This document shows positions 1-64,000 of a stretch of DNA of 64,000 nt, one piece after another (positions within the stretch are counted from its first letter, which is position 1; each line of letters begins with the position of its first letter). Below the pieces are notes generated by a model that ran no database searches, had not been told where the DNA came from, and saw only the letters and a list, made by a program, of their open reading frames with translations. Made by a program: the position numbers and the translations under genes. Location of the stretch: positions 11,452 through 75,451 of the forward strand of contig JBBTRC010000010.1 of assembly GCA_038065355.1 (NCBI GenBank), in the 5' to 3' direction. The DNA comes from Patescibacteria group bacterium. Its GTDB lineage: Bacteria; Patescibacteriota; Minisyncoccia; Phycocordibacterales; UBA918.

Positions 1-110
1 CGCAAGCGTTTCTTAAGATGAAGAAATTTGATATTGAAATGTTGGAGAAGGCGTACCGAGGAGATTAAATCAACTCGTAAGTCTGGGGGAGGTCAAAAAA
101 AATCAACGGT

Positions 111-935
111 TCACCCCTTAATTTTTTTTGCACCTCTCTCGGCCAACTTGTGCACCGATGCGGCGATGAAAAATATCACAATCAAGGTCAGAATAATGAC
201 ACTGCTCGGAGGAACGTCGACATAGAGCGATAATACGAGGCCGATGAAGGTGCTGACCTCGGCGATACCAACCGAGAGAAGCGTTAGGGCGCGGAATGAT
301 TTCGCATAATTTCTAGCCGCCAAGACCGGTATGACGAGAAGAGCGCCGACCAAGAGACCGCCGACCGTTTTGAGACCAACGAAGACTGTGAGAGCCAGCA
401 GAACAAAAAACAGTAACTGCATGTACTGGGGGCGGGAGGAGTACGGGATGCGATACGCTGGCGTCTGCACCGCACCAAGAAGCGGGTACCAAAAAGCCAG
501 CACAGCGCCAAGCGTGCCAGCAGTCAGCACGACCATGAGAATGAGTTCCCCACTCGTCACGGTCAGAATACTGCCGAACAAATAACTCTCAAACGAAATC
601 GCTTGATTCCGCGCGACGTGCACGAGGGCGAGGGCGAGGGCGAGCCCGCCGCTTAGAAAGAGCATAGCGAGTGCATCGGAGGCGTACTTCTCCCTCGTTA
701 TCATCCACCACAAAAGCAGGGCGCTCAAAATGAGTACGATGAACGCGCCGGTAAGCGGCAAAAAATCAAAGACCGCCGCCAAGCCGACCCCGGCAAGCGC
801 GACGTGCGCCAGCATTTCCGATGCGATAGACTGTCGGCTCGAGACCACCATCGGCCCAAGGATTCCGGAAAGAAGCGCAGTGGAGGCACCGGCGAGAAAT
901 GCATATTGTATGAAAGTGTAGGTAAAAATTTCCAT
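111..935 (-). CDS. znuB: ABC-3 family metal (Zn/Mn) transporter permease
   Basis: 274-aa polytopic membrane protein with ZnuB/TroC-like hydrophobic profile; last gene of a zur-znuA-znuC-znuB cluster. Confidence 0.75.
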   Translation of the reverse strand: MEIFTYTFIQYAFLAGASTALLSGILGPMVVSSRQSIASEMLAHVALAGVGLAAVFDFLPLTGAFIVLILSALLLWWMITREKYASDALAMLFLSGGLALALALVHVARNQAISFESYLFGSILTVTSGELILMVVLTAGTLGAVLAFWYPLLGAVQTPAYRIPYSSRPQYMQLLFFVLLALTVFVGLKTVGGLLVGALLVIPVLAARNYAKSFRALTLLSVGIAEVSTFIGLVLSLYVDVPPSSVIILTLIVIFFIAASVHKLAERGAKKIKG

Positions 936-942
936 AACTGTG

Positions 943-1665
943 TTAAGTATGCTGACCGTGCTCTACCCCGTGGTGATGCGGCATGCCCCTAAGAGCAAAT
1001 TCCGCTGGATGGCACCCGTGATGAAGTGTCTCGTTGAGACAGAGCACTGAGTCGCAAATGGCGACGATGCTCTCTACGTCATGCGAAACCAGCAGCATAG
1101 TAATGTTATGTTCTTGGTTGAGATGTTTGAGCAGTGTATACAGAGAGTCACGGGCCGCAAAGTCTACAGACGAGAGTGGTTCATCTAGCACGAGAAACGT
1201 CGGGTCGCTCAAGAGCGCACGCGCAATGAGCGCGCGCTGTCGTTGCCCGCCCGAAAGTGAGTGGACGTTTTGTTGTAAATGTTCTTTGTCGAGGCCCACG
1301 TGGCGTAGCGTGTGGAGAATCTGCTCTTTGTGCGCGCTCTTCGCGGAGCCGTAGTAGGCGCTCGCGGCGGTACGCAAAAATTCATAGACCGACAGCGGTA
1401 GGGCGTAGACATCTGGTGCGGTATGCTGCGGCACGTAGGCGATCCTAGTTCCTTCTTTCACCACCACTGTCCCTCCATAGTTGGTATCAAAACCAAGCAC
1501 AATGTTCACCAACGTACTTTTGCCAGCGCCGTTTGGACCAATCACACCGACAATGGATCCTTCAGCTAAGTCAAAGGTTACATCGTGCAACACTCTGTGT
1601 TCGCCGTATTTTTTGAACAAGTTCTCGACGTGAAGAATCGTATTGTTGCTACTCAGTACAGCCAT
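943..1665 (-). CDS. znuC: metal ABC transporter ATP-binding protein
   Basis: Walker A GPNGAGKST, signature LSGGQRQR, Walker B LLVLDEP; overlaps znuA end (operon). Confidence 0.85.
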   Translation of the reverse strand: MAVLSSNNTILHVENLFKKYGEHRVLHDVTFDLAEGSIVGVIGPNGAGKSTLVNIVLGFDTNYGGTVVVKEGTRIAYVPQHTAPDVYALPLSVYEFLRTAASAYYGSAKSAHKEQILHTLRHVGLDKEHLQQNVHSLSGGQRQRALIARALLSDPTFLVLDEPLSSVDFAARDSLYTLLKHLNQEHNITMLLVSHDVESIVAICDSVLCLNETLHHGCHPAEFALRGMPHHHGVEHGQHT

Positions 1666-2617
1666 AGCCTTGTTTTAATATTTCTAAATTTGCGCGCATA
1701 CCATCCATATAATCACCGCCAGCCGTGCCGCCCGCTTCAAGCGTGCTGACAGACAAGAGAGAGACGCCCGTTTCCCGCGAGAGCGTTTCCGCATATTCTT
1801 TAACGCTGTTTTCTTCAGTGAGAATGGCGAGTACTCCTTCTTGTGCTTCTTCTTTCAGTTTCGCTAACAAAGCGGCAGACGGTTCATCTTGCGTCGAAAT
1901 GCCAGCGATGGGATGCATGGTGAGGTTGTAGCGGCGCGCGATGTAGCCAAATGCATCGTGAGAGACCAGTACTTCGTCGGCTGTACACGTGGTGAACGAA
2001 GTACGGTAGGCTACATCAAGCTGTACGAGCTCATCAGAAAGGATGCGGGCGTTCGCTAAATATGTGTCTTCGTGTGCCGGGTCAATACTGGCAAGTTCTT
2101 CAGCAATACGAGTCACGGTTTCGGCCGCCAAGACTGGGTCGAGCCAAGTGTGCGGATCAAATTCGCCGTCGACATGCCCGTCTTCCACACCAGGTTCTTG
2201 ATCAGCTCCCTCGCCTTCGTGTGCAAGGTCGAGTTCATCTTCTTCAATTCTATGCAAACTGATGTGCTCAGCCACTACAAAAACCGGGACTCCGGCGTCG
2301 CCTAGTTGGTGCTCCGCATCTTCACCCCATGACTCAAGTCCAGCGCCTTGTAGAAGCACCAGGTCTGCTCCTTGTAAAGTCACGATATCGGCGGCCGACG
2401 GCGTGAAATCGTGAGGGTCGCTGTTCTGGCCGAGGTTTACCACTTCAGCATGTTCTCCCGCAATCTGTGACGCAAAATAATAAAGTGGGTAGAAAGACGT
2501 CGCGACAACGAGTCGATCAGTCTGTACGGTCTCTTCTTTAGCACTGCGACCAGCTGCAAAAACTACACCAACAACGACGACAAGAATTACAACAAGACTG
2601 ACAATATTTTTTTTCAT
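1649..2617 (-). CDS. znuA: periplasmic metal-binding protein (ZnuA/TroA family)
   Basis: N-terminal signal/TM, cluster-9 SBP fold, His/Asp/Glu-rich flexible loop (HEGEGADQEPGVEDGHVDGEFDPH) typical of ZnuA. Confidence 0.8.
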   Translation of the reverse strand: MKKNIVSLVVILVVVVGVVFAAGRSAKEETVQTDRLVVATSFYPLYYFASQIAGEHAEVVNLGQNSDPHDFTPSAADIVTLQGADLVLLQGAGLESWGEDAEHQLGDAGVPVFVVAEHISLHRIEEDELDLAHEGEGADQEPGVEDGHVDGEFDPHTWLDPVLAAETVTRIAEELASIDPAHEDTYLANARILSDELVQLDVAYRTSFTTCTADEVLVSHDAFGYIARRYNLTMHPIAGISTQDEPSAALLAKLKEEAQEGVLAILTEENSVKEYAETLSRETGVSLLSVSTLEAGGTAGGDYMDGMRANLEILKQGYGCTE

Positions 2618-2642
2618 AACAAGTTTTGAGGTTTATAGAAAA

Positions 2643-2999
2643 TCATTCCCTACAATCCCGACAGAGACCATGCACGATAATGCCTCCCTTCAGCATCTGT
2701 ATATCTTGCGGCAACGAAACACGAAGGACTGCCTCAGGCACATGAATCTCCGCCACCGTACTGCATTCGTCGCACACAAAGTGATCGTGTAGTTCGTTCG
2801 CCAGTTCGTATGATACAAGGCCCGGTTCTGCATACACCTTGCGCAGTACGCCGTCCGCGGCAAAGCGCTCCAGGTTGCGATAGACCGTTGAGGCGTCGAG
2901 TGTCGGTAGTAACGTAGAGACCTCTTGGGCGGTCAACAGGTGTCGGTTTTCAAAGAGGTCCAAAATCAACTTCTTATTTTTGGTATTTCTTCGCTGCAT
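2643..2999 (-). CDS. zur: Fur-family metalloregulator (Zur-like)
   Basis: 118 aa; paired CxxC motifs (HFVCDEC..., HGLCRDC) typical of the Fur/Zur structural Zn site; immediately upstream of znuACB. Confidence 0.75.
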   Translation of the reverse strand: MQRRNTKNKKLILDLFENRHLLTAQEVSTLLPTLDASTVYRNLERFAADGVLRKVYAEPGLVSYELANELHDHFVCDECSTVAEIHVPEAVLRVSLPQDIQMLKGGIIVHGLCRDCRE

Positions 3000-3026
3000 A
3001 TGGGAAGCGTAACATGCGATTTTTAT

Positions 3027-3047
3027 TAATGCAAACGAATTGCATTA
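3027..3047. promoter_or_regulatory. candidate Zur/Fur-type operator palindrome TAATGCAA-N5-TTGCATTA overlapping zur promoter
   Basis: perfect 8-bp inverted repeat about 25 nt upstream of zur start, overlapping an AT-rich -10-like TAATAAAAAT. Confidence 0.4.
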
Positions 3048-3064
3048 CATGGAGGAGGTGCTTT

Positions 3065-3108
3065 GACAAAAGGCGGGCGGGCACGAAAGTGCCCGCCCGC
3101 CTTTTGTC
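3065..3108. terminator. bidirectional intrinsic terminator (atpC end / zur region)
   Basis: 20-bp GC-rich perfect stem GACAAAAGGCGGGCGGGCAC-GAAA-GTGCCCGCCCGCCTTTTGTC with GAAA tetraloop. Confidence 0.6.
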
Positions 3109-3128
3109 ATCTCAACCCACAACAGCTT

Positions 3129-3377
3129 TTAAATAAGTATATGTGCGTGGTTGTGACTTACTTCCAACGTGCCACTGGTGAGCGGGAATGATTCGCTCGT
3201 GCCATCGGCTTTTTTAATGCGTACCAAGCCAGCGCGTAGCGGAGAAATGAGCGCTTCGTGGTCAGCGAGAATTTCCATATCGCCAGCCGCACCCGGCACA
3301 GCCACCGAGACAACCTCCCCGTCAAAAACAGGGCCGTCCACACGGGTTATGGTTAGTTGCAATAATTTTTGTGACAT
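3129..3377 (-). CDS. atpC: F1 ATP synthase epsilon subunit (short form, beta-sandwich only)
   Basis: 82 aa; matches N-terminal beta-sandwich domain of AtpC, lacks C-terminal helical hairpin; last gene of atp operon. Confidence 0.8.
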   Translation of the reverse strand: MSQKLLQLTITRVDGPVFDGEVVSVAVPGAAGDMEILADHEALISPLRAGLVRIKKADGTSESFPLTSGTLEVSHNHAHILI

Positions 3378-3421
3378 AAGTTAGTTTTGCTGGTCTCTCT
3401 TGCAATAGGGTAACAATTCAT

Positions 3422-3522
3422 GAGATGGCCGAGATGCGAGGCGTGACAAGCTTTTGATTTGAGGTGTACTTGTGTACAGTGAGAAACAAAAGCGCAGTCA
3501 CAACAAAGCAGATTGGCTATAT

Positions 3523-3523
<1 letters not shown>
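3422..3523 (-). promoter_or_regulatory. conserved structured intergenic element, copy X (atpD-atpC spacer)
   Basis: about 100-nt element paralogous to 8371-8472; conserved flanks and loop CUCACUGUACAyrAAGUAC; stem arms differ but stay complementary (GTGAC..CTTTTG / CAAAAG..GTCAC). Confidence 0.45.
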
Positions 3524-4905
<1,382 letters not shown>

Positions 4906-4967
4906 TTATAAAAATCTTGAATTTAATAATCTCTTCGACAAAGCCTATGGGGTCGTATCGTAAATTT

Positions 4968-5870
4968 CTATTTCATTGATTCGACACCGGCGGTGATTTC
5001 TGATACTTCGGCAGTAATCGCCGCTTGGCGTTTGTTGTTAAACTTAATTGTGAGTGCTTTCACCATCTCCTTTGACTTATCGGTGGCGTTCTTCATCGCC
5101 ACCATGCGCGCCGAGTGTTCGGATGCCTTGCTCTCAAGGAGCGCGTGGTAGAACATGATTTCTATGAGCTGCGGCACAAGCGTGTTGAGCACTTCTTCTG
5201 GCGAGGGCTCCACTGTGTAGGGCACAAAAGTATCGGGTGCCAGCCGATCTTGACTGAACTTTCCGGTCTTTGGCTTAATTCCTCGCATCACGTCGGCAAT
5301 TTCGCTTGCCGAGACCGGCAACACTTGACGTACGACTGGCACCTGCTCAAAGGTAGATATGAAATTTTGATACAGCACGACTACCTTTTTGTAGCGGCCG
5401 GTCATAAACGCACGGATGGTTTTTTCTGTCAGGTCATAGACATCGCTAAGCGTCACGCCGTCCTTTACGTTGGTGTAGGTGCCAAGTACGGTTTTCTTTG
5501 ATCGCTCGGCAAACTCAACCGCTTTGCGGCCAACGGCTATTACTTCGACCTCCTCAGATTGTGCAAATAGTATCTCTGCCTGCTTGAGTACGGCGCTATT
5601 CACGCTTCCCGCCAGGCCTTTGTCACTCGTGACAACGACCGCCAGCACCGCACCCTCTGTACGCGGGGTGATAAGCGGGTGTGACGTAGTTTTACCATTG
5701 TGAGAAAGCCGAGCCAAAATCCGCAGAGCAGTGTGCACGTACGAGCGACTGGCAAAGGCGCGCTCTTGGCTTTTGCGCATCTTGACCGCCGACACCGACT
5801 CCATCGCCTTGGTGACTTGGCCGGTTTTCTTAGTCGCAATTATTTTATTTTTGATTTGCTTGAGCGCCAC
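4968..5870 (-). CDS. atpG: F1 ATP synthase gamma subunit
   Basis: 300 aa; AtpG-like N/C helices; position between atpA and atpD. Confidence 0.9.
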   Translation of the reverse strand: MALKQIKNKIIATKKTGQVTKAMESVSAVKMRKSQERAFASRSYVHTALRILARLSHNGKTTSHPLITPRTEGAVLAVVVTSDKGLAGSVNSAVLKQAEILFAQSEEVEVIAVGRKAVEFAERSKKTVLGTYTNVKDGVTLSDVYDLTEKTIRAFMTGRYKKVVVLYQNFISTFEQVPVVRQVLPVSASEIADVMRGIKPKTGKFSQDRLAPDTFVPYTVEPSPEEVLNTLVPQLIEIMFYHALLESKASEHSARMVAMKNATDKSKEMVKALTIKFNNKRQAAITAEVSEITAGVESMK

Positions 5871-5876
5871 GGTGAA

Positions 5877-7430
5877 TTACTTAGCGAGGGTTGCCTTAAA
5901 ATCCTCGATGGCTTTATTGAGCTTTTCTACCACTTCGTCCGTGAGTTCATGTCCGGTTTCGATGGTGTCAAATATATCTTGATGGTCACGCTCGATGAAT
6001 GAGAGAAGTGACTCTTCAGTCTTGCGCACATCAGCGACTGGTACAAGATTAAATAAGCCGGCATTTGCTGCATAGAGAGACACTACCTGTTTGTAGAATG
6101 GCATCGGATTGTTTTGCGACTGTTTGAGGAGCTCCACGTAGCGACGGCCTGATTCTATACGAGCCTTGGTGTCCTCGTCGAGATCGGAGGCAAACTGCAT
6201 GAAAGCTTCTAGCTCGCGGAACTGCGCGAGCTCAAGCCGAATCTTCCCTGCCACTTTCTTCATAGCTTTGGTTTGCGCCGAAGAGCCGACCCGTGATACC
6301 GAGATACCCACGTTGAGCGCCGGACGGATGCCTTTGTTGAAGAGATCGGTTTCGAGGAATATTTGTCCGTCGGTAATCGAAATGACGTTGGTTGGAATGT
6401 AGGCCGATACGTCTCCTTCCTGCGTTTCAATGATTGGAAGGGCTGTGATGGAGCCACCGCCGAGTTCCTTCGAGAGTTTGGCAGAACGCTCAAGCAGTCG
6501 TGAGTGAAGGTAAAAAATATCTCCCGGGTAAGCCTCGCGGCCGGGTGGGCGGCGAAGGAGGAGCGACATCTGACGATAGGCGTTGGCGTGCTTTGAGAGA
6601 TCATCGAAGATTACGAGCACGTCTTTTCCTTGCTCCATAAAATATTCGCCAATGGCCGCGCCGGCAAAGGGTGCGAGGAAAAGAAGCGGCGAGGCTTCTG
6701 AAGCCGAAGTGGCGACAATGGTGGTGTATTCCATGGCTCCCGCATCTACGAGCTTCTGCATGATACTGGCGGTTTTTGATCGCTTTTGTCCGATGGCGAC
6801 GTAAATACAAAGTGGGCGTGTGGCTTTTGGTTCGTACTTCTGATTGATGATGGTGTCGATAGCTATAGTAGTTTTTCCTGTCTGACGGTCGCCGATGATA
6901 AGCTCGCGTTGACCACGACCGATTGGAATCATGGAGTCAATCGCTTTGATACCGGTGTGCACTGGAGTGTTCACCGAAGAGCGTTCCATGACACCGTACG
7001 CGACACGTTCAATCGGCATGTTTTTTTTGCCCACAATGGCGGCCTTTCCGTCGATTGCTTCGCCGAGCGGGTTGACCACCCGACCGACAATGTCTTCCGA
7101 TACCGGAATCGAGAGGAGTTTTTTGGTGCGGTACACCTTCATTCCTTCAGAAACCTGAGCCGCGTCACCTAAAATCACTACCTTGACCGAGTCTTCTTCA
7201 AGGTTGAGTACTAGTCCATAGAGTGCATCATTCGCAGATAGAAGTTGTTCCAATGATGCGCCGTCGTCGTTGGCAAACAGCACCATTTCCATCATCTCTG
7301 CTCCGCGCAGACCGTCGATGGCTGCCACTCCGTCGCCGACAGTCGCTACCACGCCGAATTCAGTCGTGGTGACGGCGTTGTCGAGTGACGAAATTTCTTT
7401 TTTTATTCGCTCAATGATTTCTGTGCTCAT
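5877..7430 (-). CDS. atpA: F1 ATP synthase alpha subunit
   Basis: 517 aa; GDRQTGKT P-loop, AtpA-like throughout. Confidence 0.95.
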
Positions 7431-7454
7431 AATTTCTTATCGTTAATTTGAACC

Positions 7455-7844
7455 TCAACGGGTAATGGACTCGTATAATGATTTTAAAGCTTTCCTATAA
7501 CTATAGTCGTACTCCTCATGGTTGAAAGTGGCCACAAACCCGCCGATGAGTGTTTCATCCACCACGTTTTCAACTGGTGTGTCGGTGGACGCGCCAAGCG
7601 CAGTGAGAGCGGATTTAATTTTTTCGGCCAGCGCTTTTTGCGTGGCAGTCGAAGCTGTCGCAACGACTGCCTGCCGCACACCTTTCTTCGCTTCTAGTAC
7701 GCGCACGACTTCACGCAAAATCGGGACAAACAACTTACCATGATGTCTCCTCGCAAGTGTCGTACGGAGACCAGCGAGCGCCTTTTCGATTGGCAAACCC
7801 TCTTCTAGAAGCTGTAGCAATGCGTGTGTGTACTCCGATTTCAT
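7455..7844 (-). CDS. atpH: F1 ATP synthase delta (OSCP) subunit, short
   Basis: 129 aa helical protein in the canonical position between atpF and atpA; shorter than typical about 180-aa delta. Confidence 0.6.
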   Translation of the reverse strand: MKSEYTHALLQLLEEGLPIEKALAGLRTTLARRHHGKLFVPILREVVRVLEAKKGVRQAVVATASTATQKALAEKIKSALTALGASTDTPVENVVDETLIGGFVATFNHEEYDYSYRKALKSLYESITR

Positions 7845-7847
7845 AGA

Positions 7848-8348
7848 TTATGACGCTCGCTCCTTAAGCACTTTTTCGGCCGCCAATACCGCGAGTCTGG
7901 CGATTTCCGCCTCGCTCTCCTTTCGGGCCATCGCCTTCAACTCCTCGCTCTCGGCCACGGCATTTTTTGCTACCTGCTCGGCTTTCTTTCGCGCATCAAT
8001 CATGATCTCATCGGCTTTTACCGCCGCGTGTTCCTTGGCGCGTACCGCCACGGCCTCGGCTTCTTTGTTGGCCGCCGCAATGATTGACTGCTTTTCGGCG
8101 GCGGCGGCCTCTTTGGCCACTTTCGCCGCTTCAGCGTCTTCTATTCCTTTCGCGATCTTTTCTTCGCGCTCTTTGATCATCGCCAAGACCGGCTTATAAA
8201 GCAGGTACGACAATGCCACCATCAGCAATCCGAAGTTAAAAATTTGAATGACGATGAGACGAAGGTCGATACCAAATGCTTCGATAAGTTGTTCCATGGG
8301 GGAATAATTTTTAGAGGCAGGAGTTTGTAATGTGAGAGGAAGAATCAA
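7848..8348 (-). CDS. atpF: Fo ATP synthase subunit b
   Basis: 166 aa; one N-terminal TM then long Ala/Glu/Lys-rich helix; operon position. Confidence 0.7.
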   Translation of the reverse strand: MILPLTLQTPASKNYSPMEQLIEAFGIDLRLIVIQIFNFGLLMVALSYLLYKPVLAMIKEREEKIAKGIEDAEAAKVAKEAAAAEKQSIIAAANKEAEAVAVRAKEHAAVKADEIMIDARKKAEQVAKNAVAESEELKAMARKESEAEIARLAVLAAEKVLKERAS

Positions 8349-8370
8349 TCTCTACTTTAAAGAATATTTG

Positions 8371-8472
8371 AGATGCCACAGATGCGCGGCGGAGGCGTGA
8401 ACTTTTACGAGTGGTACTTCATGTACAGTGAGTAAAAGTTCACGCCATCCAACAAAGCAGATGCGGCATATT
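8371..8472 (-). promoter_or_regulatory. conserved structured intergenic element, copy Y (atpE-atpF spacer)
   Basis: paralogue of 3422-3523; 15-bp stem GGCGTGAACTTTTAC/GTAAAAGTTCACGCC around conserved loop; starts about 10 nt after atpE stop. Confidence 0.45.
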
Positions 8473-8482
8473 CAAATTTTCT

Positions 8483-8737
8483 TTAAGTAAACTTGATAAG
8501 AAACGCGATAACAAGCGCAAAAATAGCGAGCGCTTCGACGAAAGCAATACCCAAGATCATCATTGATTGGATCTTAGGTGCCGCTTCTGGGTTGCGCGCA
8601 ATGCCTTCGAGGGCGCGAGATACCAGAATACCGATACCGACACCCGGGCCGAGCACGCCCACACCAGCGGCAATCGCCATTGCGAGCGCCTTCATAGCCT
8701 CTGCATTTATTACCGCTGCCTCAACAATAGGATCCAT
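8483..8737 (-). CDS. atpE: Fo ATP synthase subunit c
   Basis: 84 aa two-TM hairpin proteolipid with conserved carboxylate helix (IAFVEALAIF). Confidence 0.85.
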   Translation of the reverse strand: MDPIVEAAVINAEAMKALAMAIAAGVGVLGPGVGIGILVSRALEGIARNPEAAPKIQSMMILGIAFVEALAIFALVIAFLIKFT

Positions 8738-8873
8738 ATAGTTTTGTATTTAGACTACTCTTTAATAATAACGTCTGGTGGCCCAGCAATTTTGGGCAGG
8801 CTGGGTTCCTTTCTTCATTTGTAATGGACAAAGCGAGTCAACAGTACCGCGGACTCGGTTTTGGCCACTAACA

Positions 8874-9704
8874 TTAATGCGGCTCTTCAATTGCCAATTT
8901 GATGAAAAACAGCGTCAAAATGGCAAACACCACAGCCTGGATCAGTCCCACAAATAGCTCGTACGCGTACACCGGTACAGGCAGGAAGTAAGGAACGAAG
9001 AACATCGCGACGAGCAAAAGCGTCTTGCCGGCAAAAATATTGCCGAAGAGACGAAATGAGAATGAAATGAGACGCGCCAACTCACTCACAAGCTCAATTA
9101 AGCCGAGCAAGAAAGCCATCGGCGAACGAAAATTAATGAATTTTCCGACGTACTTCCCTAGACCAATCGCCAGCACGCCAGCCAGTTCTATAGTCACAAA
9201 GGAAATGATGGCGAGGCCGATAGTGATATTGAGGTCGGTCGCTCCCGGGTAGAGAAACGGGATGAGGTGGTGGTGTTCGTCGTAGATGCCGAACGCACCA
9301 ACGCCTGGAATGAGTCCGACCCAGTTCATCGCGAGCACAAATATGAACATGGTCATGATGATTGGGAAGTAACGGTTGGCGTACTCCGCCGTGCCGAGCA
9401 CATCCTTCACATATTCATAGACTCCGCCCACTGTCACCTCGGTCACACTTTGTACTTTAGAGGGTACGAGTGACAGGCGACTGCGGAGCGTAAGCGCGAA
9501 CAAAACCAGAAGCACCATGACGAGCCACACGGTCATCATGGTGGCGGTAATCGGCATATCCCCCAGATACCCTACCACGGAGGGGTTGAGGTGAACGGAT
9601 AGTCCATTGGCGGCTGGTTCTGTCGCGGCGTACGCGGTTGCTACTTGAAACATGAAAAGGTGCACATCGTGCACGTGCATCCTAACAAAAAACCTTAAAT
9701 ACAC
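8874..9704 (-). CDS. atpB: Fo ATP synthase subunit a
   Basis: 5-6 TM protein with conserved R in penultimate helix (LISFSFRLFGNIFAG); true start may be an internal Met. Confidence 0.8.
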   Translation of the reverse strand: MYLRFFVRMHVHDVHLFMFQVATAYAATEPAANGLSVHLNPSVVGYLGDMPITATMMTVWLVMVLLVLFALTLRSRLSLVPSKVQSVTEVTVGGVYEYVKDVLGTAEYANRYFPIIMTMFIFVLAMNWVGLIPGVGAFGIYDEHHHLIPFLYPGATDLNITIGLAIISFVTIELAGVLAIGLGKYVGKFINFRSPMAFLLGLIELVSELARLISFSFRLFGNIFAGKTLLLVAMFFVPYFLPVPVYAYELFVGLIQAVVFAILTLFFIKLAIEEPH

Positions 9705-9775
9705 AAGGTGTCTCTATGTCCACACCGGCGGCAAATCTTCCTCACGTGTGAAGCTTAAAGGAAAAACTCGACCAC

Positions 9776-9799
9776 AAAAAACCGCCCAGTGTGGGCGGC
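9776..9799 (-). terminator. intrinsic terminator after rpsT
   Basis: CCGCCCA-GTGT-GGGCGG hairpin followed on minus strand by T6. Confidence 0.5.
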
Positions 9800-9804
9800 C
9801 ATTA

Positions 9805-10074
9805 CTACTTGGCGTCGATGGTTTTGAAACTCCGAGCGAGACGGGATTTTTTGCGGGCGGCAGTGTTGGCTTTTATCACTCCCCGCTTCATCGCTTTATC
9901 AACGGCTTGGTAGGCGTGCGGAAGTAGCTCCTTGGCTTTCTTGGCATCGCCAGAGGCGATGGCTTTCTGCACGTCTTTCACGACATCTTTCATGACAGCT
10001 TTTCGGCGCACGTTGAAGACTTGCTTGCGCTTTGACTGTCGTAGTGCTTTATGAGCTCCTTTCGTAATTGGCAT
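9805..10074 (-). CDS. rpsT: 30S ribosomal protein S20
   Basis: 89-aa basic protein; S20-like N-terminus MPITKGAHKALRQSKRK. Confidence 0.9.
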   Translation of the reverse strand: MPITKGAHKALRQSKRKQVFNVRRKAVMKDVVKDVQKAIASGDAKKAKELLPHAYQAVDKAMKRGVIKANTAARKKSRLARSFKTIDAK

Positions 10075-10165
10075 ATAACTTAAAAATGAGTGGGCATACT
10101 GTACCGTATGAGTCAGAAAAAGGCAAGTATTCGCACTTTCTATAACAACTTAGTACAATACGACC

Positions 10166-10744
10166 ATGATTCGCTCGCTCACTGGTGACGTCGCACACAT
10201 AGCCGACGGGTATGTGACGGTAGTGGTGCATGGAGTCGGTTACTTGGTTGGCACGCCGACCAAAACCGCCACTTTTTCAACTGGCGAAGCGGTGACATTC
10301 TATACTCACCTGGCCGTTCGAGAGAATGCGCTTGATTTGTATGGCTTCACCACTCCATCTGAACTCGACGTGTTTGAGCTACTTTTGCAAGTGCCTAAGA
10401 TCGGGCCGAAATCAGCTCTCCATATACTCACGGAAGCCAGCCCAACCTTGCTCTTGGAGGCGATCGGAAAAAAAGACGCTGCCTATTTGCACAAACTTTC
10501 CGGCATTGGCAAAAAGACCTGTGAAAATATCGTGCAGTTTTTGCAAGATAAGCTCAACACGCTTGGGTTTGATAACGCGACAATTGTCAGCCACTCGTTT
10601 TCTGATGCGGAGAACGACGCCATCGACGCACTGGTGTCGCTTGGCTACGACATGACGAGCGCACGGACTGCGATAAAAGAGCTCGCGCTCGCGGAAGCGA
10701 CTGCTCACGATCTCGTGAAGCAAGCGCTGAAGCAGATACACTGA
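10166..10744 (+). CDS. ruvA: Holliday junction DNA helicase RuvA
   Basis: 192 aa; RuvA domain I/II/III pattern (MIRSLTGDV..., HhH region, C-terminal domain); TACAAT -10 box 6 nt upstream of ATG suggests leaderless mRNA. Confidence 0.85.
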   Translation: MIRSLTGDVAHIADGYVTVVVHGVGYLVGTPTKTATFSTGEAVTFYTHLAVRENALDLYGFTTPSELDVFELLLQVPKIGPKSALHILTEASPTLLLEAIGKKDAAYLHKLSGIGKKTCENIVQFLQDKLNTLGFDNATIVSHSFSDAENDAIDALVSLGYDMTSARTAIKELALAEATAHDLVKQALKQIH

Positions 10745-10756
10745 CGTTCGATGCTA

Positions 10757-10795
10757 TAAAAACGGCCGCCCCCCGGAGTGGGGCGGCCGTTTTTA
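10757..10795. terminator. bidirectional terminator between ruvA and large surface-protein gene
   Basis: A5-ACGGCCGCCCC-CCGGAGT-GGGGCGGCCGT-T4 hairpin. Confidence 0.6.
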
Positions 10796-10800
10796 TGTGT

Positions 10801-13800
10801 TTAAATTTCCTCTGACGCAGGCACTACCTCAACGGTCAGCTCTTGATTGAAGACGGTTCCGGTAATCGGCTCACGACAGCTCAAGAGGTACTTGCTGGTG
10901 CTGTAGAGCGCACCGGTCGAGGCGCTATTCGCGTAGGTGAGCGGATGGTTGACCGACGCATCGAAACTGTCACTAACGCCGCCGGGACCCTGCACGGTGC
11001 AGTTGAGCGGATAGGCGGTATGAGCGCTCCACGATACGGTCGCCGCTTGTCCGGGGCGCAAGAGCGTCTGCGTTGAGGTGAGTGTCAAAGGAGGTTGTGG
11101 TACTGGCAAGGTGATAGATGTCGTCCGCGCGTTGTTCAGAGGATAATTCTGATCTGCTTCAGGATAGGTGTCGTACCCAGGGAAAGGCAAGCCGGGCGCG
11201 TCCATATTGATGCGCGAGAGCAGTGTGTGCGTGCCAAACGGCACCCCGTCAAATGCACGCCCCAGCCAGTTGGAAGACGTAAGTGGCGATATGATACCGC
11301 TACTAAAGGTTCCTATGCCGGCGGTACTTTCCATCGTGGCATTGACGCCAAAGGTGGTTTGATACACGCCGCCAAATTGCAGCTGAGCTCGGTATGAGAC
11401 TTGATCGCCGGCATACAGATCGCCCGGCCCGAGGTTGTCAATTACCATAAGTGCGTCGATGCTATCGTACATGCCAAGCACGGCGTCCGCGATGGCGCCA
11501 GTCGTGAGCATGCTTAGCGAGCCGGCTGCCAAATCAATCGACGGTTCACAATAATTTGTAGTGGGGTTCTTTCTTTGTCCGGGTGGGAAAGAGATTGATT
11601 GACCAAACGTGGGGCTGGCTGGATCGTTATCGATACATTGACCAGAAGAAATTGAACTTGTAGACGTTATCGGCACGCCACCATTGCCGACTACCACCGT
11701 CACATCACTGTTGTCGGCTTGACCGTCTAGACTGCGAGTACAAGTAATAGAGAACACGGTCGTGCTTGCCGAAAGCTGGAAGTTTTGAACAAAGTTGATC
11801 CGGTTGTTGACCGCCGAAAATTGAGCGCCCGGCGGTGTAGCAACCGCGTTAGTACAAGTGTCGGATGGGTTGAGATTGTCTCCGGTCCAAGCGAGGTCAA
11901 TCGTCGTTGGCTGTACCAGTGGGTCGTAGGGAATAGTAACAGTGCCACCGTCACCAGTACCGAACAATACTTTGTTGAAGCGACAACGTTCGGAGCCAGA
12001 GGCAACGCAGGTCATCCGCAGTTGATCTCCGTCGTTTAAGGCAACGCTCGGAATCTTGAAGATTCGCTGGGTGCTCTGGACGCAGGAACTCGAGTTTGAG
12101 GTGGGGTCATTTGAAGTCCAGATGGCACCTGGTATCTGTGTGCCGTTAAGGGCTAGGCTGAAAGTTGAAGAGCCGTTGTTTTGGTCGCAGTACCTGACTT
12201 GGATATCGTACGTGCCACTGCCACCAAGTGGGTGCGCAAATGGGAAAGTCACACCAGTCGTTCGATTAGTACCGCAACTTTGGTAATAGCCAGAACCGTT
12301 TAAAGTTATAAGTCCTGAACAGACTTTGCTGGTACCAGTGTTAAAAACTTCGGTGCCAGTAAGCTCCTCGGCTAGCGCGTACATATTGGTCTTCACCGCA
12401 GTACTACTAGCAGTCGAGGCCAACACTACGACCGTCGTTGTCGCCCATGCTTGTGCCCCTAGGTATTGCGGCGAAGTAGGAGGACTGTACAAGAGGTCGT
12501 ACGGACGCGAGCAGTAGGCTACGAAACGTGTCGAGGTAGAGATGAGTACATTGTTCAAAGTAGTGGTGCCACTACCGGCATGTATGACGCCGCCGCTTAC
12601 ACCGGTAATAGTGTACGAGGTGTTGTCGAGTCGTTTGGTCGTGATCGTGCAGTACTGAGCATTTTGTGCTGCCATCGTAATTTGGGTAACGGCCAGGCCG
12701 GTTTGCGCCGACTTGGTGCTAGTAGCCGGATTGGCGGTGATGCTCACCACCGCCGGCGGCACTGAAGAGCGTCCGGCTGATGATGACGCGTTTACCACCA
12801 CCGTAATCTGATCACTGCTTGAGGTAGCTGGGTAGCTGACTCCGTTAAAGGTGCTGGCTGGTCTGGAGCAAATGATTCGAAAGTCGGTGGTTGTCGCAAT
12901 AGTAATTGAAGTGAAGTTGCCACTAGTGAGCGCGGACGCTTGTCCGTACCCGCTCGGATTGGGACTCATGAGCGAGCCATTTTGGTAGGCGCGGTACTGA
13001 CAACTGCTCACATTTGCCGAGGTGAACTGCAGATTAGCAAACGCCCAGCCGAGAATAGGGTCGGGTGACGCAAAGTAGACAGGATCACTGCCGGGCAATG
13101 TGCTTGTGATCGTTACATTCGGCGACCCGGGTGGTGGTGGATTGGTGAGTACAATATCCACAGCGGCCACGGCCGAAGTACTCGCCACGTCGTTGAAACA
13201 TTGAATAAAGAACGTGCCGGACTCGGTGATGTGGTTGTTTGCTAAATCGTACGGATTGCCGCCGTTCAGACCGACATAACTATTGCTGGAAGCAAAGATG
13301 GGTACGCCGGGATTCGAGACAGTTTCAAACCACACCTTCGAACAGCGAGTGGCGAGCTGGCTGGTCCACGACACATCGAGTGGGCGCGCGTATCCAACGA
13401 CGGCATCAAAGGTGGTAGTGCCCGCCGGCGACGTCGTGATCGTGATGATCGGATCAACGGTCACGATCACTGGCTGTGCGCTACCACCTGTACAGGTAAG
13501 TGAATAGCTGATGCTGGCATTGGTCGGTGGTGTGACCTGCATTGTGCCACTGGTGGGTAAAGTTGGAACCGGAACAGTAAATGTATTCTGCCCGTCGGAG
13601 ATAACACAATTTGATACGTGGCCGTCTAAATACCAGCCAAGGTCGACCGGCGTACCGTTCAGAATGGCCGCGCTGGAGCCGCCGTTTACTGTCAACACAA
13701 CTTGATTGGGCACGTGGGATGCGAACGCGGGGATGGCCGAAAAGAAGTACAAAAACAGAATTCCACCGACGACCACGAGAAATGGGTTAAGGTATCGTTT

Positions 13801-13827
13801 AGTGACTGACATAGTGAAGTGGCTCAT
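10801..13827 (-). CDS. very large secreted/surface protein, Thr/Ser/Gly/Asn-rich (about 1008 aa)
   Basis: N-terminal signal/TM (MSHFTMSVTKRYLNPFLVVVGGILFLYFFSAIPAFA), long low-complexity beta-rich body; start placed at internal Met 2 nt after the upstream gene stop. Confidence 0.6.
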   Translation of the reverse strand: MSHFTMSVTKRYLNPFLVVVGGILFLYFFSAIPAFASHVPNQVVLTVNGGSSAAILNGTPVDLGWYLDGHVSNCVISDGQNTFTVPVPTLPTSGTMQVTPPTNASISYSLTCTGGSAQPVIVTVDPIITITTSPAGTTTFDAVVGYARPLDVSWTSQLATRCSKVWFETVSNPGVPIFASSNSYVGLNGGNPYDLANNHITESGTFFIQCFNDVASTSAVAAVDIVLTNPPPPGSPNVTITSTLPGSDPVYFASPDPILGWAFANLQFTSANVSSCQYRAYQNGSLMSPNPSGYGQASALTSGNFTSITIATTTDFRIICSRPASTFNGVSYPATSSSDQITVVVNASSSAGRSSVPPAVVSITANPATSTKSAQTGLAVTQITMAAQNAQYCTITTKRLDNTSYTITGVSGGVIHAGSGTTTLNNVLISTSTRFVAYCSRPYDLLYSPPTSPQYLGAQAWATTTVVVLASTASSTAVKTNMYALAEELTGTEVFNTGTSKVCSGLITLNGSGYYQSCGTNRTTGVTFPFAHPLGGSGTYDIQVRYCDQNNGSSTFSLALNGTQIPGAIWTSNDPTSNSSSCVQSTQRIFKIPSVALNDGDQLRMTCVASGSERCRFNKVLFGTGDGGTVTIPYDPLVQPTTIDLAWTGDNLNPSDTCTNAVATPPGAQFSAVNNRINFVQNFQLSASTTVFSITCTRSLDGQADNSDVTVVVGNGGVPITSTSSISSGQCIDNDPASPTFGQSISFPPGQRKNPTTNYCEPSIDLAAGSLSMLTTGAIADAVLGMYDSIDALMVIDNLGPGDLYAGDQVSYRAQLQFGGVYQTTFGVNATMESTAGIGTFSSGIISPLTSSNWLGRAFDGVPFGTHTLLSRINMDAPGLPFPGYDTYPEADQNYPLNNARTTSITLPVPQPPLTLTSTQTLLRPGQAATVSWSAHTAYPLNCTVQGPGGVSDSFDASVNHPLTYANSASTGALYSTSKYLLSCREPITGTVFNQELTVEVVPASEEI

Positions 13828-13829
13828 AA

Positions 13830-15287
13830 TTATGGTAATTCGCTTGGTGGCGCTTTTATGCGTTCTCTTCGCACCTCTGGTTCGAGGCGGCGCAGCATAA
13901 TCCACATGAGTAAAGCTGCTGCCATGACGATACCGGCATAGAACCAAAACGATTCACGGACGGGTTGTTCCGATACAAAATTGTTGACCGTTTTTCCAAG
14001 CGCTTCGGCGCAGGCATCAAGCGCTTCGCAAGCAAAGGTCTCTGTGTGCTTTTGGAGCCCCACCCAGTTGGAGGAAGTGTCCTCGGTCGGTCTTGTTGCA
14101 CTATCGGCCAGATCGCCAAAGCGCCGATCAAGCAGTTCGGAGTACAGTGTGAAGTTATGTAGCGTTACGTTGGGGCGTACCCGAACAAAGTCATAGCCGG
14201 TGAATTCGTCGTAGCCAAAAGTTTGTTGGAAGACCTGATCGCCGGTGGTGTCGGTCAACACAAAGCGGAGTGCAATCGGATCAGTCGGAGCTAAGGTGCC
14301 GTCATCACCACCTACTACATCAAAACAAGCCACCAGCGAGGAGTCGCGTTGCACTGGATAATCGGACAGGCCGATTACCGACACGTAATTAAACGTCGTG
14401 TTGCCGGTGGTGCCCCGAAATTCAATGGGGACGGACACGAGCGGTTGCAGAGTGTTCGCAGTGTGAAGAGTGGCATAGAGTGTGTAGCGACCGCCGACAA
14501 AAAATCGTTCCGAAAATTCCGTGGTGCGCGTGGCGCCAGGGATCAGGCGAACCGAATCAGACTTTTCTGAAGTCACGGCAGTGCCAAGCGGAACCGCGCC
14601 TTCCGTCAGCACGAGCCTGATTTCACTGTCGATAAGTGGTAAGGTGGCCTTGTTGGTAGTTTGTACACTGGCGGAAACGGGAGTGCCGAGAGTAAGAGCG
14701 ACAGTTTTTCCTTTCGCAACTGCCACGTCGTTAATCTTCGCAGTAATAACAACCGGGGAAGAAGCAACTCCTTGTTTGATGAGCGTTCCGGCACTCTGCT
14801 TCTTTGCGGTGTTGAGCGCATGGCCGAGTAGGGTAGTTTCGTTCCCCTGTATCACAAACACCCGATACGCGTAGGTGCCCGGTACTACACTGGTGGTGGT
14901 AAGAGAGAAAGGGATTTCAATGAGTTCGTGCGCCCGCAAAGTAAGCTCGTCGGGTAAGACGACAAAGTAGGCGGGCACTGTATCGTCTTCTCTTTGATAC
15001 ACCGCAACACCGATTCGCACACCACCGAGTGTGAATTCGCTTTGGTTCGTGATGCTCACGTAATCATTCCACGAGTCGCCGACCATTTGCTCTGCTTCTT
15101 GACCGATGATGACTGCACTAAGGTTGCCGCCGATTGGACACAAGGAGAGTGATTCGTCGGCTCCGGCGGTAGTTTCTGCGTGCACAGTCGAAACGCTCGG
15201 CGCGTAGAGCAGGAGTGAACTGCAAAACGTGAGCAAAATACCAGCCGAAATTTTTTTTAAGATCATATATACACCAACCGACGCCAT
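13830..15287 (-). CDS. secreted protein with signal peptide and C-terminal membrane anchor (485 aa)
   Basis: N-terminal signal peptide ...VSTVHA, C-terminal TM FWFYAGIVMAAALLMWIML followed by basic tail; co-transcribed with the 1008-aa protein. Confidence 0.6.
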   Translation of the reverse strand: MASVGVYMILKKISAGILLTFCSSLLLYAPSVSTVHAETTAGADESLSLCPIGGNLSAVIIGQEAEQMVGDSWNDYVSITNQSEFTLGGVRIGVAVYQREDDTVPAYFVVLPDELTLRAHELIEIPFSLTTTSVVPGTYAYRVFVIQGNETTLLGHALNTAKKQSAGTLIKQGVASSPVVITAKINDVAVAKGKTVALTLGTPVSASVQTTNKATLPLIDSEIRLVLTEGAVPLGTAVTSEKSDSVRLIPGATRTTEFSERFFVGGRYTLYATLHTANTLQPLVSVPIEFRGTTGNTTFNYVSVIGLSDYPVQRDSSLVACFDVVGGDDGTLAPTDPIALRFVLTDTTGDQVFQQTFGYDEFTGYDFVRVRPNVTLHNFTLYSELLDRRFGDLADSATRPTEDTSSNWVGLQKHTETFACEALDACAEALGKTVNNFVSEQPVRESFWFYAGIVMAAALLMWIMLRRLEPEVRRERIKAPPSELP

Positions 15288-15398
15288 TTCTGACGAGGAC
15301 TATTATCAATATAATACGATAATTTGACGCTGTTGGTATTCTGTTATGCACATAACCAGCGTGGTGCGACCCTTCGGCTGAACTCGTATAATGTATCT

Positions 15399-16700
15399 AT
15401 GGACAATCTTCGTCGCGCCCTAAAAAATTTCATCCCAAAATCTCTTTTTCGTCTTTTGCAACCGTACTACCACTTTGGACTGGCTCTGTTCGGCGCGGTC
15501 ATTTATCATTTTCCCTCAAAGCAACTCGTCGTTATCGGCGTCACCGGCACCAAAGGAAAATCGACCACGACTGAAATCCTTGGCCATCTCCTCCGCGCTC
15601 ATGGCGCCCGCGTGGCGACGCTCTCAACGATTCAATTCACTATCGGTGACAAAACAGAGCGAAACCTGCACAAGATGACCATGCCCGGCCGCTTCTTTGT
15701 GCAGAAATTTTTACACACCGCCGTGCTGGCTGGCTGTACCCACGCGGTCATCGAAATGACTTCCGAGGGTGTGGCACAGCACCGTCACCGTTTCATCGAC
15801 CTCGATGCACTCGTGTTCACAAACTTGTCTCCAGAACACATTGAATCGCATGGTTCGTTTGAAAAATACAAACAGATGAAATTGTCACTAGCGAAAGCAG
15901 TCGAGAAGTCACCGAAACGGCCGCGGTACCTGGTCGCCAACATCGATGACGAGCATGGGCAGGATTTTCTCAACTTCAACGTTGAGAAAATCCTGCCCTA
16001 CTCCCTCAAAGACCTAACCCTCTACACACTCCAGAAAGACAGTAGTAGCCTGGTTATCGGCGATACCACCATTCGCGTGCCGCTCATTGGACTGTTTAAC
16101 GTGTACAACACGCTGGCCGCTCTCACGCTTGTGCGAGCGCTCGGCATGAGTCTCGAATCTATACGCGACGCCCTGCGTCAACTTCCAACAATAGCCGGTC
16201 GGGTAGAAAAATTCGCCAGTCCGAACGGAGTCTACAAACGCGTCACGGCCGTAGTTGACTACGCGCACACGCCGGACTCGCTAGAGAAGCTCTACCAGGC
16301 CTTCCCTGACAAACCAAAAATCTGCGTGCTTGGCAACACCGGCGGCGGCCGCGACACATGGAAACGTCCCGAGATGGCCGCCATCGCCGAAAAATACTGT
16401 ACGCATATTATTCTTACCAACGAAGATCCGTACGACGAAGATCCACTGAAGATCGTTGCCGACATGGCCAAAGGCATTCACAACGAATCCCGGCTGACCA
16501 TAGAACTCGATCGAACGACTGCTATTGAAAAAGCCATCGCGCTGGCAGAAGACGACAGTTACGTGCTCATTACCGGCAAAGGCACTGACCCCTACATCAT
16601 GGGTCCAAGAGGAGAAAAAACTCCGTGGAGCGACGCTGACACGGTAAAAAAAATACTCGCCGACCTCTCCACTACCGCCTCGGCACCAGCACCTCAGTAA
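15399..16700 (+). CDS. Mur ligase family protein (MurE-like UDP-MurNAc-tripeptide synthetase), lacking the usual N-terminal domain
   Basis: VIGVTGTKGKSTTTE P-loop, EMTSEG...FTNLSPEHIESHG...KY, DYAHTPDSL, LGNTGGGRD motifs of MurE; ORF extends upstream to 15324, likely start MDNLRR. Confidence 0.65.
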   Translation: MDNLRRALKNFIPKSLFRLLQPYYHFGLALFGAVIYHFPSKQLVVIGVTGTKGKSTTTEILGHLLRAHGARVATLSTIQFTIGDKTERNLHKMTMPGRFFVQKFLHTAVLAGCTHAVIEMTSEGVAQHRHRFIDLDALVFTNLSPEHIESHGSFEKYKQMKLSLAKAVEKSPKRPRYLVANIDDEHGQDFLNFNVEKILPYSLKDLTLYTLQKDSSSLVIGDTTIRVPLIGLFNVYNTLAALTLVRALGMSLESIRDALRQLPTIAGRVEKFASPNGVYKRVTAVVDYAHTPDSLEKLYQAFPDKPKICVLGNTGGGRDTWKRPEMAAIAEKYCTHIILTNEDPYDEDPLKIVADMAKGIHNESRLTIELDRTTAIEKAIALAEDDSYVLITGKGTDPYIMGPRGEKTPWSDADTVKKILADLSTTASAPAPQ

Positions 16701-18177
16701 CTTCCCAAAACTCACCGCGCGCCACCACCGTCGGTGTCACAATATTTCCAGCTGGGGTAACGAGCTTGCTCGGTGCATAGCTGGCCGCCACGGCGATATA
16801 TGTTTGATTCCAAATTGCCTGAATGCGAAGCGAAGTATCGAGTTGGTGCCAAAAAGTTTTTGGTGTATGGAACCAACTGTGCGCGACGATATGCGCAACA
16901 AAGGGTGTATCGGGGCGTTCTTTGAGGAGCGTACGTACGCCGACCCCGGAAGCACTTTCAAAACAAAACAGGAGGCTGGGAACATTCTTTTCAAAATCCG
17001 CCTGACTGGTCTTCGGGCCAACTTCGTACGACATAACCTCCCCAACTTTCTTGGTGAGTTCGCGAAAGCCCAGAACGTTAAAAAGACTGGTGTATAGGTA
17101 AGGCATAAATTCACCCTGCGGCACTAGGTAGCGTTTGTGCGCGATGTACTGCTTTTTTTGGCCAGCGTCGTAAATCGTAGCTTCTAGCACTGGGTTCGTG
17201 GCCACATCTTCCGCTCGTCCGCTGTCGACGACGACTGCCGTTGAGGTCGGGTAGCGGAAAGAAAAAAACTTAGTGCCAAAGGTCGCGTCTTCCCGCTGAC
17301 TAAAGTAGCGCGTGTCTTCAGGCAAAAGTATGTAGTCGGCACCGCTCCCTACCGCCGCCGTGACCGCTTCTTCGAGGACCGTCGAGAGGGTATCTGCCTC
17401 CGATCGCTCAAACAGTCGCGCAATCGGATAGTCTGTGTGCACCAACGCGACTTTGTGCGCTGTCTCCGGCGTCGCTGGCTCGGCGACCACTAGGTGCGCT
17501 GAAAGTACGAGCACGAGTGCCGCCACGATTACACCCACACGAAAAGCCAGACCTCTCATCCATACGAGAAGAAGTACAACGGCGAAGAGTGCGGCCAGAT
17601 ACGAAAGTCCGTACACGCCGGCCAACCGCGCTCCCTCTGCCAGTAGTCCGTGTTCGGCGAGCAAGTTGCCCACGTAGCCGAGACTAAAGTACGCGTTTGG
17701 CGAGGCGCCTGGGCCAAACGTCCCCACCGAAAGTACGAGCGAGCCGACCACTTCACCAGCCAGCCAGAATAAAGGCACTACAAAAACGGACGCCACGTAC
17801 GAAATGGGTGCGATACGTTTCCAAGCGTACGCCAATCCACCACACACCACTCCCCCGCATCCCAAAAAGAACGCAACCGTGAACCAGTAGAGAAATATGA
17901 GCGCCAGTTTGCCTTGACCAAAATCAAACGGGAGCCAATCCATCGGGTACATGCTCCAGTAGAAACTAAGTACAAATAGATACTTTATCGTCCAGGCCAG
18001 GAGTGAACCGAGGAGCACTACTCGCCATGTTTTTGAGTGGTAGACAGTATAAATATGCAGTGCGATTCCAACGATTCCAACGAGCCACAGCTCTGGAACT
18101 ACAAACGGCACGCCGAGCAATATGCCGACCGTGACCCAGTTCTTAACGTGTGCGAATGATGTCATGGTAGAGCACAA
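16672..18177 (-). CDS. lnt: apolipoprotein N-acyltransferase-like (polytopic membrane + CN-hydrolase domain)
   Basis: about 6 N-terminal TM helices followed by a nitrilase/CN-hydrolase-like domain (ALVHTDYP... ADYILLPED). Confidence 0.55.
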   Translation of the reverse strand: MCSTMTSFAHVKNWVTVGILLGVPFVVPELWLVGIVGIALHIYTVYHSKTWRVVLLGSLLAWTIKYLFVLSFYWSMYPMDWLPFDFGQGKLALIFLYWFTVAFFLGCGGVVCGGLAYAWKRIAPISYVASVFVVPLFWLAGEVVGSLVLSVGTFGPGASPNAYFSLGYVGNLLAEHGLLAEGARLAGVYGLSYLAALFAVVLLLVWMRGLAFRVGVIVAALVLVLSAHLVVAEPATPETAHKVALVHTDYPIARLFERSEADTLSTVLEEAVTAAVGSGADYILLPEDTRYFSQREDATFGTKFFSFRYPTSTAVVVDSGRAEDVATNPVLEATIYDAGQKKQYIAHKRYLVPQGEFMPYLYTSLFNVLGFRELTKKVGEVMSYEVGPKTSQADFEKNVPSLLFCFESASGVGVRTLLKERPDTPFVAHIVAHSWFHTPKTFWHQLDTSLRIQAIWNQTYIAVAASYAPSKLVTPAGNIVTPTVVARGEFWEVTEVLVPRR

Positions 18178-18613
18178 TTCCGGCGGCCACCGAGACGTTG
18201 AGCGACTCTTTTTGGCCGAGCATCGGAATATCTACTATTGTATCAACAAGGGCGAGTGCCTCCTCGGGGACACCTGTAACCTCGTTGCCGACAATGTATG
18301 CCACATCGTTCGGCGCGACAAAGTCAGAAAGAGAAAGACTGCGGGAAGATTGCTCAAGTGCGACCACGGTCACTCCCTCTCTCTGCAGGATGTGAATCAA
18401 TTCCTCAAGTGAAGAAACGTTCTCCCACGGCACACTCTCACTGGCACCGAGTGACGTTTTTTGGATTTCAGCCTGTACCCGCCCAAAGCGGTCGATGGGC
18501 GCCGGCGTGTACCCGCTTAAAAATACCTTGGACACGCCGGCGCCATCGGCACTACGAAAAATCGCCCCCACGTTGTACGCACTCCGAATATCATGCAGTA
18601 TGATGTATTTCAC
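18143..18613 (-). CDS. SpoU/TrmH-family RNA 2'-O-methyltransferase
   Basis: 156 aa; SPOUT motifs (IILHDIRSAYNVGAIFRSADGAG; YIVGNEVTGV; PMLGQKESLNVSVAAGIVLY). Confidence 0.75.
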   Translation of the reverse strand: MKYIILHDIRSAYNVGAIFRSADGAGVSKVFLSGYTPAPIDRFGRVQAEIQKTSLGASESVPWENVSSLEELIHILQREGVTVVALEQSSRSLSLSDFVAPNDVAYIVGNEVTGVPEEALALVDTIVDIPMLGQKESLNVSVAAGIVLYHDIIRTR

Positions 18614-18692
18614 GGCTGTAGCGTAACATATGCGCGAAAAGAGAAGTTTGATTTCAATTCATTTCGTGTTATAGTTTTTGCCACTTTGTTTT

Positions 18693-18873
18693 ACAAAGTT
18701 ATCCGCCCATAGCTCAGTTGGTAGGTTCGGGAGTATCCCATATTCCCTCACCCCACTTAAGGAGCCCGGTCGACAAAGTACAATTTAATATCCGCCCATG
18801 CTGTATGGTAGCGTGAGCAGTACCCCGCACTCCTCACCCCTTGATTAAGAAGGAGGAACGAACAATTTAATAT
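18693..18873 (+). repeat. two tandem degenerate copies of the tRNA-Lys 5' half plus its promoter-like leader (CAATTTAATAT-CCGCCCAT(A/G)GCT...)
   Basis: copies begin at 18703 and 18792 with CCGCCCATAGCTCAGTTGGTAG / CCGCCCATGCTGTATGGTAG, then diverge; neither has a 3' acceptor strand, so pseudo-tRNA. Confidence 0.5.
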
Positions 18874-18946
18874 CCGCCCATAGCTCAGTTGGTAGAGCGG
18901 CTCCCTTTTAAGGAGAAGGTCCCAGGTTCGAGCCCTGGTGGGCGGA
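18874..18946 (+). tRNA. tRNA-Lys (anticodon UUU)
   Basis: cloverleaf: acceptor CCGCCCA/TGGGCGG, D-stem GCTC/GAGC, anticodon loop CUUUUAA, T-loop TTCGAGC, discriminator A; CCA not encoded. Confidence 0.8.
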
Positions 18947-18994
18947 CAAAACATAGTTCACAACCATGCCATATACATCGGCTGATGGTAGGAT

Positions 18995-19516
18995 TTGATG
19001 GTGTCTAAACTAATTATTATTCGAGGAAATTCGGGTTCAGGTAAAAGCACTATCGCAAAAGCTGTACGCGAGCGAATTAACGAAAAAACCGCATTGGTAG
19101 AGCAAGACTATCTACGCAGATCAGTCCTTGGAGTGACTGGTAAAAGTGGGGACGACATTATCATGCTCATCGATCAGGTAGTACGTTTCTCCCTGGATCG
19201 TGGGTATGTCACAATCTTGGAAGGTATTCTACCTAAAGAATATTACGGCGAAATGTTGCTTCGTCTTGTTAATTACGCAGATAAGAGTTATGTGTTCTAT
19301 CTAGATATTCCAATCGAAGAAACTTTAGTGAGACACCAAACAAAACCTAACAGTCACGAATTCGGTGAAACCGAAATTCGAGACTGGTTCCGAGACAAAG
19401 ATTATCTTGGCATCGAGAATGAGGTCATAATCGACAGCTCGTCAACAATTCAAAATTCGGTTGAGACAACTTTGAGTAATCTTGGCGTTCCGACCATCAA
19501 AAGTCGCGCTTGTTAA
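18995..19516 (+). CDS. P-loop kinase (AAA_33/TmrB/zeta-toxin-like small kinase)
   Basis: GNSGSGKST Walker A near N-terminus, 173 aa; about 42% GC versus about 55% surroundings (horizontally acquired). Confidence 0.55.
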   Translation: MMVSKLIIIRGNSGSGKSTIAKAVRERINEKTALVEQDYLRRSVLGVTGKSGDDIIMLIDQVVRFSLDRGYVTILEGILPKEYYGEMLLRLVNYADKSYVFYLDIPIEETLVRHQTKPNSHEFGETEIRDWFRDKDYLGIENEVIIDSSSTIQNSVETTLSNLGVPTIKSRAC

Positions 19517-19530
19517 GAGAAATTTCCTTA

Positions 19531-20031
19531 TCACCACGGGCACTCAGTAGTCTCGGTACCTGGCACAATGCCCTGTCTGCCCCATACGAGTGCGTGATGT
19601 GACCAAAATTCACGACTCTTTTCCGGCATGACGTTGCCGCCCGGAAAGGAAGGTACCAACCGACCAATATAGGCAGTGTAAAGGAGATACGTCCCATCTT
19701 CTTGTTTTTTTAATTCAATCGTAATGTACGTGGTTGGTTCTGGCCGCCTGTCTTTTACGAATCGACTGTAACGGTCGCGAAACGGCCGTAACGCGTAGAC
19801 AATTTCGTCAGCTGAAGTTGTTTCGACCAAATCTGTCTCTCCGACAATTTGTCCCATATCCACTTCAAACCGAATATTTTGTGCGCTCACGTCAGTCATC
19901 TGTAACGCTTCCTTCACTAGCCCAAGGAGAGACGGTGTCGAGGCAAAGTGCGTCGCGGCATGCGAGTGTTCTGAGTCGTACACGACATTGAAACCATTTT
20001 TTGTTTTTGCGAGAAAAATTTCTTCCGTCAT
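19531..20031 (-). CDS. hypothetical protein (166 aa)
   Basis: long ORF, no recognisable motif; slightly low GC; convergent with the kinase gene. Confidence 0.35.
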   Translation of the reverse strand: MTEEIFLAKTKNGFNVVYDSEHSHAATHFASTPSLLGLVKEALQMTDVSAQNIRFEVDMGQIVGETDLVETTSADEIVYALRPFRDRYSRFVKDRRPEPTTYITIELKKQEDGTYLLYTAYIGRLVPSFPGGNVMPEKSREFWSHHALVWGRQGIVPGTETTECPW

Positions 20032-20033
20032 AT

Positions 20034-20750
20034 CTAAGTTTTCCCTTTGCCGCTAAAAATGCCGTCGCGGATGACGTTGCCGAGGATACCGATAAGGACG
20101 CCAAAGACGCTCAAGCCGACCACTCGGGCAAAAATGTAGATGAATTGCCCGCCCTCTGTCGAAGGGTACGGGAGATTATTGTCTTCAATAAAAACTCGAA
20201 ATGCCCACAACATACCCTCGGGGATGCTGATAAATACTTCTGTATCACCCTCAACGATATAAATGAGTACACCGACGAGTAGCATAGAGCCGACGAGTAC
20301 AACCAGAAAAAGAAGAATATTGATGGTGTAAAACGAGAGTCGCTCATCTTGGTCACTCCCCTTAATGCTACGCATTTTGGTGACACGAAGGAGCCGCAAT
20401 AAGCGGATCATGCGGACGATGCGCGCCGCTTTGAGAAATGTCCAGTTTCCCAAGCCAAGGTAGGTAGGTAGGATGGAAGCGAGGTCAATCAAACCAAACC
20501 AGCCAAACATGTACGACAGTCGCCTTGGTACCACGAGTACGCGGAGCACGTATTCGAGGCTAAACACGCCGACTGAAATCCACTCAATTGCATTAAATAT
20601 TTCGTGGTAATTTTGCAAGCTCGGTACGGTCTCAAGCACAATACTTACAACCGAAATGAAGGTCGTGAGCGCCAAGAAGTCGCTGACGAGAAAGTAGTAT
20701 CGGTGGTGCGGCTCGGTCAAGACGGCGCGTAAAAAGTACAAGGCAGGCAT
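20034..20750 (-). CDS. voltage-gated ion channel superfamily protein (single 6TM domain)
   Basis: S4 voltage-sensor with Arg every third residue (RIVRMIRLLRLLRVTKMR), pore loop IPEGMLWAF (E...W, no GYG) resembling Na/Ca-selective filters. Confidence 0.6.
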   Translation of the reverse strand: MPALYFLRAVLTEPHHRYYFLVSDFLALTTFISVVSIVLETVPSLQNYHEIFNAIEWISVGVFSLEYVLRVLVVPRRLSYMFGWFGLIDLASILPTYLGLGNWTFLKAARIVRMIRLLRLLRVTKMRSIKGSDQDERLSFYTINILLFLVVLVGSMLLVGVLIYIVEGDTEVFISIPEGMLWAFRVFIEDNNLPYPSTEGGQFIYIFARVVGLSVFGVLIGILGNVIRDGIFSGKGKT

Positions 20751-20762
20751 GTAGATATTATG

Positions 20763-21461
20763 TCACACCGACAGCAGCCACGACTCGAGCGCCAGATCAA
20801 GCTCGCGCACTCCGGCGTGGCCTTCATGGTAGAGAGACAAGAGCGTGTGCGAGAGTGCGTCTAGCTCTTCAGATGAAAAGTGAGCCAGTGCCTGCTTGGC
20901 TTTCTGGTAGGGAAAGTCCTTGAGGCCAGCTTCGACAGCGCTTTTGGAGAGAGCGGCCAGATGCATAGTTTTAAGCTGCCACCACAGGAGGCCAACGATT
21001 TCTTCGTCGGAAATGCCGGCTTGGCGCGCCTCGACCAAAAGCACCCACAGCTTTTTTTTGTCTTTTCGCGCGAGCGCGTCGGTGAGTGCAAATAAGTTGA
21101 AGCGATCGGCTTTGGTGGCAGTATATTCTTCGACCACTGCGGTGTATTTTTGGTATTTCTTTTTGAGCGGAGCCAGCAGTGCTCCTTCAAACACGACAAA
21201 CACGTTTGTTGATTCTTCAAGTAGTGGCAACACGTCGAGCACTTCTGCCTCAAACGCCTCGTCGGCAGAGGGGGTGTCGAGTATAAAATATTCGGTGGCT
21301 CCAAAGAGTGAGGTGGCACCGGCGGCATTGGTCAAAACTCCCGGCGCGTAGGAAGCGGCATCGATGGTCGGCACGAGTGGCGGCGCGCCCTTGGTAGAGA
21401 GGAACAGCGTGCCTGCGTCATGCAAAGCGGTTCTGTCGGTACCGAAAAAAATCGCCAACAT
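20763..21461 (-). CDS. possible DNA polymerase III delta subunit (HolA-like)
   Basis: 232-aa helical protein immediately downstream of polA; weak resemblance to HolA N-terminus; low confidence. Confidence 0.3.
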   Translation of the reverse strand: MLAIFFGTDRTALHDAGTLFLSTKGAPPLVPTIDAASYAPGVLTNAAGATSLFGATEYFILDTPSADEAFEAEVLDVLPLLEESTNVFVVFEGALLAPLKKKYQKYTAVVEEYTATKADRFNLFALTDALARKDKKKLWVLLVEARQAGISDEEIVGLLWWQLKTMHLAALSKSAVEAGLKDFPYQKAKQALAHFSSEELDALSHTLLSLYHEGHAGVRELDLALESWLLSV

Positions 21462-21463
21462 GT

Positions 21464-23851
21464 CTATGTGTCTGTGCGGTTAAGCTTCTCCATTTCTTCC
21501 CAATTCGGCCCGATTTTCACTTCAGCCAAAATCGGGACTCCGTACGTCTCCTTCTCGTCGAGCGCGTGCTCCATGAGGTGAAGAAGCGGTGGTACCTGCG
21601 CTTTTACGTCGCTGGTTTTGACTTCAAACACGAGCTCATCGTGGATCTGAAGGAGGAGGCGGACAGTATCGACCAATTTGTGCCCTTTTATGTGCGCGGC
21701 AATCTGCACCATGGCGATGCGCACGATGTCGGCGGCCGTACCTTGAATCGGAGCGTTGATGGCCATGCGTTCCGCTTGCGCGCGGATAAACGGCACGCTT
21801 GAAGTGATGCCGGGGAAATGACGCCGGCGACCAAACAGAGTTTCGGTGTAGCCCTCTTTGCGAGCAGCTGTTTTTGTATCCTCCAAGTATTCGGAGAGAT
21901 GCGTGAAGGTTTGGAAGTAGGCAGTGAGGAAGGCTTGCGCTTCTTGGCGCGAAGTATCTCCGCCTAAATTTTGGCGGAGCGCATTGACGCCCATGCCGTA
22001 AAGGATGCCAAAGTTGATAACCTTGGCTTGGCGCCGCATGTTGTCGGTCACCTCCTCCGCATTCACGCCAAACACACGCAGTGCCACGCCGCGATGCACG
22101 TCCTCTCCGCGTTTGAAGATATCAATGAGGTTGGGGTCATGGGACATGATCGCGGCAATGCGCAACTCGATTTGAGAGTAGTCGATAGCGACCAGCGTGT
22201 AGCCTGGCGACGCAACAAAAGCTTTGCGGATAGCTCTTCCCTCTTTCGTGCGCGTAGGGATGTTTTGGATATTTGGATCTTTACTCCCCATCCGGCCGGT
22301 CGTGGTGCCAGTTTGGAGGAAAGTGGTATGCAGTTTGCCGTCCTTATCAACCATAGTCGGCAAGGTGTCGATGTAGGTTGAAACCAACTTTTGCAACTCC
22401 CGGTAACGGAGGATGTCCTCGATGATGGGGTGGGTGCCCTTCAGTTTTTCCAATTCTGACTCTTTGGTGGAACGCTGACCGCCGGCGGTTTTTCTGGCGT
22501 TCTTTATTTTGAGACCAAGCGTGTCAAAAAGAATATCTCCGAGTTGCTTCGGCGAATTGATGTTGAATTCTTTTCCGGCGTGCTGGTAGATGCGTTTTTC
22601 GAGCGTCACAAGTTCGACGTGCAGTTCTTTTGAGAGCTGTTTTAGATACTTCACGTCAAGCGTGATGCCGGTCTGTTGCATCATTTCAATAACTGGAATA
22701 AGCGGTTGCTCAATGTCGGTAAAAATATGCCAGAGGCCTTGTTCTTTCACCTTTTGCTTCAAGGCTTTGACTGTCTCTTCCCAGTTGTTGGCTTTGAGAA
22801 AAGAACGTCCGTATTCCAAAATGTCGGCAACGGTTCCGTTGGTGCGTTCGCTCTCCAAGAGCCAAAGCAAAATCGCCGCTTCTTTATGCGCCTCGGGCGT
22901 GATATTGTCATCAACCTCTGTGGCGGCTGGCGCCAGCTCAAATAACTTTCGCACTCGGTCCGTCACGGTGCGGAAACCAAACTCACTGAAGAGTTTGAGG
23001 ATGGCGTCGGTATCGGCGCGCTCGCGCCAGCGCGTGTCGGTGACGGTGAATGACGGAAGCGCGTCGGTGCGGATGGTCGCCAGCATTTTTGAGAATTCAG
23101 CTTCTTCTTTGCCTTCTTTCAAAAGCGAGACGAGGCGCGGAGAGAGACCAGCGTCAAGAAATGCCTGCTCGTTCTTGGCGAGCGCTTTGTATATTTTTTC
23201 GAGTGAACCGAAGGTGGTGATGAGGGTGGTCGCGGTCTTTTCGCCAATGCCGACGATGCCGGGAATGTTATCGGACGTGTCACCGCGGAGACCTTTATAG
23301 TCGGGCACCAACTTAGGCGGAAAGCCGAAGCGGTCAATGACCGTCGCTTCGTCATATAAAATGGTGTCTTTGATTCCTTTTTTCAGCGTGTAGACCTGCA
23401 CCCGTGTCTTGTCGACGCACTGCAGGGTGTCCATATCTCCCGACGCGATAACAACGCGGAGGTTTTTTTCTGTTTTTGTCAGGTGCGCGATGCTACCCAA
23501 GAGATCGTCAGCTTCGAAGCCCGATCGCTCAAATATAGCAATGCCGAACGCCGCAAAGACCTCGCGTGAGCGGTCGATTTGGGCCACGAGCGCCTCGTCA
23601 ATCTTTTCGCGCTTGGCTTTATAGCCGTCGAAGGCGTCGTGACGATAGGTAGGCTCCGGCAAGTCGTAGCACGCGACGAGGTACTCGGGCTTAAACTCTT
23701 CGATGATCTTGAGGAGCATCGTCACGACGCCGTAGAGCGCACCGGTCGGCTCGCCCGTCGGTGAAGAAAAATCCGGCAGAGCGTGGTACGCCCGATGCAG
23801 AATCGCATGCGCGTCGAGAATCACCAAGGTTTCCTGAGACGTTTTAGACAT
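21464..23851 (-). CDS. polA: DNA polymerase I
   Basis: 5'-3' exonuclease domain (LVILDAHAILHRAYHA...), family-A polymerase motifs (DYSQIELR, RRQAKVINFGILYGMG, QIHDELVFE); ORF extends to 23938, likely start MSKTSQETL. Confidence 0.9.
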   Translation of the reverse strand: MSKTSQETLVILDAHAILHRAYHALPDFSSPTGEPTGALYGVVTMLLKIIEEFKPEYLVACYDLPEPTYRHDAFDGYKAKREKIDEALVAQIDRSREVFAAFGIAIFERSGFEADDLLGSIAHLTKTEKNLRVVIASGDMDTLQCVDKTRVQVYTLKKGIKDTILYDEATVIDRFGFPPKLVPDYKGLRGDTSDNIPGIVGIGEKTATTLITTFGSLEKIYKALAKNEQAFLDAGLSPRLVSLLKEGKEEAEFSKMLATIRTDALPSFTVTDTRWRERADTDAILKLFSEFGFRTVTDRVRKLFELAPAATEVDDNITPEAHKEAAILLWLLESERTNGTVADILEYGRSFLKANNWEETVKALKQKVKEQGLWHIFTDIEQPLIPVIEMMQQTGITLDVKYLKQLSKELHVELVTLEKRIYQHAGKEFNINSPKQLGDILFDTLGLKIKNARKTAGGQRSTKESELEKLKGTHPIIEDILRYRELQKLVSTYIDTLPTMVDKDGKLHTTFLQTGTTTGRMGSKDPNIQNIPTRTKEGRAIRKAFVASPGYTLVAIDYSQIELRIAAIMSHDPNLIDIFKRGEDVHRGVALRVFGVNAEEVTDNMRRQAKVINFGILYGMGVNALRQNLGGDTSRQEAQAFLTAYFQTFTHLSEYLEDTKTAARKEGYTETLFGRRRHFPGITSSVPFIRAQAERMAINAPIQGTAADIVRIAMVQIAAHIKGHKLVDTVRLLLQIHDELVFEVKTSDVKAQVPPLLHLMEHALDEKETYGVPILAEVKIGPNWEEMEKLNRTDT

Positions 23852-23902
23852 AATGTCAGTATACTTTGTTTCTCCGACGTGCACTATAAAAAAACACTTT
23901 AC

Positions 23903-23930
23903 ACTTGACATAAGGTCAAGTATGTGTATA
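23903..23930 (+). promoter_or_regulatory. sigma70-like promoter TTGACA-N16-TATATT for the 24001 ORF
   Basis: near-consensus -35/-10; predicted transcript starts with perfect 9-bp hairpin CAAGCTACA-TGG-TGTAGCTTG and SD GGAAGGAAGGAA. Confidence 0.45.
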
Positions 23931-24000
23931 TTTAACAAGCTACATGGTGTAGCTTGTACCTTAATCAGTACCTCACAACTCGAATGGAAGGAAGGAACTA

Positions 24001-24603
24001 ATGCAAACCGCTCATGTCATTCTGAAGAGCATTTCTCCGCTTTTGCTCAATCCGATGACCGACGAGACGCTTGATGAGCTTTTCGCCGGCTCCGGAGCAC
24101 GCAAATTGCGGAAGACTGACGTTACGCAGGAAGCAGTCGCCGCCAAGAAGGTCATCCGCGACGATGACGGCAACATCGGCCTGCCGGTCGAATACCTCTT
24201 CGCCGCCTTGGTGAACGCCGGTCGCTTCGTGAAGTTTGATTCCAAAAAGAACTTCACCAACGCAACGTCATCGCTGGTGCCCGGCCTGCTTACGCTCGGC
24301 GAAATGTTCTACCCGTTCAAAGATCAGAAAACGCCCTGGACGATCGACAAACGCCGCGGCCGTCTGGCCTCAACCGGTGTCGCCGTCGCCATCATTCGTC
24401 CCAAGTTCAAAGATTGGGCGATTGACCTCACGGCAGAATTCGACGAGGCGCAGGTGAGCGAATCGAAGATTCGCGAACTTTTCAACGCGGCCGGTCGCTT
24501 TTCCGGCCTCGGCGATTTTCGGCCAGCGTGCAAGGGTCCGTTTGGGCGCTTTACGATCGACAGCTGGGAAGTCGTCAAGTCAGAAGTTCGTGAAGCCGCC
24601 TGA
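24001..24603 (+). CDS. hypothetical protein with RAMP-like glycine-rich loop (200 aa)
   Basis: strong SD; C-terminal GRFSGLGDFRPACKGPFGRFTI resembles the G-rich loop (GxGxxxxxGhG + beta-strand) of Cas5/Cas6/Cas7 RAMPs; N-terminal SPLLLN strand. Confidence 0.5.
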   Translation: MQTAHVILKSISPLLLNPMTDETLDELFAGSGARKLRKTDVTQEAVAAKKVIRDDDGNIGLPVEYLFAALVNAGRFVKFDSKKNFTNATSSLVPGLLTLGEMFYPFKDQKTPWTIDKRRGRLASTGVAVAIIRPKFKDWAIDLTAEFDEAQVSESKIRELFNAAGRFSGLGDFRPACKGPFGRFTIDSWEVVKSEVREAA

Positions 24604-25916
24604 CGTACAAGTCTGAATGGCAAGCATGAGCACTCTGCTCCTTCTTGCTATTCTCGCCCGTTCTGTGGGTCGGAGTCTGTGTCATGGACTCCGACTTTAC
24701 ATTACGCACTGTGACGTGTCGTCGGGCAACGTCCGGTCCAGCAGGTTGCGTTGTGCTTAGTTGCGGGTTGGGAGTTTGCAAACTCCCAACAGCTTACGGA
24801 TGGGTAAACTATGGCGCAGTGGGCTCATCCGCGCTCCAGTACGTTGCAGTCACCTATGGATCGGGAGCTTCTGGAGCTCCCGATTTTTCAGACCCAATTT
24901 TGAACGCTTAGTCTACGCGTAGTCACCTGGACTAGTGCATACTTAAGGTCGGGAGTTTCGCCTCTCGACACCTTACCGTTCGGAGTGGTGATGTATGGCT
25001 GTGTCCAGTTAGCCAAAGCAAGGTCCACTACAGGCCAGAGGACTCTTCCTTTGGCAACCTTTGTTCGGTATACTCCCGTTCACTTTACCCGACCAACCTT
25101 TGGTTTACTCCAGCATGGGTTGGATGCACTCCGGTGCTTCCAACATGAATAGAGTAATCTTGGGTGCACTTGACTTGGCTCTTGTCGCGTTAACCACGGT
25201 AAGGGTCGAGAGCTTGGTCTCTCGACAATTCTCAGCTCGGCTTAGTGGGCTGGACTCCCCCAATCTCCACTACGATGGATCACTGTACTGGTCAGGAATC
25301 ACAAGATTCCTGACACATTTGCACTACTGTGCGGCACGCACCACTATCCTGCGTCATGGTGTACTCCGGTTAGCTCTGGGCTGGAAGCTAGAGATAGCTT
25401 CCAGCAAAATATCGCTCTGTAAGGTTGGGTACAGTTGAGTGGTCTCTTGTGTCGTCACCTCATCTTTGGGTTGGAGGGTTTCGACTCGTCAACACTCTTT
25501 ACAGCAAGGTATTGTAGCGTAGCGTTGGCTTCACTACCCTCTCGTAGAATTAGGCTTAGTCGAGTATGGGCGGGGAGGCCTGGGCCTCCCCGCATATCTT
25601 TATTCAAGTTTTGTTCCTTACGTCCTGCGGAGCCTTGCTCCGCCTGATCGCTGGATGTGTATCCAGCCCGATGAGTCCGAAAGGACGAAATCAGTTTTGT
25701 TCTGAGGTCACGTGCGTCTACGTGCGTTCGGCCACTCCGAACTTATGTTTGGGTCGGGAGAGTCCTGACTTTCCCGACATTCTTGCTGTACGCAATTGTG
25801 TGGTCCACCATCCAGTGGTTCCGCATGGTTAGCTACGCCGGAGTAGCGTCCGGGCAGGGAATCTCACCCGAGATTCCCTGCAGTTCTTTGAAAATTAGTC
25901 TTGAAAGGAGACTGTA
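24604..25916 (+). repeat. 1.3-kb non-coding region A densely packed with perfect hairpins, including GTCGGGAG/CTCCCGAC-family repeats
   Basis: family hairpins at about 24669-24695, 24948-24969, 25205-25226, 25753-25778; other perfect stems 24767-24790, 24861-24883(+T5), 25292-25313, 25380-25405, 25570-25593, 25855-25880; no ORF with RBS. Confidence 0.65.
25644..25694 (+). ncRNA. hammerhead ribozyme-like motif, type III topology (possibly degenerate: U4->C)
   Basis: CUGAU-C^-[GCUGGAU-GUGU-AUCCAGC]-CCGAUGA-[GUCC-GAAA-GGAC]-GAAA-UCAG: stems I, II, III, the GAAA and cleavage triplet AUC all in canonical arrangement; only core U4 replaced by C. Confidence 0.45.
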
Positions 25917-27743
25917 ATGAAGCATCCCAACATGGCGAGAGCCTTTCCCCGCCATATCCATGAAGAGACGAAAGACAGCCAGCGCGAAGCGTTGAACTTT
26001 CTCACGGAACATGGGTGTGGTCTCATCGAAAAGCCGACCGGTTCTGGTAAGACCGCCACCGGTATCACGTTTTTACGAGCGTATGAAAAAGCTGGCGTGC
26101 CAGTGCTTTTCTATCTCGTGCCCAACAAAACACTCGCAGCACAAGTGCAGGAACAATACCCTGAAGTTCGAGTCGTCTACGGACGAAACGAACATCCCTG
26201 TCTGTACTACGAGGACAGCTATCAAGCTGATGAAGTACCGTGTTCCATGCTCGGCGACTGTCCCCACCGTGTCGATCAAGATACTGGACAGACACACGAA
26301 CCGGGAGCTTTGCCTTGCCCGTATCTTCAGCAGAAGTACGAAGCGAAGCAGGGCACGATCGTCGTCGCTACCTATGCCTTCTATCTTTTCGCCCATTTCT
26401 TTCAAAAGGAATGGGGAAAGAAACAGGAAGCGATGGTGATTGACGAGGCACATCGCCTTGCCGAATCTATCCGCAGCGTGCTTTCCTATGAGATCACTGA
26501 TTACCAGCTCGGCCGGGCACTTGAAGCGCTTTCTGGCTTTGCTGATGATCAAACCATTCTGCGATTAGAGGAATTCCAAACGTCGTTTCTCAAGATCATC
26601 AAGAGCAAACCTTCGGGCCAGCGGATGATTCTGACAGAGGACGACATCTACGAACTTCTCTATCACGTCCAGCTCTTGCAACCAACGCGCCTGCGCCAAC
26701 AAATTGCCGAAGCAGTACGTAAAGGCCGGCTCGATCCGATCGCTGACCGCGAGACGCTCCGGCGTCTTGAGGATATTACCTACAGCCTGACGCGTTACCT
26801 GCGTTCGCTCGAGTATTCAGTGAAAGATGGGAAACGCAAAGCGCTTAACTACATCTTCGCCTACTGGCAATCAGAAAAGGGCGAGCATGACAAAGTGCAG
26901 TATCGGCTAGTCGTAAAGGCGTATGCGGTTGGACCGCTGATTGCCAAAATGTTGCCGAAACGTCTCTTGGCCATGAGCGCGACGATCAGCGATCCAGACA
27001 TGTTGAAGATCGAAAGCGGGATTGATTTGCCGTTTTTGTCTTTGACATCTGACTGGCCGTCTGAGAACACGCGCATCTTCATGCCGACTGACTCACCAAA
27101 CTTGGCCGTCAATAAACGCGGCCGAGATGGGGTGGTGCGAACGCAAAATACGCGGGAAAAGACCAAAATCCTGCGCAAGGTCGCCAAGGCATGTAAACGC
27201 TTTGGCGACCAAGGACTGCGGTCACTCGTTGTGGTTGTCTCAAATGACGAACGACACAAATTCCTGGCCCTAGCGGAAGAGGAAGGTGTCGATGTCATCA
27301 GCTACGATGCAGAACGAAAGCCACGAGAGGTCGCCCAAGCCTTTAAAGATGGCGAGGGTGACGTGCTTGTTGGCACTACCGCTCACTTTGGCGAAGGAAT
27401 CGACCTGCCCGACGGCACGGCGCCGATCACTTTCTTTCTGCGGCCAGGCTACCCAAATCCTACTGAACCAGGTACGCAATTCGAGGCAGATCGTTTTGGC
27501 AGTCGACGGTGGGCTCTGTGGCAATGGCGCGTTATCGTGCAAGCGCTACAAGTCCGCGGTCGGAACGTGCGGAGCGTAGAAGACAAGGGTGTAACCATCT
27601 TTGTTTCCCAACAATTCCGCAAGTTTCTATTACATTCATTGCCGGAGTGGCTGAAACCCGCCTACCGCGGCAACAGCACCTGGGAACAATGCCTCGACGA
27701 AACGGAGGCGTTACTTCTGAAGCGGAAACGACTGAAAAAGTAG
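25917..27743 (+). CDS. DinG/XPD/YoaA-family Fe-S DNA helicase (superfamily 2, DEAH)
   Basis: motif I EKPTGSGKT, four Cys between motifs Ia and II (C95,C110,C115,C134: Fe-S domain), motif II VIDEAHRL, motif III SAT, C-terminal HFGEGIDLPDG and QxxGRNVRS motifs; SD AAGGAG. Confidence 0.8.
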   Translation: MKHPNMARAFPRHIHEETKDSQREALNFLTEHGCGLIEKPTGSGKTATGITFLRAYEKAGVPVLFYLVPNKTLAAQVQEQYPEVRVVYGRNEHPCLYYEDSYQADEVPCSMLGDCPHRVDQDTGQTHEPGALPCPYLQQKYEAKQGTIVVATYAFYLFAHFFQKEWGKKQEAMVIDEAHRLAESIRSVLSYEITDYQLGRALEALSGFADDQTILRLEEFQTSFLKIIKSKPSGQRMILTEDDIYELLYHVQLLQPTRLRQQIAEAVRKGRLDPIADRETLRRLEDITYSLTRYLRSLEYSVKDGKRKALNYIFAYWQSEKGEHDKVQYRLVVKAYAVGPLIAKMLPKRLLAMSATISDPDMLKIESGIDLPFLSLTSDWPSENTRIFMPTDSPNLAVNKRGRDGVVRTQNTREKTKILRKVAKACKRFGDQGLRSLVVVVSNDERHKFLALAEEEGVDVISYDAERKPREVAQAFKDGEGDVLVGTTAHFGEGIDLPDGTAPITFFLRPGYPNPTEPGTQFEADRFGSRRWALWQWRVIVQALQVRGRNVRSVEDKGVTIFVSQQFRKFLLHSLPEWLKPAYRGNSTWEQCLDETEALLLKRKRLKK

Positions 27744-28560
27744 TCGCTGCAATATCGTGCGGTATCCTTCGCTCCTGTACAGTTAGGTTAGCTACGGTCG
27801 ACTCGACTCCGGGCGGAAGAGCTCCGGTTCTCCCGCGACGTTAGGTCCTGTTTGGTCAGGTTCACACCAGTTCGGTCACCTGTGGTCCGGGCTGGGGATT
27901 AACATCTCCAGCAGAATTTAGTGCAGTGTGGGCTTCCCTATACTTCTCTGGCCTACGCAATCGCACTCTGCGGGCTGGAACGTAAATACGTTCCAGCAAC
28001 ATTCTGTCCGGCAAGGCACGGTTATCTGCGCTAGGTTGGGTCAAACTCAAGTATTGTATGGGCTGGGAAAGCTTCGCTTTCCCTGCTTCGTATCGTATTG
28101 TCGGCTTTAGTGAACCTTACTTGCCCGCTCTGTAGAGTCCTAGTCTAAGGGTCGGGAGATGAACGTCTGCCGACAATATTTCTCCGGGCTTACCTGTCGC
28201 TAGCTTCTGTTTTGTGCACCAATGCACTCTAAGGGTCGAGGAATCGTCTGACTCCTCGACAACTTTCTGTCTGGTGGCGTTGCCTCCAGTCCACTCCGGT
28301 TGCGTGGGGCTGAGTAAGCTATGGGTCAGTGTCTCAGGACACTGACAACATATCGTGACGTTCTGTCGGGTAACTTGCGCCATTCTTGGTAAGGATTAAC
28401 TAGTCTGTGAGTTGGGAGACTTTGTCTCCCAACAACTTTGAGCTAGGTAACGTCCACTAGAGTTAGTCGTCCTGGCGTTCTCTGTGCTTTCGTCACCTTC
28501 TGTATCGGTCGGGAGCGAAAAAGTCGCTCCCGACGTTTCTCTTGAAAGAAAGGAAATCCC
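27744..28560 (+). repeat. 0.8-kb non-coding region B, paralogous to region A (hairpin family plus decayed hammerhead unit)
   Basis: family hairpins at about 28151-28174, 28235-28260, 28411-28433, 28508-28534, variants 28062-28086; GCTGGAACGT-AAAT-ACGTTCCAGC (27974-27997) and GTCAGTGTC-TCAG-GACACTGAC (28325-28346) are covarying homologues of region A hairpins. Confidence 0.6.
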
Positions 28561-28929
28561 ATGCCGCTTGAAATCGGTAAAGGTTGTCGCGGCATGACGT
28601 CAGTGCATGCCAAAAGACACAAGAAGTTGATGTTTCACCACACAGTCACGCGAGAAGCGTTTCATTTCGTCAGTTGGTTGGTTGACCAGAATGAGATTCT
28701 TGAAATTGATCTTGGTAAGGTCGGCACCTATCGAGGTAATACTGAGTTTCGGGTCGACATCGACGACAACACCTTGAGCTTTTTAGTCAAAGGAAACTTC
28801 TCGTACCAAATTATACGAACTACCATCCGACCAATCGTCGCTTACCAACCAAATGCGCTGTTAAAATTTCTTCAGCGTTGTGAGGAAGAGTGGCAAAAGT
28901 CGATGGGGAATCCAGTCGAAACACGATGA
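28561..28929 (+). CDS. hypothetical protein (122 aa)
   Basis: ORF with SD AAGGAAA; no recognisable motif; flanked on both sides by family hairpins. Confidence 0.45.
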   Translation: MPLEIGKGCRGMTSVHAKRHKKLMFHHTVTREAFHFVSWLVDQNEILEIDLGKVGTYRGNTEFRVDIDDNTLSFLVKGNFSYQIIRTTIRPIVAYQPNALLKFLQRCEEEWQKSMGNPVETR

Positions 28930-29044
28930 CTTGCAGTAGCGTAAACCTATCTTCGCCCAGGTATTCTTGACTGTGGTTGCCTGCGGGTGGGGGTTATTTC
29001 CCCCACAACACTCAAGACTATATTTCTACAGTTATTCTTTACGG

Positions 29045-29103
29045 GTCGGGAGCTTCTTTTTGAGACTCCCGACAAACACCTCAAATAACGAGGTGTTTTT
29101 TAT
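29045..29103. terminator. family hairpin (GTCGGGAG-N13-CTCCCGAC) followed by bidirectional terminator CACCTC-AAATAAC-GAGGTG-T6
   Basis: second hairpin is flanked by A- and T-runs, between the 122-aa ORF and convergent tsaE. Confidence 0.5.
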
Positions 29104-29547
29104 TTAAAAAACTTGGGCGATTCGTTGTCCGTTTTTCTGTATCTCAAGCTGGATTGTCACGAGACTACGAGGAAGCGTGGCGGAGATTTTTTCGGCCCAT
29201 TCAATGCAAAAGAGCGTGTGTGACTGTTGCAGAAATTCAGAGAAACGCAGCGGCGCTAGCTCGGACACACTCTCGATGCGGTAGGCGTCCATGTGAAGGA
29301 GGGTTGGCCACTGTGCGTCGGTAGTTTCGTACTGTTTCAGAATAATAAAGGTTGGACTGGTGACCGTTTCGGTGACACCGAGATGGCGCGCGAGTGTTTG
29401 CACAAAAGTTGTTTTCCCCGCTCCGAGGTCACCCGAGAGCGCAATGACTGTAGCACTCTCGGTCGAGAGTGCTCGACAGCGCTCGATGACGCGAAGAACA
29501 AAAGCGTCGAGCTCTTCGAGCGTGTGAATGGCGATTGTCTCTATCAT
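29104..29547 (-). CDS. tsaE: tRNA threonylcarbamoyladenosine biosynthesis protein TsaE
   Basis: 147 aa; [13 protein letters not shown]-loop and SPTF motif of YjeE/TsaE. Confidence 0.8.
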
Positions 29548-29597
29548 TCCTATGACTCTAACAGATCGTCTTCGCTCTGAAAACTATCGTATCGTAC

Positions 29598-31364
29598 GTG
29601 GTATTATTGGTGATATTTATGGTGAAATTTGACGACAAATTTACCAACGCCCGCTTGGCTGACCTTCACTTAGAGGAAGAGGAGCGTTATGTTGCGACAA
29701 TGGCACCGCGGCTTGGATTTGAATACATAAACCTACGCGGATACACCATCAACCCGTCCGCACTCGCCACTATCGACGAGCGGAAAGCACGCGAAGCGAA
29801 TGTAGTGGGGTTTGAGCTCCATCACAACACTATCTCGGTCGGTGCCAAAGATCCCAACAACCCGCTGACACAAAAGGTGCTCGAGGAACTCGAGCGGCGT
29901 CGGTACATCGTACAGCTCTACCTGTGTTCAAGCCACAGCCTCGAACACGCCTGGAAGCGCTACAAAGATGTGAACGAGGCCGAAGCCGAGAAGAAGGGAG
30001 TGTTCGAAATCAACACTAACGACATCGCCGCTATGGTGGCCGGCATCAAGACGGTTAGCGATGTACAAACGGCCCTCAAAAAAATAAAAACTTCCAACAA
30101 CGCAAGGCGTATTTCCGAGACGCTCGAACTCATCTTCGCTGGCGCCATGGCGCTTGGTGCGTCTGACATCCACATCGAGCCGGAAGTGGCGACGGTGCGG
30201 CTACGGTACCGTTTTGACGGAGTGCTTCACGACATCGCTGACATTGAGTCTTATATGCACGCCAGGCTCATCTCGCGACTAAAGCTTCTCTCGGGCATGG
30301 TACTGAACACCAAATCCGAAGCGCAGGACGGGCGTTTTACTTTCGATATTGGCGACCGCAAGGTGGAGATCCGTTCTTCGGTCATTCCGGGCGCGGTCGG
30401 AGAGTCAATCGTCATGCGTATTCTTGATCCAAGCGTAGCGAGCTTCAGCCTCGACAAAATCAATCTCAATCCATACATCAGAGAGGCAATGCTTCTTCAG
30501 CTTAAAAAGCCAAACGGCCTCATCATCACGACCGGTCCGACCGGCTCCGGAAAGACGACCGCGCTCTACGCTTTTTTGCGCGAAACTCACGAGGAGGGAG
30601 TGAAAATCATCACCATTGAAAACCCGGTTGAGTACAAAATTGACGGAATCGTGCAGACCCAGACCGACGGCGACTACACGTTTGCTTCCGGCCTGCGCGC
30701 TATTTTGCGCCAGGACCCCGACATCATCATGATCGGAGAAATTCGTGACCGTGAGGTAGCCGAGACAGCTATTCACGCCGCCCAGACCGGCCACTTGGTC
30801 TTTTCCACCTTGCACACCAACAGTGCGGTGGCTGGCTTCCCGCGCCTGATTGATCTCGGCATTGATCCAAGAATTTTTGGGAGTTCTATTAACGTCATCT
30901 TGGGCCAGCGGCTGGTGCGGCTTCTTTGCACTGACTGCAAAGAAGCCGCACCAGCCACGCCGGAAGAACGTCAAATTATTGAAACAGCGCTCCTAACCCA
31001 CCCGCATCCACCGACCGTACCAGAACCACTCATGCTCTACCACGCCGTTGGCTGTGACATCTGCGGTGGTACCGGCTACAAAGGCCGCACTGGCATCTTT
31101 GAAGCGATTCTAATGGATGAAGCGGTCGAAGAAGCCGTCCTTCGCGACCCGCGAGAGCATGTTATTTTGGCAGCGGCTCGGCCGCAGGGCATCCCGACTA
31201 TGGTTGAAGACGGTATCACGAAAGTGCTCGCGGGCGAAACAGATATTCCTGAGCTCGAACGAGTGATCGAACTGCCACGAAAAAGTAAGTTGTCATTCGC
31301 TACGCAAAATCCGGCGCCAGTTCCTGGCGCCGGAGAGGAGAATTTTCTTTCTCACGTTGTGTAG
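29598..31364 (+). CDS. pilB: type II/IV secretion / type IV pilus assembly ATPase (GspE/PilB family)
   Basis: N-terminal GSPII_E_N-like domain, Walker A GPTGSGKTT, Asp box, His box, tetracysteine CTDC...CDIC motif. Confidence 0.85.
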   Translation: MVLLVIFMVKFDDKFTNARLADLHLEEEERYVATMAPRLGFEYINLRGYTINPSALATIDERKAREANVVGFELHHNTISVGAKDPNNPLTQKVLEELERRRYIVQLYLCSSHSLEHAWKRYKDVNEAEAEKKGVFEINTNDIAAMVAGIKTVSDVQTALKKIKTSNNARRISETLELIFAGAMALGASDIHIEPEVATVRLRYRFDGVLHDIADIESYMHARLISRLKLLSGMVLNTKSEAQDGRFTFDIGDRKVEIRSSVIPGAVGESIVMRILDPSVASFSLDKINLNPYIREAMLLQLKKPNGLIITTGPTGSGKTTALYAFLRETHEEGVKIITIENPVEYKIDGIVQTQTDGDYTFASGLRAILRQDPDIIMIGEIRDREVAETAIHAAQTGHLVFSTLHTNSAVAGFPRLIDLGIDPRIFGSSINVILGQRLVRLLCTDCKEAAPATPEERQIIETALLTHPHPPTVPEPLMLYHAVGCDICGGTGYKGRTGIFEAILMDEAVEEAVLRDPREHVILAAARPQGIPTMVEDGITKVLAGETDIPELERVIELPRKSKLSFATQNPAPVPGAGEENFLSHVV

Positions 31365-31470
31365 CGTGACTGCAATCGGTTGCAGCCATGAAACGTGGTT
31401 TGGTCAATATTGCACTCCGACAATTTGTGGTAGTGTCAGCATTAGCTGTTGGAATGATGCATTCCAGCGC

Positions 31471-31595
31471 ATAACTCTCTAAGCAAGCCTTCCGCATTGA
31501 AAGTGAGTATCGCGCTAAGGAGGTTTTTCGCACTCTCACTCTAGGGTGAGCGCCAAAAACCCCTCGCAACGTACCCGAGTTGCTTAGAGAGTTAT
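31471..31595 (+). other. long inverted repeat (16-bp arms ATAACTCTCTAAGCAA / TTGCTTAGAGAGTTAT) enclosing about 90-nt structured core
   Basis: perfect arms with internal sub-hairpins; lies in pilB-ruvB spacer; function unknown (candidate sRNA or cis element). Confidence 0.35.
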
Positions 31596-31712
31596 ATTCT
31601 GGAGGACGTGACCATAAAAAAGCGCCATTGGGGCTTTATTTACTGGTCAGAACAAGAGAACTCGAACTTGCTGAAGATACTAGCATAGATTACTTTTTTT
31701 GTCAACTATTTC

Positions 31713-31740
31713 CCGCCTGATGGCGGTTTTTTGCTATACT
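31713..31740 (+). promoter_or_regulatory. terminator-like hairpin CCGCC-TGAT-GGCGG-T6 followed by TATACT -10 box 8 nt before ruvB ATG
   Basis: suggests insulated, near-leaderless ruvB transcript. Confidence 0.35.
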
Positions 31741-31747
31741 GGTCTTT

Positions 31748-32743
31748 ATGTCAGGTACGACCGCTAATAAACCAATTTCCCGCGACGAAACTCACAACCT
31801 CGATCGAACATTACGACCTCTCACTTGGGAGGAATATGTTGGCCAGACAAAAATTAAGGAGAACCTGCGGATTCTCCTGACGGCCGCGCGTGAGCGCGGC
31901 CAGGCCGCCGAACACGTGCTCCTCTATGGCCCGCCCGGTTTGGGCAAAACAACCCTCGCCAATTTAATTGCCAAAACTCTTGGCACCAATATGCGTGTTA
32001 CTTCCGGGCCGGCCATAGAACGAGTCGGCGACTTGGCCGCCATTTTGACCAACCTCTCCCCCGGCGATGTGCTTTTTATCGACGAGATCCATCGGCTCTC
32101 AAAAAGCATTGAGGAAGTGCTGTACCCCGCCATGGAGTCGGGTGTGCTCGACATTATTATTGGCAAAGGTCCGTCGGCCAGGACCGTGCAACTGGAACTA
32201 CCGCCCTTTACCCTCGTGGCGGCCACCACTCGCATTTCGCTTCTGTCTTCACCTTTGCGCTCTCGTTTCTCCGGCGGCATTTTTCGACTCGACTTCTACA
32301 GAGACGAGGAGATCGCGGCGATTTTGAAGCGATCGGCCAATTTGCTCAAGGTGAGTGTCACCGATGAACAGTTCCGCAATATCGCCAAACGCTGTCGCGC
32401 CACCCCGCGTACTGCCAACTACCTCTTGAAGCGCTGTCGTGACTTGGCCCAGCTTGAACAAGGCCCGCTGACTGAAGAGACCATCAACAAAACTTTTTCG
32501 CTCTTGGAAATAGACGACCTGGGCCTCGGCCAGCCAGACCGGGCGGTGTTGGCTGTAATAGTCGAAAAATTCAACGGCGGCCCGGTCGGACTCAACACCA
32601 TCGCGGCCGCGACCGGTGAAGAAGCCTCGACCATAGAGGACGTCATCGAGCCATACCTCATTCGCCAAGGCCTCCTCGAGCGGACGCCGCGTGGACGCGT
32701 GGCCAGCCCCTTGGCATACCAACATTTACAAACAAAAACCTAG
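31748..32743 (+). CDS. ruvB: Holliday junction DNA helicase RuvB
   Basis: 331 aa; LRP..EYVGQ, GPPGLGKTTLA Walker A, sensor motifs, winged-helix C-terminus. Confidence 0.9.
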   Translation: MSGTTANKPISRDETHNLDRTLRPLTWEEYVGQTKIKENLRILLTAARERGQAAEHVLLYGPPGLGKTTLANLIAKTLGTNMRVTSGPAIERVGDLAAILTNLSPGDVLFIDEIHRLSKSIEEVLYPAMESGVLDIIIGKGPSARTVQLELPPFTLVAATTRISLLSSPLRSRFSGGIFRLDFYRDEEIAAILKRSANLLKVSVTDEQFRNIAKRCRATPRTANYLLKRCRDLAQLEQGPLTEETINKTFSLLEIDDLGLGQPDRAVLAVIVEKFNGGPVGLNTIAAATGEEASTIEDVIEPYLIRQGLLERTPRGRVASPLAYQHLQTKT

Positions 32744-32746
32744 CCT

Positions 32747-33283
32747 ATGTCTGGACATAATAAATGGTCAAAAATTAAACACAAAAAAGCGGCGACCGAT
32801 GCTCAAAAAAGCAAGCTGTTTTCTAAGCACGCGACCTTGATCACTATGGAAGTAAAGAAGGCCGGCGGCAACGTCGCCTCCCCGGGAGTAGTAGCGGCGA
32901 TTGAGCGCGCCAAAAAGGACTCCATGCCTAAAGAGAATATCGACCGGGCGATTGCGAAAGGAAGCGGGGCCGACAGCGCATCGCTTTCTGAAGTGGTGTT
33001 TGAAGCCTACGGCCCGGGCGGGGTGGCGATGCTCATCACGGCCGTGACCGACAACAACAACCGCACTGCTCCGGAAATTCGGCACACTTTTGTGAAGGCT
33101 GGCTATAGTTTGGGCGCGCCGGGATCAGCGCTATGGGCTTTTACCAAAACCGACACTGGGTACGTACCTAACAACCCACTTGAATTAAATGACACCGATG
33201 GTGAAGCGCTGGCCGTCTTGGTTGCCGCACTCGAGGAACATGACGAAGTGCAGGATATTTTCACCACTGCTGATACAGTGTAG
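32747..33283 (+). CDS. YebC/PmpR-family DNA-binding regulator, short form (178 aa)
   Basis: N-terminus MSGHNKWSKIKHKKAATDAQKSKLFSK matches YebC signature; about 60 aa shorter than typical. Confidence 0.7.
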   Translation: MSGHNKWSKIKHKKAATDAQKSKLFSKHATLITMEVKKAGGNVASPGVVAAIERAKKDSMPKENIDRAIAKGSGADSASLSEVVFEAYGPGGVAMLITAVTDNNNRTAPEIRHTFVKAGYSLGAPGSALWAFTKTDTGYVPNNPLELNDTDGEALAVLVAALEEHDEVQDIFTTADTV

Positions 33284-33288
33284 TTGCT

Positions 33289-33771
33289 ATGCGAGTCATT
33301 GGAGTCGACCCTGGATATGACCGAGTTGGAGTCGCCGTTATTGAATACGGTGACAACCATCGTGAACGGTTGATTTTTTCTACCTGCATCGAAACCGACA
33401 GGAAGACTGCCCTGCCTGACCGTCTCCACGCTATCGGTACACGATTCCAACAGTTGATTGTCACCTACACACCGACCACACTGGCCATGGAAACGCTCTT
33501 TTTTAACAAAAATCAAAAAACTGCCCTCGGTGTGGCGGAGGCCCGGGGCATGCTACTCCACATTGCCAAAGCGGCGGAACTCCAGATCTACGAGTTTAGT
33601 CCGCAAGAAGTAAAGGTGGCGACGACCGGCTATGGGAACAGTGATAAAAAGGCAGTCACCGAGATGGTGAAGCGGCTCGTCCCGGGTGCGCCCGCTACCG
33701 CCCTTGACGATGAGTACGATGCCATTGCGGTTGGTGTAACATGCCTTGCGCATCACGGGAGAAACACGTAG
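33289..33771 (+). CDS. ruvC: crossover junction endodeoxyribonuclease RuvC
   Basis: 160 aa; VIGVDPGYDRVGVAV N-terminus and catalytic acidic residues of RuvC. Confidence 0.85.
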   Translation: MRVIGVDPGYDRVGVAVIEYGDNHRERLIFSTCIETDRKTALPDRLHAIGTRFQQLIVTYTPTTLAMETLFFNKNQKTALGVAEARGMLLHIAKAAELQIYEFSPQEVKVATTGYGNSDKKAVTEMVKRLVPGAPATALDDEYDAIAVGVTCLAHHGRNT

Positions 33772-33845
33772 AATCCCCACCTGAAGCAGGTGTGGCAGTT
33801 GTCATTACTGTCACACTTTGTTACAAAAAGTTGTAACTCACGTAT

Positions 33846-34109
33846 ATGATTTTCGTACACACCAACGATGAAGAGGAAAAAGAAAAAGAAGAGAGCGAAG
33901 ATGAAGAGTCATCATTAGCTGACGATCTACTCGACGAGGTAACGGAAGAGGAAACCGAAGCTGGCGAAGTCGAAGGGTTTGGTCACATAAGAGAGGACGG
34001 TCCTGAAGTGGTGGAAGTGGAAGAAGAGAAGGATGACGCTGACGAATCACTCGAGGAAGATGCGGAAGATGTGGACTACGATACGTTTGACGATATAGAC
34101 GAGATGTAG
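33846..34109 (+). CDS. small highly acidic protein (87 aa, about 45% Asp+Glu)
   Basis: ORF followed by intrinsic terminator; antisense ORF is Pro-rich junk; no obvious SD, so low confidence. Confidence 0.35.
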   Translation: MIFVHTNDEEEKEKEESEDEESSLADDLLDEVTEEETEAGEVEGFGHIREDGPEVVEVEEEKDDADESLEEDAEDVDYDTFDDIDEM

Positions 34110-34153
34110 AAGGACAGCACGTTGGCATCGATAACTTGCTTGGATTGTATATT

Positions 34154-34177
34154 AAAAGCCCTTTCACGGGGCTTTTT
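34154..34177. terminator. bidirectional terminator AAGCCC-N7-GGGCTT-T5
   Basis: hairpin plus T-run between acidic ORF and convergent tyrS. Confidence 0.5.
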
Positions 34178-34205
34178 GGAATCTGCAGCACGTGTCATTG
34201 GTACC

Positions 34206-35453
34206 TTAGTCGCTCTTTCGCAACACAGAGAGGTTTTTCTTTCCACGTCTCACGAGGGCAATGTTGTTTACAAAATTTTCCGCCTTTAGAGTGAAGTCAG
34301 TGTCGGCGATTTTTTCGCCATTTAATGTAATCGCGCCGCTTTCTATAAAAGTGCGGGCTTCGCGCTTGCTCGTAGCCAGAGAGGCAGTTACCAGTACATC
34401 AACGAGCGCATCTCCAACTGATACGCCACTGGTCGGGGCGTTCGCGAGTAAAATTTCAACGTGCTCTGTCGAAACATCAGTAAGCGGCGTATCACCAAAA
34501 AGAATGTCCGACACGGCCGCGGCCGTGTCGGCGGCGTGCTCGCCATGCACGAGACGTGTCACCTCGTGCGCGAGGCGCTTTTTCGCCAAGCGCACACCGG
34601 GATTCGCCTCAAACGCTTTTTCAATTGCCCCAATGTCCTCAAGCGCCAAGAAGGTGAAGATTTTCAGATAATCTATCACGCTCTCATCGCTCACGTTCAG
34701 CCAAAACTGATAGAAAGTGTAGGGGGAAGTTTTTTCCTTGTCCAACCAGACCGCGTTCCCTTCGCTCTTGCCAAATTTTTTGCCAGTCGCTTTATCGATA
34801 ATGAGCGGAATGGTGAGTGCATAGACCGACTTTTGTAATTTCCTTCGGATCAAGTCGACCCCGGCTACCATATTGCCCCACTGGTCGGAACCGCCGATTT
34901 GAAGATCGCATTGAAACCGCGTGTGAAGCTCGTAGTAGTCGTAGGCCTGAAGAAGCGGATAGGCAAACTCTGTGTATGAAATGCCATTTTCACTTCCGAG
35001 ACGGGTGGCGATCGCGTCTTTCTTAACAAGCTCGTTTATGGTGAAATGCTTGCCGATGTCGCGTAAAAAATCGATGAGACGGAGTGGTGTAAGCCAATCG
35101 TGGTTGTTCACAAAAATAATGTCGGTGGCACCGAGTAGGTGCTCGGCTTGCGCCCGTAATTTTGCCACTCGTTCCTGCACTTCTTCTTCCGACAGGAGCG
35201 GACGCTCCACATCGGGCTTCGGATCACCAATCATACCCGTGCCGCCACCAACCAAAAATATGATCGTGTGGCCGTGTTGATGCAGATGTCGCAGTAAGAG
35301 CCAGGCGGCCATATTGCCGACGTGCGCCGAGTCGGCACTTGGATCAATACCGTGATAGACAACCCGCTTTTCTCCGTCGAGAATTTCTGCTAAGGTAGCG
35401 GCCGAGAACTGTTGTATAAACCCTCGGGCCTCAAGTTCAGAACTTAAGCTCAT
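34206..35453 (-). CDS. tyrS: tyrosine--tRNA ligase
   Basis: class I motifs (HVGN variant of HIGH, KFGKS), C-terminal S4-like domain. Confidence 0.9.
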   Translation of the reverse strand: MSLSSELEARGFIQQFSAATLAEILDGEKRVVYHGIDPSADSAHVGNMAAWLLLRHLHQHGHTIIFLVGGGTGMIGDPKPDVERPLLSEEEVQERVAKLRAQAEHLLGATDIIFVNNHDWLTPLRLIDFLRDIGKHFTINELVKKDAIATRLGSENGISYTEFAYPLLQAYDYYELHTRFQCDLQIGGSDQWGNMVAGVDLIRRKLQKSVYALTIPLIIDKATGKKFGKSEGNAVWLDKEKTSPYTFYQFWLNVSDESVIDYLKIFTFLALEDIGAIEKAFEANPGVRLAKKRLAHEVTRLVHGEHAADTAAAVSDILFGDTPLTDVSTEHVEILLANAPTSGVSVGDALVDVLVTASLATSKREARTFIESGAITLNGEKIADTDFTLKAENFVNNIALVRRGKKNLSVLRKSD

Positions 35454-35529
35454 ATGGCAACAACTCTATCACACAATCAGGCAGAATTGTCTAGACAAGT
35501 CATGCTAGTATTGGCCGTATAAGACTATT

Positions 35530-37764
35530 ATGAAGAAACAGTTGTGGTTTAGGAAACATTGGAAAGGCGCCTTACTTGACGTGTTGATTTTTGGCGTGGC
35601 CGGTGTCGTTATTGTGGCGGCCGGTCTTATTTTTTGGGTATCGACACTGCAAATACCCGACCTTTCGTCTTTTGAAGAGCGACGGGTGTTGCAGTCGACC
35701 AAAATCTACGATCGTACCGGTGAAGTGCTCTTGTATGACCTGCACCAGGACGTGCGCCGAACTATCATTCCACTTGAGCAAATGTCTCGTCACGTCAAAA
35801 ACGCTACGGTCGCAATCGAGGACGATCAATTTTATAAACACATCGGTATCGATGTGCGCGCTATTATCCGCGCCGCAGTGACTAACTTTACCGCCGGAGA
35901 TTTATTTGGCGGGCAGGGCGGCTCAACGATTACCCAGCAGGTAATAAAAAACTCTGTCCTACAGAGAGAGAAAACCTTAACTAGAAAAATAAAAGAAGCG
36001 ATTTTATCCATCAAACTTGAGCAGGTGCTTAGTAAAGATGAGATTCTGGAAATTTACTTAAACGAATCACCCTACGGTGGAACCATCTATGGTGTGGAGG
36101 AAGCATCGCGCGCCTTCTTTAACAAAGGCGCGGCCGATCTCACCCTCGCCGAAGCCGCCTACCTCGCGGCCATTCCTCAGGCTCCCACTTACTACTCTCC
36201 CTACGGCAACAACAAAACCGCCCTAGATGCGCGCCAAAAATTAGTGCTCGAGCGAATGCGGCTGAACGGTTTTATCACGGCTGAAGAGTATGAAGCGACG
36301 GCAACCGAAACGGTAGAATTTGAGGCGCAAGCGGTCAGCGCCATCAAGGCTCCTCACTTCGTGATGTATATCCGCGAAATTCTGGCGAAGAAGTACGGGG
36401 AGGAGGCGCTCGCGACAAAAGGCCTGCGGGTCATTACCACTCTCGACTGGGACCTGCAAAAAGAAGCGGAGCGGATTATCGCTGAGAAGGCACCGAAAAA
36501 CCAAGAACAATTCAACGCCTCGAACGCGGCGTTAGTGGCTGTCGATCCTAAAGTTGGTGACGTGCTCGTCATGGTCGGCTCGCGTGACTACTTCAGTGAA
36601 GAGGTCGACGGTAACTTCAACGTGGCGCTCGCCGAACGTCAGCCGGGCTCATCAATTAAGCCGTTCATCTACGCAACGGCTTTTTCAGAGGGGTATCTGC
36701 CAACCACGGTGGTGTTTGACGTGTTTACTCAATTTTCTCCGTCGTGTGATCCAGGTAGTTATAGTTCAGAATCCCCCTGCTACGCTCCCGGCAACTACAA
36801 CGGCAAATTTATCGGGCCGATAACTATGCGGAATGCCCTCGCACAGTCACTGAACATTCCCGCCGTGAAAACCTTATACCTCGCCGGGCTCAAGGATTCA
36901 CTCAAATTAGCCGCTGACATGGGTCTCACCACTTTGACTGATCCTGACCGGTACGGCCTTACGGTGGTCTTAGGAGGCGGCGAAGTTCGCCTCTTGGATA
37001 TGACGCACGGCTACAGTGTGTTCGCAAACCGCGGTCTTAAGGCCGAACCCCGCAACATTCTTCGCATAGAAGATAGCCGGGGTACAGTGATTGAAGAATT
37101 TCCTATAATGACCAATCGAGTACTCGACGAAAACGTGGCTGATATGATAAGCGACATCTTGTCAGACGACGAAGCGCGCGCGCCGCTGTGGGGACGCGGC
37201 TCGGTCATCAACTTCAACGACCGCGACGTGGCCGGCAAGTCTGGTAGCACCAACAACTTCCGCGACGCGTGGATCATGGGCTACGCGCCCAACCTCGCTG
37301 TCGGCGCCTGGGCCGGCAATAACGACAACGAGCCGATGCGGGGCCTCTCTGGCCTCATTACTACCCCGTTCTGGCGGGAATTCATGGACTACGCGCTCGC
37401 CAAACTGCCAGAAGAAAGTTTTGTACAACCGCAGATAGCCACGGAAGGTGTGAAGCCGATTTTGCGTGGCGACTACATTGATGCGTCAAAACTCTTTGCT
37501 GAGATGCAAGAAAAAGACCAAGACACGCTTGATATCTCCACCTACTACAACAACATTCATACGATTTTGTATTACGTCGATCGTAATAACCCACAGGGGC
37601 CGTACCCAAGCAACCCAGCCGTAGACCCACAGTACGTCAACTGGGAGTACGGGGTACAAAAATGGAAAGAGGCGACCTATGGCCCGCTCATCAAACAGCT
37701 TGAACAGACAGCCGACGAAGATGAAAATGAGGACAACGACGATCGCCGAAGGCGAAACGACTAG
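35530..37764 (+). CDS. class A penicillin-binding protein (transglycosylase + transpeptidase)
   Basis: N-terminal TM, GT51 motifs EDDQFYKHIGID and GGSTITQQ, transpeptidase SxxK/SxN region, acidic C-terminal tail. Confidence 0.9.
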   Translation: MKKQLWFRKHWKGALLDVLIFGVAGVVIVAAGLIFWVSTLQIPDLSSFEERRVLQSTKIYDRTGEVLLYDLHQDVRRTIIPLEQMSRHVKNATVAIEDDQFYKHIGIDVRAIIRAAVTNFTAGDLFGGQGGSTITQQVIKNSVLQREKTLTRKIKEAILSIKLEQVLSKDEILEIYLNESPYGGTIYGVEEASRAFFNKGAADLTLAEAAYLAAIPQAPTYYSPYGNNKTALDARQKLVLERMRLNGFITAEEYEATATETVEFEAQAVSAIKAPHFVMYIREILAKKYGEEALATKGLRVITTLDWDLQKEAERIIAEKAPKNQEQFNASNAALVAVDPKVGDVLVMVGSRDYFSEEVDGNFNVALAERQPGSSIKPFIYATAFSEGYLPTTVVFDVFTQFSPSCDPGSYSSESPCYAPGNYNGKFIGPITMRNALAQSLNIPAVKTLYLAGLKDSLKLAADMGLTTLTDPDRYGLTVVLGGGEVRLLDMTHGYSVFANRGLKAEPRNILRIEDSRGTVIEEFPIMTNRVLDENVADMISDILSDDEARAPLWGRGSVINFNDRDVAGKSGSTNNFRDAWIMGYAPNLAVGAWAGNNDNEPMRGLSGLITTPFWREFMDYALAKLPEESFVQPQIATEGVKPILRGDYIDASKLFAEMQEKDQDTLDISTYYNNIHTILYYVDRNNPQGPYPSNPAVDPQYVNWEYGVQKWKEATYGPLIKQLEQTADEDENEDNDDRRRRND

Positions 37765-38051
37765 AGGAGCGCTTCTGGCGCCGACGAACCGAGTCGTTCC
37801 TTTAACACGTTCAGGATGGCTTTTTTGTGGAGAAAGATTTCTGACTTCATCACACTCGGCACCTGAATACTAACTGTCTTGGTGGCAACTGTGTACGAGA
37901 TAGCCTCGGCAGAGATGTCAAACGTGGTGACTTCCTTTATCGCAATGGCGCACTCTCTTTCAACGGTCGCCTGGGGTGGTTTTAAGCGTTTGCGATAGCT
38001 TTCAAACAAATCGCCCACCTTTTTAATCCGTATGTCAGGTGGTTTCCTCAT
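37761..38051 (-). CDS. small protein downstream of dnaN (DUF721-like?)
   Basis: 96 aa, position equivalent to the yaaA/DUF721 slot after dnaN; weak assignment. Confidence 0.3.
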   Translation of the reverse strand: MRKPPDIRIKKVGDLFESYRKRLKPPQATVERECAIAIKEVTTFDISAEAISYTVATKTVSIQVPSVMKSEIFLHKKAILNVLKERLGSSAPEALL

Positions 38052-38053
38052 GC

Positions 38054-39148
38054 CTACTTGTTCATGGGCATCACCAAATAGCGAAGAGATTTATCGGTGG
38101 CACCTTCCATTACCATGGCTCGCCCAAGACCGGCAAAACTAAGCTTTACCGAATCATCAAACACATGGGTGAGTGGATCCATAATGTACTGTTGGTTGAA
38201 ATTGAGCCTAAGCTCTTCACCGGTCACGTCGGCTTTAATAGTGTCGGTGATATGGCCAACGTCATTATTTTGTGAGGAGATAGTGAGTGAGTTCGTGGTT
38301 ACTAAAAGCGACACTTGGCGAAACTTATTCAAGAATATTGAGGTTTTTTTGAACGAACGGAGAAGGTCGTCTTTGAGCACAACCACATGTGACACGTACT
38401 CTTTGGGAATAATCTGCGCGTAGTCAGGAAAACTTCCCGTCACCAGTCGAGAAGAAATGTATATGCCGTTTGTGAATTCGATGGCGCACTGGTTCTCGCT
38501 CACCGTACAGACAGGGTCACCTTCGGCGACCTCGCATACGCGAGCGAGCTCGAGAGCGTTTTTTTGCGGAATCATGACGGATTGCTCAAGAATAAAACCT
38601 TTTTGGGGAACCGTCTTTTCCATCAAACGGAACGAGTCGGTCGCCACAAAGGTGAGAGAGTGCTCTTTCTTCTGCTGAATGAAAACGCTTCCGAGCTCTG
38701 GTTTAATTGAGGTGAGTGAAGCGGCGAACGCCACACTTTTAATGCCGAGTGCGAACATGTTCGCTTGAATTGTCCCGCCGGTTTTTTTGAGTTTATTAAA
38801 TTTTGGAAACTCGTCAACTGAAAAAAGTTTAATGGAAGTATTTGTTGAGGCGGTCTCTATTTGGAGAGTTTGGTCTTCGGTACGGAGGGTGATTTGTGGT
38901 TGATTAATGTATTGAATACTTTGAAGAAATGTCTGTGTAGGGACAGCAATAATTCCTTCCTCGCTCACCTTCGCAGTAATACTTAATTCAACACTCACCT
39001 CTAAATTTGTAGCCTGAAGAATAATTTTACCTTTTACCGCTTCGAGCCGAACACATTGTAAAACTGGTAAGGTGACGTGACGAACACTAATTCGACTAAG
39101 GAGCTCAAGTTGTTTAAGTAGTTCGCTGTGAGTAATTGTTATTTCCAT
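38054..39148 (-). CDS. dnaN: DNA polymerase III beta sliding clamp
   Basis: 364 aa, three-domain DnaN-like; directly downstream of dnaA. Confidence 0.9.
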   Translation of the reverse strand: MEITITHSELLKQLELLSRISVRHVTLPVLQCVRLEAVKGKIILQATNLEVSVELSITAKVSEEGIIAVPTQTFLQSIQYINQPQITLRTEDQTLQIETASTNTSIKLFSVDEFPKFNKLKKTGGTIQANMFALGIKSVAFAASLTSIKPELGSVFIQQKKEHSLTFVATDSFRLMEKTVPQKGFILEQSVMIPQKNALELARVCEVAEGDPVCTVSENQCAIEFTNGIYISSRLVTGSFPDYAQIIPKEYVSHVVVLKDDLLRSFKKTSIFLNKFRQVSLLVTTNSLTISSQNNDVGHITDTIKADVTGEELRLNFNQQYIMDPLTHVFDDSVKLSFAGLGRAMVMEGATDKSLRYLVMPMNK

Positions 39149-39475
39149 ATTTTATTTATACATCATTTTACTCACTATTATTAAGGGTGTGGAGATGTGT
39201 AAAAACCAATTATGTGTCGTATTTTAAAGCTAGATTTCTGGTGATAAATACTCATAAAGTGGTGAAATCCTAGTCTGCCGCACGAACTACTTGGGGGTAA
39301 GGTAGAGGTACTGTTTTTTGTTGGGGAAAAAGTTCTACTGTCCCTCTCCCCACTCCCAGCTACCCAGATTCTTATAAGTCACTCTTTACCACACTACTCA
39401 CCATTCTTTTCCACAGATGGTGAGTAATTTTAAAATGATTGTGGTGTTAAAAAATAATCTCCGGAAATTCGGAGG
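39149..39475. other. candidate oriC (dnaA-dnaN intergenic, AT-rich DUE plus DnaA-box-like 9-mers)
   Basis: AT-rich tract 39150-39185; TTTTCCACA (about 39407) 1 mismatch to TTATCCACA, TTTACCACA and TGTGGAGAT 2 mismatches; dnaA terminator CTCCG-GAAATT-CGGAG at 39459-39474. Confidence 0.4.
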
Positions 39476-40858
39476 TTATTTTAGCAACATTCGCACTTGG
39501 GTGATTTCTTCTTCTAGTTCGGTTGATAATTTTAGTTCCGCTTTAATTTTTTCACACGAGTGAATGACGGTCGTGTGATCTCTTCCTCCTAATTTCTTTC
39601 CGATCGCTGGATACGATACTTGGAAATCTTCTCGCAAGATGTACATAATAATCTGTCGAGGCTTTACCACTTCCTTCCGCCTGGTTTTTTCGTAGATGCT
39701 TGCTTGATCGATGTCATAAAAGCGTGCCACTTTTTCAACCACATCGGAAATAGCCAAAGTTTTCCGCGGCCGAGAGCTGTTTTTGATGATAGTACGTACC
39801 TCATCGATAGAGAGGGTGCGACCAAGGAGTTGCGATTGGCACATAATAGTGTTGAGCGCCCCTTCAAGCTCTCGCACGTTGCCTTCGATGGTGTGGGCGA
39901 GGTGTTCAACCACGTCATCGCTCAGCGTGATGCTGTTTTGGGCTGATTTCGCGCGCAAAATAGCCGCTCGCGACTCCAAGTCGGGCGCGGGCAAATCAAC
40001 AATCATCCCTTGCGCGAACCGTGACTGGAGGCGTTCTTCAAGGCCGGAGAGAAGCGCTGGGTGCACATCGCTTGAGAATACAATTTGCTTGTTGTTATCA
40101 TGAAGCGCGTTGAATAAATGAAACAGCTCTTCCTGGGTTTTTTCTTTTGAAGCCAGAAACTGCACATCGTCCATAACCAACACGTCGTACTGGCGATATT
40201 TATCTTTGAAACTGTTGGCACTACCGTTTTGCAACGCGTTGAAGTAATCAACCGCAAAGCGTTCGCTTGTGACGTAGAACACTTTTTTCCCCGTCTTCTT
40301 AATCTGGTTTCCGACCGCTTGGATCAAGTGAGTCTTACCGTGACCGGTTTTTCCGTAAATAAAGAGTGGGTTGTAGGTAATGCCGGGTTTTTCACTCACC
40401 GTCTTAGCGGCCGCGTGCGCAAGCGCGTTGTAAGGGCCAACTACAAAGTTTTCAAAGGAGTAGCGGGGGTTTAGGTTGTCGCTTTTGTTGATGTAGTAGT
40501 CTTCGAGCGGCAAGGCTGCGTTCACAGTCTGATTTTTGGTTGACTCCTGCTTGCGTTCGTTTCTTTGTACGACCGCGTATTCAACACTGCGAACATATGG
40601 GGTGAGCTCTCGGAGCGTCTTAAGGATCATGGTGTTGAATTTGTCCTGCAGCCAATCCCTTACAAACACACTCGGTACTCCAATAGAGGCTGTTCCATCT
40701 TCGAGTGAGACAATGTGGGTATCTCTAAACCAAGTCTTGAAGTTGGCGGTCGTAATAGCAAGCTCTATTTTGACCAACGCATCGTCCCACAATTGTTTTA
40801 CATCAATTTGTTCAGTCCGAACGATACTGTTAGATATTTGATGTGAGATAGGATTCAT
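39476..40858 (-). CDS. dnaA: chromosomal replication initiator DnaA
   Basis: 460 aa; AAA+ GKTGHGKTHL, sensor motifs, C-terminal DNA-binding signature (RDHTTVIHSCEKI). Confidence 0.95.
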   Translation of the reverse strand: MNPISHQISNSIVRTEQIDVKQLWDDALVKIELAITTANFKTWFRDTHIVSLEDGTASIGVPSVFVRDWLQDKFNTMILKTLRELTPYVRSVEYAVVQRNERKQESTKNQTVNAALPLEDYYINKSDNLNPRYSFENFVVGPYNALAHAAAKTVSEKPGITYNPLFIYGKTGHGKTHLIQAVGNQIKKTGKKVFYVTSERFAVDYFNALQNGSANSFKDKYRQYDVLVMDDVQFLASKEKTQEELFHLFNALHDNNKQIVFSSDVHPALLSGLEERLQSRFAQGMIVDLPAPDLESRAAILRAKSAQNSITLSDDVVEHLAHTIEGNVRELEGALNTIMCQSQLLGRTLSIDEVRTIIKNSSRPRKTLAISDVVEKVARFYDIDQASIYEKTRRKEVVKPRQIIMYILREDFQVSYPAIGKKLGGRDHTTVIHSCEKIKAELKLSTELEEEITQVRMLLK

Positions 40859-41018
40859 ACTTCAGACAACCAGTAATGCAATAGGCGTAACTTGCATTAT
40901 ACTCGTGTCAAAAGAACTGTAAATGTTTTTGGCGTTTTAGGCTATTTCAAAACCATTTTTCAAATTTGAAAATGCAACTGTGCATAACGTGTGCACAACT
41001 ATTCAACCAATGTAGAGA

Positions 41019-41120
41019 GCTCGTTCTCCACTACATATTTTGAGCGTCCGCGGGGGTAAAGTGCTTGTAGTAGTAACCAAACATCGGAGCGTGTGAAAAA
41101 TATGTAGTGGGGAACGAGCG
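41019..41120 (+). repeat. palindromic repeat element family, copy 1 (upstream of dnaA)
   Basis: conserved core ACATATTTTGAGCGTCCGCGGGGGTA..AACCAAACATCGGAGCGTGTGAAAAATATGT flanked by copy-specific inverted arms GCTCGTTCTCCACT / AGTGGGGAACGAGC. Confidence 0.6.
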
Positions 41121-41181
41121 TCGAGTATTCCCATTGAATATTTTACATAATCATGTATAGTTGCGCGGTAATCTACAACCT

Positions 41182-41331
41182 ATGCCAAAACGAACCTACC
41201 AACCAAGCAAGCGCAAGCGAGCCACTACCCACGGTTTTCTCGTACGGTCACAGACCACGAGCGGTGCCAAGGTGCTCCGCGCCCGTCGCCGCAAAGGTCG
41301 CGCACGATTAACGGTTAAAAAAGCTCGCTAA
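41182..41331 (+). CDS. rpmH: 50S ribosomal protein L34
   Basis: 49 aa [25 protein letters not shown]...; below ORF-track size cutoff; classic rpmH-rnpA-yidC order. Confidence 0.85.
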
Positions 41332-41363
41332 GAGCTTTTTTTGATTGTTATACTAGAGTATCT

Positions 41364-41696
41364 ATGCTCAAAAAAAGTGAACGTGTAGGCCGTAAGGACT
41401 TCAGCGTCTTTTTTAAGTCTGGCCGCCGCTTCCAGTCCCCCCACACGACTATCATCTACACTCCCCACCCGACATTGGCTGGTTCGGTCGTGGTGAGCAA
41501 GAAGGTGAGCAACAAAGCGGTCGAACGAAACAAACTTCGCCGCCGTGTGTATGACGCACTCCGGCAGACTCTAAAGACGCAAAAGAAAACCGGCGTGTTC
41601 ATTGTGGTTGTAAAGCCATCCATTCGTTCGCTTCCGCGCGCCGAGCAAAGAAGCCACCTGCTCGCGCAAATTGGACAGGTAGTCAAAAGCACGTAA
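41364..41696 (+). CDS. rnpA: RNase P protein component
   Basis: 110 aa basic protein with RNR-like motif region (KLRRRVYDALRQ). Confidence 0.8.
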   Translation: MLKKSERVGRKDFSVFFKSGRRFQSPHTTIIYTPHPTLAGSVVVSKKVSNKAVERNKLRRRVYDALRQTLKTQKKTGVFIVVVKPSIRSLPRAEQRSHLLAQIGQVVKST

Positions 41697-41708
41697 AATA
41701 GGCAAATT

Positions 41709-42440
41709 ATGTTTAGCTTCATCTGGCACACATTTTTCTTTGACCCAATTTACAATATGTTGGTGTTCTTTGTTGACACCTTCCCTCATGGGGATGTTGG
41801 TCTCGCGATTGTCGCTACCGTCCTTTTGGTGAAGCTGGTGCTCTTACCACTTTCGATCAAGGCGCTCCAAACCCAGAAAATCATGCGTGAGATCGAACCG
41901 AAACTGAAAGAGATTCGGGAAACTCACAAAACTGACAAAGAAGCACAGGCAAAAGCCACCATGGCGATTTACAAAGAAGCAAAACTCAATCCCTTTGCGA
42001 GCATCTTTCTCGTTTTCTTGCAGATTCCGATTGTCATTGCATTGTATTACGCGGTGTATAGCGGTAGCGCCGGTATTGCTTTGCCAAACATTAACCCTGC
42101 AATTCTCTACTCGTTTATCCCAGTGCCCGAAGCTGTCTCTATGATCTTCCTGGGCTTGTTTGATATTTCACAAAAAAGCCTTGTGCTCGCGCTCTTGGCC
42201 GGTGTCACACAGTATTTGTACGTGCATCTATCGATGCCCAAATTGCCTCAGAAAAAAGAAGGCGTCACGCCCGACCTCAAGGAAGATTTTATGCGTAACA
42301 TGCAGTTACAGATGAAGTATGTGATGCCAGTAATTATCACCGTCATTGCCTATACCATTTCAGCCACCATCGCGCTGTACTTTTTGGTCAGCAACCTGGC
42401 GGCAATCGCACAGGAGTTTTATATTCGTAAGCATAGATAG
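41709..42440 (+). CDS. yidC: membrane protein insertase YidC/Oxa1 (short form)
   Basis: 243 aa, 5 TM, conserved TM1 positive patch and amphipathic helix (KIMREIEPKLKEIRETHKTD). Confidence 0.85.
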   Translation: MFSFIWHTFFFDPIYNMLVFFVDTFPHGDVGLAIVATVLLVKLVLLPLSIKALQTQKIMREIEPKLKEIRETHKTDKEAQAKATMAIYKEAKLNPFASIFLVFLQIPIVIALYYAVYSGSAGIALPNINPAILYSFIPVPEAVSMIFLGLFDISQKSLVLALLAGVTQYLYVHLSMPKLPQKKEGVTPDLKEDFMRNMQLQMKYVMPVIITVIAYTISATIALYFLVSNLAAIAQEFYIRKHR

Positions 42441-42449
42441 GGACACCCC

Positions 42450-42545
42450 ACTCCTCACTGTGCATATTTTTCACACGCTCCGATGTTTGGACACCACTAC
42501 AAGCACTGTACCCCCGCGGACGTTCAAAATATGTAATATGAGGTA
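42450..42545 (-). repeat. palindromic repeat element family, copy 2 (minus orientation)
   Basis: reverse complement matches core of copy 1 over about 80 nt; arms CCTCACTGTGC / GTAATATGAGG. Confidence 0.6.
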
Positions 42546-42576
42546 AGGTACCTTTATGGACGCCAACCGTGAAGCT

Positions 42577-42936
42577 TTAAATAGCGAAAGAAGTGAGCGC
42601 TGGGTTGATTTGATTTAAGATCACGACCGACGCGATGATAAGCAAAAGGCCAAGTAGTGCACTTTGAATGTCTTTTTTTGCTTCACTCTTATTACTCACG
42701 ATATCAGTGAGCATCCATTTCACACCGGCCACCACAATTTTCACCACAGCCAAAAAGGCGGCAATGCCAATCACGAGGCTGTAGAGCCAGTTGAGAAAGT
42801 TCACAAACCCTCCGCCGCCCGAGCTGTAGTTGGGAAAATTGAGGATGGTCTGAGCTTGGATCTGTCCCAGCGTCACGAGCGGAGCGGTTAGGATGCAAAA
42901 GACCAGCAAAGGAATAAAAAGTTTCAGGGCACTCAT
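42577..42936 (-). CDS. small membrane protein, possible T4SS pilin (VirB2/TrbC-like)
   Basis: 119 aa, signal peptide plus two hydrophobic helices; first gene of the VirB4-containing cluster. Confidence 0.35.
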   Translation of the reverse strand: MSALKLFIPLLVFCILTAPLVTLGQIQAQTILNFPNYSSGGGGFVNFLNWLYSLVIGIAAFLAVVKIVVAGVKWMLTDIVSNKSEAKKDIQSALLGLLLIIASVVILNQINPALTSFAI

Positions 42937-44165
42937 AGGGATTGTTCGTTAGTTTCTGCTAAGGTGGGTAGCTTATCAGGCAGTGTCAACAACCAAAGCG
43001 AATCATCGTTCTTATTCTGGAAATACAATCGCGAGTCGTCCTTGTAGAGAGACAGGCGTGTGATATCGAGCGCGCGTCCTGATGCAGAGAGAGTGTTCGA
43101 GAGTAGGTCTGTGGACTGATCGGCGACGTTGATGCTCCAGAGTGAATCCGCAAATGAAATAGCACCCTGATACCAGCTGTCGGGTAGGCTGCTTGTAAGC
43201 TCGGTCGAGGTGTCTCGCGCACACAGCATGCGTGTGGCACCACTGGTAAAAATACATTTCTCTGGCAAGACAGGGAGAGAGAGTGGTGAGGTGGTGGTAG
43301 CGTAGACTAGCGTTGAAGAAAAAACAGCATCGGCTTGTTCTGCATACAGAACCGTCGACCCTTCTCCTTCGGCCGTCAACCCAAACCCATCGACTGGAAG
43401 ACGAGTGAGTGTTCCAGCTTCTATTTTATAAAGAAATCCTTCCAGCTCTCTCGTGGCTTTGGGGTAGACGTAGTGAATGCTCTTGGCGGTACTGCCCCAG
43501 TCGATCATCGCTTCTCGAAACGGAATCGTAAAAAGAGTACGCGTGGTCTTTTTGGCAAAGTTGTAAGCTTTTCCAACGACGCTGGAATTTGTTTGTTCAG
43601 CGAAGAGTAGCTCATTATCTTCGGTGGCATGAAGGGACACAACCACACCCTCGATTGGTGTGAGGGCGAGCGACGATTCGGTTTCATTGAGATCAGCGAT
43701 ATACGTTTGTTTTCCACCGGCTTCGTTGGTCTCAATTACCAAGTGCTTTCCGTCAGGCATAATCACCGCAATTTCCGCACCAGGAACGGACGTGCCGGAG
43801 AGTCTGGTTTCTGTTCCGCTCTCAACATCGAGTGCAAAGACATGACCAACGCCGGCTTCAACAAAATACACTTTGGGCGATGAACTACCGGTTGTGACTT
43901 CAGCGTAGCCAGCGACGTGTTTGGTGGTGAGCTGGCGAAGCGCCTTGTCGGAAGACGAGTCGATAACGGTATCTGTGGATCCGTCACCAGCGCCATCTGT
44001 TTCGGTGTCGGTCACGGTGCCGTCGGTCGTGTCACCAAGGTCAAGATCGGCAAACGTATCGCCGGGAGCGGCTTGTTTGTCTGCAAAAAAGAGCAGGTAC
44101 GACCACACGCCAATGAGGAGTAGGATGAGTAGGGCGCCGATGATGATAAGAGTCTTGCGGTTCAT
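42933..44165 (-). CDS. N-terminally anchored secreted protein, beta-propeller-like
   Basis: TM anchor, Asp/Thr/Gly-rich linker, repeated beta-strand blocks reminiscent of TolB-like propellers. Confidence 0.4.
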   Translation of the reverse strand: MNRKTLIIIGALLILLLIGVWSYLLFFADKQAAPGDTFADLDLGDTTDGTVTDTETDGAGDGSTDTVIDSSSDKALRQLTTKHVAGYAEVTTGSSSPKVYFVEAGVGHVFALDVESGTETRLSGTSVPGAEIAVIMPDGKHLVIETNEAGGKQTYIADLNETESSLALTPIEGVVVSLHATEDNELLFAEQTNSSVVGKAYNFAKKTTRTLFTIPFREAMIDWGSTAKSIHYVYPKATRELEGFLYKIEAGTLTRLPVDGFGLTAEGEGSTVLYAEQADAVFSSTLVYATTTSPLSLPVLPEKCIFTSGATRMLCARDTSTELTSSLPDSWYQGAISFADSLWSINVADQSTDLLSNTLSASGRALDITRLSLYKDDSRLYFQNKNDDSLWLLTLPDKLPTLAETNEQSL

Positions 44166-44175
44166 AACATTCTAA

Positions 44176-45141
44176 CTAATACGTAACGCTCATAGTGCCG
44201 CGGGTTCCTTGTAACACTTGCTCGGTGTCTCTCACATGGAATCCGACGGCGGAATTGCTTGATTCGGCAGTTTTTTGGATAGTAATCTGATAAGGGTTCC
44301 CGTCGGGACTCCTGAATTCAGAGCCGTCGATGCTCCAGTCGGCGATGGTGGGATTATTAAATACGCGAGTGTCAAGGTGATACGGCTCGGCGCGGAGTGT
44401 CGTGCTGTTACCAATGAGGGCCAGGCTACTCATGATAGGTCGATGTGATTGACCGTAGAGGGAACTTTCTTCATAAAAATACATTTCAGGTGTCACCGAC
44501 GGTACGTAAATGGCGTGATCCCCCACAATAGTGCCATCGGGGCGACTTATCTGAACAGATAAGATGGAACTCGCACCACGGGGCATTTCAAATGAGACTT
44601 GGTTCCGACCGCGAATCGGACCACCTTCCAGTACTTCTGTGTTTAGACGCCATAAGTAGATAAGGTCGGTACCGAGCGCGCGACCGGTGTCTAAAAGTGC
44701 CGTTGCGTTTACAAGCGCACCAATGCTCGGCAAAGCCCGGCCGGCGTAAAAGTCGGGCACGTGCGTTTGTGGTTCGATCACAATATCAAGATACGAAGGC
44801 AGAATGGTAGTCGAGAGTACCCGCTGGCCACCCTGTGGAGTCGAGAGTACCGCCTCAAGTGTGTGACGTGAACCTACGGCTCCCGCGACCACGTTCACCT
44901 CTCGTTTGTTGTCGCCGTTTGGAATCACCTGACCATTCAATCGCCACCGGATACCCGAGCCGCCGAGTGAACTATAGTCGTTCACCTTTGCCGAGACCGT
45001 CTCGCCTGGCTTGGGGAAAGCCGGCTGTAGTTCAATCGTGTCGGCTGGAGTAAGCAATTCGGTAGGATTAATCTGCGCCAAGGCTGGCTGACAGGCTCCC
45101 CACAACACTATAGAAACAAGCGCGCTCGTAAAAATCCTCAT
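44176..45141 (-). CDS. secreted protein (signal peptide MRIFTSALVSIVLWGA...)
   Basis: ORF with internal start giving a clean signal peptide; beta-rich. Confidence 0.4.
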   Translation of the reverse strand: MRIFTSALVSIVLWGACQPALAQINPTELLTPADTIELQPAFPKPGETVSAKVNDYSSLGGSGIRWRLNGQVIPNGDNKREVNVVAGAVGSRHTLEAVLSTPQGGQRVLSTTILPSYLDIVIEPQTHVPDFYAGRALPSIGALVNATALLDTGRALGTDLIYLWRLNTEVLEGGPIRGRNQVSFEMPRGASSILSVQISRPDGTIVGDHAIYVPSVTPEMYFYEESSLYGQSHRPIMSSLALIGNSTTLRAEPYHLDTRVFNNPTIADWSIDGSEFRSPDGNPYQITIQKTAESSNSAVGFHVRDTEQVLQGTRGTMSVTY

Positions 45142-45190
45142 AGCTCTATCATACCAGACCCCGCCTAGTGGAATCATACTCATGCATCCC

Positions 45191-46168
45191 CTATTTGGGA
45201 TATCGCCAGACCACCAGTGTCCAGAAGAAAAACCAGGGAATCAGGCTTAAAAACGGGACTAGTCCGGCGTAGCCGAAAAGCGCAAAGAAAAACATGCCCA
45301 GTTTCGTACCCGCTTTTTCACCGCTAAAGGGCTTCAGACCACTAAACAGGTAAATAAAGCTGGCGATGAGGAGCGTAATAATGCCGACCGATAACACAAT
45401 GAGCTCAGCGAGGAGGAATAAAGTTTGGGGGTTGATAGCGGTACCCACCCCGTCGATGACTGCTTCGAGATCGACACCCGTCACCGCGTGGATGGCGTAA
45501 CTGCCTACGGTTTTATTGCCTATATGAGGAGTTGTACTTTTTGCCACCCAAGCGATTCCGTTCGCTATTTTTCCGACGCCATTCACGACTTCTTCTGAAA
45601 GTACTGCGCTCGCCGCGGCATGACTAGCTTTGCCTGCTTCATCAGCTAAGCCCATGACCCCGAAAGCGAACAAGCCAAGAAAAGCACCCATTAGCTGCAG
45701 TGTGCCGTATAGCAGAAAACCAAATGACCAAATCCAGAGGTTGGTGCGGGTCGCTTTGGCCCGTTCGCCAAGCGAAGCTCGTTTGGCACGAAGCCGCCTA
45801 GCTTGCCTATCAGCTTCGTCTCGATTTCGATTGATGATGTACCTAGCTCGATTGGCCAGAGTCGCCGCCCCCCCGGCCGCAGCAAGTGGAACTCCAACGA
45901 TAGCACCAATGCCGGTGCCGCTCAGTGCGGCACCGGCTCTCATCGCGGCCGTGCCGGCCGCAGAAGTGGTTTTGCCCATAACTTGTACTCCCTTTCCGCC
46001 TCCTCGTAGAGTCGGGCCGGCAACTTTTCCACTTTGGCGGGCATGGGGATTTTTCTGCTCCACTTTTACGTTCCGGATTGGTGCCGCAAAACCGACCGAT
46101 GGTTGCAGACCCCGCGTGGCGTACTCTGCGTTGAACATTTCGTCAGTCGTTGGCCGAGTGGGCTCCAT
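45191..46168 (-). CDS. membrane protein with Ala/Gly-rich N-region and about 4 C-terminal TM helices
   Basis: possible T4SS inner-membrane component (VirB6/VirB8-like slot); no diagnostic motif. Confidence 0.35.
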   Translation of the reverse strand: MEPTRPTTDEMFNAEYATRGLQPSVGFAAPIRNVKVEQKNPHARQSGKVAGPTLRGGGKGVQVMGKTTSAAGTAAMRAGAALSGTGIGAIVGVPLAAAGGAATLANRARYIINRNRDEADRQARRLRAKRASLGERAKATRTNLWIWSFGFLLYGTLQLMGAFLGLFAFGVMGLADEAGKASHAAASAVLSEEVVNGVGKIANGIAWVAKSTTPHIGNKTVGSYAIHAVTGVDLEAVIDGVGTAINPQTLFLLAELIVLSVGIITLLIASFIYLFSGLKPFSGEKAGTKLGMFFFALFGYAGLVPFLSLIPWFFFWTLVVWRYPK

Positions 46169-46180
46169 GTTTCTATTGTA

Positions 46181-47977
46181 CTATACGCGCGTTGCCTGCA
46201 GTTCTTCGCGGGCTTTCTTGATTTGGAGCAGTTGCGAAGGGTCGGAAGTAATGATCTGATCTTCGGTATAAGAGGCGATGATTTTGATCGCTACGTGTTT
46301 GAGGCCGGCAAAGAAAATGCCCTCGCCGACGTTTGATTCAAGGAGCAAGAACTTCTCCTCATCGGTCAAGTTGAAGGTTTTCTGGACGTTGTCAATGGCG
46401 GTCGGCGACTGCTTCATGAGGAGCTGGATCGAGGAGTTTGTGATCATCGGCACGCCATAGGGAGAACGTAAGAAGTCGTCCACATCTTGGGTGATAGTAC
46501 CGATACCGAGGTAGTATTTGCGGCCTCGTTTGGCAAGACTAAATAAGAACGATGCGGTGTCTTCAGATTTCATCATCCACCAGGCTTCGTCTATCACGAG
46601 AAGGCGCTTGGCCAGCCGGCGCCGGATAGACCCCCAGATAAAGTTGGTAATGATGTACATGGCGATGGTCTTGAGCTCGTCTTCCATGTCGCGGATAGAG
46701 AACACCACAAATTTTTGGTTGATGTCGACGTTGGTGGGCTGGTTCATGAAGCCTGACCAAGTGCCGGACGTGTATTTCTGCAAGCGTGTAATCAAAGAGG
46801 CGCTCCCTTCCATACCCGCCAGCACCATTTCAAAATCAGACAACAGCGGCGGTTCTTGTTCGGCAAAGTTGGAGTCCCCAGTGATATCCTTGAGCGCGTA
46901 GGTTTCTTGTATGGCCAGGTCGATCAAAGTTTCTTCTTCCGGCGTGAGGCCTCCCAGCATGAGCCGAAATAAGCCGACGAGCTCGATAATGTGGGTGCGC
47001 AGTACATCGCGTGGATCTTCGTCCGTTGTCGGCGCGGGCAGATCAAACGGATTGACGTGATGATTGGAGGAGAGCGAAATGTTAAAGAAACGCCCACCAG
47101 TCGCTTCGGCCAAATACTCGTATTCTCGTTCAGGATCGATGACGATGACTTCTGTCCCAAACATAAGGGAGCGAAGAATTTCGAGCTTCAACGCGTATGA
47201 CTTGCCCGCGCCTGAGGTGGCAAAGGTGACCGAGTTGTAGTTGGTCAGGCTGAAGCGATCAAAAAGCACCAAGCTGGAGTTGTGACGATTGATGCCGTAG
47301 AGAATGCCGTTGTCAGAAGTGAGGTCAAACGAGGTAAAGGGGAAAAAGCTCGAGAGCGGTTCGGAGTTAAACTTGCTGTGCACAAGGAGCTCATCGGTCG
47401 CGAGTGGAAAGACGCTCTTGAGCCCCTGCTCCTGCTGAAAAAGCGCCTGCTTCACACCAACGAGACGGGAGTCCAGTATGCCGCGCACCTCATTTTCAAT
47501 CTTATTTATTTCGGTTTCGGTCTGGCCGTAAATAGCGAGATAAAAGCCGACGTTGAAGAGCTTCTCTTCGGCTTGTTGTAGTTTGTCTCGCAGGTCCTCA
47601 AGGTTGCGGTAGGCCGCTTCGAGTTGGGGGTCGCGCACTTCCCCTCGCTCGGCCTTCATGTTGATCTGGCTTTCCACTTCCGCCACTTTTTTTTGAAATT
47701 TTTTCAGAGTCTCGGCCGTGTCTATAGGGTGAATGAAGATTGAAATATCAATTTCCCGAGCCAGGTTAAGGACCGGTTCAATCCAGCCGTCGTTGAGGAA
47801 GCGTGGGTAGGTGACCGCGTAGTAAACACGTGCGATGGCGCCGCTCAGGTCGATGTTTTTTGGATTGATGTTAATCGCCGAGGGAGCGATGACGTCGGTG
47901 AGGGTCAGCAAGTGGTCGTCCATGCTGTTGTTTGGCTCGGAGGTTGATTTAGTTTGAAGAATATCAAGAATGCCCAT
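46181..47977 (-). CDS. VirB4/TrbE/CagE-family T4SS ATPase, C-terminal part
   Basis: Walker A GAGKSYALK, Walker B VIDEAWWMM, typical VirB4 middle region (ARVYYAVTYPRFLNDGWIEP). Confidence 0.75.
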   Translation of the reverse strand: MGILDILQTKSTSEPNNSMDDHLLTLTDVIAPSAININPKNIDLSGAIARVYYAVTYPRFLNDGWIEPVLNLAREIDISIFIHPIDTAETLKKFQKKVAEVESQINMKAERGEVRDPQLEAAYRNLEDLRDKLQQAEEKLFNVGFYLAIYGQTETEINKIENEVRGILDSRLVGVKQALFQQEQGLKSVFPLATDELLVHSKFNSEPLSSFFPFTSFDLTSDNGILYGINRHNSSLVLFDRFSLTNYNSVTFATSGAGKSYALKLEILRSLMFGTEVIVIDPEREYEYLAEATGGRFFNISLSSNHHVNPFDLPAPTTDEDPRDVLRTHIIELVGLFRLMLGGLTPEEETLIDLAIQETYALKDITGDSNFAEQEPPLLSDFEMVLAGMEGSASLITRLQKYTSGTWSGFMNQPTNVDINQKFVVFSIRDMEDELKTIAMYIITNFIWGSIRRRLAKRLLVIDEAWWMMKSEDTASFLFSLAKRGRKYYLGIGTITQDVDDFLRSPYGVPMITNSSIQLLMKQSPTAIDNVQKTFNLTDEEKFLLLESNVGEGIFFAGLKHVAIKIIASYTEDQIITSDPSQLLQIKKAREELQATRV

Positions 47978-47982
47978 GGTAG

Positions 47983-48627
47983 TTAATTGTTACGGTCGAG
48001 CGCAGGCGCGGCTCCGGTCGGGTCGCCAGGGTTGTAAATATGGTAGAAAAATTCGACCAGTTCGTCTTGCTTCAAGGCGATCGAACGAACCCCGACGCGA
48101 GATAAACCTTGTGTGACCAATCCGACCCGCTGTTCAAGCTGAATGCGGTGCTCCTCAAAGCGGGCGTCGGTTGGTATGAACGCTTTCTGTGGCCCCCCGC
48201 TTAGCACATTCGACATATTTTTAGAGAGGCTAAGGACTGGCGGAGTGTAGGGAATGACAACAAAGAAGTTTTTGCTCATCACATCGACATCGGTTGTGAA
48301 AGTGCGGATAAATTCCATGTATTCGCGCAGCTGAATCCGCATCAAGTCGTTGTCCTGTTTTACCTCGAGACTGGCCAAGAGGGCTAGGTACGGCTCGATG
48401 TTGAGGCGGCGTGATTGCACATATATTTGCAAGCTGAAATCCAGCGTGTTGATGAACTGTTGAAACTGCAGCAAAATCGCCTGTTGCTCATCAAGCGATT
48501 TGAGCGCGAAGTTGATCGATGACACCAGCAAGACCATATTCATTTGGCCATTCTTTTGAATCACCACATCATCTTTGATGTCGCGAATAGAAACAAAATC
48601 TTGGGTGGCGGCGGTGGCTTTTGGCAT
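47983..48627 (-). CDS. VirB4 N-terminal domain encoded as a separate ORF
   Basis: SIRDIKDDVVIQKNGQMNMVLLVSSINFAL resembles VirB4/TrwK N-terminus; stop TAA then 5 nt then ATG of the ATPase ORF, different frame. Confidence 0.5.
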   Translation of the reverse strand: MPKATAATQDFVSIRDIKDDVVIQKNGQMNMVLLVSSINFALKSLDEQQAILLQFQQFINTLDFSLQIYVQSRRLNIEPYLALLASLEVKQDNDLMRIQLREYMEFIRTFTTDVDVMSKNFFVVIPYTPPVLSLSKNMSNVLSGGPQKAFIPTDARFEEHRIQLEQRVGLVTQGLSRVGVRSIALKQDELVEFFYHIYNPGDPTGAAPALDRNN

Positions 48628-48634
48628 AGATAGA

Positions 48635-49063
48635 TTACTGATTTTGCTTTTGCATAGCTTCTAATTCCAGACGGCGCGCGAGCGAGGCGATGTTTTTGCC
48701 GCTGCGGCTCCGGTCGCGCGGCGGCGCGACCGGAGCCGAGCGGCGTTGTTCAGACAGGCTGGTTCTGTTGCGATACACAATGTCTTTCTTTTGACGCCAG
48801 AGGTAAAGGCGTTTCCCCGTCACGTAGTTGAAGATAGCTTCGAGAAAATATGAGAACGGGCGATTGTTGACGGGGTAAAATGCCAGCGCCCCCGCGAGCG
48901 CCCCCGCCGGTATGCCAAAAAGGACAAACAGAAACAGATTGCCGGTAAAAAAGAGGACAGCCGCGAGGCCGAGTCCTCCGCCCAAATACAGAAACTGACG
49001 CCACGACAGCGGCCCAAAGATCTTATCTTCAATTTCAATAAACTGCGGCACTTCAAAACGCAT
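48635..49063 (-). CDS. small 2-TM protein (VirB3/PrgI-like)
   Basis: 142 aa with two adjacent TM helices, immediately upstream of VirB4, as in Gram-positive/CPR T4SS loci. Confidence 0.4.
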   Translation of the reverse strand: MRFEVPQFIEIEDKIFGPLSWRQFLYLGGGLGLAAVLFFTGNLFLFVLFGIPAGALAGALAFYPVNNRPFSYFLEAIFNYVTGKRLYLWRQKKDIVYRNRTSLSEQRRSAPVAPPRDRSRSGKNIASLARRLELEAMQKQNQ

Positions 49064-49126
49064 ACACCACCATTATACATGGTGGTGTATGCGTCGGCGC
49101 TGTGCGACTTGAGTATTTCGACACCT

Positions 49127-49222
49127 ATCCCTCACTACATATTTTGAGCGTCCGCGGAGGTACAGTGCCCATAATGGTAACCAAACATCGGAGCGTGTGA
49201 AAAATATGTGGTGGGGAATGAG
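49127..49222 (+). repeat. palindromic repeat element family, copy 3
   Basis: core identical to copy 1 at most positions; arms CCTCACT / GGTGGGGAATGAG. Confidence 0.6.
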
Positions 49223-49237
49223 TCTCCGTGCTGCCCT

Positions 49238-49765
49238 CTACTTTTTTATCTCTCCTTGTTGCGGCTCGTCCCGCTGAACATTTTTCCGACTCTCCTCTAA
49301 AAGAGCGGCCTGTGTCGAACTGTACACCGCCTCTCCCTGCGTCCGCGCTTCGTTCATATCCTCGGCCATGGTGCGCACTTGCGAAACTGTTTTTTCGTCT
49401 GGCTTTATTGGCAGGTTGGGTGTGGCTTTCGCAGTAGTAACGTTGTCTTCCACAGTTCCTAACACAATAGTATCGTGGGTGTCACTGACTGTTGTTGGGA
49501 GTATCGACATAAAAGCGCCTACCACAGCCATGCTCGTCTCGCTTTGGATTCCATTCTCTACGAGGAACGTTTCGAGATCACTACGGGTAAAGAAGTAAAG
49601 AAGGTACAACATGAAGCCGTTACTCAACACAACCCGTTGCTGTTCAGTTAATTCTGCCTCTTCCGCCAAGTCAGTAGAGGCTTGATTTACAAACTCACTT
49701 TCAACAAAAGCGCGGTATTTTTGGCTAAAGCCCTGTAGTCGTTCTTGTATTAATGTGTCGTCCAT
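49238..49765 (-). CDS. hypothetical protein (175 aa)
   Basis: ORF within T4SS-like cluster; no motif. Confidence 0.35.
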   Translation of the reverse strand: MDDTLIQERLQGFSQKYRAFVESEFVNQASTDLAEEAELTEQQRVVLSNGFMLYLLYFFTRSDLETFLVENGIQSETSMAVVGAFMSILPTTVSDTHDTIVLGTVEDNVTTAKATPNLPIKPDEKTVSQVRTMAEDMNEARTQGEAVYSSTQAALLEESRKNVQRDEPQQGEIKK

Positions 49766-49771
49766 AGTGTT

Positions 49772-51961
49772 TTATTTTTCGTCCTTCTCGGCTTTTTCTG
49801 GTTTTGCTTCGTCTTCCAGACCGTGTTCCTTGTCAACTGCTTTTTCAGCCTCTTTTTCTTCTTTTCTCTTTTTAACCGTCGCTGCTTTTGTGCCCATTTC
49901 TGCCGCCGTTCCACCGAATTTTTTCTTTAAGTTATCGAGTGAATCTTGCCGGGCTTTGTTAGTTACGCCTGGTAGGTCAGCTTGATTCACGTCCCTTTGC
50001 TTGTCGTTGAGGTAGGCAATTTTATTTGCAAACTTAATTTCAGCTTCAGCAATATTTTTTCTGTTCTTTTTATGCGCATCCTCATCGCCGGCGAATTTTT
50101 CAGCTGTGTCCTTCCTCTCTTTGTTGACTATCTTTCGTGCTCGAATACTTTCTTCAGCCTGTTGCTCAAGTTTTTGAGCATACTCCTCAGCCTGACGTTT
50201 CGTAGTTGGGTCGTTCTTTTTCTCCGCATTTACTCTTTCTTGTTGCGCTCGTTCCTTGAGCTTGGCCGCCTCGCGAACAGCTTTCTTCTGTTCCAGGTCT
50301 TGCTGTTTCTGCTTAACCATTCGTTGATACTCTGCTTTCGGCATACCGGCCACGTCTGCTCCGCCCAGTGTCTTACCGAGCACACCAGTCATATTCTTGA
50401 TCTCCTTTTCAAGTTCATCCATTTCGCCCGACAGTTCTTTTGTCGACTTGAGCTGATCAGTATCAAGTTTTGTTTCTGCTTCAGCGACAGCGCTCAGTTC
50501 ATGCTGAGCTTCTGCTTGTATCTCCGCCGCTCGTATTTCGGCTTTGGCGAGATTCTTCGGATCTGTCATGTCTTTGTCACCGATTGATTTATAGAATTTC
50601 TCGTCAGCCTTTGTTCTCGCTTCTGCTCTCGAGCTAAAGCCGCCCTTCTTACCCGTGCCAAGACCAGTCGCTTTGCCAAAGCCACCAATGTTTCGAGCAT
50701 CGAAGCCACCGTCGGCGGTAGCGCGGGTAGCCTTTAGTGCTTGTCGGCCGAGAACATTACCAGTAAAGAGTGAGCTACGTGACATGTGTCCGGCTGCGGC
50801 TGCAGCTCCGCGACCAACGGTGTTTCTGCCGGCAAAGGCGGCGGTGCCAAAGGTGGCGGCACCGGCACCCCGCACAATTTGTTTGCGCGCGCTGCGTTGC
50901 ATGTTATTGCCGATCTTGAGTGCCTGCGCCGCGCCCTGGTCGCCCATTTTTTGAGCGATGACGAGGGAAGCAAGCAGAAAGATCACAATGATAATGAAAG
51001 GACCAAAGGCGCTGGCGATGGCTGCTATAGGTGCTTGTGCTGCTGCATTTCCGGTTGTTGTGTTGGCCGAGGTGAGGCCGTCCGCAAAGTCTATATTAAA
51101 CGCGACTATTCCCTTGAGTAAAAGAAGCGACAACATCAGCATTAAAAAATAGATAGGCGCGAAAAAGGCCTTACTCAAAAATCCTTTCCAGTAGTCCTTA
51201 GTGACACTCTGGAGCTGTGGAAAGACCCAACCGAGAAACATAAACGGCGAAAGCATCATATAGAGAATAAGCGCGGCGGCGCGGATGAGGAGTAGGATGC
51301 CGCCGGCAAAAAATACAAATGCGGCGGTAATAAGTACAATCGCTATACCAAAAATAAGTCCCCACGAATTTGCAGTGTCGCCCTCAGAAAATACACTTTG
51401 CAAGTTCATCTGCTCCATGACCGCCGTTGACATTGAAATGCCCGGTTTACTTGGGCTGATGGGTAAAGCAGCGTTATTGGGGGGCGGTATAATCGATTGC
51501 TGAATGCCTAAGTTGACTACTTCAGTGGCCAAGATATTGCTAAAGTCAACAATGAATTTGGTAAAGAAGAGACTGAAGTTGACCAACAGTGCGGCTAAGA
51601 TCAAACTCACCAGCACCTTTCTCGTCTGGCTATCGTCACTGCTTAGTATCATCTTGAGGCCAATGTACACGAGGCCAAAGATAAAAGTGAGGTTGAAGAG
51701 GTCGCGGACCAAGACCCAGGTGCTATCAACCACTGCCCCCACGCCCCCAGAGACGTACTGGTATCCGAATCCTAGTACAAAGCTATTGGTAGCGTAGTCG
51801 AGCACGCCCGCCCCTGCCCCCACGAAGAGGCCGAAGAATCCGACTATCACGTTGTAGATAAACTCTTCCACTGTAGCGAAGGCCGGCCACGGCATCACAA
51901 GCATGAATACCGCCAAAAGGGGTAAGAGCGAGAGGGTGGTGAGTGGATGACGGCGGAGCAT
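49772..51961 (-). CDS. polytopic membrane protein with long Lys/Glu-rich coiled-coil tail (VirB6/TrbL-like)
   Basis: about 8 TM helices in first 420 aa, then 300-aa charged helical tail; typical architecture of T4SS VirB6-type channel proteins. Confidence 0.45.
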   Translation of the reverse strand: MLRRHPLTTLSLLPLLAVFMLVMPWPAFATVEEFIYNVIVGFFGLFVGAGAGVLDYATNSFVLGFGYQYVSGGVGAVVDSTWVLVRDLFNLTFIFGLVYIGLKMILSSDDSQTRKVLVSLILAALLVNFSLFFTKFIVDFSNILATEVVNLGIQQSIIPPPNNAALPISPSKPGISMSTAVMEQMNLQSVFSEGDTANSWGLIFGIAIVLITAAFVFFAGGILLLIRAAALILYMMLSPFMFLGWVFPQLQSVTKDYWKGFLSKAFFAPIYFLMLMLSLLLLKGIVAFNIDFADGLTSANTTTGNAAAQAPIAAIASAFGPFIIIVIFLLASLVIAQKMGDQGAAQALKIGNNMQRSARKQIVRGAGAATFGTAAFAGRNTVGRGAAAAAGHMSRSSLFTGNVLGRQALKATRATADGGFDARNIGGFGKATGLGTGKKGGFSSRAEARTKADEKFYKSIGDKDMTDPKNLAKAEIRAAEIQAEAQHELSAVAEAETKLDTDQLKSTKELSGEMDELEKEIKNMTGVLGKTLGGADVAGMPKAEYQRMVKQKQQDLEQKKAVREAAKLKERAQQERVNAEKKNDPTTKRQAEEYAQKLEQQAEESIRARKIVNKERKDTAEKFAGDEDAHKKNRKNIAEAEIKFANKIAYLNDKQRDVNQADLPGVTNKARQDSLDNLKKKFGGTAAEMGTKAATVKKRKEEKEAEKAVDKEHGLEDEAKPEKAEKDEK

Positions 51962-51979
51962 AGCAGTGTAATTAGCGGA

Positions 51980-53422
51980 TTAGTAGTAATAGCCTCCGGG
52001 CGGCGGTGGGGTTGGTTGGATAACCGGACCGGAACTGCCGCCGGAAGACGTGCCGAGGATTGAGTCCCAGTACGCTCGCGAGGTGGCGATGTCGGTCTGA
52101 CGGTAGAGCGTCAAGCTGTTGAATTGTTGAATGATTTGACTTTGAACGGTTGCATTGCCATTGGCCGCGTTGTATTGACTGATCAAGTTGTTAAGCGTGC
52201 TCACGTTGTTGTTGGCGGTCGGAATGATTGCTTGATTGATGTTGGTGACAGCGGCCGAGGCGGCAGAGCGTAGGTTGGCGGGATTGCTGTTGTTGTTGGC
52301 AAAACTGGTGAGCGGTGCGACATAGGACTGGGCGGTCGAGATGTAGCTCTGCTGGGTCTGGAGCGCGCTCTGCATGAGTGAAAGGGCGTTGGCGGTGGTC
52401 AAGGAGCCAGCGCTACTCGAAGCCAGTCCGCTAGTGTATGAACCGCCGTTGTAGCCAGTGTAGGTGTAGCCAGTGCCGCCCGAGAGGCCAAGGAGACCGG
52501 AGGCACCGGTAATGGCAGTGTTGGCGAGCTGAGTCAGAAGTGCGGCCAGAATTTCGTTGAATTCGTCGGCGGCCACGAGCGACTGTCGGCCAGAGTCGAG
52601 GTTGAATGAGAGAGCTTCTTGGATCATTTTTCCGGGTTTGGCGATAATACATTTCTGCTGTGGGCCAGTTGGTGTGGTGACGTTAAAACATACTTCGCCG
52701 GAGAAAAATCCGTCACCCTGATCGAGAATCTGATTCTTTTCGTTACGAGTATTGGCGACTTCAGACCGCATACCGTCGATGCCAGCCTGGATTTGTCCAA
52801 AAGGAGTGTACGAACTTGGCTGGTTGACCATCTGGAACCACTGGTCCCAGCCGCCAGCTGAAAAGTTGCCCTGGGTAAAGGCTTGGATATTGTTGACGAC
52901 GCCCGACAGCGTACAGGCGGCCGACGAGATCGGTTGGTCGAGCCGATCAAGATCGTACTGGAGCGATACCGCTATCTGCACGTCGAGGGCAAACGGTGAA
53001 CAGATGAACGAGCCGACCTTCCCTAAGCTCTGAATGTAGCGCCCGGCCGCCACGTCAGCCTGAGCCAGAAGGTATCCCCGCAGGTCCTGCACGAAGGCCG
53101 GACTCCCCTGAAAGCCAGAATTGATCCAGTTTACCAAGCTACCGACCATCGTGTTAATGAGTCCTTTGGCGATCACCCAAGCGATACCATCGAGTACCGA
53201 TTCTTTAAGCCAGAGACTACCTTGAATTACCGACATAGCGGTAGTAGCGACCGCAGTCGCAGTATTTTGGACAAAGTTTGTCGGATCGTAGACGACCGCA
53301 CCGGCCTCGACGGTTTCGATATGATTGTATGGTTGTGGCACATAGGTAGCGACAAAACCAAAGATGATGAACACCGCAGCCACCAGGCTTTTTTTCAAAC
53401 ACATGAAGAAAGTATCGATCAT
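51980..53422 (-). CDS. secreted Ser/Thr/Asn/Gly/Ala-rich protein (480 aa)
   Basis: N-terminal TM/signal, low-complexity C-terminal half ending GGYYY; T4SS-associated surface protein candidate. Confidence 0.45.
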   Translation of the reverse strand: MIDTFFMCLKKSLVAAVFIIFGFVATYVPQPYNHIETVEAGAVVYDPTNFVQNTATAVATTAMSVIQGSLWLKESVLDGIAWVIAKGLINTMVGSLVNWINSGFQGSPAFVQDLRGYLLAQADVAAGRYIQSLGKVGSFICSPFALDVQIAVSLQYDLDRLDQPISSAACTLSGVVNNIQAFTQGNFSAGGWDQWFQMVNQPSSYTPFGQIQAGIDGMRSEVANTRNEKNQILDQGDGFFSGEVCFNVTTPTGPQQKCIIAKPGKMIQEALSFNLDSGRQSLVAADEFNEILAALLTQLANTAITGASGLLGLSGGTGYTYTGYNGGSYTSGLASSSAGSLTTANALSLMQSALQTQQSYISTAQSYVAPLTSFANNNSNPANLRSAASAAVTNINQAIIPTANNNVSTLNNLISQYNAANGNATVQSQIIQQFNSLTLYRQTDIATSRAYWDSILGTSSGGSSGPVIQPTPPPPGGYYY

Positions 53423-53432
53423 AGGCGTAACG

Positions 53433-54332
53433 TTAAATTTGACTTTGGTTATTAGGGCTAAACACCACGAACAGCACCGCCGGATCGTCTACCGTGAACA
53501 GACTGGCGTAGGGTTCCAGGCCTTTATAGATGTTTTGCAGAGCCAGGTAGAGACCGGTCGCGTCTTCTTCGTAGCGCTTGAGACGAAGCAGTGTGTAGGC
53601 CGGGTCGCTGTAGCTATAGGTCATAGCCGTGATGTCGGCCTGAATGGCGTGGTAGGTGTTGATGAGGTCAAGATGTTGCTTGGCCATAAAAGCTGGTACC
53701 GGGATTTTGAGAGTATCATCTCGGGTCTTTTGATACGTGAGCGCCAGCGCGTCAAGTTCAGCTATGCGACTTTGATCCCTACGATTCAAAATGTCCTGCA
53801 ATATATAGAGCTCATTCTCTTTCACGTCGACAGCATCGTTGGTGGTAATCGCCAGCGCCAGTGCGTTGGCGTAGGTGCGAATAGTGTCCTCGGTCCACTC
53901 GTCAATAATTTTTATGTCGGGCGTGTCGTAAATTTCCACACCGGTTTCTTTTCGAAGTACCTCGATGGTGTTCCCAATAATTTCTTCGTCGCTTCTGGCA
54001 AAGGCGCCGTGGGTACGGGAGGATAAGATGTCTTGGAAGAAGTTGATGCCGAGCTGGCCGGTTAGGGTGTCGGGCGGCGTGTAGGTGGTTGAGGTGTCCT
54101 CGAGCACGAGGGGGTCGGTGGTGACGAAGTCGTCGCGCCAGTCTTCAATGCCGTTGTTATTTTCGTCCACCACCTCAATGGCGGTGCGGGCTGGTGCCGC
54201 GTTCACGACGGCCGCGGTTTCTGTAGGAGCTTTAAATGAGCTTTGTCCAAAATTAGACAGCGTGTAGGCGGCACCGACAAGGGCAAACCCTATCACAAAG
54301 GCTCCGACTATTTTGGAGTTCGGCTGACTCAT
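53433..54332 (-). CDS. membrane-anchored extracellular protein
   Basis: start set at internal Met (MSQPNSKIVGAFVIGFALVGAAY) because ORF N-terminal extension overlaps repeat copy 4. Confidence 0.4.
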   Translation of the reverse strand: MSQPNSKIVGAFVIGFALVGAAYTLSNFGQSSFKAPTETAAVVNAAPARTAIEVVDENNNGIEDWRDDFVTTDPLVLEDTSTTYTPPDTLTGQLGINFFQDILSSRTHGAFARSDEEIIGNTIEVLRKETGVEIYDTPDIKIIDEWTEDTIRTYANALALAITTNDAVDVKENELYILQDILNRRDQSRIAELDALALTYQKTRDDTLKIPVPAFMAKQHLDLINTYHAIQADITAMTYSYSDPAYTLLRLKRYEEDATGLYLALQNIYKGLEPYASLFTVDDPAVLFVVFSPNNQSQI

Positions 54333-54399
54333 ATACACTAATAGTATAGCAACGACTACAGGTGTTTTATGCGCCTGTGCACAAAGCTGTGTATGAAGC

Positions 54400-54508
54400 G
54401 GGACGTGTCCCCTCATTACATATTTTTCACACGCTCCGACGTTTGGTCACCTCTATAAGCACTGCATCCCCGCGGATGCTCAAAATATGTAATGAGGGGA
54501 CACGTCCC
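54400..54508 (-). repeat. palindromic repeat element family, copy 4 (minus orientation)
   Basis: 27-bp perfect arms GGGACGTGTCCCCTCATTACATATTTT / inverse; same core. Confidence 0.6.
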
Positions 54509-54534
54509 GATAAGTGTCTATAAAGCTGTTGATA

Positions 54535-55359
54535 CTACGGGTGCATTTGTTGTTGAAAAGCTGGGGATGAGAGGTGGGTACAGAGGGGAATCCAAGTGGA
54601 CAGCGGCACGTCTTCGGCGCGGATAGTCAGCGGTAGATCAAGATCGGAAAATAACGCTTCTAGGGCTTCCCTCGGCCAGCGCGCACTTAAGTTACCCAAA
54701 AGCTGTTTGCGCTTACTGCCAAAGCCGAGGTGGAGGATAGTGAAAAAAGTTTCGCTTGAAAGGGAGCCGAGTCGATTGCGGTTGATGTTTGTTATTGCCA
54801 GTATCGCCGAATCGACTCTGGGTGGCGGGGTGAAGTGTCCTCGTTTGATAGTACCAATATAAGAGGGGTCTCCGAACACCTTCACTGATAAAGATAGGAG
54901 CGACTCCTTTTTGCTGCGGGCGACCCGCTCGGCCAACTCTTTTTGAATGAGAAAAACTAATGTGTTTGGCTGTGTAGTGGTATCGAGAAGCTGGCGTAGG
55001 AGTGAGCCGGAGAGGTAGTAAGGAATATTGGACACCACTTTGTAGGCCTGGTCGCGAAGCGAGAGAGCTTGGAGGTCGAGCGTCCTGGCGTCGGTGTGGT
55101 GGAGGGTGAGCTCCTCGCGGGCGATGGCGTCAGGGAATGTTTCTTCGAGGAACGCGATCGCCCGCGCATCCGCCTCCACCGCTATAACCCTCACCCCTCG
55201 AGCTAACAGCTCTTTGGTCAATATGCCGGTACCGGGGCCAATTTCAAGAACCGTTCCCCCTGCCTCCAGGCGTGCCGCGTCGCACATGAGCTTCGGCACA
55301 TAGTCACTATTTAAAAAATGCTGCCCCAGAGACTTTTTATGTTGGAAGGATTGAGGCAT
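54535..55359 (-). CDS. rsmA: 16S rRNA (adenine1518/1519-N6)-dimethyltransferase
   Basis: LGQHFL, EIGPGTGILT SAM motif, NIPY motif. Confidence 0.85.
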   Translation of the reverse strand: MPQSFQHKKSLGQHFLNSDYVPKLMCDAARLEAGGTVLEIGPGTGILTKELLARGVRVIAVEADARAIAFLEETFPDAIAREELTLHHTDARTLDLQALSLRDQAYKVVSNIPYYLSGSLLRQLLDTTTQPNTLVFLIQKELAERVARSKKESLLSLSVKVFGDPSYIGTIKRGHFTPPPRVDSAILAITNINRNRLGSLSSETFFTILHLGFGSKRKQLLGNLSARWPREALEALFSDLDLPLTIRAEDVPLSTWIPLCTHLSSPAFQQQMHP

Positions 55360-55379
55360 ACGTTGGGTATAATATAACC

Positions 55380-55517
55380 ATGAAAAAAATCATTTACACA
55401 GGGCTGGCCATCGGTCTCTTAGCGGCAGCGGGCTATGGCATTGCCTTTTACTGGCTCGCTACCCATCCGTGTAATCCTCCCGACCCCAACTTCCCCGGTC
55501 AACTCACCTGCGTCTAA
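55380..55517 (+). CDS. small hydrophobic peptide (45 aa)
   Basis: MKKIIYTGLAIGLLAAAGYGIAFYWLATHPCNPPDPNFPGQLTCV; TATAAT box ends 8 nt before ATG (leaderless?); speculative. Confidence 0.25.
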   Translation: MKKIIYTGLAIGLLAAAGYGIAFYWLATHPCNPPDPNFPGQLTCV

Positions 55518-57485
55518 TTAATCCAAATAGATAGTGGTCTCGTAGCCAGACGTGTGGCCACCGCCTGGATTGCCGCTCTCTATGTGTTCGGTGCTGATGT
55601 CGTTCAAAAATGAAGAAGGGATATTTATCCGCTGGCTGCCAAAAATAGTGCGCATATGCGCGTAGGAAAGAAATACTTTTTTCTCGGCTCTCGTCAGAGC
55701 CACATAAAATAATCGACGTTCTTCTTCTTGGTCTATGCGTGCGTCGTCGAGCCGTTCGTGCGGGAACAGTCCTTCTTCAAGGCCGGTGATAAATACGTAA
55801 GCAAATTCGAGGCCTTTGGCGGCGTGGATGGTCATGAGTCGCACCGCGTTGAATTCTTCCTTGTTCTTTATTTCGTCCTGGTCGCTTTGGAGCGCGGCGT
55901 TCTCGAGGAGCTGCAAAACGGCTTCGCCTGGTGGCAGGTGGTCGTAGCGTGTCGCCAGCGTGACGAGTTCGCGCAAGTTCTCGAGGCGTTCGAGCGCTTC
56001 GTCACTACCCTCCTCTTTGTACATGGCTTCGAGACCACTCTGCTTCATAATGAATCTTATAGTGTCCGACAGTTTTTTTTCGGATGTCGCCTTGGCGATA
56101 TCCATCATGAGCTCGTCAAAAGCGGCGACCTTCACGCCCACGCTGTTTTTGAGTTCAGCCCGCTTCCCCTCGATGATTTTTAAAAGTGTCACTTTCCCAA
56201 TGCCGCGTGACGGTTCGTTGATGATGCGAGCCAGGTCACCAGTGCTCCCAGGGTTAAGTGCGAGCCGCAGGTACGACAGTACGTCCTTCACTTCTTTTCG
56301 TTCAAAAAACTTAGTGCCCACGAGTTGGTACGGAACCTCAAAGTTTAAGAACGCTTCTTCGAGCGCACGCGATTGGAAGTTAGTGCGGTAGAGAACGGCT
56401 ATAGAAGTTGGTTCAGCCCCCTCAGCGATAAGCGAACGAGCGGTTAAGGCCACGAACTCGGCTTCGTCGGCACCGGTCATGGCGGCGTAGAGGGTAATCT
56501 TGTCACCCTCTTCATTCTGAGTGAAGACATTCTTTTCGACGCGATTGCGGTTCTTTTTGATGATGTCGTTCGAAGCCGCAATGATGGTTTGCGTTGAGCG
56601 GTAGTTTTCTTCAAGGAGAATAGTAACGGCGCGTGGGAAGTGTCGTTCAAACTGCATGACGTTTTTGATGTCGGCGCCCCGCCAGGAGTAGATGTTTTGA
56701 TCGATGTCGCCGACCACGCAGATGTTGGTGTCGTCGCTCGCCAAAAGCTCCATAATCGAAAACTGGACACGATTGGTGTCTTGGTACTCGTCGACATGAA
56801 GATAGTGAAAACGCCGCTGTAGCGTCTCGCGCACCAAGGGGTTACTTTCAAGTAGCCGCAGCGTTTTGGCTAAAAGATCATCAAAATCAAGCGCCTGCTC
56901 ACTCTCCAGTACGGCGTCGTATTTTTCCCAGACCTCAGCGGCCACTTGTTCCGGGTATGAGCTCGCCGCGTCTTTGTAGGCAATCTGCGTGAGCGCGTCG
57001 CCCTTGGCGCGTGAAATCATTCCTAATATTCGTCGTGGTTCAAGTTCTTTTGGATTGTAGTTCGCTTGCACAATGGCCTGTTTGACTGCCCGTACGCTGT
57101 CGCTCCGGTCGTAGATAGTGAAATATTTCCGCAGACCGGCTGCTTCGTGAAACTCGCGTAAAATGCGTACCCCGAGCGAGTGGAAGGTGGTCACAGTTGG
57201 CATACTGTCGATGGACGCTCGATCGGACGGTGGATATTTGTGAATGAGCGCGTGCACGCGTTCGCGCATTTCGGTGGCGGCTTTGTTGGTGAAAGTAACG
57301 GCGAGGATATTGTGCGGCGCTACACCTTGATGAATAAGGTGTACGATCCGGTGCGTAATGACGCGGGTCTTGCCCGAACCGGCACCGGCGAGCACCAAGA
57401 GGGGACCTTCGGTGTGCAAGACCGCGGCTTTTTGTTGCTCATTCAAGCCGTCGAGATAACGTGGAGTGTCACTCATGTGCGACAC
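55518..57485 (-). CDS. pcrA: UvrD/PcrA-family DNA helicase
   Basis: AGAGSGKT motif I, DEYQDTN motif II, full SF1 helicase motif set. Confidence 0.9.
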   Translation of the reverse strand: MSHMSDTPRYLDGLNEQQKAAVLHTEGPLLVLAGAGSGKTRVITHRIVHLIHQGVAPHNILAVTFTNKAATEMRERVHALIHKYPPSDRASIDSMPTVTTFHSLGVRILREFHEAAGLRKYFTIYDRSDSVRAVKQAIVQANYNPKELEPRRILGMISRAKGDALTQIAYKDAASSYPEQVAAEVWEKYDAVLESEQALDFDDLLAKTLRLLESNPLVRETLQRRFHYLHVDEYQDTNRVQFSIMELLASDDTNICVVGDIDQNIYSWRGADIKNVMQFERHFPRAVTILLEENYRSTQTIIAASNDIIKKNRNRVEKNVFTQNEEGDKITLYAAMTGADEAEFVALTARSLIAEGAEPTSIAVLYRTNFQSRALEEAFLNFEVPYQLVGTKFFERKEVKDVLSYLRLALNPGSTGDLARIINEPSRGIGKVTLLKIIEGKRAELKNSVGVKVAAFDELMMDIAKATSEKKLSDTIRFIMKQSGLEAMYKEEGSDEALERLENLRELVTLATRYDHLPPGEAVLQLLENAALQSDQDEIKNKEEFNAVRLMTIHAAKGLEFAYVFITGLEEGLFPHERLDDARIDQEEERRLFYVALTRAEKKVFLSYAHMRTIFGSQRINIPSSFLNDISTEHIESGNPGGGHTSGYETTIYLD

Positions 57486-57521
57486 TATAGCACGTGGTGA
57501 AACGGTGCCGAAAAGGCAAAG

Positions 57522-57556
57522 AAAAAGGCCGGCGCGCTTGCGCGCCGGCTTTTTTT
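57522..57556. terminator. bidirectional terminator A5-GGCCGGCGCG-CTTG-CGCGCCGGC-T7
   Basis: perfect GC stem flanked by A- and T-runs. Confidence 0.7.
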
Positions 57557-57566
57557 ACACAATCAA

Positions 57567-58346
57567 CTAAGGACCAAATCCTTGCAGGTCTGCCAATCGT
57601 CGAAACGTTGGCGAGACCGCATACGCTTCCTCCGCCGAACTACAAGTTGCCTCAACTTGTGACTCATCTTCTTGGCAGTCAGTGAGCTTTTTTAAAACTA
57701 CAAACTGATTGCAGTTACGTAATGTAGAGAAACGATGCGCGATCACTAAGGCAGAGATGTGACGAGAAAGGGCCGCGTCGATGCCTTCTTGTACCACCCG
57801 CTCGGTTTCCGAGTCGAGTGAGGCCGTCGCTTCGTCAATGAGAAGAAACGATGGGTTCTTGATAAGCGCGCGAGCGACACAGAGGCGTTGCTGTTCGCCG
57901 CCGGAGAGTTGCATGCCTTGCTTCCCTACGTGCGTGTCGAGGCCGTTTTTTCTAAAACGTTCTCGAAACAGTGGCGATATCGCATCAAGCGCCAACCACA
58001 CATCGCGGTCGGTTACTGTAGCTAAGTCCTCTTCATGGACGCTAAAGAGCACATTTTCTCGAACTGTACCACTGACGATTTCTGATCGCTGTGGGATCAC
58101 TCCGACGTGTCGTAGGAATGATCGAAGCTTCAGAGCCATAAGCGGGTGACGCTCTGCGCCAGTCACAAAGATCGTACCGCTGGTTGGATCAGTGCTGCGA
58201 ATCAAGAGTTTTCCAATGGAACTCTTGCCAGCGCCACTCACACCAACGAGGGCTGTTCGTACGCCCTCGTCAATGGTGAACGAAATATCTCGCAGTATAT
58301 GGGCACCACGGTACGCGAGTGACACGTGCTTGAACTCAATACGCAT
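57567..58346 (-). CDS. ABC exporter ATP-binding subunit (stand-alone NBD)
   Basis: Walker A GVSGAGKSS, LSGGEQQR, Walker B LLIDEATASLD; start MRIEF overlaps TMD gene stop (ATGCGTATTGA). Confidence 0.8.
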   Translation of the reverse strand: MRIEFKHVSLAYRGAHILRDISFTIDEGVRTALVGVSGAGKSSIGKLLIRSTDPTSGTIFVTGAERHPLMALKLRSFLRHVGVIPQRSEIVSGTVRENVLFSVHEEDLATVTDRDVWLALDAISPLFRERFRKNGLDTHVGKQGMQLSGGEQQRLCVARALIKNPSFLLIDEATASLDSETERVVQEGIDAALSRHISALVIAHRFSTLRNCNQFVVLKKLTDCQEDESQVEATCSSAEEAYAVSPTFRRLADLQGFGP

Positions 58347-59394
58347 GTTTTTTCTCCTCTGTGAACTCGATGCCGGTGTTGTAGTCGAAGGCTGGTTTTT
58401 TGGTGAGCGCCTCACGGGTCGCTCTGATACGCGCCACTTGCGCCGCGAGATGTCGCATGAGGTGGCCTATGAAGCCATACTCGCGCGAAATCATAAACAT
58501 GAGACTCGACACAGCCGCCAATGTGCCAGCAGTCCAAGACTCGTGTACGCCGTAGGCAAGAATGCCAACCGGCGTCAGTGTATTGATGAGTCGGCGTGAG
58601 AAATCAACCCTTTGAAACCAGTACGCCCAGATTTGTAAGTCTTCGGCGAGTGGTTTCTTGATTTCCTCCCCGACTTGCATGGCGGTTTTGTTTTCAACGC
58701 CGCCGGCTTTTACGCTGGCGACCATGTGGAGCTTCTCGACCGTGCGTCGGCTGAAGCGACGGAACTGCTCGTCGAGCGCACCCATTTTGGCATCAAGTGC
58801 GGCATTGCAGAAAAAGAACCACACTAGGTTGAAGATGGTCTGTAAGACCGCGACCACTGCCGCGAGGGTGCTGGTGAGAAACAAAAAAATCGTTGCCCCG
58901 ATGATGGTCGAAAAGACAATCGACGACTCAAACAAGAAAAGGTACAGAATGTTTTGCACCTTGTCCTTGACTGACTCGATTTGCTCAGCACCAACCTCGC
59001 TTTGCTCACTGATAATCTCGTCGTATGGGCGTTCGAACATCTTTCTCACCAGGCGCGTATGCACAGTGAAGAAATTTTGATTCCAGGCCCGCTCACGATA
59101 ATGATCGTGGAATGAGCCAAAGACAGTACCGACGGTCAGCACGCCCGACAACGCCAGGAGCAACAGATACGTCGCTTCTTTGTTGCCTACGTTTTCTGAG
59201 TCAATCACAAAACGCATCACGAACGGAACCGCTACCGATGTGGCAGTCGCTCCAACGAAAAGGCAGAAAAGCGCAATAACAATCTGTCGCTTGGCCTCAT
59301 TCCCCACAAGCTCATCAAGTACCCACCGGCACCCGGTGAGGGTCTCGGCGGCACTCAGAGCCGCGTTGGTATACAGTACCTTAAGGGAAGGCAT
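58336..59394 (-). CDS. ABC exporter transmembrane subunit (stand-alone TMD)
   Basis: 6-TM type-I exporter fold; translationally coupled to downstream NBD gene. Confidence 0.75.
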   Translation of the reverse strand: MPSLKVLYTNAALSAAETLTGCRWVLDELVGNEAKRQIVIALFCLFVGATATSVAVPFVMRFVIDSENVGNKEATYLLLLALSGVLTVGTVFGSFHDHYRERAWNQNFFTVHTRLVRKMFERPYDEIISEQSEVGAEQIESVKDKVQNILYLFLFESSIVFSTIIGATIFLFLTSTLAAVVAVLQTIFNLVWFFFCNAALDAKMGALDEQFRRFSRRTVEKLHMVASVKAGGVENKTAMQVGEEIKKPLAEDLQIWAYWFQRVDFSRRLINTLTPVGILAYGVHESWTAGTLAAVSSLMFMISREYGFIGHLMRHLAAQVARIRATREALTKKPAFDYNTGIEFTEEKKHAY

Positions 59395-59997
59395 CCTCGT
59401 CTCCTTTGTGATGATTGTAAAAGAACTGTTGCGACTGCATGGTAGTCAAAAGAACAAAAGCAGCGGGTCGTTAGACCCGCTGCTCTAATGAAATAAAGGT
59501 GAATTTATGTCGTTAAACCAACAGGCCAATACATACGAAAATATGAGCGAGAAGCGTTACCGCCACGATCCGCCATAAGAAACTGGCTCGCGAATGCAGT
59601 CGTTGCCACGGCCAAACGCCACGCCGGGGCGGTTGCTACACAGTGAAAAATGTATGAATGGATGCGCATATAAAAACTCTATCACGTTAACCTATACTGT
59701 CAATGACGATTGCGCGGCCTATTTCTTACATGGAATAGGCATATCAGGCCGGCGTGGAAAAAGTGCATTACGTCAATTGCCCTTCATGCTGTCTCTAGTA
59801 AAATATGACGCGTACCCAACATGGTACACGTGCGGAGCAGCGATGCTCCTTTTCCTTTCTAGCGCGGACGTAACGACTGAACAGCGGTGAGACCATAACA
59901 AAAACGTATTCAATTCAACCCACAACCCACTGACGACGCTTCGCTAGCCACAGGTCGTCAGTCACATACCAGTATTCACCTCACGCGCGTTCAAGTA

Positions 59998-60993
59998 ATG
60001 GTTGAGCTGTGCGTGTTTTTACTATCAATCGCGGTGCCTTTTTCGGTACATGCCGGACTTTTGGGAAAGCTTTTCCCCGCCGCTGAAGCGATGAGCGTTG
60101 AGCCGGAATCAATTGTTATGACGGGAGCCGCCGACATTGACCTCCTCACCGCCCTGCAAAATCCCAACCCCCAGAGCGCTCGTGGCGGTGCTGAGCTCAT
60201 CGTGAACGAAGGCGCACTTGTCTCGACGGGCCCGGTCGCTCCTGACGACATCACAAAGCAAAGCTCCAGCAACGGTGAGATTCGAGTCTACACGGTGCGT
60301 GAGGGTGACGCACTTTCCGAAATCGCCGAAATGTTTGATGTCACTACCAACACGATTATGTGGGCGAACGACCTCACCAAAGCCACTGCCATTCAGCCCG
60401 GCGACACCCTTATCATATTGCCGATCGCTGGCGTGCGACACATTGTGAAAAGTGGCGACACCATCAGTACCATTGCCAAGAAGTATGAGGGTGACGTCGA
60501 GGAAATCCTTTCTTACAACCAACTTGATTCAGCTGACAGCCTAGCAATCGGCGACACGCTTATCATCCCTGGCGGCGCCATGCATCTATCAACCAAAGTC
60601 GCAGTCGCCAATCCAGTACGGATAGGAGGAGTGACGGGCGGTGCCGACAGTAGCGGCTTCTCACATCCCGCCCCAGGCGCAGTGAAGACGCAGGGTATTC
60701 ACGGCTACAATGCCGTCGACTTGGCTGGGAGCTATGGCTCCGCGATTCGCGCGGCCGCTCCTGGCGAAGTGATAGTAGCCAAGAGTTCTGGTTGGAACGG
60801 AGGCTACGGTAGCTACATCGTGGTAAAGCATCCCAACGGTGCGCAGACACTTTACGCGCACCTTTCCACGCTGTACGTCGGTGTCGGTGCTTATGTCTCT
60901 CAAGCAGAAACTATCGGCGCTATGGGCAGCACAGGCAAATCAACCGGCGTCCATCTTCACTTTGAAGTTCGTGGCGCTCGCAATCCATTTTAA
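59998..60993 (+). CDS. secreted LysM-domain M23 metallopeptidase
   Basis: signal peptide, two LysM repeats (YTVREGDALSEIA..., HIVKSGDTISTIA...), C-terminal M23 motifs (HGYNAVDL, HLHFEV). Confidence 0.85.
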   Translation: MVELCVFLLSIAVPFSVHAGLLGKLFPAAEAMSVEPESIVMTGAADIDLLTALQNPNPQSARGGAELIVNEGALVSTGPVAPDDITKQSSSNGEIRVYTVREGDALSEIAEMFDVTTNTIMWANDLTKATAIQPGDTLIILPIAGVRHIVKSGDTISTIAKKYEGDVEEILSYNQLDSADSLAIGDTLIIPGGAMHLSTKVAVANPVRIGGVTGGADSSGFSHPAPGAVKTQGIHGYNAVDLAGSYGSAIRAAAPGEVIVAKSSGWNGGYGSYIVVKHPNGAQTLYAHLSTLYVGVGAYVSQAETIGAMGSTGKSTGVHLHFEVRGARNPF

Positions 60994-61029
60994 ACACACA
61001 GGCTTTTCATAACCTGCTAAAATGAGCCG

Positions 61030-61650
61030 ATGAGGCTCATTTTTTTGTTACTCGCCGGTTCCGTAAGCGTCTTTGTGGCGTATGGCGTATTCTTTGCTGA
61101 CGATTATTCGAAAGGCGTTAAAAACTATCCGTCAACGGGTACGGAAATTATAGCGTTCGGCGATAGTTTGATTGCCGGCGAAGGCGCTACGGCCGGCAAT
61201 GATTTAGTCTCGACGATCGGACGCCAGCTCGGCCAGCCAATTGTCAATCTTGGGAAGAGCGGCGACACGACCGAAACCGCGCTCGCTCGTCTTCCGAGTG
61301 TGCTCGCCCGCGACCCCAAGGTAGTGATTGTACTTTTGGGTGGCAATGATTACCTCCGCCGCGTCCCGCTCGAGGTGACGTTTGCTAACCTTGAAACTAT
61401 CGTGACCAACATTCAAGACGCTGGCGCTATTGTGGTGGTGCTTGGCGTTCGGGGCGGGATTTTAACTGACGATTATAAAAAACAGTTTGACCTGCTGACA
61501 AAAAAATACCACACCGCGTACGTTCCCGATGTGCTCTCGGGCGTAATTGCTCACCCTGAATTAATGCACGATACTATACACCCAAACGATGCTGGCTATG
61601 CGAAAATTGCCGACCGCGTGTATCCCGTGATTGAAGAACTCATTCACTAG
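61030..61650 (+). CDS. SGNH/GDSL-family hydrolase
   Basis: IIAFGDSLIAGEG block I, GGNDY block III, C-terminal DxxH. Confidence 0.75.
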   Translation: MRLIFLLLAGSVSVFVAYGVFFADDYSKGVKNYPSTGTEIIAFGDSLIAGEGATAGNDLVSTIGRQLGQPIVNLGKSGDTTETALARLPSVLARDPKVVIVLLGGNDYLRRVPLEVTFANLETIVTNIQDAGAIVVVLGVRGGILTDDYKKQFDLLTKKYHTAYVPDVLSGVIAHPELMHDTIHPNDAGYAKIADRVYPVIEELIH

Positions 61651-61767
61651 CTAGATACCGAATGTAGGATGACGCTCCAAGCGAATGTGGTTTCAGTCTT
61701 GTATTTTCTCGGTGAAAAGAGTATCCTGACCACAGGATTGTAAACTTCAAAGAGAGGAGAGTGTACC

Positions 61768-62340
61768 TTGTCAAAGGTTCCTAATATTCTCCAATATGAA
61801 CTGTTTCATATTGGAGAAGATCATCGTTCCGAAAGTGACATCGTGAGAGACATTACAAACCGTCTCGTTGAAAACGTTCAACTTCAGCTCGCGGGTGCCC
61901 CAACGGACATTTTTAATGGTCTGAAAACATGTATCCGTGTGTACGATCAGTCGCACTACGTAACTCACCTGGTCGGCATGTACATAAAAATTCAAGAACA
62001 AGCTGAACGATTGTTCTTGAAGTGTCAGGGTGCGGTTGCTCGGAAACATCATCTAAAAGCCTCGGTTACTAGTTGGTACGTTGGCATCGTTCAGCGCCGG
62101 ATGTCACGTTTGCGTGCACGTATACGACGTTACCTTGTGGAGTATCTAAAACAACCAAATGCGGTCTTAAATTCATGTGTGGAGTACGGTGTGCATGAGT
62201 ATCGTCCGATTCATGACGACGAACTGCCGGATATTCGTGCAATCATTCAAAATATAGACGGGCCATACGGGTTGTTTGTGTTCGCTCCAGGTGACTTACG
62301 GAATCCTGATCAAACGTTGCTTGCTCATATAACTCTCTAA
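61768..62340 (+). CDS. hypothetical protein (190 aa), low GC
   Basis: TTG start with SD GAGGAG; about 45% GC; followed by terminator AAAGCCGTGGCAACCGCTGCGGCT-T6. Confidence 0.4.
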   Translation: MSKVPNILQYELFHIGEDHRSESDIVRDITNRLVENVQLQLAGAPTDIFNGLKTCIRVYDQSHYVTHLVGMYIKIQEQAERLFLKCQGAVARKHHLKASVTSWYVGIVQRRMSRLRARIRRYLVEYLKQPNAVLNSCVEYGVHEYRPIHDDELPDIRAIIQNIDGPYGLFVFAPGDLRNPDQTLLAHITL

Positions 62341-62503
62341 AAAGCCGTGGCAACCGCTGCGGCTCATTTTTTGCTGCTCGCCGGCGTCGTCCGAACTTTT
62401 TTCTGTCTAATATATTCGCTCTGCTCGCCACAATACACTTGACATAGTTTGACTTATATAATATTGTAAAAACAGTTTTTCTCTCACCCAAAGGAGGTAA
62501 CAG

Positions 62504-63142
62504 ATGTCTAGAAAACTGCTGGGTGACGGATTATTCCTCATCCAAATTGGCTTTGCGCTCACGTTTGGCACGAGCCAATTCCTACAGATGCTTACTTCTG
62601 CCGAAGGAGTGAGCATGAGTTGGTTTGGATTCTGGCTGATCTTTTTACTACTGAATCTATGGCTCGCTTGGCACGCACACAAAGCAATGCCGAGTCGTGT
62701 AACGTTTCAAACACTTATTGCCTACTCAACGTGGACGATGGTGGTTACGTTGGACGTAAGCGTCATTGTTTTTAAGCAGGCTTGGGTGTGGAACGATCGC
62801 GACACACTCACCGCTTTTATTGCCATTGTTGGCGTACTGGCGACATTGTTTTGGGGTCGATTTGAGTTGACTAATCCACTGGTGAAGGGTTTCATGGCGG
62901 TTTTCTTTAAAGCCATCCCGCAATTCATCTTGGCCTGGAATATTTGGCTTGTCGGCGGTGCAGGGATGTCATGGATAGCGGTAATTGCTGGACACGCAAC
63001 CATTCTTTCACGGATAGGTCAGCTTGTGCTCTCGGTCAAAGAAGCCAGTTGGGACAGAAATCGAACTGGCTCGCTTATAAGCGAAGTCCCGAATGAGATT
63101 AGTTGGATAGCGGTAACGTTGGTCTTGCTACTCAAACTCTAA
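62504..63142 (+). CDS. integral membrane protein (about 6 TM, 212 aa)
   Basis: SD AAAGGAGG; TTGACA/TATAAT-like promoter at about 62439-62468; followed by near-identical terminator AAAGCCGTTGCTCACGCAACGGCTTTT. Confidence 0.45.
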   Translation: MSRKLLGDGLFLIQIGFALTFGTSQFLQMLTSAEGVSMSWFGFWLIFLLLNLWLAWHAHKAMPSRVTFQTLIAYSTWTMVVTLDVSVIVFKQAWVWNDRDTLTAFIAIVGVLATLFWGRFELTNPLVKGFMAVFFKAIPQFILAWNIWLVGGAGMSWIAVIAGHATILSRIGQLVLSVKEASWDRNRTGSLISEVPNEISWIAVTLVLLLKL

Positions 63143-63168
63143 AGCCGTTGCTCACGCAACGGCTTTTA

Positions 63169-63528
63169 CTATTCATCAAACATCACCTCAATGTTATTTC
63201 CGTCCGGATCCAGAATAAAAGCGGCATAATAGTTGGGAGTATAGTCTCGAGGGCCGGGTGCACCGTTATCTTTTCCGCCATTAGCCAATGCCGCCTCATA
63301 GAACGCATCAACAAGTGTTTTGTCGCCTACTCTAAATGCAACATGTATGGGAGCGACTCTGCCCTCACCAGCAAATTGCCAGATTTCAAAAAGGCCACCC
63401 TGCACGTTAAAAGCACAAAATCCTCCCTCTTCAAATGCAATCGTATAGCGGAGCGGCTCGAAGACATGTAGAAAAAAGGTTCGGCTTTTTTCAAAATTTA
63501 GTACGTTTAGGGCAACATGGTCTATCAT
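63169..63528 (-). CDS. VOC/glyoxalase-family protein
   Basis: 119 aa; paired beta-alpha-beta-beta-beta modules (HVALNV..., HVAFRV...). Confidence 0.7.
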   Translation of the reverse strand: MIDHVALNVLNFEKSRTFFLHVFEPLRYTIAFEEGGFCAFNVQGGLFEIWQFAGEGRVAPIHVAFRVGDKTLVDAFYEAALANGGKDNGAPGPRDYTPNYYAAFILDPDGNNIEVMFDE

Positions 63529-63766
63529 ATAAAAAGTATAGCTTGCAGTTAAATAATCGCATAGTTACAGATACACATAAAATTTATAAAGGTACGCGGT
63601 ATTGGAGTGCCTCAAGCACGGGCGGTGCTGTGATGTGTTCACTCGCATCGAGGTCGGCGATGGTGAGAAAGTTCGGGGGATTTTCGCAAGAGGTTGCCAG
63701 CAATTTTGTGACTCAAGGAAACAAAATGGCGTCAACCTGAACAGGTCCTGTAAGGAAGATAGCTGA

Positions 63767-64000
63767 CTATAGTGGAACTCTATACTGAAGCGCTTCCAAA
63801 ACATGATTGACACCAATGTTCTCAGAGTTGTCCAAGTCAGCTATCGTCCGGGCGACTTTGATGAGCCTATGATAGCTACGCGGTGAAAGGTTTAATTTGG
63901 CGCTTGAAACTTTTAATAAGTCTTTCACATCACTATTTAAATGGATGGTAGTTTCTATGTCGCGCGCGGAGAGATTGGCGTTGGTGGAGGGAAGATCCTC
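63767..64000 (-). CDS. comM: Mg-chelatase-like AAA+ protein ComM/YifB, C-terminal fragment (gene runs off window)
   Basis: translated tail ...LSPRSYHRLIKVARTIADLDNSENIGVNHVLEALQYRVPL* matches YifB C-terminus. Confidence 0.6.
   Translation of the reverse strand, partial: EDLPSTNANLSARDIETTIHLNSDVKDLLKVSSAKLNLSPRSYHRLIKVARTIADLDNSENIGVNHVLEALQYRVPL

Follow-up and report, generated by a model that had tools for sequence, protein, structure and literature searches.

A type III hammerhead ribozyme with a C4 core at a guide-RNA junction of a Patescibacteria VIPR locus: a likely protein-independent processing site

VIPR (Viral Interference Programmable Repeat) systems consist of a small ancestral RAMP protein, Vipr, an accessory vap gene, and guide RNAs termed vrRNAs (10.64898/2026.04.26.720920). 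The published vrRNAs have a length of approximately 100 nt and are built from 9 to 16 YNNGG pentamers and a conserved, structured 3′ tail; NNNGG, YNNNG, and NNNNG occur as alternative pentamer consensuses (10.64898/2026.04.26.720920). The NN positions recognize double-stranded DNA by a rule that skips one nucleotide, and competing phages are silenced; of the seven VIPR types, types III to V feature nucleases or helicases (10.64898/2026.04.26.720920). For types I and V, "hammerhead ribozyme-interspersed" vrRNA arrays were described and confirmed by sRNA-seq (10.64898/2026.04.26.720920, fig. S19/S20; companion 10.64898/2026.04.26.720927). The ribozyme presented here is of this class, which is already contained in the 2026 preprint 10.64898/2026.04.26.720920. 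In prophages, too, genes are flanked by clustered hammerheads, and these cut polycistronic transcripts in vitro (Perreault et al. 2011, PMC3088659).

The window, i.e., the whole 64-kb stretch of DNA analyzed here, carries on its + strand a VIPR locus as judged by Vipr homology and pentamer periodicity; expression of its RNAs is predicted. The features are compiled in Table 1. The 200-aa product of the first gene has the properties of a Vipr protein, namely a single-RRM ancestral RAMP fold, a size of approximately 20 kDa, and a G-loop. Its family profile matches chain D of 36pp, "SUSP1 Vipr protein", over the full length among PDB sequences (E = 1.4e-14), and a single-sequence search with the window Vipr reaches the same entry with E = 4.9e-7. 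The surrounding guide-RNA array was absent from the preliminary description of this DNA, which dealt with the ribozyme motif.

Array A features 13 perfect hairpins with a spacing of 85 to 103 nt, alike in shape (GYNGGRA...) and different in sequence. Each unit consists of a YNNNS-periodic variable tract of approximately 64 nt, followed by YGG, the perfect tail hairpin, and an A. The variable tracts (60–76 nt) are unique, carry no conservation between species, and have no more structure than their shuffles (mean z = −0.46). In hairpin-anchored tracts, 65% of the pentamers have T at phase 0 (85% a pyrimidine) and 80% have G or C at phase 4; the terminal pentamer before the hairpin is nearly always YNNGG. 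The spectral power at period 5 amounts to 0.51 in array A and 0.59 in array B compared with 0.15 to 0.21 in coding DNA, and it is also elevated in the homologous loci L001, L004, L006, L010, and L013. At the DNA level, the locus hence shows pentamer repeats with a structured 3′ tail, and the adjacent helicase serves as a candidate accessory gene. When guide targets were sought in the flanks of all loci, the matches were repeat-to-repeat only, and blastn of 24000–28000 against phage GenBank gave no match.

Table 1. Features of the VIPR locus and of the hammerhead motif (positions in the window)
Feature	Position	Strand	Basis or detail
vipr, 200-aa ancestral-RAMP (Cas7-like) protein	24001..24603	+	homology to Vipr
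vrRNA array A, ~13 units	24604..25916	+	hairpins and pentamer periodicity
Array A tail hairpin starts, first seven	24669, 24767, 24860, 24948, 25034, 25119, 25205	+	
Array A tail hairpin starts, last six	25291, 25380, 25470, 25570, 25753, 25854	+	
Short 7-bp hairpin GCGGAGC CUU GCUCCGC	25627..25643	+	abuts stem III
Type III hammerhead ribozyme	25644-25694	+	sequence and homologue-built model, 71.4 bits
Stem III	25644-25648 with 25690-25694	+	CUGAU/AUCAG, 5 bp including A15.1-U16.1
C17, cleavage-site nucleotide	25649	+	predicted cut between 25649 and 25650
Stem I	25650-25656 with 25661-25667	+	7 bp, loop GUGU
Core CCGAUGA	25668-25674	+	C at position 4 = 25669
Stem II	25675-25678 with 25683-25686	+	GUCC/GGAC, 4 bp, G10.1-C11.1, loop GAAA
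GAA box	25687-25689	+	sequence
vrRNA unit directly 3′ of the ribozyme	25695..25778	+	~11-12 in-phase pentamers (25695-25752), tail hairpin 25753-25778
XPD/DinG-family SF2 helicase, 608 aa, candidate vap gene	25917..27743	+	Pfam, PADLOC, PDB
vrRNA array B, at least 8 further units (pentamer tract and hairpin)	27744..28560	+	period-5 power 0.59
orf122, conserved small protein	28561..28929	+	homologues inside hammerhead-bounded units in L007 and L009
Two last tail-type hairpins	28987, 29047	+	
Classical intrinsic terminator closing the block	29074-29100	+	

The helicase features the Pfam domains Helicase_C_2, ResIII, and DEAD_2. Its best match in the defence library is PADLOC typeIV_DinG (CasDinG; E = 4.7e-42), and among PDB structures it resembles XPD/Rad3 (E = 6e-15). 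Relatives of the 200-aa ORF were collected in 41 loci, mostly in Patescibacteria MAGs. The helicase gene adjoins vipr in at least 19 of these 41, and the array is always located upstream of the helicase gene and oriented alike. For orf122, no match was found in Pfam, PADLOC, or NCBIfam; a word-index homology search recovered orf122 itself only, and a single-sequence AF2 model is unusable at a pLDDT of 51. Its HxTV motif allows at best the guess of a 2H-phosphoesterase-like protein.

Other identities were considered for the array. A type IV-like CRISPR variant was dropped because of the Vipr match and the pentamer periodicity; no Csf1, Csf2, or Csf3 genes occur between 19.5 and 31.4 kb, and TRF found no repeat array. 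The orientation, the uniform spacing, and the periodic tracts do not fit REP elements or integron attC sites. Plain tandem terminators were rejected as well, and in the loci L011 and L017 the hairpins double as terminators beside promoters.

The hammerhead motif is located between a short unit that ends in the hairpin 25627–25643 and the next vrRNA unit. Read 5′ to 3′ on the + strand, it consists of CUGAU-C, GCUGGAU-GUGU-AUCCAGC, CCGAUGA, GUCC-GAAA-GGAC, GAA-A, and UCAG. The three-way junction has stems I and II closed and stem III open, in the order III–I–II–III. Compared with the conserved core (C3 U4 G5 A6 N7 G8 A9, G12 A13 A14, A15.1–U16.1, and H17), the sole mismatch is C4; the H17 position carries C, an allowed base. 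The 51-mer has a better folding energy than all 200 of 200 shuffles (z = −3.6). For a loose type III descriptor, which asks for stems of 4/3/4 bp or more and accepts C or U at position 4, the expectation in a random sequence of 64 kb is 0.025 matches with both strands counted; one match is observed, and the stems of the window copy are much longer than this descriptor demands. It is the only hammerhead copy in the 64-kb window.

Rfam models barely recognize this motif. At the gathering threshold, they give no match in the window. In a relaxed search of 261 nt, Hammerhead_3 (RF00008) reaches 20 bits compared with a gathering threshold of 48.5 (E = 0.065), and this match is local, covering model positions 9 to 47 and leaving out stem III. 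However, the same models also fail on canonical relatives: up to E = 1, none of the nine copies of locus L003, reported as having a canonical core, is found, and at the gathering threshold none of the hammerheads was found in the seven viral loci checked. The low score, hence, reflects a limitation of the models rather than counter-evidence. A non-significant Rfam score, which the preliminary description had taken as a refutation, is not a valid one, since copies with a canonical core in L003 and in viral contigs are missed as well; a ribozyme call made by eye can hold despite a negative Rfam result. In arrays that lack a hammerhead, Rfam identified no other known ribozyme. A covariance model built from the alignment of 19 Patescibacteria copies, termed R1, recovers the window copy with an E-value of about 1e-15.

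The homologous copies place the motif in a family. In the 41 loci and the window, a strict descriptor identifies 21 type III hammerheads, every one on the gene strand; R1 finds 22 copies in the same seven sources and none in the other loci. These sources are the window, L001, L002, L003 with nine copies, L005, L007, and L009, and each copy either follows vipr or precedes the helicase gene. In the 19-copy alignment, 93.1% of the cells are paired, and 14 of 19 stem pairs show changes on both sides, supporting all three helices. The covariation score is 0.658, compared with at most 0.12 when the partners are slid by 1 to 3 columns as a control. A literature search on hammerheads in Patescibacteria found nothing.

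The closest relative of the window is L001, with 66% identity of the Vipr protein. The noncoding regions of the two loci (1.2–1.3 kb) cannot be aligned except for two parts: the ribozyme with its front hairpin, and the ribosome-binding region of the helicase gene. L001, thus, retains a single orthologous ribozyme copy at the same place, preceded by a hairpin equivalent to 25627–25643, and its core is the canonical CUGAUGA. Four further contigs with the same Vipr protein as the window are 100% identical over 24001–27743. Where two loci share 97% protein identity, their arrays show a two-fold difference in length and, for the most part, do not align. In the Patescibacteria copies, the 7 bp of stem I are closed by a 4-nt loop and the 4 bp of stem II by GAAA; the exception is L002, which carries a long insertion in stem II.

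A chance resemblance, in which a periodic array hairpin happens to be flanked by hammerhead-like words, could draw on the subthreshold Rfam scores and on the abundance of hairpins in the region, and its probability is close to nil. It was ruled out by the homologous copies, the covariation across three stems, and the 71 bits scored with the homologue-built model; in addition, the expectation of 0.025 per window stands against it, and the stem I hairpin (7 bp, GUGU) is one of the ribozyme family and not of the tail-hairpin family. The motif is a correctly identified and evolutionarily conserved type III hammerhead, and cleavage by the C4 copy is predicted from its sequence. The preliminary description, which had proposed a type III hammerhead with a U4-to-C change, was right on this point: the sequence is exact as given there, conserved, and covarying in related loci.

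We consider it likely that this hammerhead, located at a vrRNA–vrRNA junction of the Patescibacteria VIPR locus, cleaves itself after C25649 and acts as a protein-independent processing site. Transcription of the + strand block 24001–29100 probably yields one long RNA, or a few, covering vipr, array A, the helicase gene, array B, and orf122. During or after such co-transcription, the ribozyme would fold and cut after C25649. The upstream product would end with the hairpin 25627–25643 and CUGAUC, bearing a 2′,3′-cyclic phosphate, and the downstream product would begin with a 5′-OH at the stem I hairpin and carry a vrRNA (25695–25752 with the tail 25753–25778), one more unit, and the helicase mRNA. 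The cut would free a vrRNA end, setting the 5′ end of the unit 25695–25778, and would split the upstream array from the helicase transcript. That hammerheads process arrays in other VIPR types is taken from 10.64898/2026.04.26.720920 and would apply here by analogy. Such a site would be a natural example of ribozyme-defined guide-RNA ends, comparable to the ribozyme–gRNA–ribozyme cassettes of engineers, in a system that has been proposed as older than CRISPR. Several points count against the proposal: the subthreshold Rfam scores, the preference of the minimum free energy (MFE) fold for a 3-bp alternative over stem III, the near-invariance of U4, the restriction of the ribozyme to a single junction, the two units ahead of the helicase start, and the negative promoter scan of 24500–26100.

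Of the more than 20 junctions between units in the window, a single one carries the ribozyme, and most have neither a ribozyme nor a recognizable promoter; between 24500 and 26100, no sigma-70-like promoter is found. Most vrRNA ends in this locus would, hence, be made in another way. At the junctions of the sister loci L011 and L017, near-consensus promoters directly follow terminator-like tail hairpins, with 13 and 11 promoter sites compared with about 2.5 expected—indicating that unit ends are made differently in different lineages.

The same architecture is widespread in viruses. A scan of IMG/VR with the exact pattern yields at least 120 stretches, and R1 identifies at least 147 copies in 80 viral loci, often with two to six per locus, among the matches listed. 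The subfamily is recognizable by its 7-bp stem I, capped by GUGU, and its 4-bp stem II, capped by GAAA. Among the matches listed, 131 viral copies could be parsed: loop I is GUGU in 105, and loop II is GAAA in 89 and AAAA in 33 (together 122 of 131). In the same 131 listed copies, the 10.1/11.1 pair is U–U in 85 and G–C in 38, H17 is A in 83, C in 36, and U in 10, and positions 3–4 are CU in 129 and AU in two, with C4 in none. The window copy (GUGU, GAAA, G–C, and C17) is, save for C4, a typical member. Since the loops are conserved in sequence and the stems covary, a specific loop–loop contact can be argued for, and the pattern suggests a tertiary contact between loops I and II. The small loops, read in the preliminary description as a sign of a minimal ribozyme of low activity that has no such contact, do not bear out that view. 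That a homologue-built model finds well over 100 unannotated viral hammerheads suggests that the class is undercounted by current annotation.

The viral flanks follow a recurrent order. Among the matches listed, 139 viral copies have full flanks; a Shine–Dalgarno (SD) sequence and a start codon follow within 80 nt in 115 of these (random control, 31), with a median offset of 16 nt. A hairpin of at least 7 bp is found within 60 nt upstream in 79 of the same 139 listed copies (control, 36), with a median gap of 8 nt to the ribozyme. These counts describe a viral module of hairpin, ribozyme, and ribosome-binding site. Its tight ribozyme-to-start spacing is unlike that of the window, where two further hairpin units intervene before the helicase gene starts.

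The ribozyme might be active chiefly in messenger processing, as in these phage modules, with vrRNA maturation being incidental; this is a possible reading that we hold to be somewhat unlikely. It would provide the helicase mRNA with a defined, structured 5′-OH end and uncouple its stability from the upstream array. In every ribozyme-bearing Patescibacteria locus, the final copy is located 30 to 270 nt upstream of the helicase start, in L002 the helicase gene is bracketed by two copies, and the 115 of 139 listed viral copies just before a ribosome-binding site point in the same direction. However, two vrRNA-type units separate the window ribozyme from the helicase start, and the nine copies of L003 separate noncoding units, each of which ends in a long hairpin. 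In L007 and L009, ribozyme copies bracket the orf122 homologue. The messenger role and the vrRNA-processing role are not mutually exclusive.

The C4 change bears on whether the window copy is active. The check proposed in the preliminary description, whether related genomes restore U4, turns out positive: the nearest homologue, L001, carries U4, as do 20 of the 22 Patescibacteria copies. C4 occurs in two of the 22, the second being one of the nine L003 copies, at 5882. A scan of viral sequences for the C4 pattern returned four stretches, two of which are otherwise intact ribozymes (L169 with 59 bits and L167 with 44 bits). At no more than a few percent, C4 is a rare state that nevertheless recurs in intact copies. 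As U4 is almost invariant, C4 is probably deleterious to catalysis, and cleavage is predicted to be slower than in the U4 relatives. U4C lowers the in vitro activity considerably and still supports viroid infectivity (as cited in PMC3088659); U10.1–U11.1 is a mismatch that occurs naturally and is tolerated better than any other (PMC3088659).

The folding energies, as judged by nearest-neighbor calculation only, add a second aspect to this change. The MFE structure of the 51-mer replaces stem III by an alternative 3-bp pairing, and for the native C4 sequence the hammerhead-consistent fold is 1.2 kcal/mol above it. Because stem III is formed by CUGAU and AUCAG, a canonical core with CUGAU could pair with the same 3′ strand; for the U4 revertant, a misfold of −21.7 kcal/mol is predicted, whereas the native sequence in its hammerhead fold is computed at −17.5 kcal/mol.

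The window copy could also be an inactivated relic, descended from a ribozyme-interspersed array such as that of L003 and deprived of catalysis by U4C, with the vrRNA ends now made by other means such as host RNases or "staggered" processing. We regard this as quite unlikely, although C4 is found in none of the 131 viral copies among the matches listed and in only two of 22 Patescibacteria copies, a single ribozyme is left among more than 20 junctions, and changes of U4 strongly reduce activity in vitro (PMC3088659). All else is intact: perfect stems of 7, 4, and 5 bp, the GUGU and GAAA loops, G10.1–C11.1, and A15.1–U16.1. Moreover, L001 keeps the orthologous copy in place while the surrounding array diverged beyond alignment, C4 is seen again, independently, in copies that are perfect in all other respects (L003 at 5882, L169, and L167), and a viroid carrying U4C retains function in vivo (as cited in PMC3088659). 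A processing site with slowed cleavage is, hence, the reading we prefer, and the C4 copy offers a clean natural test of the core variation that a full-length hammerhead tolerates.

A wider proposal, which we judge unlikely as a whole, would combine several of these points. The GUGU/GAAA hammerheads would form a distinct and very abundant subfamily invisible to Rfam, a phage intercistronic module recruited by VIPR; C4 would be an adaptive hypomorph; and the locus would possibly stand outside the seven published types. If this were true, hairpin–ribozyme–ribosome-binding site would be a portable phage module, and C4 would trade chemistry for correct folding, with the misfold favored by approximately 4 kcal/mol with U4 compared with 1.2 with C4; the separation of the guide array from the helicase mRNA would thereby become slow and tunable. 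A type beyond the seven published ones may be represented by the locus, in which the helicase gene and orf122 are located between two arrays; the sister loci considered with it have a sigma-70 promoter and a terminator of their own for every unit.

Compared with the published VIPR systems, the window shares the Vipr RAMP, pentamer guides with a structured 3′ tail, a helicase-type accessory protein, and a hammerhead between neighboring vrRNA units. It differs in its degenerate pentamer (YNNNS instead of YNNGG), in having a ribozyme at one junction with C4 in this copy, in the embedding of the helicase gene and orf122 between two arrays, and in its host, a Patescibacteria chromosome.

The prophage hammerheads of PMC3088659 have in common with the present subfamily that they are intergenic, co-oriented with the genes, and present in several copies per locus; cutting of polycistronic RNA was proposed for them, and the variants U10.1–U11.1 and U4C are known. 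Type II was reported there as newly found, whereas the present subfamily is of type III and, unlike those hammerheads, features a fixed 7-bp stem I with GUGU and a 4-bp stem II with GAAA below the Rfam gathering threshold.

The RF00008 hammerheads of viroids and satellites, such as those of sTRSV and PLMVd, have their core in common with the window copy, likewise leave stem III open, and cap 4 bp of stem II with a tetraloop; U4C is known as a natural variant in a viroid (as cited in PMC3088659). The loops of the window copy are different and much shorter, and it resides in a DNA genome instead of a circular RNA replicon.

Type IV CRISPR–Cas, with Csf2/Cas7 and CasDinG, likewise features a Cas7-like RAMP beside a DinG helicase and a noncoding array in between. 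However, Cas5, a Cas8-like protein, Cas6, and Cas1/2 are absent from the locus, and its RAMP groups with Vipr and not with Csf2. The "repeats" of the locus are hairpins alike in shape and not in sequence, and the variable tracts between them are pentamer-periodic.

The guide-RNA arrays of the window enclose two protein-coding genes, the XPD/DinG-family helicase gene and orf122, the latter lying in the block 27744-29100 that array B opens and a classical terminator closes (table). Directly upstream of vipr and divergent from it lies a gene for a PolA-type DNA polymerase I; a polA fragment is also found nearby in L007, a further locus encoding a Vipr relative. The sole Rfam match at the gathering threshold in the whole window is a tRNA.

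Coordinates of features in the window and in loci encoding Vipr relatives (L handles)
Feature	Sequence	Position	Strand	Remarks
tRNA	window	18874-18946	+	Rfam, 67.9 bits; anticodon loop CUUUUAA
DNA polymerase I gene	window	21464-23938		5'-3' exonuclease and DNA_pol_A domains
Array B	window	27744 onward		downstream of helicase gene; at least eight pentamer-tract and hairpin units
orf122	window	28561-28929		3' of array B; followed by two further hairpins
Classical terminator	window	29074-29100		end of block
orf122 homologue	L001	10371-10778
orf122 homologue	L007	7435-7791
orf122 homologue	L009	6971-7330
Terminator/promoter junction array	L011	6590-8260		Patescibacteria VIPR locus
Terminator/promoter junction array	L017	6570-8000		Patescibacteria VIPR locus
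GNRA-loop hairpin, examples	L003	5160-5200, 5455-5500
Compared array	L013	2287-5840
Compared array	L014	4049-5877
Vipr homologues outside Patescibacteria	L019, L020, L023, L025, L027-L034, L036-L039

Unit junctions also occur without a hammerhead. In L011 and L017, every tail hairpin serves in addition as an intrinsic terminator and is directly followed by a near-consensus TTGACA-17-TATAAT promoter. These arrays resemble small-RNA genes set in tandem, each independent of its neighbors; one identical hairpin is used five times in L011, each time with a different variable tract. A second motif, CTCTTTGATTCATTAGCTCATT-GCAA-AATGAGC, recurs in the arrays of L002 and L003; it is a short hairpin of 7 bp capped by a GNRA loop and lies 3' of some tail hairpins at hammerhead-free positions. 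In the arrays of L010, L018, and L024, a second conserved AT-rich hairpin (for example, ACAATTCTTAA-gaaa-TTGAGAATTGT, then TTGAGAT) follows many tail hairpins after approximately 8 nt; it is a candidate for a further junction or processing element of hammerhead-free arrays.

The arrays were compared between L013 and L014 and between L022 and L024 (Vipr identity 97% and 89%). Their lengths differ up to twofold, and only scattered, reshuffled pieces are held in common; the arrays turn over much faster than flanking genes diverge by point changes.

Vipr homologues outside Patescibacteria stem from MAGs of Magnetococcales, Desulfovibrionaceae, Myxococcota, and Planctomycetia. They reside in dense gene clusters of the type usual for mobile-element or phage replication modules, with neighbors including a serine recombinase, ParB, a PD-(D/E)XK nuclease, AAA_24, RecD2, and a ResIII helicase; none of these loci features an XPD/DinG-like helicase.

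The GUGU/GAAA type III hammerhead subfamily comprises at least 147 copies in 80 viral loci (IMG/VR contigs), usually arranged as a hairpin–ribozyme–RBS module. Rfam at the gathering threshold detected none of them in the seven such loci scanned, and a Vipr or helicase homologue is encoded in none of the 120 viral loci listed (L046-L165).

The product of orf122 is a conserved protein of 120 aa, whose gene lies within hammerhead-bounded units in L007 and L009. Searches of Pfam, PADLOC, and NCBIfam gave no family match, and the AF2 single-sequence model was unusable (pLDDT 51). Invariant residues are R10, H16, H20, K22, and H26-x-T28-V. At a guess, this HxTV motif might recall the 2H phosphoesterases, the substrates of which are 2',3'-cyclic phosphates.

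What the first reader, a model, noticed from the sequence alone, without database searches (positions are those of the whole stretch)
25292..28346. Paralogous structured units on both sides of the helicase gene show hairpin covariation and decayed hammerhead copies
Region A (upstream of the helicase) and region B (downstream) share homologous segments. For example GGTCAG-GAATC-ACAA-GATTC-CTGACA (25291-25314) aligns with GGTCAG-TGTC-TCAG-GACA-CTGACA (28324-28347), where the inner stems differ but remain paired. The hammerhead stem I hairpin GCUGGAU..AUCCAGC has two relatives, GCTGGAAGCTA-GAGA-TAGCTTCCAGC (25380-25405) and GCTGGAACGT-AAAT-ACGTTCCAGC (27974-27997). Each is preceded by CTCTG(C/G)G and followed by ..CTGT..A(G)GTTGGGT, but both lack the CUGAUGA/GAAA boxes. 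So the helicase gene is bracketed by same-strand direct repeats of a structured unit of about 100-300 nt. One copy retains a hammerhead core. This arrangement is more typical of mobile or satellite-like ribozyme-bearing repeats than of ordinary intergenic DNA.
Basis: seen in the sequence. Interest (0 to 1): 0.6.

Follow-up and report, generated by a model that had tools for sequence, protein, structure and literature searches.

The report
VIPR guide-RNA arrays flanking a helicase
The repeated hairpins on both sides of the helicase gene are the 3' ends of about 24 small guide RNAs of a VIPR system, a CRISPR-like RNA-guided DNA-recognition system first described in 2026 preprints, so this is a real but already explained kind of locus.

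Summary
The hairpins are real, but they are not decayed hammerheads or a mobile ribozyme repeat.

- **Locus:** Window 23905-29098 (+) looks like one operon of a Patescibacteria genome. It reads promoter, 200-aa gene, 13 repeat units plus one hammerhead, XPD/DinG-like helicase, 9 units, 122-aa gene, 2 units, terminator.
- **Unit:** Each unit is about 88 nt. It holds about 12 pentamers with consensus YNNNS and a strong 5-nt periodicity (z = 7-10, absent from coding DNA). An 8-12 bp hairpin with the form GG|GYYGGR...YCCRRC|AA follows, and its upper stem covaries between units.
- **Protein:** A profile of the 200-aa protein family matches the solved SUSP1 Vipr protein (E = 9e-15). It keeps the G-loop D-F-R and thumb R-P motifs and models as a Cas7-like RAMP.
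- **Match to literature:** This fits VIPR systems (bioRxiv 10.64898/2026.04.26.720920): a Vipr protein, vrRNAs made of pentamer repeats with a structured tail, helicase accessory genes, and hammerhead-interspersed arrays.
- **Relatives:** 51 of 57 related genomes keep vipr next to the helicase. Some have up to 11 perfect hammerheads between units.
- **Not established:** No natural target was found. RNA expression and the helicase's role are inferred.

Verdict: a new member of a known kind.

The parts
23905..23932 (+). sigma-70-like promoter (TTGACA-16-TATATT) upstream of vipr; probable start of the operon
   Evidence: matches 11 of 12 consensus positions. It is the only strong + strand promoter match in 23800-29300. 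This is a consensus match only.
24001..24603 (+). vipr gene (200 aa): a Vipr-family minimal RAMP protein
   Evidence: a profile of 40 homologues hits PDB 36pp_D 'SUSP1 Vipr protein' at E=8.9e-15 over residues 1-188. The thumb RP.F..W and the G-loop G.GD(F/W)RP..FGRF are aligned.: phrog_4652, E=7e-18.: AF2 model with pLDDT 87; best PDB folds are Cas7/Csm3 of type III and type VII CRISPR.: linked to the helicase in 51 of 57 loci.
24604..25597 (+). vrRNA array A, units 1-11. Each unit is about 12 YNNNS pentamers plus a tail hairpin. Tails: 24669-24695, 24767-24790, 24860-24884, 24948-24969, 25034-25055, 25119-25144, 25205-25226, 25291-25314, 25380-25405, 25470-25493, 25569-25594.
   Evidence: position 1 of the pentamer is Y in 86%, position 5 is G/C in 84%. 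Period-5 power z=9.7 (T) and 7.5 (G) against shuffles. Unit spacing is 85-99 nt.
25627..25643 (+). short hairpin GCGGAGC-CUU-GCUCCGC abutting the hammerhead. It would be the 3' end of the upstream cleavage product.
   Evidence: The same hairpin-plus-hammerhead arrangement occurs in L007 and before every hammerhead of L021.
25644..25694 (+). type III hammerhead ribozyme. Predicted cleavage is between C25649 and G25650. The core reads CCGAUGA (U4 to C).
   Evidence: Rfam Hammerhead_3, 20 bits (gathering score 48.5).: 73.4 bits against a model of 26 relatives, in which 13 of 16 pairs show changes on both sides. A hammerhead lies 29-222 nt upstream of the helicase start in 10 loci.
25695..25881 (+). 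vrRNA units 12-13 between the hammerhead and the helicase start (tails 25753-25778 and 25854-25881)
25917..27743 (+). accessory (vap-like) gene: XPD/DinG-family helicase, 608 aa, with four invariant cysteines consistent with an Fe-S cluster
   Evidence: Helicase_C_2, ResIII, DEAD_2.: PADLOC typeIV_DinG (CAS-IV-A associated), E=4.7e-42 over the full length.: invariant C95, C109, C115, C134.: more than 300 homologues; every named one shown is labelled Patescibacteria/Parcubacteria-type.
27744..28534 (+). vrRNA array B, 9 units. Tails: 27813-27836, 27891-27912, 27974-27997, 28062-28086, 28151-28174, 28235-28260, 28325-28346, 28411-28433, 28508-28534.
   Evidence: (period-5 z=8.1 for T, 6.8 for G).: + strand RNA folds at -326 kcal/mol (z=-7.3); - strand at -275 kcal/mol (z=-5.9).
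28561..28929 (+). 122-aa ORF of unknown function; possibly a second accessory protein
   Evidence: no family match.: homologues inside or beside the arrays of L007, L015, L008, L026, L029 and L037.: the single-sequence model is unusable (pLDDT 51).
28930..29073 (+). vrRNA array C, 2 units (tails 28987-29006 and 29045-29073)
   Evidence: The period-5 signal here is weak (z about 1), so the assignment rests mainly on the tail hairpins.
29074..29098 (+). intrinsic-terminator-like hairpin plus U tract; probable end of the operon, convergent with tsaE

Best explanation
The region is a chromosomal VIPR (Viral Interference Programmable Repeat) locus of a Patescibacteria bacterium. The 'structured units' are an array of about 24 vrRNA guide genes.

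**Predicted operon (23905-29098, + strand)**
- It encodes Vipr (a minimal Cas7-like RAMP), an XPD/DinG-like helicase as accessory protein, and a 122-aa protein.
- Three blocks of about 88-nt units are interleaved with these genes.

**Each unit**
- About 12 pentamers of consensus YNNNS make up the guide.
- A GC-rich hairpin follows as the 3' tail or handle. Its lower stem is conserved and its upper stem is free to covary.

**Mechanism, inferred from the characterised SUSP1 system**
- One Vipr protomer binds each pentamer. It sequesters the conserved bases and presents the variable bases.
- Those bases pair with double-stranded DNA in a gapped register, forming an R-loop triplex. This silences or marks foreign DNA.
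- The helicase would then act on the bound target. This is inferred by analogy with DinG in type IV-A CRISPR-Cas.

**The hammerhead**
- The single hammerhead cuts the transcript between the upstream array and the part that carries the helicase mRNA.
- Relatives use hammerheads, or a promoter plus terminator, between every unit.
- How the other units of this window are released is unknown.

**Shown here:** protein homology, the pentamer code, tail covariation, hammerhead covariation, and synteny.
**Inferred:** transcription, processing, DNA targeting, and the helicase's role.
For: **Vipr homology**
- A profile of the 200-aa family hits the solved SUSP1 Vipr at E=8.9e-15. The thumb R133-P134 and the G-loop D172-F173-R174 align with R138 and D177-W178-R179 of SUSP1 (residues named in 10.64898/2026.04.26.720927).
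- tblastn finds Felixounavirus/SUSP2 proteins.
- The AF2 model (pLDDT 87) is closest to Cas7/Csm3.

**vrRNA architecture**
- 300 pentamers in register with the hairpins give position 1 Y in 86% and position 5 G/C in 84%. Positions 2-4 are near background.
- Period-5 power is z=7-10 in arrays A and B and about 0 in five coding genes. 18% of array windows exceed the threshold against 0.19% elsewhere in the 64 kb.
- About 12 repeats plus a tail make about 88 nt. This fits the published 9-16 repeats and roughly 100-nt vrRNAs.
- YNNNG-type alternative repeats, helicase accessory genes and hammerhead-interspersed arrays are all described for VIPR.

**Tails**
- The 25 array hairpins (24 tails and the pre-hammerhead hairpin) have a conserved base and a covarying top. 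G-U outnumbers A-C 12 to 3.
- The + strand folds 51 kcal/mol better than the - strand.

**Relatives**
- vipr is linked to the helicase in 51 of 57 loci.
- Period-5 tracts flank the helicase in 50 of the 57 GTDB loci as well as in the window and L007.
- All 39 hammerheads are on the helicase strand. L021 has 11 between units.
- L067, L031 and L017 use a promoter plus terminator per unit.

**Guide-like evolution**
- Arrays of the window and L007 cannot be aligned, although the flanking genes are 66-69% identical.
- Two strains differ by exactly one 90-nt unit.
- No self-target reaches 80% in the window, as reported for VIPR.
Against: - Only 18% of pentamers are strict YNNGG. The consensus here is YNNNS, with C allowed at position 5 and a weak position 4. 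The published 1-nt-skip NN rule may therefore not apply unchanged.
- No credible natural target was found in the window, in 0.63 Mb of related loci, in five IMG/VR pattern scans or in one metagenome scan. Those public scans required exact matches.
- No expression or processing data exist for this organism.
- The hammerhead core has C at the normally invariant U4.
- Units without a hammerhead, promoter or terminator have no identified processing route.
- The locus sits among housekeeping genes, not in a defence island.
- The VIPR type (I-VII) could not be assigned because the preprint's type tables are not available as text.
Confidence: 0.88

Rival explanations
1. Mobile or satellite-like ribozyme-bearing repeats. 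On this view the units are copies of a hammerhead-containing element that spread around the helicase gene, and most copies have lost their ribozyme core.
For: - One hammerhead is present.
- Relatives have tandem hammerheads.
- Contig L010 begins and ends inside identical hammerheads.
- In L007 the module lies beside a serine recombinase and a terminase-like ORF.
Against: - No residual hammerhead signal exists in any other unit, even with filters off.
- No copies of the unit or its periodicity occur elsewhere in the 64 kb.
- The arrangement with vipr and the helicase is conserved across 51 of 57 genomes.
- The inter-hairpin tracts carry a pentamer code that this model does not explain.
Confidence: 0.02
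2. Ordinary RNA punctuation. On this view the hairpins are REP-like or terminator/stabiliser stem-loops, and long structured UTRs regulate or stabilise the helicase mRNA. No guide function is involved.
For: - The hairpins are GC-rich. In some relatives they are followed by U tracts and act as terminators.
- Several window hairpins pass a loose terminator scan.
Against: - This does not explain the strict spacing of about 88 nt.
- It does not explain the 5-nt YNNNS periodicity confined to the spacers.
- It does not explain the obligatory Vipr-family RAMP gene.
- It does not explain per-unit promoters in relatives.
Confidence: 0.04
3. A degenerate or atypical type IV-like CRISPR array. On this view the hairpins are CRISPR repeats processed by a Cas6-like enzyme, the 60-nt tracts are spacers, and DinG is the effector helicase.
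For: - The helicase's best PADLOC match is type IV-A DinG.
- The upstream protein has a Cas7-like fold.
- The hairpin-plus-variable-tract layout resembles a CRISPR array.
Against: - The repeats are not identical. Tandem Repeats Finder finds no array, and only the stem base is conserved.
- The 'spacers' are internally periodic pentamers.
- No cas1, cas2, cas6 or csf1-3 is present among the neighbouring genes.
- The RAMP matches Vipr by sequence.
Confidence: 0.03
4. A domesticated or decaying VIPR derivative. The locus descends from a VIPR system, but in these bacteria it no longer targets foreign DNA. It might instead guide the helicase to the cell's own DNA for repair or regulation, or be drifting toward loss of function.
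For: - The pentamer consensus is weak (18% YNNGG).
- The hammerhead carries a U4-to-C change.
- The neighbours are housekeeping genes.
- No viral targets were found.
- The module is very widespread in Patescibacteria.
Against: - No self-target was found in the 64 kb.
- The same YNNNS consensus and intact Vipr contact residues are kept across most of the family. This argues for selection rather than decay.
- Arrays turn over quickly, as guide sets do.
Confidence: 0.08

Closest known systems
VIPR systems, type II (Escherichia phage SUSP1, P. fulva prophage); bioRxiv 10.64898/2026.04.26.720920 and 10.64898/2026.04.26.720927
   Same: - A protein of about 200 aa of the Vipr family, with sequence-level homology and conserved G-loop and thumb residues.
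- Guide RNAs of about 100 nt made of roughly 12 pentamer repeats followed by a structured 3' tail.
- Arrays placed both upstream and downstream of the protein genes.
- An accessory gene beside vipr, and no self-targets.
   Different: - The host is a cellular Patescibacteria chromosome, not a phage.
- There are 24 guides rather than about 4.
- The pentamer consensus is YNNNS rather than YNNGG. The residue aligned with SUSP1 H17, which reads the first G, is N here.
- The tail is a simple hairpin rather than a pseudoknotted tail.
- The accessory gene is an XPD/DinG-like helicase rather than a DNA-binding protein.
- One hammerhead is present.
Hammerhead-interspersed vrRNA arrays and helicase- or nuclease-encoding VIPR types (types I, III-V of the same preprint)
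   Same: - The preprint reports hammerheads between adjacent vrRNAs (fig. S19).
- It reports helicase accessory genes in types III-V.
- It reports alternative NNNGG, YNNNG and NNNNG repeats.
- The relatives found here (L021, L026, L029, L064) show exactly such arrays.
   Different: - Which type this clade belongs to could not be checked, because the type tables are not held as text.
- The preprint's ribozyme examples are from types I and V, whereas helicases are listed under types III-V.
- In the window itself only one hammerhead remains.
Type IV-A CRISPR-Cas (Csf complex with DinG/Csf4)
   Same: A RAMP-guide-RNA filament paired with a DinG-family helicase and no nuclease. The helicase matches the PADLOC typeIV_DinG model at E=4.7e-42.
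   Different: - No CRISPR repeats, and no Csf1, Csf3 or Csf5.
- Guides are gapped pentamer codes, not contiguous spacers.
- The NCBIfam cas_csf4 match is negligible (E=1.7e-4, 20 bits against a cut-off of 400).
Clustered hammerhead ribozymes flanking genes in prophages, and the hammerhead upstream of the helicase gene of haloviruses HF1/HF2 (Perreault et al. 2011, PMC3088659)
   Same: Same-strand hammerheads that would cut a polycistronic transcript. One lies just upstream of a helicase ORF.
   Different: - Here the segments released are non-coding guide RNAs of a VIPR array.
- The hammerheads are a compact 51-nt type III form with a conserved UGUGU loop 1 and GAAA loop 2. Most fall below Rfam's threshold.

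Membership tests
VIPR system | Vipr protein: a minimal RAMP (RRM core, G-loop, thumb) homologous to characterised Vipr | tested here: met
   - Profile against PDB 36pp_D (SUSP1 Vipr): E=8.9e-15 over residues 1-188, with aligned RP.F..W and GD(F/W)RP..FGRF motifs.
- The AF2 model (pLDDT 87) is closest to Cas7/Csm3.
VIPR system | vrRNA guide region: 9-16 tandem pentanucleotide repeats (YNNGG or a related consensus) with hypervariable inner positions | tested here: met
   - About 12 pentamers per unit. Position 1 is Y in 86% and position 5 is G/C in 84%; positions 2-4 are near background.
- Period-5 z=7-10.
- Strict YNNGG accounts for only 18%, so the feature is met as the 'related consensus' (YNNNG-like) that the preprint allows.
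VIPR system | Structured, conserved 3' tail capping each guide | tested here: met
   24 hairpins of 8-12 bp directly follow the repeat tract. The base GYYGG/CCRRC is conserved, the upper stem covaries, and G-U exceeds A-C. This is a simple hairpin, not the pseudoknot of the SUSP1 clade.
VIPR system | Minimal locus: vipr plus an accessory (vap) gene with long flanking non-coding regions, no CRISPR array and no other cas genes | tested here: met
   - The order is vipr, array, helicase, array, 122-aa ORF, array.
- No tandem-repeat array.
- Neighbours are polA, tsaE, a pilB-like gene and ruvB.
VIPR system | vrRNAs are expressed as RNAs of about 100 nt and co-purify with Vipr | not testable with these tools
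   No transcriptome data are available. Only a predicted promoter (23905-23932) and terminator (29074-29098) support transcription.
VIPR system | Guides match natural DNA targets by the gapped (1-nt skip) rule, without self-targets | tested here: inconclusive
   - No self-target exceeds 71% in the window, which is no better than shuffled guides.
- No excess was seen in 0.63 Mb of related loci.
- Exact-pattern scans of IMG/VR (5) and metagenomes (1) gave only chance-level hits. The best was 22/24 in a low-GC AlaX-like gene.
- A mismatch-tolerant search of large collections was not possible.
Hammerhead ribozyme (type III) | Conserved catalytic core CUGANGA ... GAAA with a non-G cleavage-site nucleotide | tested here: not met
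   In the window copy every core position matches except U4, which is C (CCGAUGA). The cleavage site is AUC|G. 37 of 39 family members have CUGAUGA or CUGACGA; L029:2280 also has C4.
Hammerhead ribozyme (type III) | Three stems around the core, supported by covariation | tested here: met
   26 sequences give 97.6% paired cells, and 13 of 16 pairs change on both sides. The sequences were picked by a pairing-aware pattern, so the paired percentage is partly by construction.
Hammerhead ribozyme (type III) | Reaches the Rfam gathering score | tested here: not met
   20.0 bits against 48.5. Among the relatives only L026:5240-5294 passes, with 50.5 bits.
Hammerhead ribozyme (type III) | Self-cleavage activity | not testable with these tools
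   Needs in vitro transcription of 25600-25720 with C4 and with a U4 revertant.
Type IV CRISPR-Cas | CRISPR array of near-identical repeats and Csf1/Csf2/Csf3 (plus or minus Cas6) genes | tested here: not met
   No repeat array. Only a DinG-like helicase resembles a type IV component, and the cas_csf4 equivalog scores 20 bits against a cut-off of 400.
Mobile or satellite-like hammerhead repeats (retrozyme-like) | Element bounded by hammerhead-containing repeats, in multiple dispersed copies with target-site duplications | tested here: not met
   There is one hammerhead and no relics. No other copies occur in the 64 kb. The synteny is conserved.

The most novel reading that the evidence does not exclude
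The helicase-linked Patescibacteria clade may be a distinct VIPR variant. Three reasons:
- Its pentamers (YNNNS) leave three positions free, and the Vipr residue that reads the first G in SUSP1 (H17) is replaced by N or D. The clade could therefore use a recognition code different from the published NN/1-nt-skip rule.
- Its effector is a DinG-like Fe-S helicase, as in type IV-A CRISPR-Cas. This would make it a living intermediate between VIPR and helicase-dependent CRISPR interference.
- It has become a chromosomal guide library of 24 guides, present across many ultra-small bacteria that mostly lack CRISPR.
Probability: 0.2. Interest if true: 0.75.

Novelty: new member of a known kind. Interest (0 to 1): 0.45.

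Why it matters
- VIPR was described only in 2026 preprints and characterised mainly in a coliphage and a Pseudomonas prophage.
- This locus shows a large chromosomal form with about 24 guides, coupled to a DinG-like helicase. It occurs in Patescibacteria, organisms with tiny genomes in which more than 2 kb of non-coding DNA is conspicuous.
- Across relatives the same guide units are released in three interchangeable ways: hammerheads, a promoter plus terminator for each unit, or bare hairpins.
- The family offers material for testing how the pentamer code varies (YNNNS against YNNGG). It also allows tests of what a helicase adds to a Vipr filament, and whether type IV CRISPR-Cas and helicase-VIPR systems share ancestry.
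- For genome annotation, hairpins about 88 nt apart with 5-nt periodicity between them should be read as vrRNA arrays, not as ribozyme relics or repeat elements.

Tried and rejected
- **Rfam:** Gathering thresholds on the window and 17 loci gave only tRNAs, one LOOT RNA and one hammerhead. E-value mode on the locus gave a sub-threshold hammerhead and noise.
- **Phage DNA:** blastn of the locus against the phage collection found nothing.
- **Region A against region B, and against relatives:** No similarity beyond the hammerhead and short hairpin matches.
- **Decayed hammerheads:** Rejected by a filter-off covariance search.
- **CRISPR-like array:** Rejected.
- **Integron attC-like sites, terminator arrays, sRNA sponge:** Considered from the hairpin shape. 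Dropped once the pentamer periodicity and the Vipr match were found.
- **Targets:** Seven pairing models (NN or NNN with 0-3 skipped bases) against the window gave no excess over shuffled guides, and the NN + 1-skip model against related loci gave none either. Five IMG/VR scans and one metagenome scan with exact 9-10-repeat patterns gave chance-level hits only.
- **Strain differences by pentamer phase (L007 against L015):** No clear enrichment at variable positions, with counts of 8, 9, 14, 14 and 9. Inconclusive.
- **122-aa protein:** No family match, no database homologues by word search, and an unusable single-sequence model.
- **VIPR type assignment:** Not possible, because the type tables and figures are not held as text.
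- **Literature before the Vipr hit:** Searches for hammerhead with Patescibacteria, or with helicase arrays, found nothing relevant.

Full report
**Setting.** The window comes from a Patescibacteria (Parcubacteria/Paceibacterota-like) genome assembled from Hainich groundwater. The helicase protein is found identically on ENA and Logan contigs from that site, and NCBI labels it 'Patescibacteria group bacterium'. Around the finding the + strand carries the following:
- a 200-aa ORF (24001-24603);
- 1313 nt without a credible ORF;
- a 608-aa XPD/DinG-type helicase (25917-27743);
- 817 nt of non-coding sequence;
- a 122-aa ORF (28561-28929);
- 174 nt of non-coding sequence, followed by the convergent tsaE.

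The neighbours are housekeeping genes (polA, a pilB-like ATPase, ruvB) and not a defence island. More than 2 kb of non-coding DNA is unusual for such compact genomes.

**Checking the observation.** They are a sample of a much larger family. I count 24 same-strand tail hairpins of 8-12 bp, plus one shorter hairpin (25627-25643) abutting the hammerhead.
- Thirteen tails lie upstream of the helicase, nine downstream, and two after the 122-aa ORF.
- The tails start 78-101 nt apart within each block, with a median near 88.
- The lower stem is conserved: pair 1 is G-C in 22 of 25, pair 4 is G-C in 21, and pairs 2-3 are Y-R. The upper stem differs from copy to copy while staying paired.
- In total there are 226 Watson-Crick pairs, 12 G-U pairs and only 3 A-C.
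- The hairpins are usually preceded by GG and followed by A.
- The core GGTYGRGAG occurs 9 times in the window against 1.7 expected, and seven of the nine are in these arrays.
- Array B folds at -326 kcal/mol as + strand RNA (z = -7.3) and -275 kcal/mol as - strand RNA. With the G-U excess, this points to a + strand RNA.

Outside the hairpins, regions A and B are not alignable with each other. 'Paralogous' therefore holds for architecture, not for sequence.

**The hammerhead.** Positions 25644-25694 form a complete type III hammerhead.
- Stem III is CUGAU/AUCAG and the cleavage site is C25649|G25650.
- Stem I is GCUGGAU/AUCCAGC, and stem II is GUCC/GGAC with a GAAA loop.
- One deviation exists: the core reads CCGAUGA, with C at the normally invariant U4.
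- Rfam scores it 20 bits against a gathering score of 48.5.

I aligned 26 related copies without gaps. Of the 16 pairs, 13 change on both sides. These sequences were picked with a pairing-aware pattern, so the paired percentage is partly built in.

A covariance model from that alignment scores the window copy at 73 bits. It finds 39 copies in 13 of the 61 sources searched (12 distinct loci, since L007 and L015 are strains of one species), all on the helicase strand. With filters off, the window locus holds no second match: the next best scores 8 bits. The two 'decayed hammerhead copies' are thus ordinary members of the hairpin family.

**Relatives.** The helicase has hundreds of homologues. 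Every one the sources name is labelled Patescibacteria/Parcubacteria-type. I fetched 57 loci from GTDB species genomes and several metagenomic ones.
- A homologue of the 200-aa protein lies next to the helicase in 51 of the 57. Three of the six exceptions have less than 200 nt of upstream sequence.
- The two genes are separated, and the helicase followed, by ORF-poor stretches of 0.3-3.6 kb. These carry the same kind of hairpin, gg-G(N)C(R)GGR...YCC(Y)G(N)C-aa.

The way units are separated varies between lineages:
- L021 has 11 hammerheads, ten of standard 51-nt length and one with an enlarged stem II, each preceded by a GCUGGGG..CCCCGC hairpin. They would cut the transcript into RNAs of 134-139 or 280-317 nt plus the helicase mRNA.
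- L067, L031 and L017 give each unit a TTGACA promoter and a U-tract terminator.
- The window and L007 have bare hairpins and a single hammerhead.

A hammerhead 29-222 nt upstream of the helicase start recurs in ten loci.

**Identification.** No Pfam, NCBIfam or PADLOC model matches the 200-aa protein, and only PHROG 4652 (unknown function) does. A profile of 40 homologues hits one solved structure, 36pp chain D, 'SUSP1 Vipr protein', at E = 8.9e-15 over residues 1-188. That led to two 2026 preprints from one group: 10.64898/2026.04.26.720920 and 10.64898/2026.04.26.720927. According to them:
- VIPR systems consist of Vipr, a minimal RAMP of about 20 kDa related to Cas5/6/7, and vrRNAs.
- A vrRNA has 9-16 YNNGG pentamers followed by a structured 3' tail, about 100 nt in all.
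- One Vipr protomer binds each pentamer. It buries the GGY bases and presents the NN bases, which pair with dsDNA while skipping every third target base.
- Loci are minimal: vipr, an accessory 'vap' gene and long non-coding flanks.
- Seven types exist. Types III-V encode nucleases or helicases.
- Some arrays are 'hammerhead ribozyme-interspersed', and alternative NNNGG, YNNNG and NNNNG repeats occur.

**Testing the identification on the window.**
- *Protein.* The alignment to SUSP1 Vipr conserves the thumb (R133-P134 against R138-P) and the G-loop (D172-F173-R174 against D177-W178-R179). The structural preprint names these as the contacts to the conserved bases. The AF2 model (pLDDT 87) finds Cas7/Csm3 subunits of type III and type VII CRISPR complexes as its best solved folds.
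- *RNA.* I aligned the 60 nt upstream of each of the 25 hairpins on the hairpin start. This shows a clear pentamer register. Position 1 is T or C in 86% (T in 67%) and position 5 is G or C in 84%. Position 4 is G in 36%, and positions 2 and 3 are near background.
- *Register-free test.* A Fourier test gives period-5 power z = 9.7 and 8.1 (T) and 7.5 and 6.8 (G) for arrays A and B. Five coding genes range from -1.9 to 1.1. A period scan peaks only at 5.
- *Specificity in the window.* Across the whole 64 kb, 18% of array windows exceed the threshold against 0.19% elsewhere.
- *Relatives.* The same signal flanks the helicase in 50 of the 57 GTDB loci, and in the window and L007. Position 1 is Y in 73-98% and position 5 is mostly G.

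Each unit is therefore about 12 pentamers plus a hairpin tail, about 88 nt. That is the published vrRNA plan with a YNNNS consensus. Strict YNNGG makes up only 18% of pentamers. In keeping with this, the residue aligned with SUSP1 H17, which reads the first G, is N or D in most of this clade and never H.

**Behaviour as guides.**
- The arrays of the window and of L007 cannot be aligned, although their helicase and vipr genes are 66-69% identical at the DNA level.
- Two strains that are about 97% identical (L007 and L015) differ by one 90-nt unit in array A.
- Substitutions between these strains are not clearly concentrated at the variable pentamer positions.
- No self-target reaches 80% of variable bases in the window under any of seven pairing models. 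The preprint reports the same for VIPR.

**Transcription.**
- A near-consensus promoter (TTGACA-16-TATATT) lies at 23905-23932.
- A terminator-like hairpin with a U tract lies at 29074-29098.
- No other strong + strand promoter match lies between them, so a single operon of about 5.2 kb is the simplest reading. This is a prediction from consensus matches only.

**What remains open.**
- I found no credible natural target. Exact-pattern scans of IMG/VR (five guides) and of JGI metagenomes (one guide) returned chance-level hits. The best, 22 of 24 bases, lies in a low-GC AlaX-like gene unrelated to groundwater Patescibacteria. These tools cannot run the mismatch-tolerant search the preprint used.
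- It is unknown how the units lacking a hammerhead, promoter or terminator are released.
- It is unknown whether the C4 hammerhead cleaves.
- The function of the 122-aa protein is unknown.
- The helicase's role is inferred only from its family: XPD/DinG with four invariant cysteines, and a best PADLOC match to type IV-A DinG.
- The VIPR type could not be assigned from the text available.

**Verdict.**
- The hammerhead-relic and mobile-element interpretation is wrong.
- The locus is a VIPR system with three vrRNA blocks around a helicase accessory gene.
- Its kind and nearly all of its features are already in the 2026 preprints, so I rate it a new member of a known kind.
- Its points of interest are the size of the array, the YNNNS consensus, the DinG-like helicase and its spread across Patescibacteria.

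Noticed in passing
L010:1-29 and L010:3325-3372: A 3372-nt Logan contig (helicase 72% identical to the window's) begins and ends inside identical hammerheads, and the ends overlap by about 27 nt. Either two identical ribozyme copies broke the assembly, or the molecule is circular.
   Followed up: no
L007:4405-4533 (- strand): A LOOT RNA (Rfam RF03000, 75 bits) lies beside a serine recombinase, a ParB-methyltransferase and a small-terminase-like ORF, a few kb upstream of that genome's VIPR module. There the module sits in a prophage-like context next to tRNA genes, unlike the housekeeping context in the window.
   Followed up: partly
L021:2754-2840, 3062-3150, 3471-3555, 6020-6105, 6305-6395: A second, longer vrRNA tail type made of three hairpins (GGUCGG..CCGAC, CUUAAGU..ACUUAAGG, CAGUGCUUUC-GAAA-GAGAGUGCUG). 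It is almost identical between copies and alternates with hairpin-plus-hammerhead punctuation. No Rfam family matches it.
   Followed up: partly
L067:2400-3930; L031:3100-3900 and 5860-6800; L017:2380-3900: In these relatives each guide unit has its own TTGACA promoter and a U-tract terminator instead of hammerheads. The same guide array is thus expressed in at least three different ways within one family.
   Followed up: partly
L007:7399-7488 versus L015: Two strains about 97% identical differ by exactly one 90-nt unit, plus a 16-nt indel, in the upstream array. A block at L007:7883-7949 is locally replaced. Arrays change by gain or loss of whole units.
   Followed up: yes
window:28561-28929: A 122-aa ORF with no detectable family is embedded between guide blocks. 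Homologues sit inside the arrays of L026, L029 and L037 and downstream in L007 and L015. It may be a second accessory protein of this VIPR clade.
   Followed up: partly
window:24860-24889: The tail of unit 3 (AUCGGGAGCUU..GAGCUCCCGAU) is followed by UUUUU and looks like an intrinsic terminator inside the array. It may attenuate read-through from vipr.
   Followed up: no
window:18874-18947 and 38000-43000: A tRNA-Lys(UUU) gene lies at 18874-18947. A stretch of lower G+C (0.43-0.48 against about 0.52) lies at 38-43 kb. Neither appears connected to the locus.
   Followed up: no

Follow-up and report, generated by a model that had tools for sequence, protein, structure and literature searches.

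A dispersed hairpin element of Patescibacteria with a conserved core and copy-specific closing stems

Four repeats found in a 64 kb stretch of DNA (the window, meaning the whole stretch that was analysed) are true copies of a new hairpin element of about 100 bases in CPR (Patescibacteria) bacteria. These bacteria have tiny, gene-dense genomes, for which few repeats or non-coding elements are on record. Compared to known repeats, the conservation of the element is inverted: its loop is invariant, and its ends are unique to each copy but paired. This inversion, together with the decoupling of stem and core described below, is predicted by neither standard transposition nor simple compensatory evolution. 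A conserved, structured multi-copy element that is common to several CPR lineages points to an uncatalogued mobile-DNA mechanism or RNA–protein system.

Four copies in the window

Copy 1 (41019–41119, + strand; arms 41019–41033 and 41105–41119, core 41034–41104) scored 111.5 bits in covariance model searches and forms a 23-bp helix with one G-T pair (RNA fold −51.2 kcal/mol, z = −7.8). Copy 4 (54399–54509, − strand; arms 54399–54418 and 54490–54509, core 54419–54489) scored 109.6 bits, and its closing helix of 28 bp is 100% complementary (−67.7 kcal/mol, z = −10.2). Copy 3 (49120–49226, + strand; core 49138–49208) lies inside a T4SS-like gene cluster, antisense to its flanking genes; it scored 97.8 bits, and its helix of 26 positions includes 3 G-T and 2 A-C pairs. 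Copy 2 (42453–42543, − strand; core 42463–42533) has degraded arms, a score of 89.8 bits, an 18-bp helix with 4 non-Watson–Crick positions and a fold with a z of only −1.8. The copies are 1.4–6 kb apart and have dnaA, rpmH, yidC, ksgA and others as neighbours. The original prediction had located all four, with ends that were off by 1–9 nt, and had put the core at about 80 nt, which we measured at 71 nt.

Each of the two conserved blocks of the element had 4 matches in the window with at most three mismatches, where shuffles lead to an expectation of 0.00–0.01. A repeat search of the window returned the same four copies as the top direct and inverted families, the 28-nt perfect arms of copy 4 among them, and the covariance model, run with filters off over the 64 kb, found exactly these four copies and no others. 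In an Rfam 15 scan of the window the only match was a tRNA, and no family matched the element at its gathering score, in line with the proposed novelty of the family. A permissive Rfam scan of copy 1 gave chance matches only (E > 7), and the element had no match in phages, plasmids or viral contigs. The covariance model could be used to annotate such elements, which would keep them from being mistaken for island boundaries, terminators or spurious ORFs.

Conserved blocks within variable stems

The core in the window copies (CATATTTTGAGCGTCCGCGG...CATCGGAGCGTGTGAAAAATATG) is enclosed by copy-specific complementary arms. Across the family, the core is 71–72 nt long and the closing stem is different in every copy. 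At the base of the core is an 8-bp A/T stem (CATATTTT/AAAATATG). Above it, two conserved blocks, each with GAGCGT, make an irregular helix that consists of tandem G·A, G·U, C-G, G·U and a 3-bp CGC/GCG helix. The top of the core, about 30 nt, is weakly conserved and dispensable; a 67-nt mini variant in lineage L033 retains exactly the stem and the two blocks. All four window copies have the CCGCGG that had been noted within the core, but copies elsewhere also show CCGCGA, TCGTGA, CCGCTG and CCATGG in its place. As a side observation, translation of the cores yields false 'homologous' ORFs.

Beyond the core, a further 8–20 bp of closing sequence in each copy is locus-specific and nearly perfectly complementary. 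Identity is 32% in the outer arms, about 50% in the inner arms and 83–95% in the internal blocks. The inner 8–13 bp of the arms are common to some copies, the termini are unique, and the stem-adjacent segments show little or no variation in 18–21 copies from several genomes. Continuous helices of 18–28 bp, counted from the core, agree with the earlier description of the arms as copy-specific yet complementary.

We tested covariation on an alignment made with MAFFT and anchored on the core. Here, 93.3% of stem cells were paired, and arm complementarity is kept in copies beyond the window, where the original prediction had called for a check. The alignment contained 78 double-sided stem changes, versus 23.9 ± 4.2 in shuffles (0/500) and 13–21 in slid controls. 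In diverged copies the 'conserved' stem covaries as well (CCTATTTT/AAAATAGG, CTTATTTT/AAATAAG and GGCTTTTTCT/AGAAAAAGCC). Changes of G25 and G27 to A maintain the pairing with U76 and U74, and at two loci (L002 and L017) the tandem G·A is replaced by U-A/C-G or U-A/U·G with the register unchanged. In the syntenic pair L003b/L008, 5 of the 14 arm pairs are changed on both sides and 2 more via G·U-type states. The top strand folds 5–10 kcal/mol better than the bottom strand in 4/4 window copies. Stem mismatches are G-T in 15 cases versus A-C in 6, an excess with only p = 0.08.

Dispersal across Patescibacteria

At least 17 further element sites were found in Patescibacteria genomes and metagenomes. 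Exact-word scans located the core in 4 MAGs of CPR bacteria and at 10 separate metagenome loci, to which the covariance model added L003b, L003c, L025A, L025B and the L033 mini variant; the sampling is biased, as most copies were ascertained via an exact 19–20-mer in the right-hand block. All copies are intergenic, occur in either orientation and have unrelated housekeeping genes alongside, which outside the window include ribosomal-protein genes, mraZ, HU and prfB. In tandem-gene contexts, 5 copies are sense and 5 antisense. Several loci (L006, L010/L016, L015 and, with less certainty, L013) resemble the window in coverage and in tetranucleotide composition (r = 0.87–0.94, the level of known same-genome loci), and their copies probably come from the window's own genome. 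This would place at least 8 copies in one genome, with arms that are different in each. The L025B copy is a decayed relic.

The element is polymorphic in presence and absence between related genomes: copies 1, 2 and 4 are absent from relatives, and L012 carries one at a site that is empty in the window. Copy 1 adjoins, as originally stated, a DnaA-box-like pair that is seen in the sequence just upstream (TGTGCATAA and TGTGCACAA, 40975–41001, + strand), but compared with L031 and L028 it is a lineage-specific insertion that separates these boxes from the rpmH promoter. The boxes are conserved as TGTGGATAA-type sequences in L025, L028 and L031, and the promoter (TTGAAT-N16-TATAGT, 41134–41161, + strand), 14 nt downstream of copy 1, is conserved in relatives without the element. 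Copy 2 lies 8 nt past the yidC stop and 29 nt past the stop of a pilin gene, a junction at which L031 has an ordinary bidirectional terminator hairpin instead. Copy 4 is found between the ksgA stop and a conserved TGCTATACT promoter. The spacer of copy 3, between the stop of a 175-aa ORF and the PrgI promoter, holds the element in opposite orientation in L011 and the mini variant in L033, and is empty in L031 and L036–38. This PrgI-upstream spacer is occupied in three lineages, and the prfB–rpsB spacer is occupied in two. At such shared occupied spacers the conserved blocks are identical, whereas the flanking proteins are just 55–83% identical.

Stem and core decoupling and a possible mobile-type hairpin

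Stems are not inherited together with cores. Copies with 94% identical apical loops have arms that are only 44–48% identical, and between L003b and L025A the apical loops are 82% identical versus 11% for the arms. Comparison with L036, L037 and L038 shows the entire hairpin of copy 4, including its arms, to be an indel. As these arms lie inside the inserted DNA, they do not represent a pre-existing local hairpin.

We consider the chances about even that the element is a REPIN/MITE-like interspersed hairpin whose folded single strand is recognised via the conserved internal loop. Copies would come and go in intergenic spacers, downstream of stop codons or terminators and upstream of promoters, in both orientations, and would proliferate or become homogenised within one genome. 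The better folding of the top strand and the nature of its non-Watson–Crick pairs (G·U/G·T and G·A) suggest that the active form is the folded single strand, either RNA or ssDNA, and mobility may involve a single-stranded intermediate. A putative trans-acting protein would read the conserved internal loop, and the stem would need only to pair. The closing stem would be renewed at or soon after each insertion, through template-switch or snap-back synthesis, and not through gradual compensatory drift. Pfam scans detected no transposase, HUH/RAYT, reverse transcriptase or other partner gene in the window or beside any copy, and Y1_Tnp had no match among 77 ORFs from 64 kb of this genome and the copy-flanking loci. 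Likewise, 21 copies contained no consistent direct repeat outside the helix that would indicate a target-site duplication, nor was there any sign of an autonomous longer relative, an empty-site read or an excision product. The occupation of the same spacers in several lineages could also mean that copies are kept in place over the long term for a host function, rather than undergoing selfish turnover.

By analogy, the nearest counterparts of the element are the REP/REPIN, ERIC, Correia and MITE-type bacterial repeats. REPINs are extragenic elements of about 100 nt that occur in either orientation, are expected to fold into a long hairpin as ssDNA or RNA, are mobilised by RAYT transposases and have two inverted, highly conserved REP-containing ends with a less conserved spacer (Bertels and Rainey 2011, PMC3116915). 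Their genomes have a cognate RAYT (Y1 HUH) gene in single copy, which REPs usually flank. The element shares with REPINs the pair of conserved blocks around a spacer that is less conserved but constant in length, the compensatory changes that keep the hairpin (78 versus 24 in shuffles), the within-genome families and the decayed relics. However, the invariant 16-mers of REPINs are their outer ends, with non-complementary flanks, whereas here the conserved blocks are internal and the outermost 8–20 bp are least conserved but still paired. Conservation is thus the reverse of that in REPINs (32% in the outer arms, 83–95% in the blocks). In addition, the GTAG-type REP signature is absent, a RAYT gene was not seen in the DNA examined, and the copy number is apparently low, at least 8 per genome.

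Like MITEs and hairpin repeats such as Correia/NEMIS, RUP, ERIC and BOX, the element is small, non-coding, intergenic, palindromic and present or absent between relatives, and it may likewise form an RNA hairpin when co-transcribed. Those families, however, have terminal inverted repeats that are common to copies, usually with a target-site duplication such as TA, whereas the element has copy-specific termini, no such duplication in the 21 copies and no sequence similarity to them, and it was rejected as a DDE-type MITE. With integron attC sites it shares variable sequence, a conserved folded single-strand structure and strand-selective folding. Unlike the element, attC sites conserve the outer R/L boxes and vary centrally, and they occur in one orientation after cassettes in an array by intI.

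It is doubtful, though conceivable, that the element represents either a new kind of mobile hairpin, in which the core alone is inherited and each insertion has a fresh perfect stem, or a new CPR-specific class of protein-bound structured RNA. In the former case, the fresh stem could originate from snap-back extension of a single-stranded intermediate or from fold-back/template-switch repair; if each insertion does make its own stem, this would be a new palindrome-making route in bacterial genomes. Either reading implies a putative dedicated protein that reads the internal loop with GAGCGT.

Structured RNA and host cis-element explanations

The original prediction offered a selected structure and a palindrome-generating insertion as alternatives, and both remain live explanations. 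One rival reading, which we regard as unlikely but a serious candidate, is that the copies are small structured RNAs or RNA modules that bind a protein. Transcription of each copy, whether by read-through or from a promoter of its own, would yield a long hairpin, with the conserved internal loop as the binding site of a protein and the stem as a module for processing or stability (e.g., for RNase III). Conserved loops with covarying stems are a pattern typical of functional RNAs, and the G·U and tandem G·A pairs on one strand only, the double-sided and G·U-type differences in the L003b/L008 arms and the precise retention of stem and blocks in the mini variant also fit. Against this reading, divergence is much quicker in the stems than in the loop, although the loop is only weakly constrained; an RNA gene evolving by compensatory change would not be expected to behave in this way. 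Sequences upstream look no more promoter-like for the top strand than for the bottom one, a result that speaks against a dedicated sRNA gene. Copies are oriented at random with respect to their neighbours, and several have a terminator on one side and the next promoter on the other.

The architecture envisaged for such an RNA resembles the stem-loop box C/D-like tigRNAs of CPR TIGR-Tas systems, which are arrayed inside a tas (Nop-domain) gene or next to one, have two variable 8–12-nt spacers each, between box C (CUU) and box D (UG), and diverge in stem sequence within an array (PMC12045711; bioRxiv 10.64898/2026.09.09.750476). Shared features are the CPR host, a 'variable but consistently palindromic' closing stem (PMC12045711; bioRxiv 10.64898/2026.09.09.750476) that is conserved only next to internal motifs, a possible small apical hairpin and a UGCUU motif at the centre of the apical region. 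In contrast to tigRNAs, the units are kilobases apart beside housekeeping genes rather than arrayed, and the stem-adjacent segments, which would be the variable spacers, are nearly invariant across genomes. No tas/Nop domain was found in the scanned ORFs and no dual-spacer target in the window, and we rejected an assignment to the stem-loop tigRNAs.

We think it improbable that the element is a host cis-element at intergenic boundaries, i.e., a hairpin terminator, insulator, mRNA-stabiliser or docking site for a DNA-binding or nucleoid protein, retained in place because it keeps transcription from upstream apart from the promoter that follows. IHF sites within a palindromic frame are a feature of E. 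coli RIP/BIME-1 and Neisseria Correia elements. Many copies lie 5–45 nt past a stop codon and 12–30 nt upstream of the next −35 (copies 3 and 4, L003b/L008 from prfB to the rpsB promoter, L002 and L004), the same spacers are filled in several lineages, and copy 2 occupies the convergent yidC/pilin junction where L031 has its classical bidirectional terminator. However, most relatives are without the element at the same junctions, and a plain terminator would have no use for a 45-nt conserved asymmetric core. An intrinsic terminator was rejected: most copies lack the U-tract (T-run), and at least five lie between divergent genes with nothing to terminate (copy 1, L003a, L010, L012 and L015).

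The T4SS-like cluster

The T4SS-like cluster (42577–54332, − strand) was identified from Pfam matches (pilin, VirB4-like ATPase, TraC-like, PrgI, TrbL-like and others), together with Pfam annotations already available for homologues. Copies 2 and 4 do lie exactly at its two ends in the same orientation, as originally noted, and form a direct repeat (80% over 101 nt), yet it is highly improbable that they are attachment or boundary repeats of an excisable 12-kb island. The order pcrA-ksgA-[T4SS-like cluster]-yidC-rnpA-rpmH-dnaA is kept in seven related lineages (L025, L028, L031, L033, L036, L037 and L038), none of which has an element at the two boundaries; in L028, L031 and the L036–38 group, counted as four of the seven, the element is absent from the whole region. 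As the ksgA–yidC interval is thus filled in relatives, most of them without the element, the island-boundary idea fails, and of the original interpretation the new family and the variable paired arms stand while the role in marking or mediating excision does not. Pfam scans of the window ORFs detected no integrase or relaxase, and the GC content of the cluster is not distinct (0.49–0.53, versus a window mean of 0.51). Nor are the copies linked to island boundaries: copy 3 lies within the cluster, and copies elsewhere, at least 4 of them at unrelated loci that are probably in the same genome, adjoin housekeeping genes.

A repeat family with a conserved core and variable arms

The window contains four copies of a hairpin repeat, with refined limits at 41019–41119 (+, copy 1), 42453–42543 (−, copy 2), 49120–49226 (+, copy 3) and 54399–54509 (−, copy 4). 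Aligned to each other, the copies have a common centre flanked by arms that are unlike between copies and complementary within each. At ≤3 mismatches, the left block (ACATATTTTGAGCGTCCGCGG) and the right block (AACCAAACATCGGAGCGTGTGAAAAATATGT) of the core each match the window exactly four times, with shuffle expectations of 0.01 and 0.00, respectively. The four copies also ranked first in a repeat search of the window, where copy 4 showed perfect inverted arms of 28 nt. The original prediction of a four-copy palindromic family with copy-specific yet self-complementary arms is thus borne out; it had put the shared core at roughly 80 nt, and this core exists but is 71 nt long in the window copies. 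A covariance model run with filters off found no fifth copy in the 64 kb.

Outside the window, an exact 20-mer from the right block matched four MAGs, labelled by their depositors as Parcubacteria, Kaiserbacteria, Saccharibacteria and Nomurabacteria, and a 19-mer matched 14 metagenome loci, with 10 distinct true elements and 2 chance matches. Complementarity of the arms, which had been named as refutable in further copies, was kept in every true match, each with a core of 71–72 nt and its own arms of 8–20 bp. The covariance model, trained on 18 copies, picked up others without the exact word: the Saccharibacteria-labelled contig L003 gained two, for a total of three within 8 kb, L025 gained one good and one decayed copy, and L033/L034 a 67-nt mini variant. 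The evidence base is about 22 distinct copies, most of them ascertained by the exact right-block word. As composition cannot sort the AT-rich loci into genomes, we do not claim cross-class horizontal transfer from subfamily and sample.

Rfam 15 gave no match, either at gathering thresholds or in a permissive scan, and nothing similar was found in INPHARED phages, PLSDB plasmids or IMG/VR contigs, also with a degenerate two-block pattern. Literature searches on CPR/Saccharibacteria repeats, MITEs, structured RNAs and REPINs turned up no account of the element; the TIGR-Tas papers alone offered an analogy. We regard it as a new family, as had been proposed. ORFs are called mechanically across it (L001 5328–6674, L013 2625–2909, L002 759–1106 and L010 5838–6101), and translated cores produce spurious homology, such as 75% identity over 24 aa between the unrelated loci L001 and L013. 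ORFs that read through the element are an annotation trap.

Covariation in the closing stem and internal loop

In a MAFFT alignment that was anchored by the core, with no structure fitted, RNAalifold and explicit pair counting yielded one continuous closing helix with 93.3% paired cells. Double-sided changes numbered 78, compared to 23.9 ± 4.2 in shuffled alignments (0/500 shuffles reached 78), and fell to 13–21 when the partner column was slid. A seemingly invariant 8-bp stem also covaries in diverged copies (CCTATTTT/AAAATAGG, CTTATTTT/AAATAAG and GGCTTTTTCT/AGAAAAAGCC). Inside the stem, most copies have tandem G·A/A·G followed by G·U, C-G and G·U. G-to-A changes at the two G·U positions preserve pairing with U, and the G·A pairs are swapped for U-A/C-G and U-A/U·G at loci L002 and L017, with the register unchanged. 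Next comes a 3-bp CGC/GCG helix, in which diverged copies show one U-A compensation and two wobble-compatible changes. Two registers were compared for this internal core pairing, and in this small sample that of RNAalifold (30–32 with 71–73) is slightly better supported, by a U-A compensation in copy L025B and by U·G/G·U in copies L025A and L003c.

The apical region of ~30 nt is weakly conserved (53% over all copies). The L033 mini variant lacks this region but retains a perfect 17-bp stem and the two blocks, fused as GAGTGGTCGCGGGGAGTGTGTGA. As the mini variant consists of the stem and the two blocks, the essential parts would be a stem of any sequence and two GAGCGT-containing blocks. The top strand folds 5–10 kcal/mol better than its complement, and the excess of G-T over A-C among stem mismatches (15 versus 6, p = 0.08) is suggestive only.

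Genomic placement and nature of the element

All copies are intergenic. Their neighbours include rpmH, dnaA, yidC, ksgA, rplY, rpsB, prfB, rpsP, rpsO, mraZ and hupA, as well as genes for a NUDIX hydrolase and methyltransferases. All-against-all BLAST of the locus ORFs revealed no common partner gene near the copies, and gave only synteny (L003/L008 and L007/L015) and spurious element-derived ORFs. No target-site duplication is visible. With moderate confidence, we read the element as a REPIN/MITE-like interspersed hairpin with a locus-specific closing stem, which would propagate and be recognised as a folded single strand via its conserved internal loop.

The main rival, a family of protein-bound structured RNAs, is possible but clearly less probable. 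Its RNA-like conservation pattern speaks for it, but the orientation of the copies is random (five sense and five antisense in tandem-gene contexts, with five further copies between divergent genes and one between convergent genes) and promoters are lacking. The 55 nt preceding the top strand resemble a promoter no more than those preceding the bottom strand do (Wilcoxon p = 0.89); no signal of a dedicated top-strand promoter was seen. Placement between terminators and promoters also argues against structured RNAs: several copies lie 3' of a recognisable terminator or stop codon, 12–30 nt upstream of the next promoter. That the copies are host boundary elements, acting as terminator, insulator or protein-docking site, we consider unlikely.

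Among known systems, the stem-loop tigRNAs of CPR TIGR-Tas share the design of a stem that is variable but always palindromic. However, tigRNAs come in arrays next to tas, with variable spacers and box C/D spacing, and the element differs in each of these. We rejected a tigRNA identity for the element: the segments that would serve as spacers are conserved, the window has no 18-bp dual-spacer target, and tas genes were not seen. Compared to known bacterial interspersed palindromic repeats, its conservation is inverted, with an invariant loop and termini that are unique yet paired. This inversion, together with the decoupling of stems from cores, makes the element an unusual variant among such repeats.

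A stable T4SS-like neighbourhood

In the window, dnaN, dnaA, rpmH, rnpA and a short yidC are followed by a minus-strand cluster (42577–54332) that encodes a T4SS pilin, PrgI and a VirB4-like ATPase. Beyond it are ksgA and the gene for a UvrD/PcrA helicase. The window yielded neither a relaxase nor a coupling protein, and its remainder is housekeeping (ATP synthase, ruvA/B/C, polA, Mur ligase, PilB-type ATPase and tRNA-Lys). A MAG obtained from the Hainich H41 groundwater well and named 'Patescibacteria group bacterium' encodes a YidC identical to that of the window; the nearest relatives of this protein, at ~70% identity, carry the labels Kaiserbacteria, Nomurabacteria or Paceibacterota. L035, a candidate 95% relative, turned out to come from the same organism, the start call being different.

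We compared the regions around YidC or PrgI homologues in seven related, Paceibacteria-like lineages (L025-27, L028-30, L031, L033/34, L036, L037 and L038). All seven keep the order pcrA-ksgA-(T4SS-like cluster)-yidC-rnpA-rpmH-dnaA-dnaN, and the cluster (pilin, TrbL-like, VirB4-like, TraC-like and PrgI) is thus a conserved neighbour of the dnaA-rpmH-rnpA-yidC origin region. The covariance model found no element in these regions of L028-30, L031 and L036-38; L025 has two elements at another spot inside the cluster, and the L033 region has only the mini variant, upstream of PrgI. Alignment shows that copy 1 and its arms form an insertion that separates the DnaA boxes from the rpmH promoter, both of which are conserved, and that copy 4 and its full 20-bp arms form one between the ksgA stop and a conserved TGCTATACT promoter. 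In place of copy 2, between yidC and the pilin gene, L031 carries an ordinary bidirectional terminator. Conversely, the relative L012 (65–71% protein identity) carries an element in the divergent tyrS/PBP spacer, which is free of elements in the window. The stable gene order and the gain and loss of copies imply that the repeats do not delimit a mobile segment. It is thus very improbable that copies 2 and 4, at the two ends of the cluster, are excision or boundary repeats of a T4SS island, as had been suggested, with the cluster syntenic in seven lineages and the boundary elements missing.

The promoter of the first cluster gene (window 54332–54398, also L036-L038) has TGCTATACT as a conserved extended -10. 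Upstream of it, the window and L037 contain tandem imperfect CTT(C)ATACACA repeats, and copy 4 is inserted between two of these. The dnaA-rpmH spacer of L025 (6735–7640) contains a different insertion of ~500 nt, and another of ~100 nt follows rpmH; both are lacking in the window, L028 and L031. Such insertions suggest that DNA repeatedly lands in the origin-proximal spacer.

Decoupling of stems from cores

Tetranucleotide usage places loci L006, L010/L016, L015 and probably also L013 close to the window (r = 0.87–0.94, the range of loci known from the window organism), and their coverage matches that of the window in the same samples. The window genome therefore most likely holds at least eight copies. 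Among these putative same-genome copies, cores are 88–98% identical and apical loops ~81%, inner arms 59–67% and outer arms 37–39%, which is near random. Across all pairs, 94% identity in the apical loop goes along with 44–48% shared arm positions, copies L003b and L025A agree at 82% of loop and 11% of arm positions, and loop and arm identity correlate at 0.25. Compensated point substitution cannot explain how half of the arm was altered against 6% of a weakly constrained loop.

Two processes fit. The stem may be renewed at or soon after insertion, by snap-back extension of a single-stranded intermediate or by fold-back/template-switch synthesis, or the cores of old copies may undergo frequent gene conversion while their stems drift independently. 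Conversion alone is insufficient, as positions differ between related genomes and new ones arise, and we favour stem renewal, as an inference. Some arms are common to unrelated loci, CTATCC(C/T)TCA(C/T)TA to copy 3 and L015 and TCCCCT(C/A)ATTA to copy 4, L013 and L012, which means that arms can move along with it. We rejected insertion into a local hairpin that was already there for copy 4, as three relatives show an empty site free of any hairpin and the arms lie within the indel, and for copy 1, where the arms also belong to the insertion; it is possible at L011, L008 and L010, where the outer arms look terminator-like. As inverted copies of the adjacent flank, the arms showed no convincing similarity at copy 1, copy 4 and L012, in a comparison with distant relatives only.

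Signs of retention in place

The spacer upstream of the PrgI promoter contains an element in three lineages and is empty in four others. The window element is antisense to the flanking genes, that of L011 (PrgI 58% identical) is sense, and L033 has the mini variant in sense orientation. Loci L003 and L008, which are syntenic with protein identities of 55–83%, each have an element in the spacer from the prfB stop to the rpsB promoter; the two elements share one orientation, antisense to prfB and rpsB. The conserved blocks of this pair are identical; 5/14 arm pairs differ on both sides and two differ via G·U-type states, which looks like in-situ compensatory evolution. However, arm similarity is 57%, no higher than for arbitrary copy pairs, so that orthology of the two elements is unproven, and independent insertion into few available spacers is possible.

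Other features of the window

The PrgI gene starts at 49063 on the minus strand, and its start codon and a TATAAT -10 hexamer are both overlapped by a palindrome with 14-bp arms (ACGCATACACCACC-ATGTATAA-GGTGGTGTATGCGT) at 49059–49095. This palindrome is conserved nearly base for base in L031 and partially in L011 and L033, and looks like a candidate operator or attenuator of the PrgI/VirB4 operon. Two big neighbouring minus-strand ORFs of 1048 aa and 485 aa at 10804–15287 overlap by ~115 nt and have no Pfam match at E ≤ 0.001. Upstream of tRNA-Lys(UUU) (18874–18947), the stretch 18700–18947 holds two truncated copies of the tRNA 5' end and its upstream leader, a 25-nt exact repeat at 18700–18724 and AATTTAATATCCGCCCAT at 18782–18799, each followed by a CCTCACCCC-type motif. 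They may be left over from an integration or duplication event at this tRNA gene.
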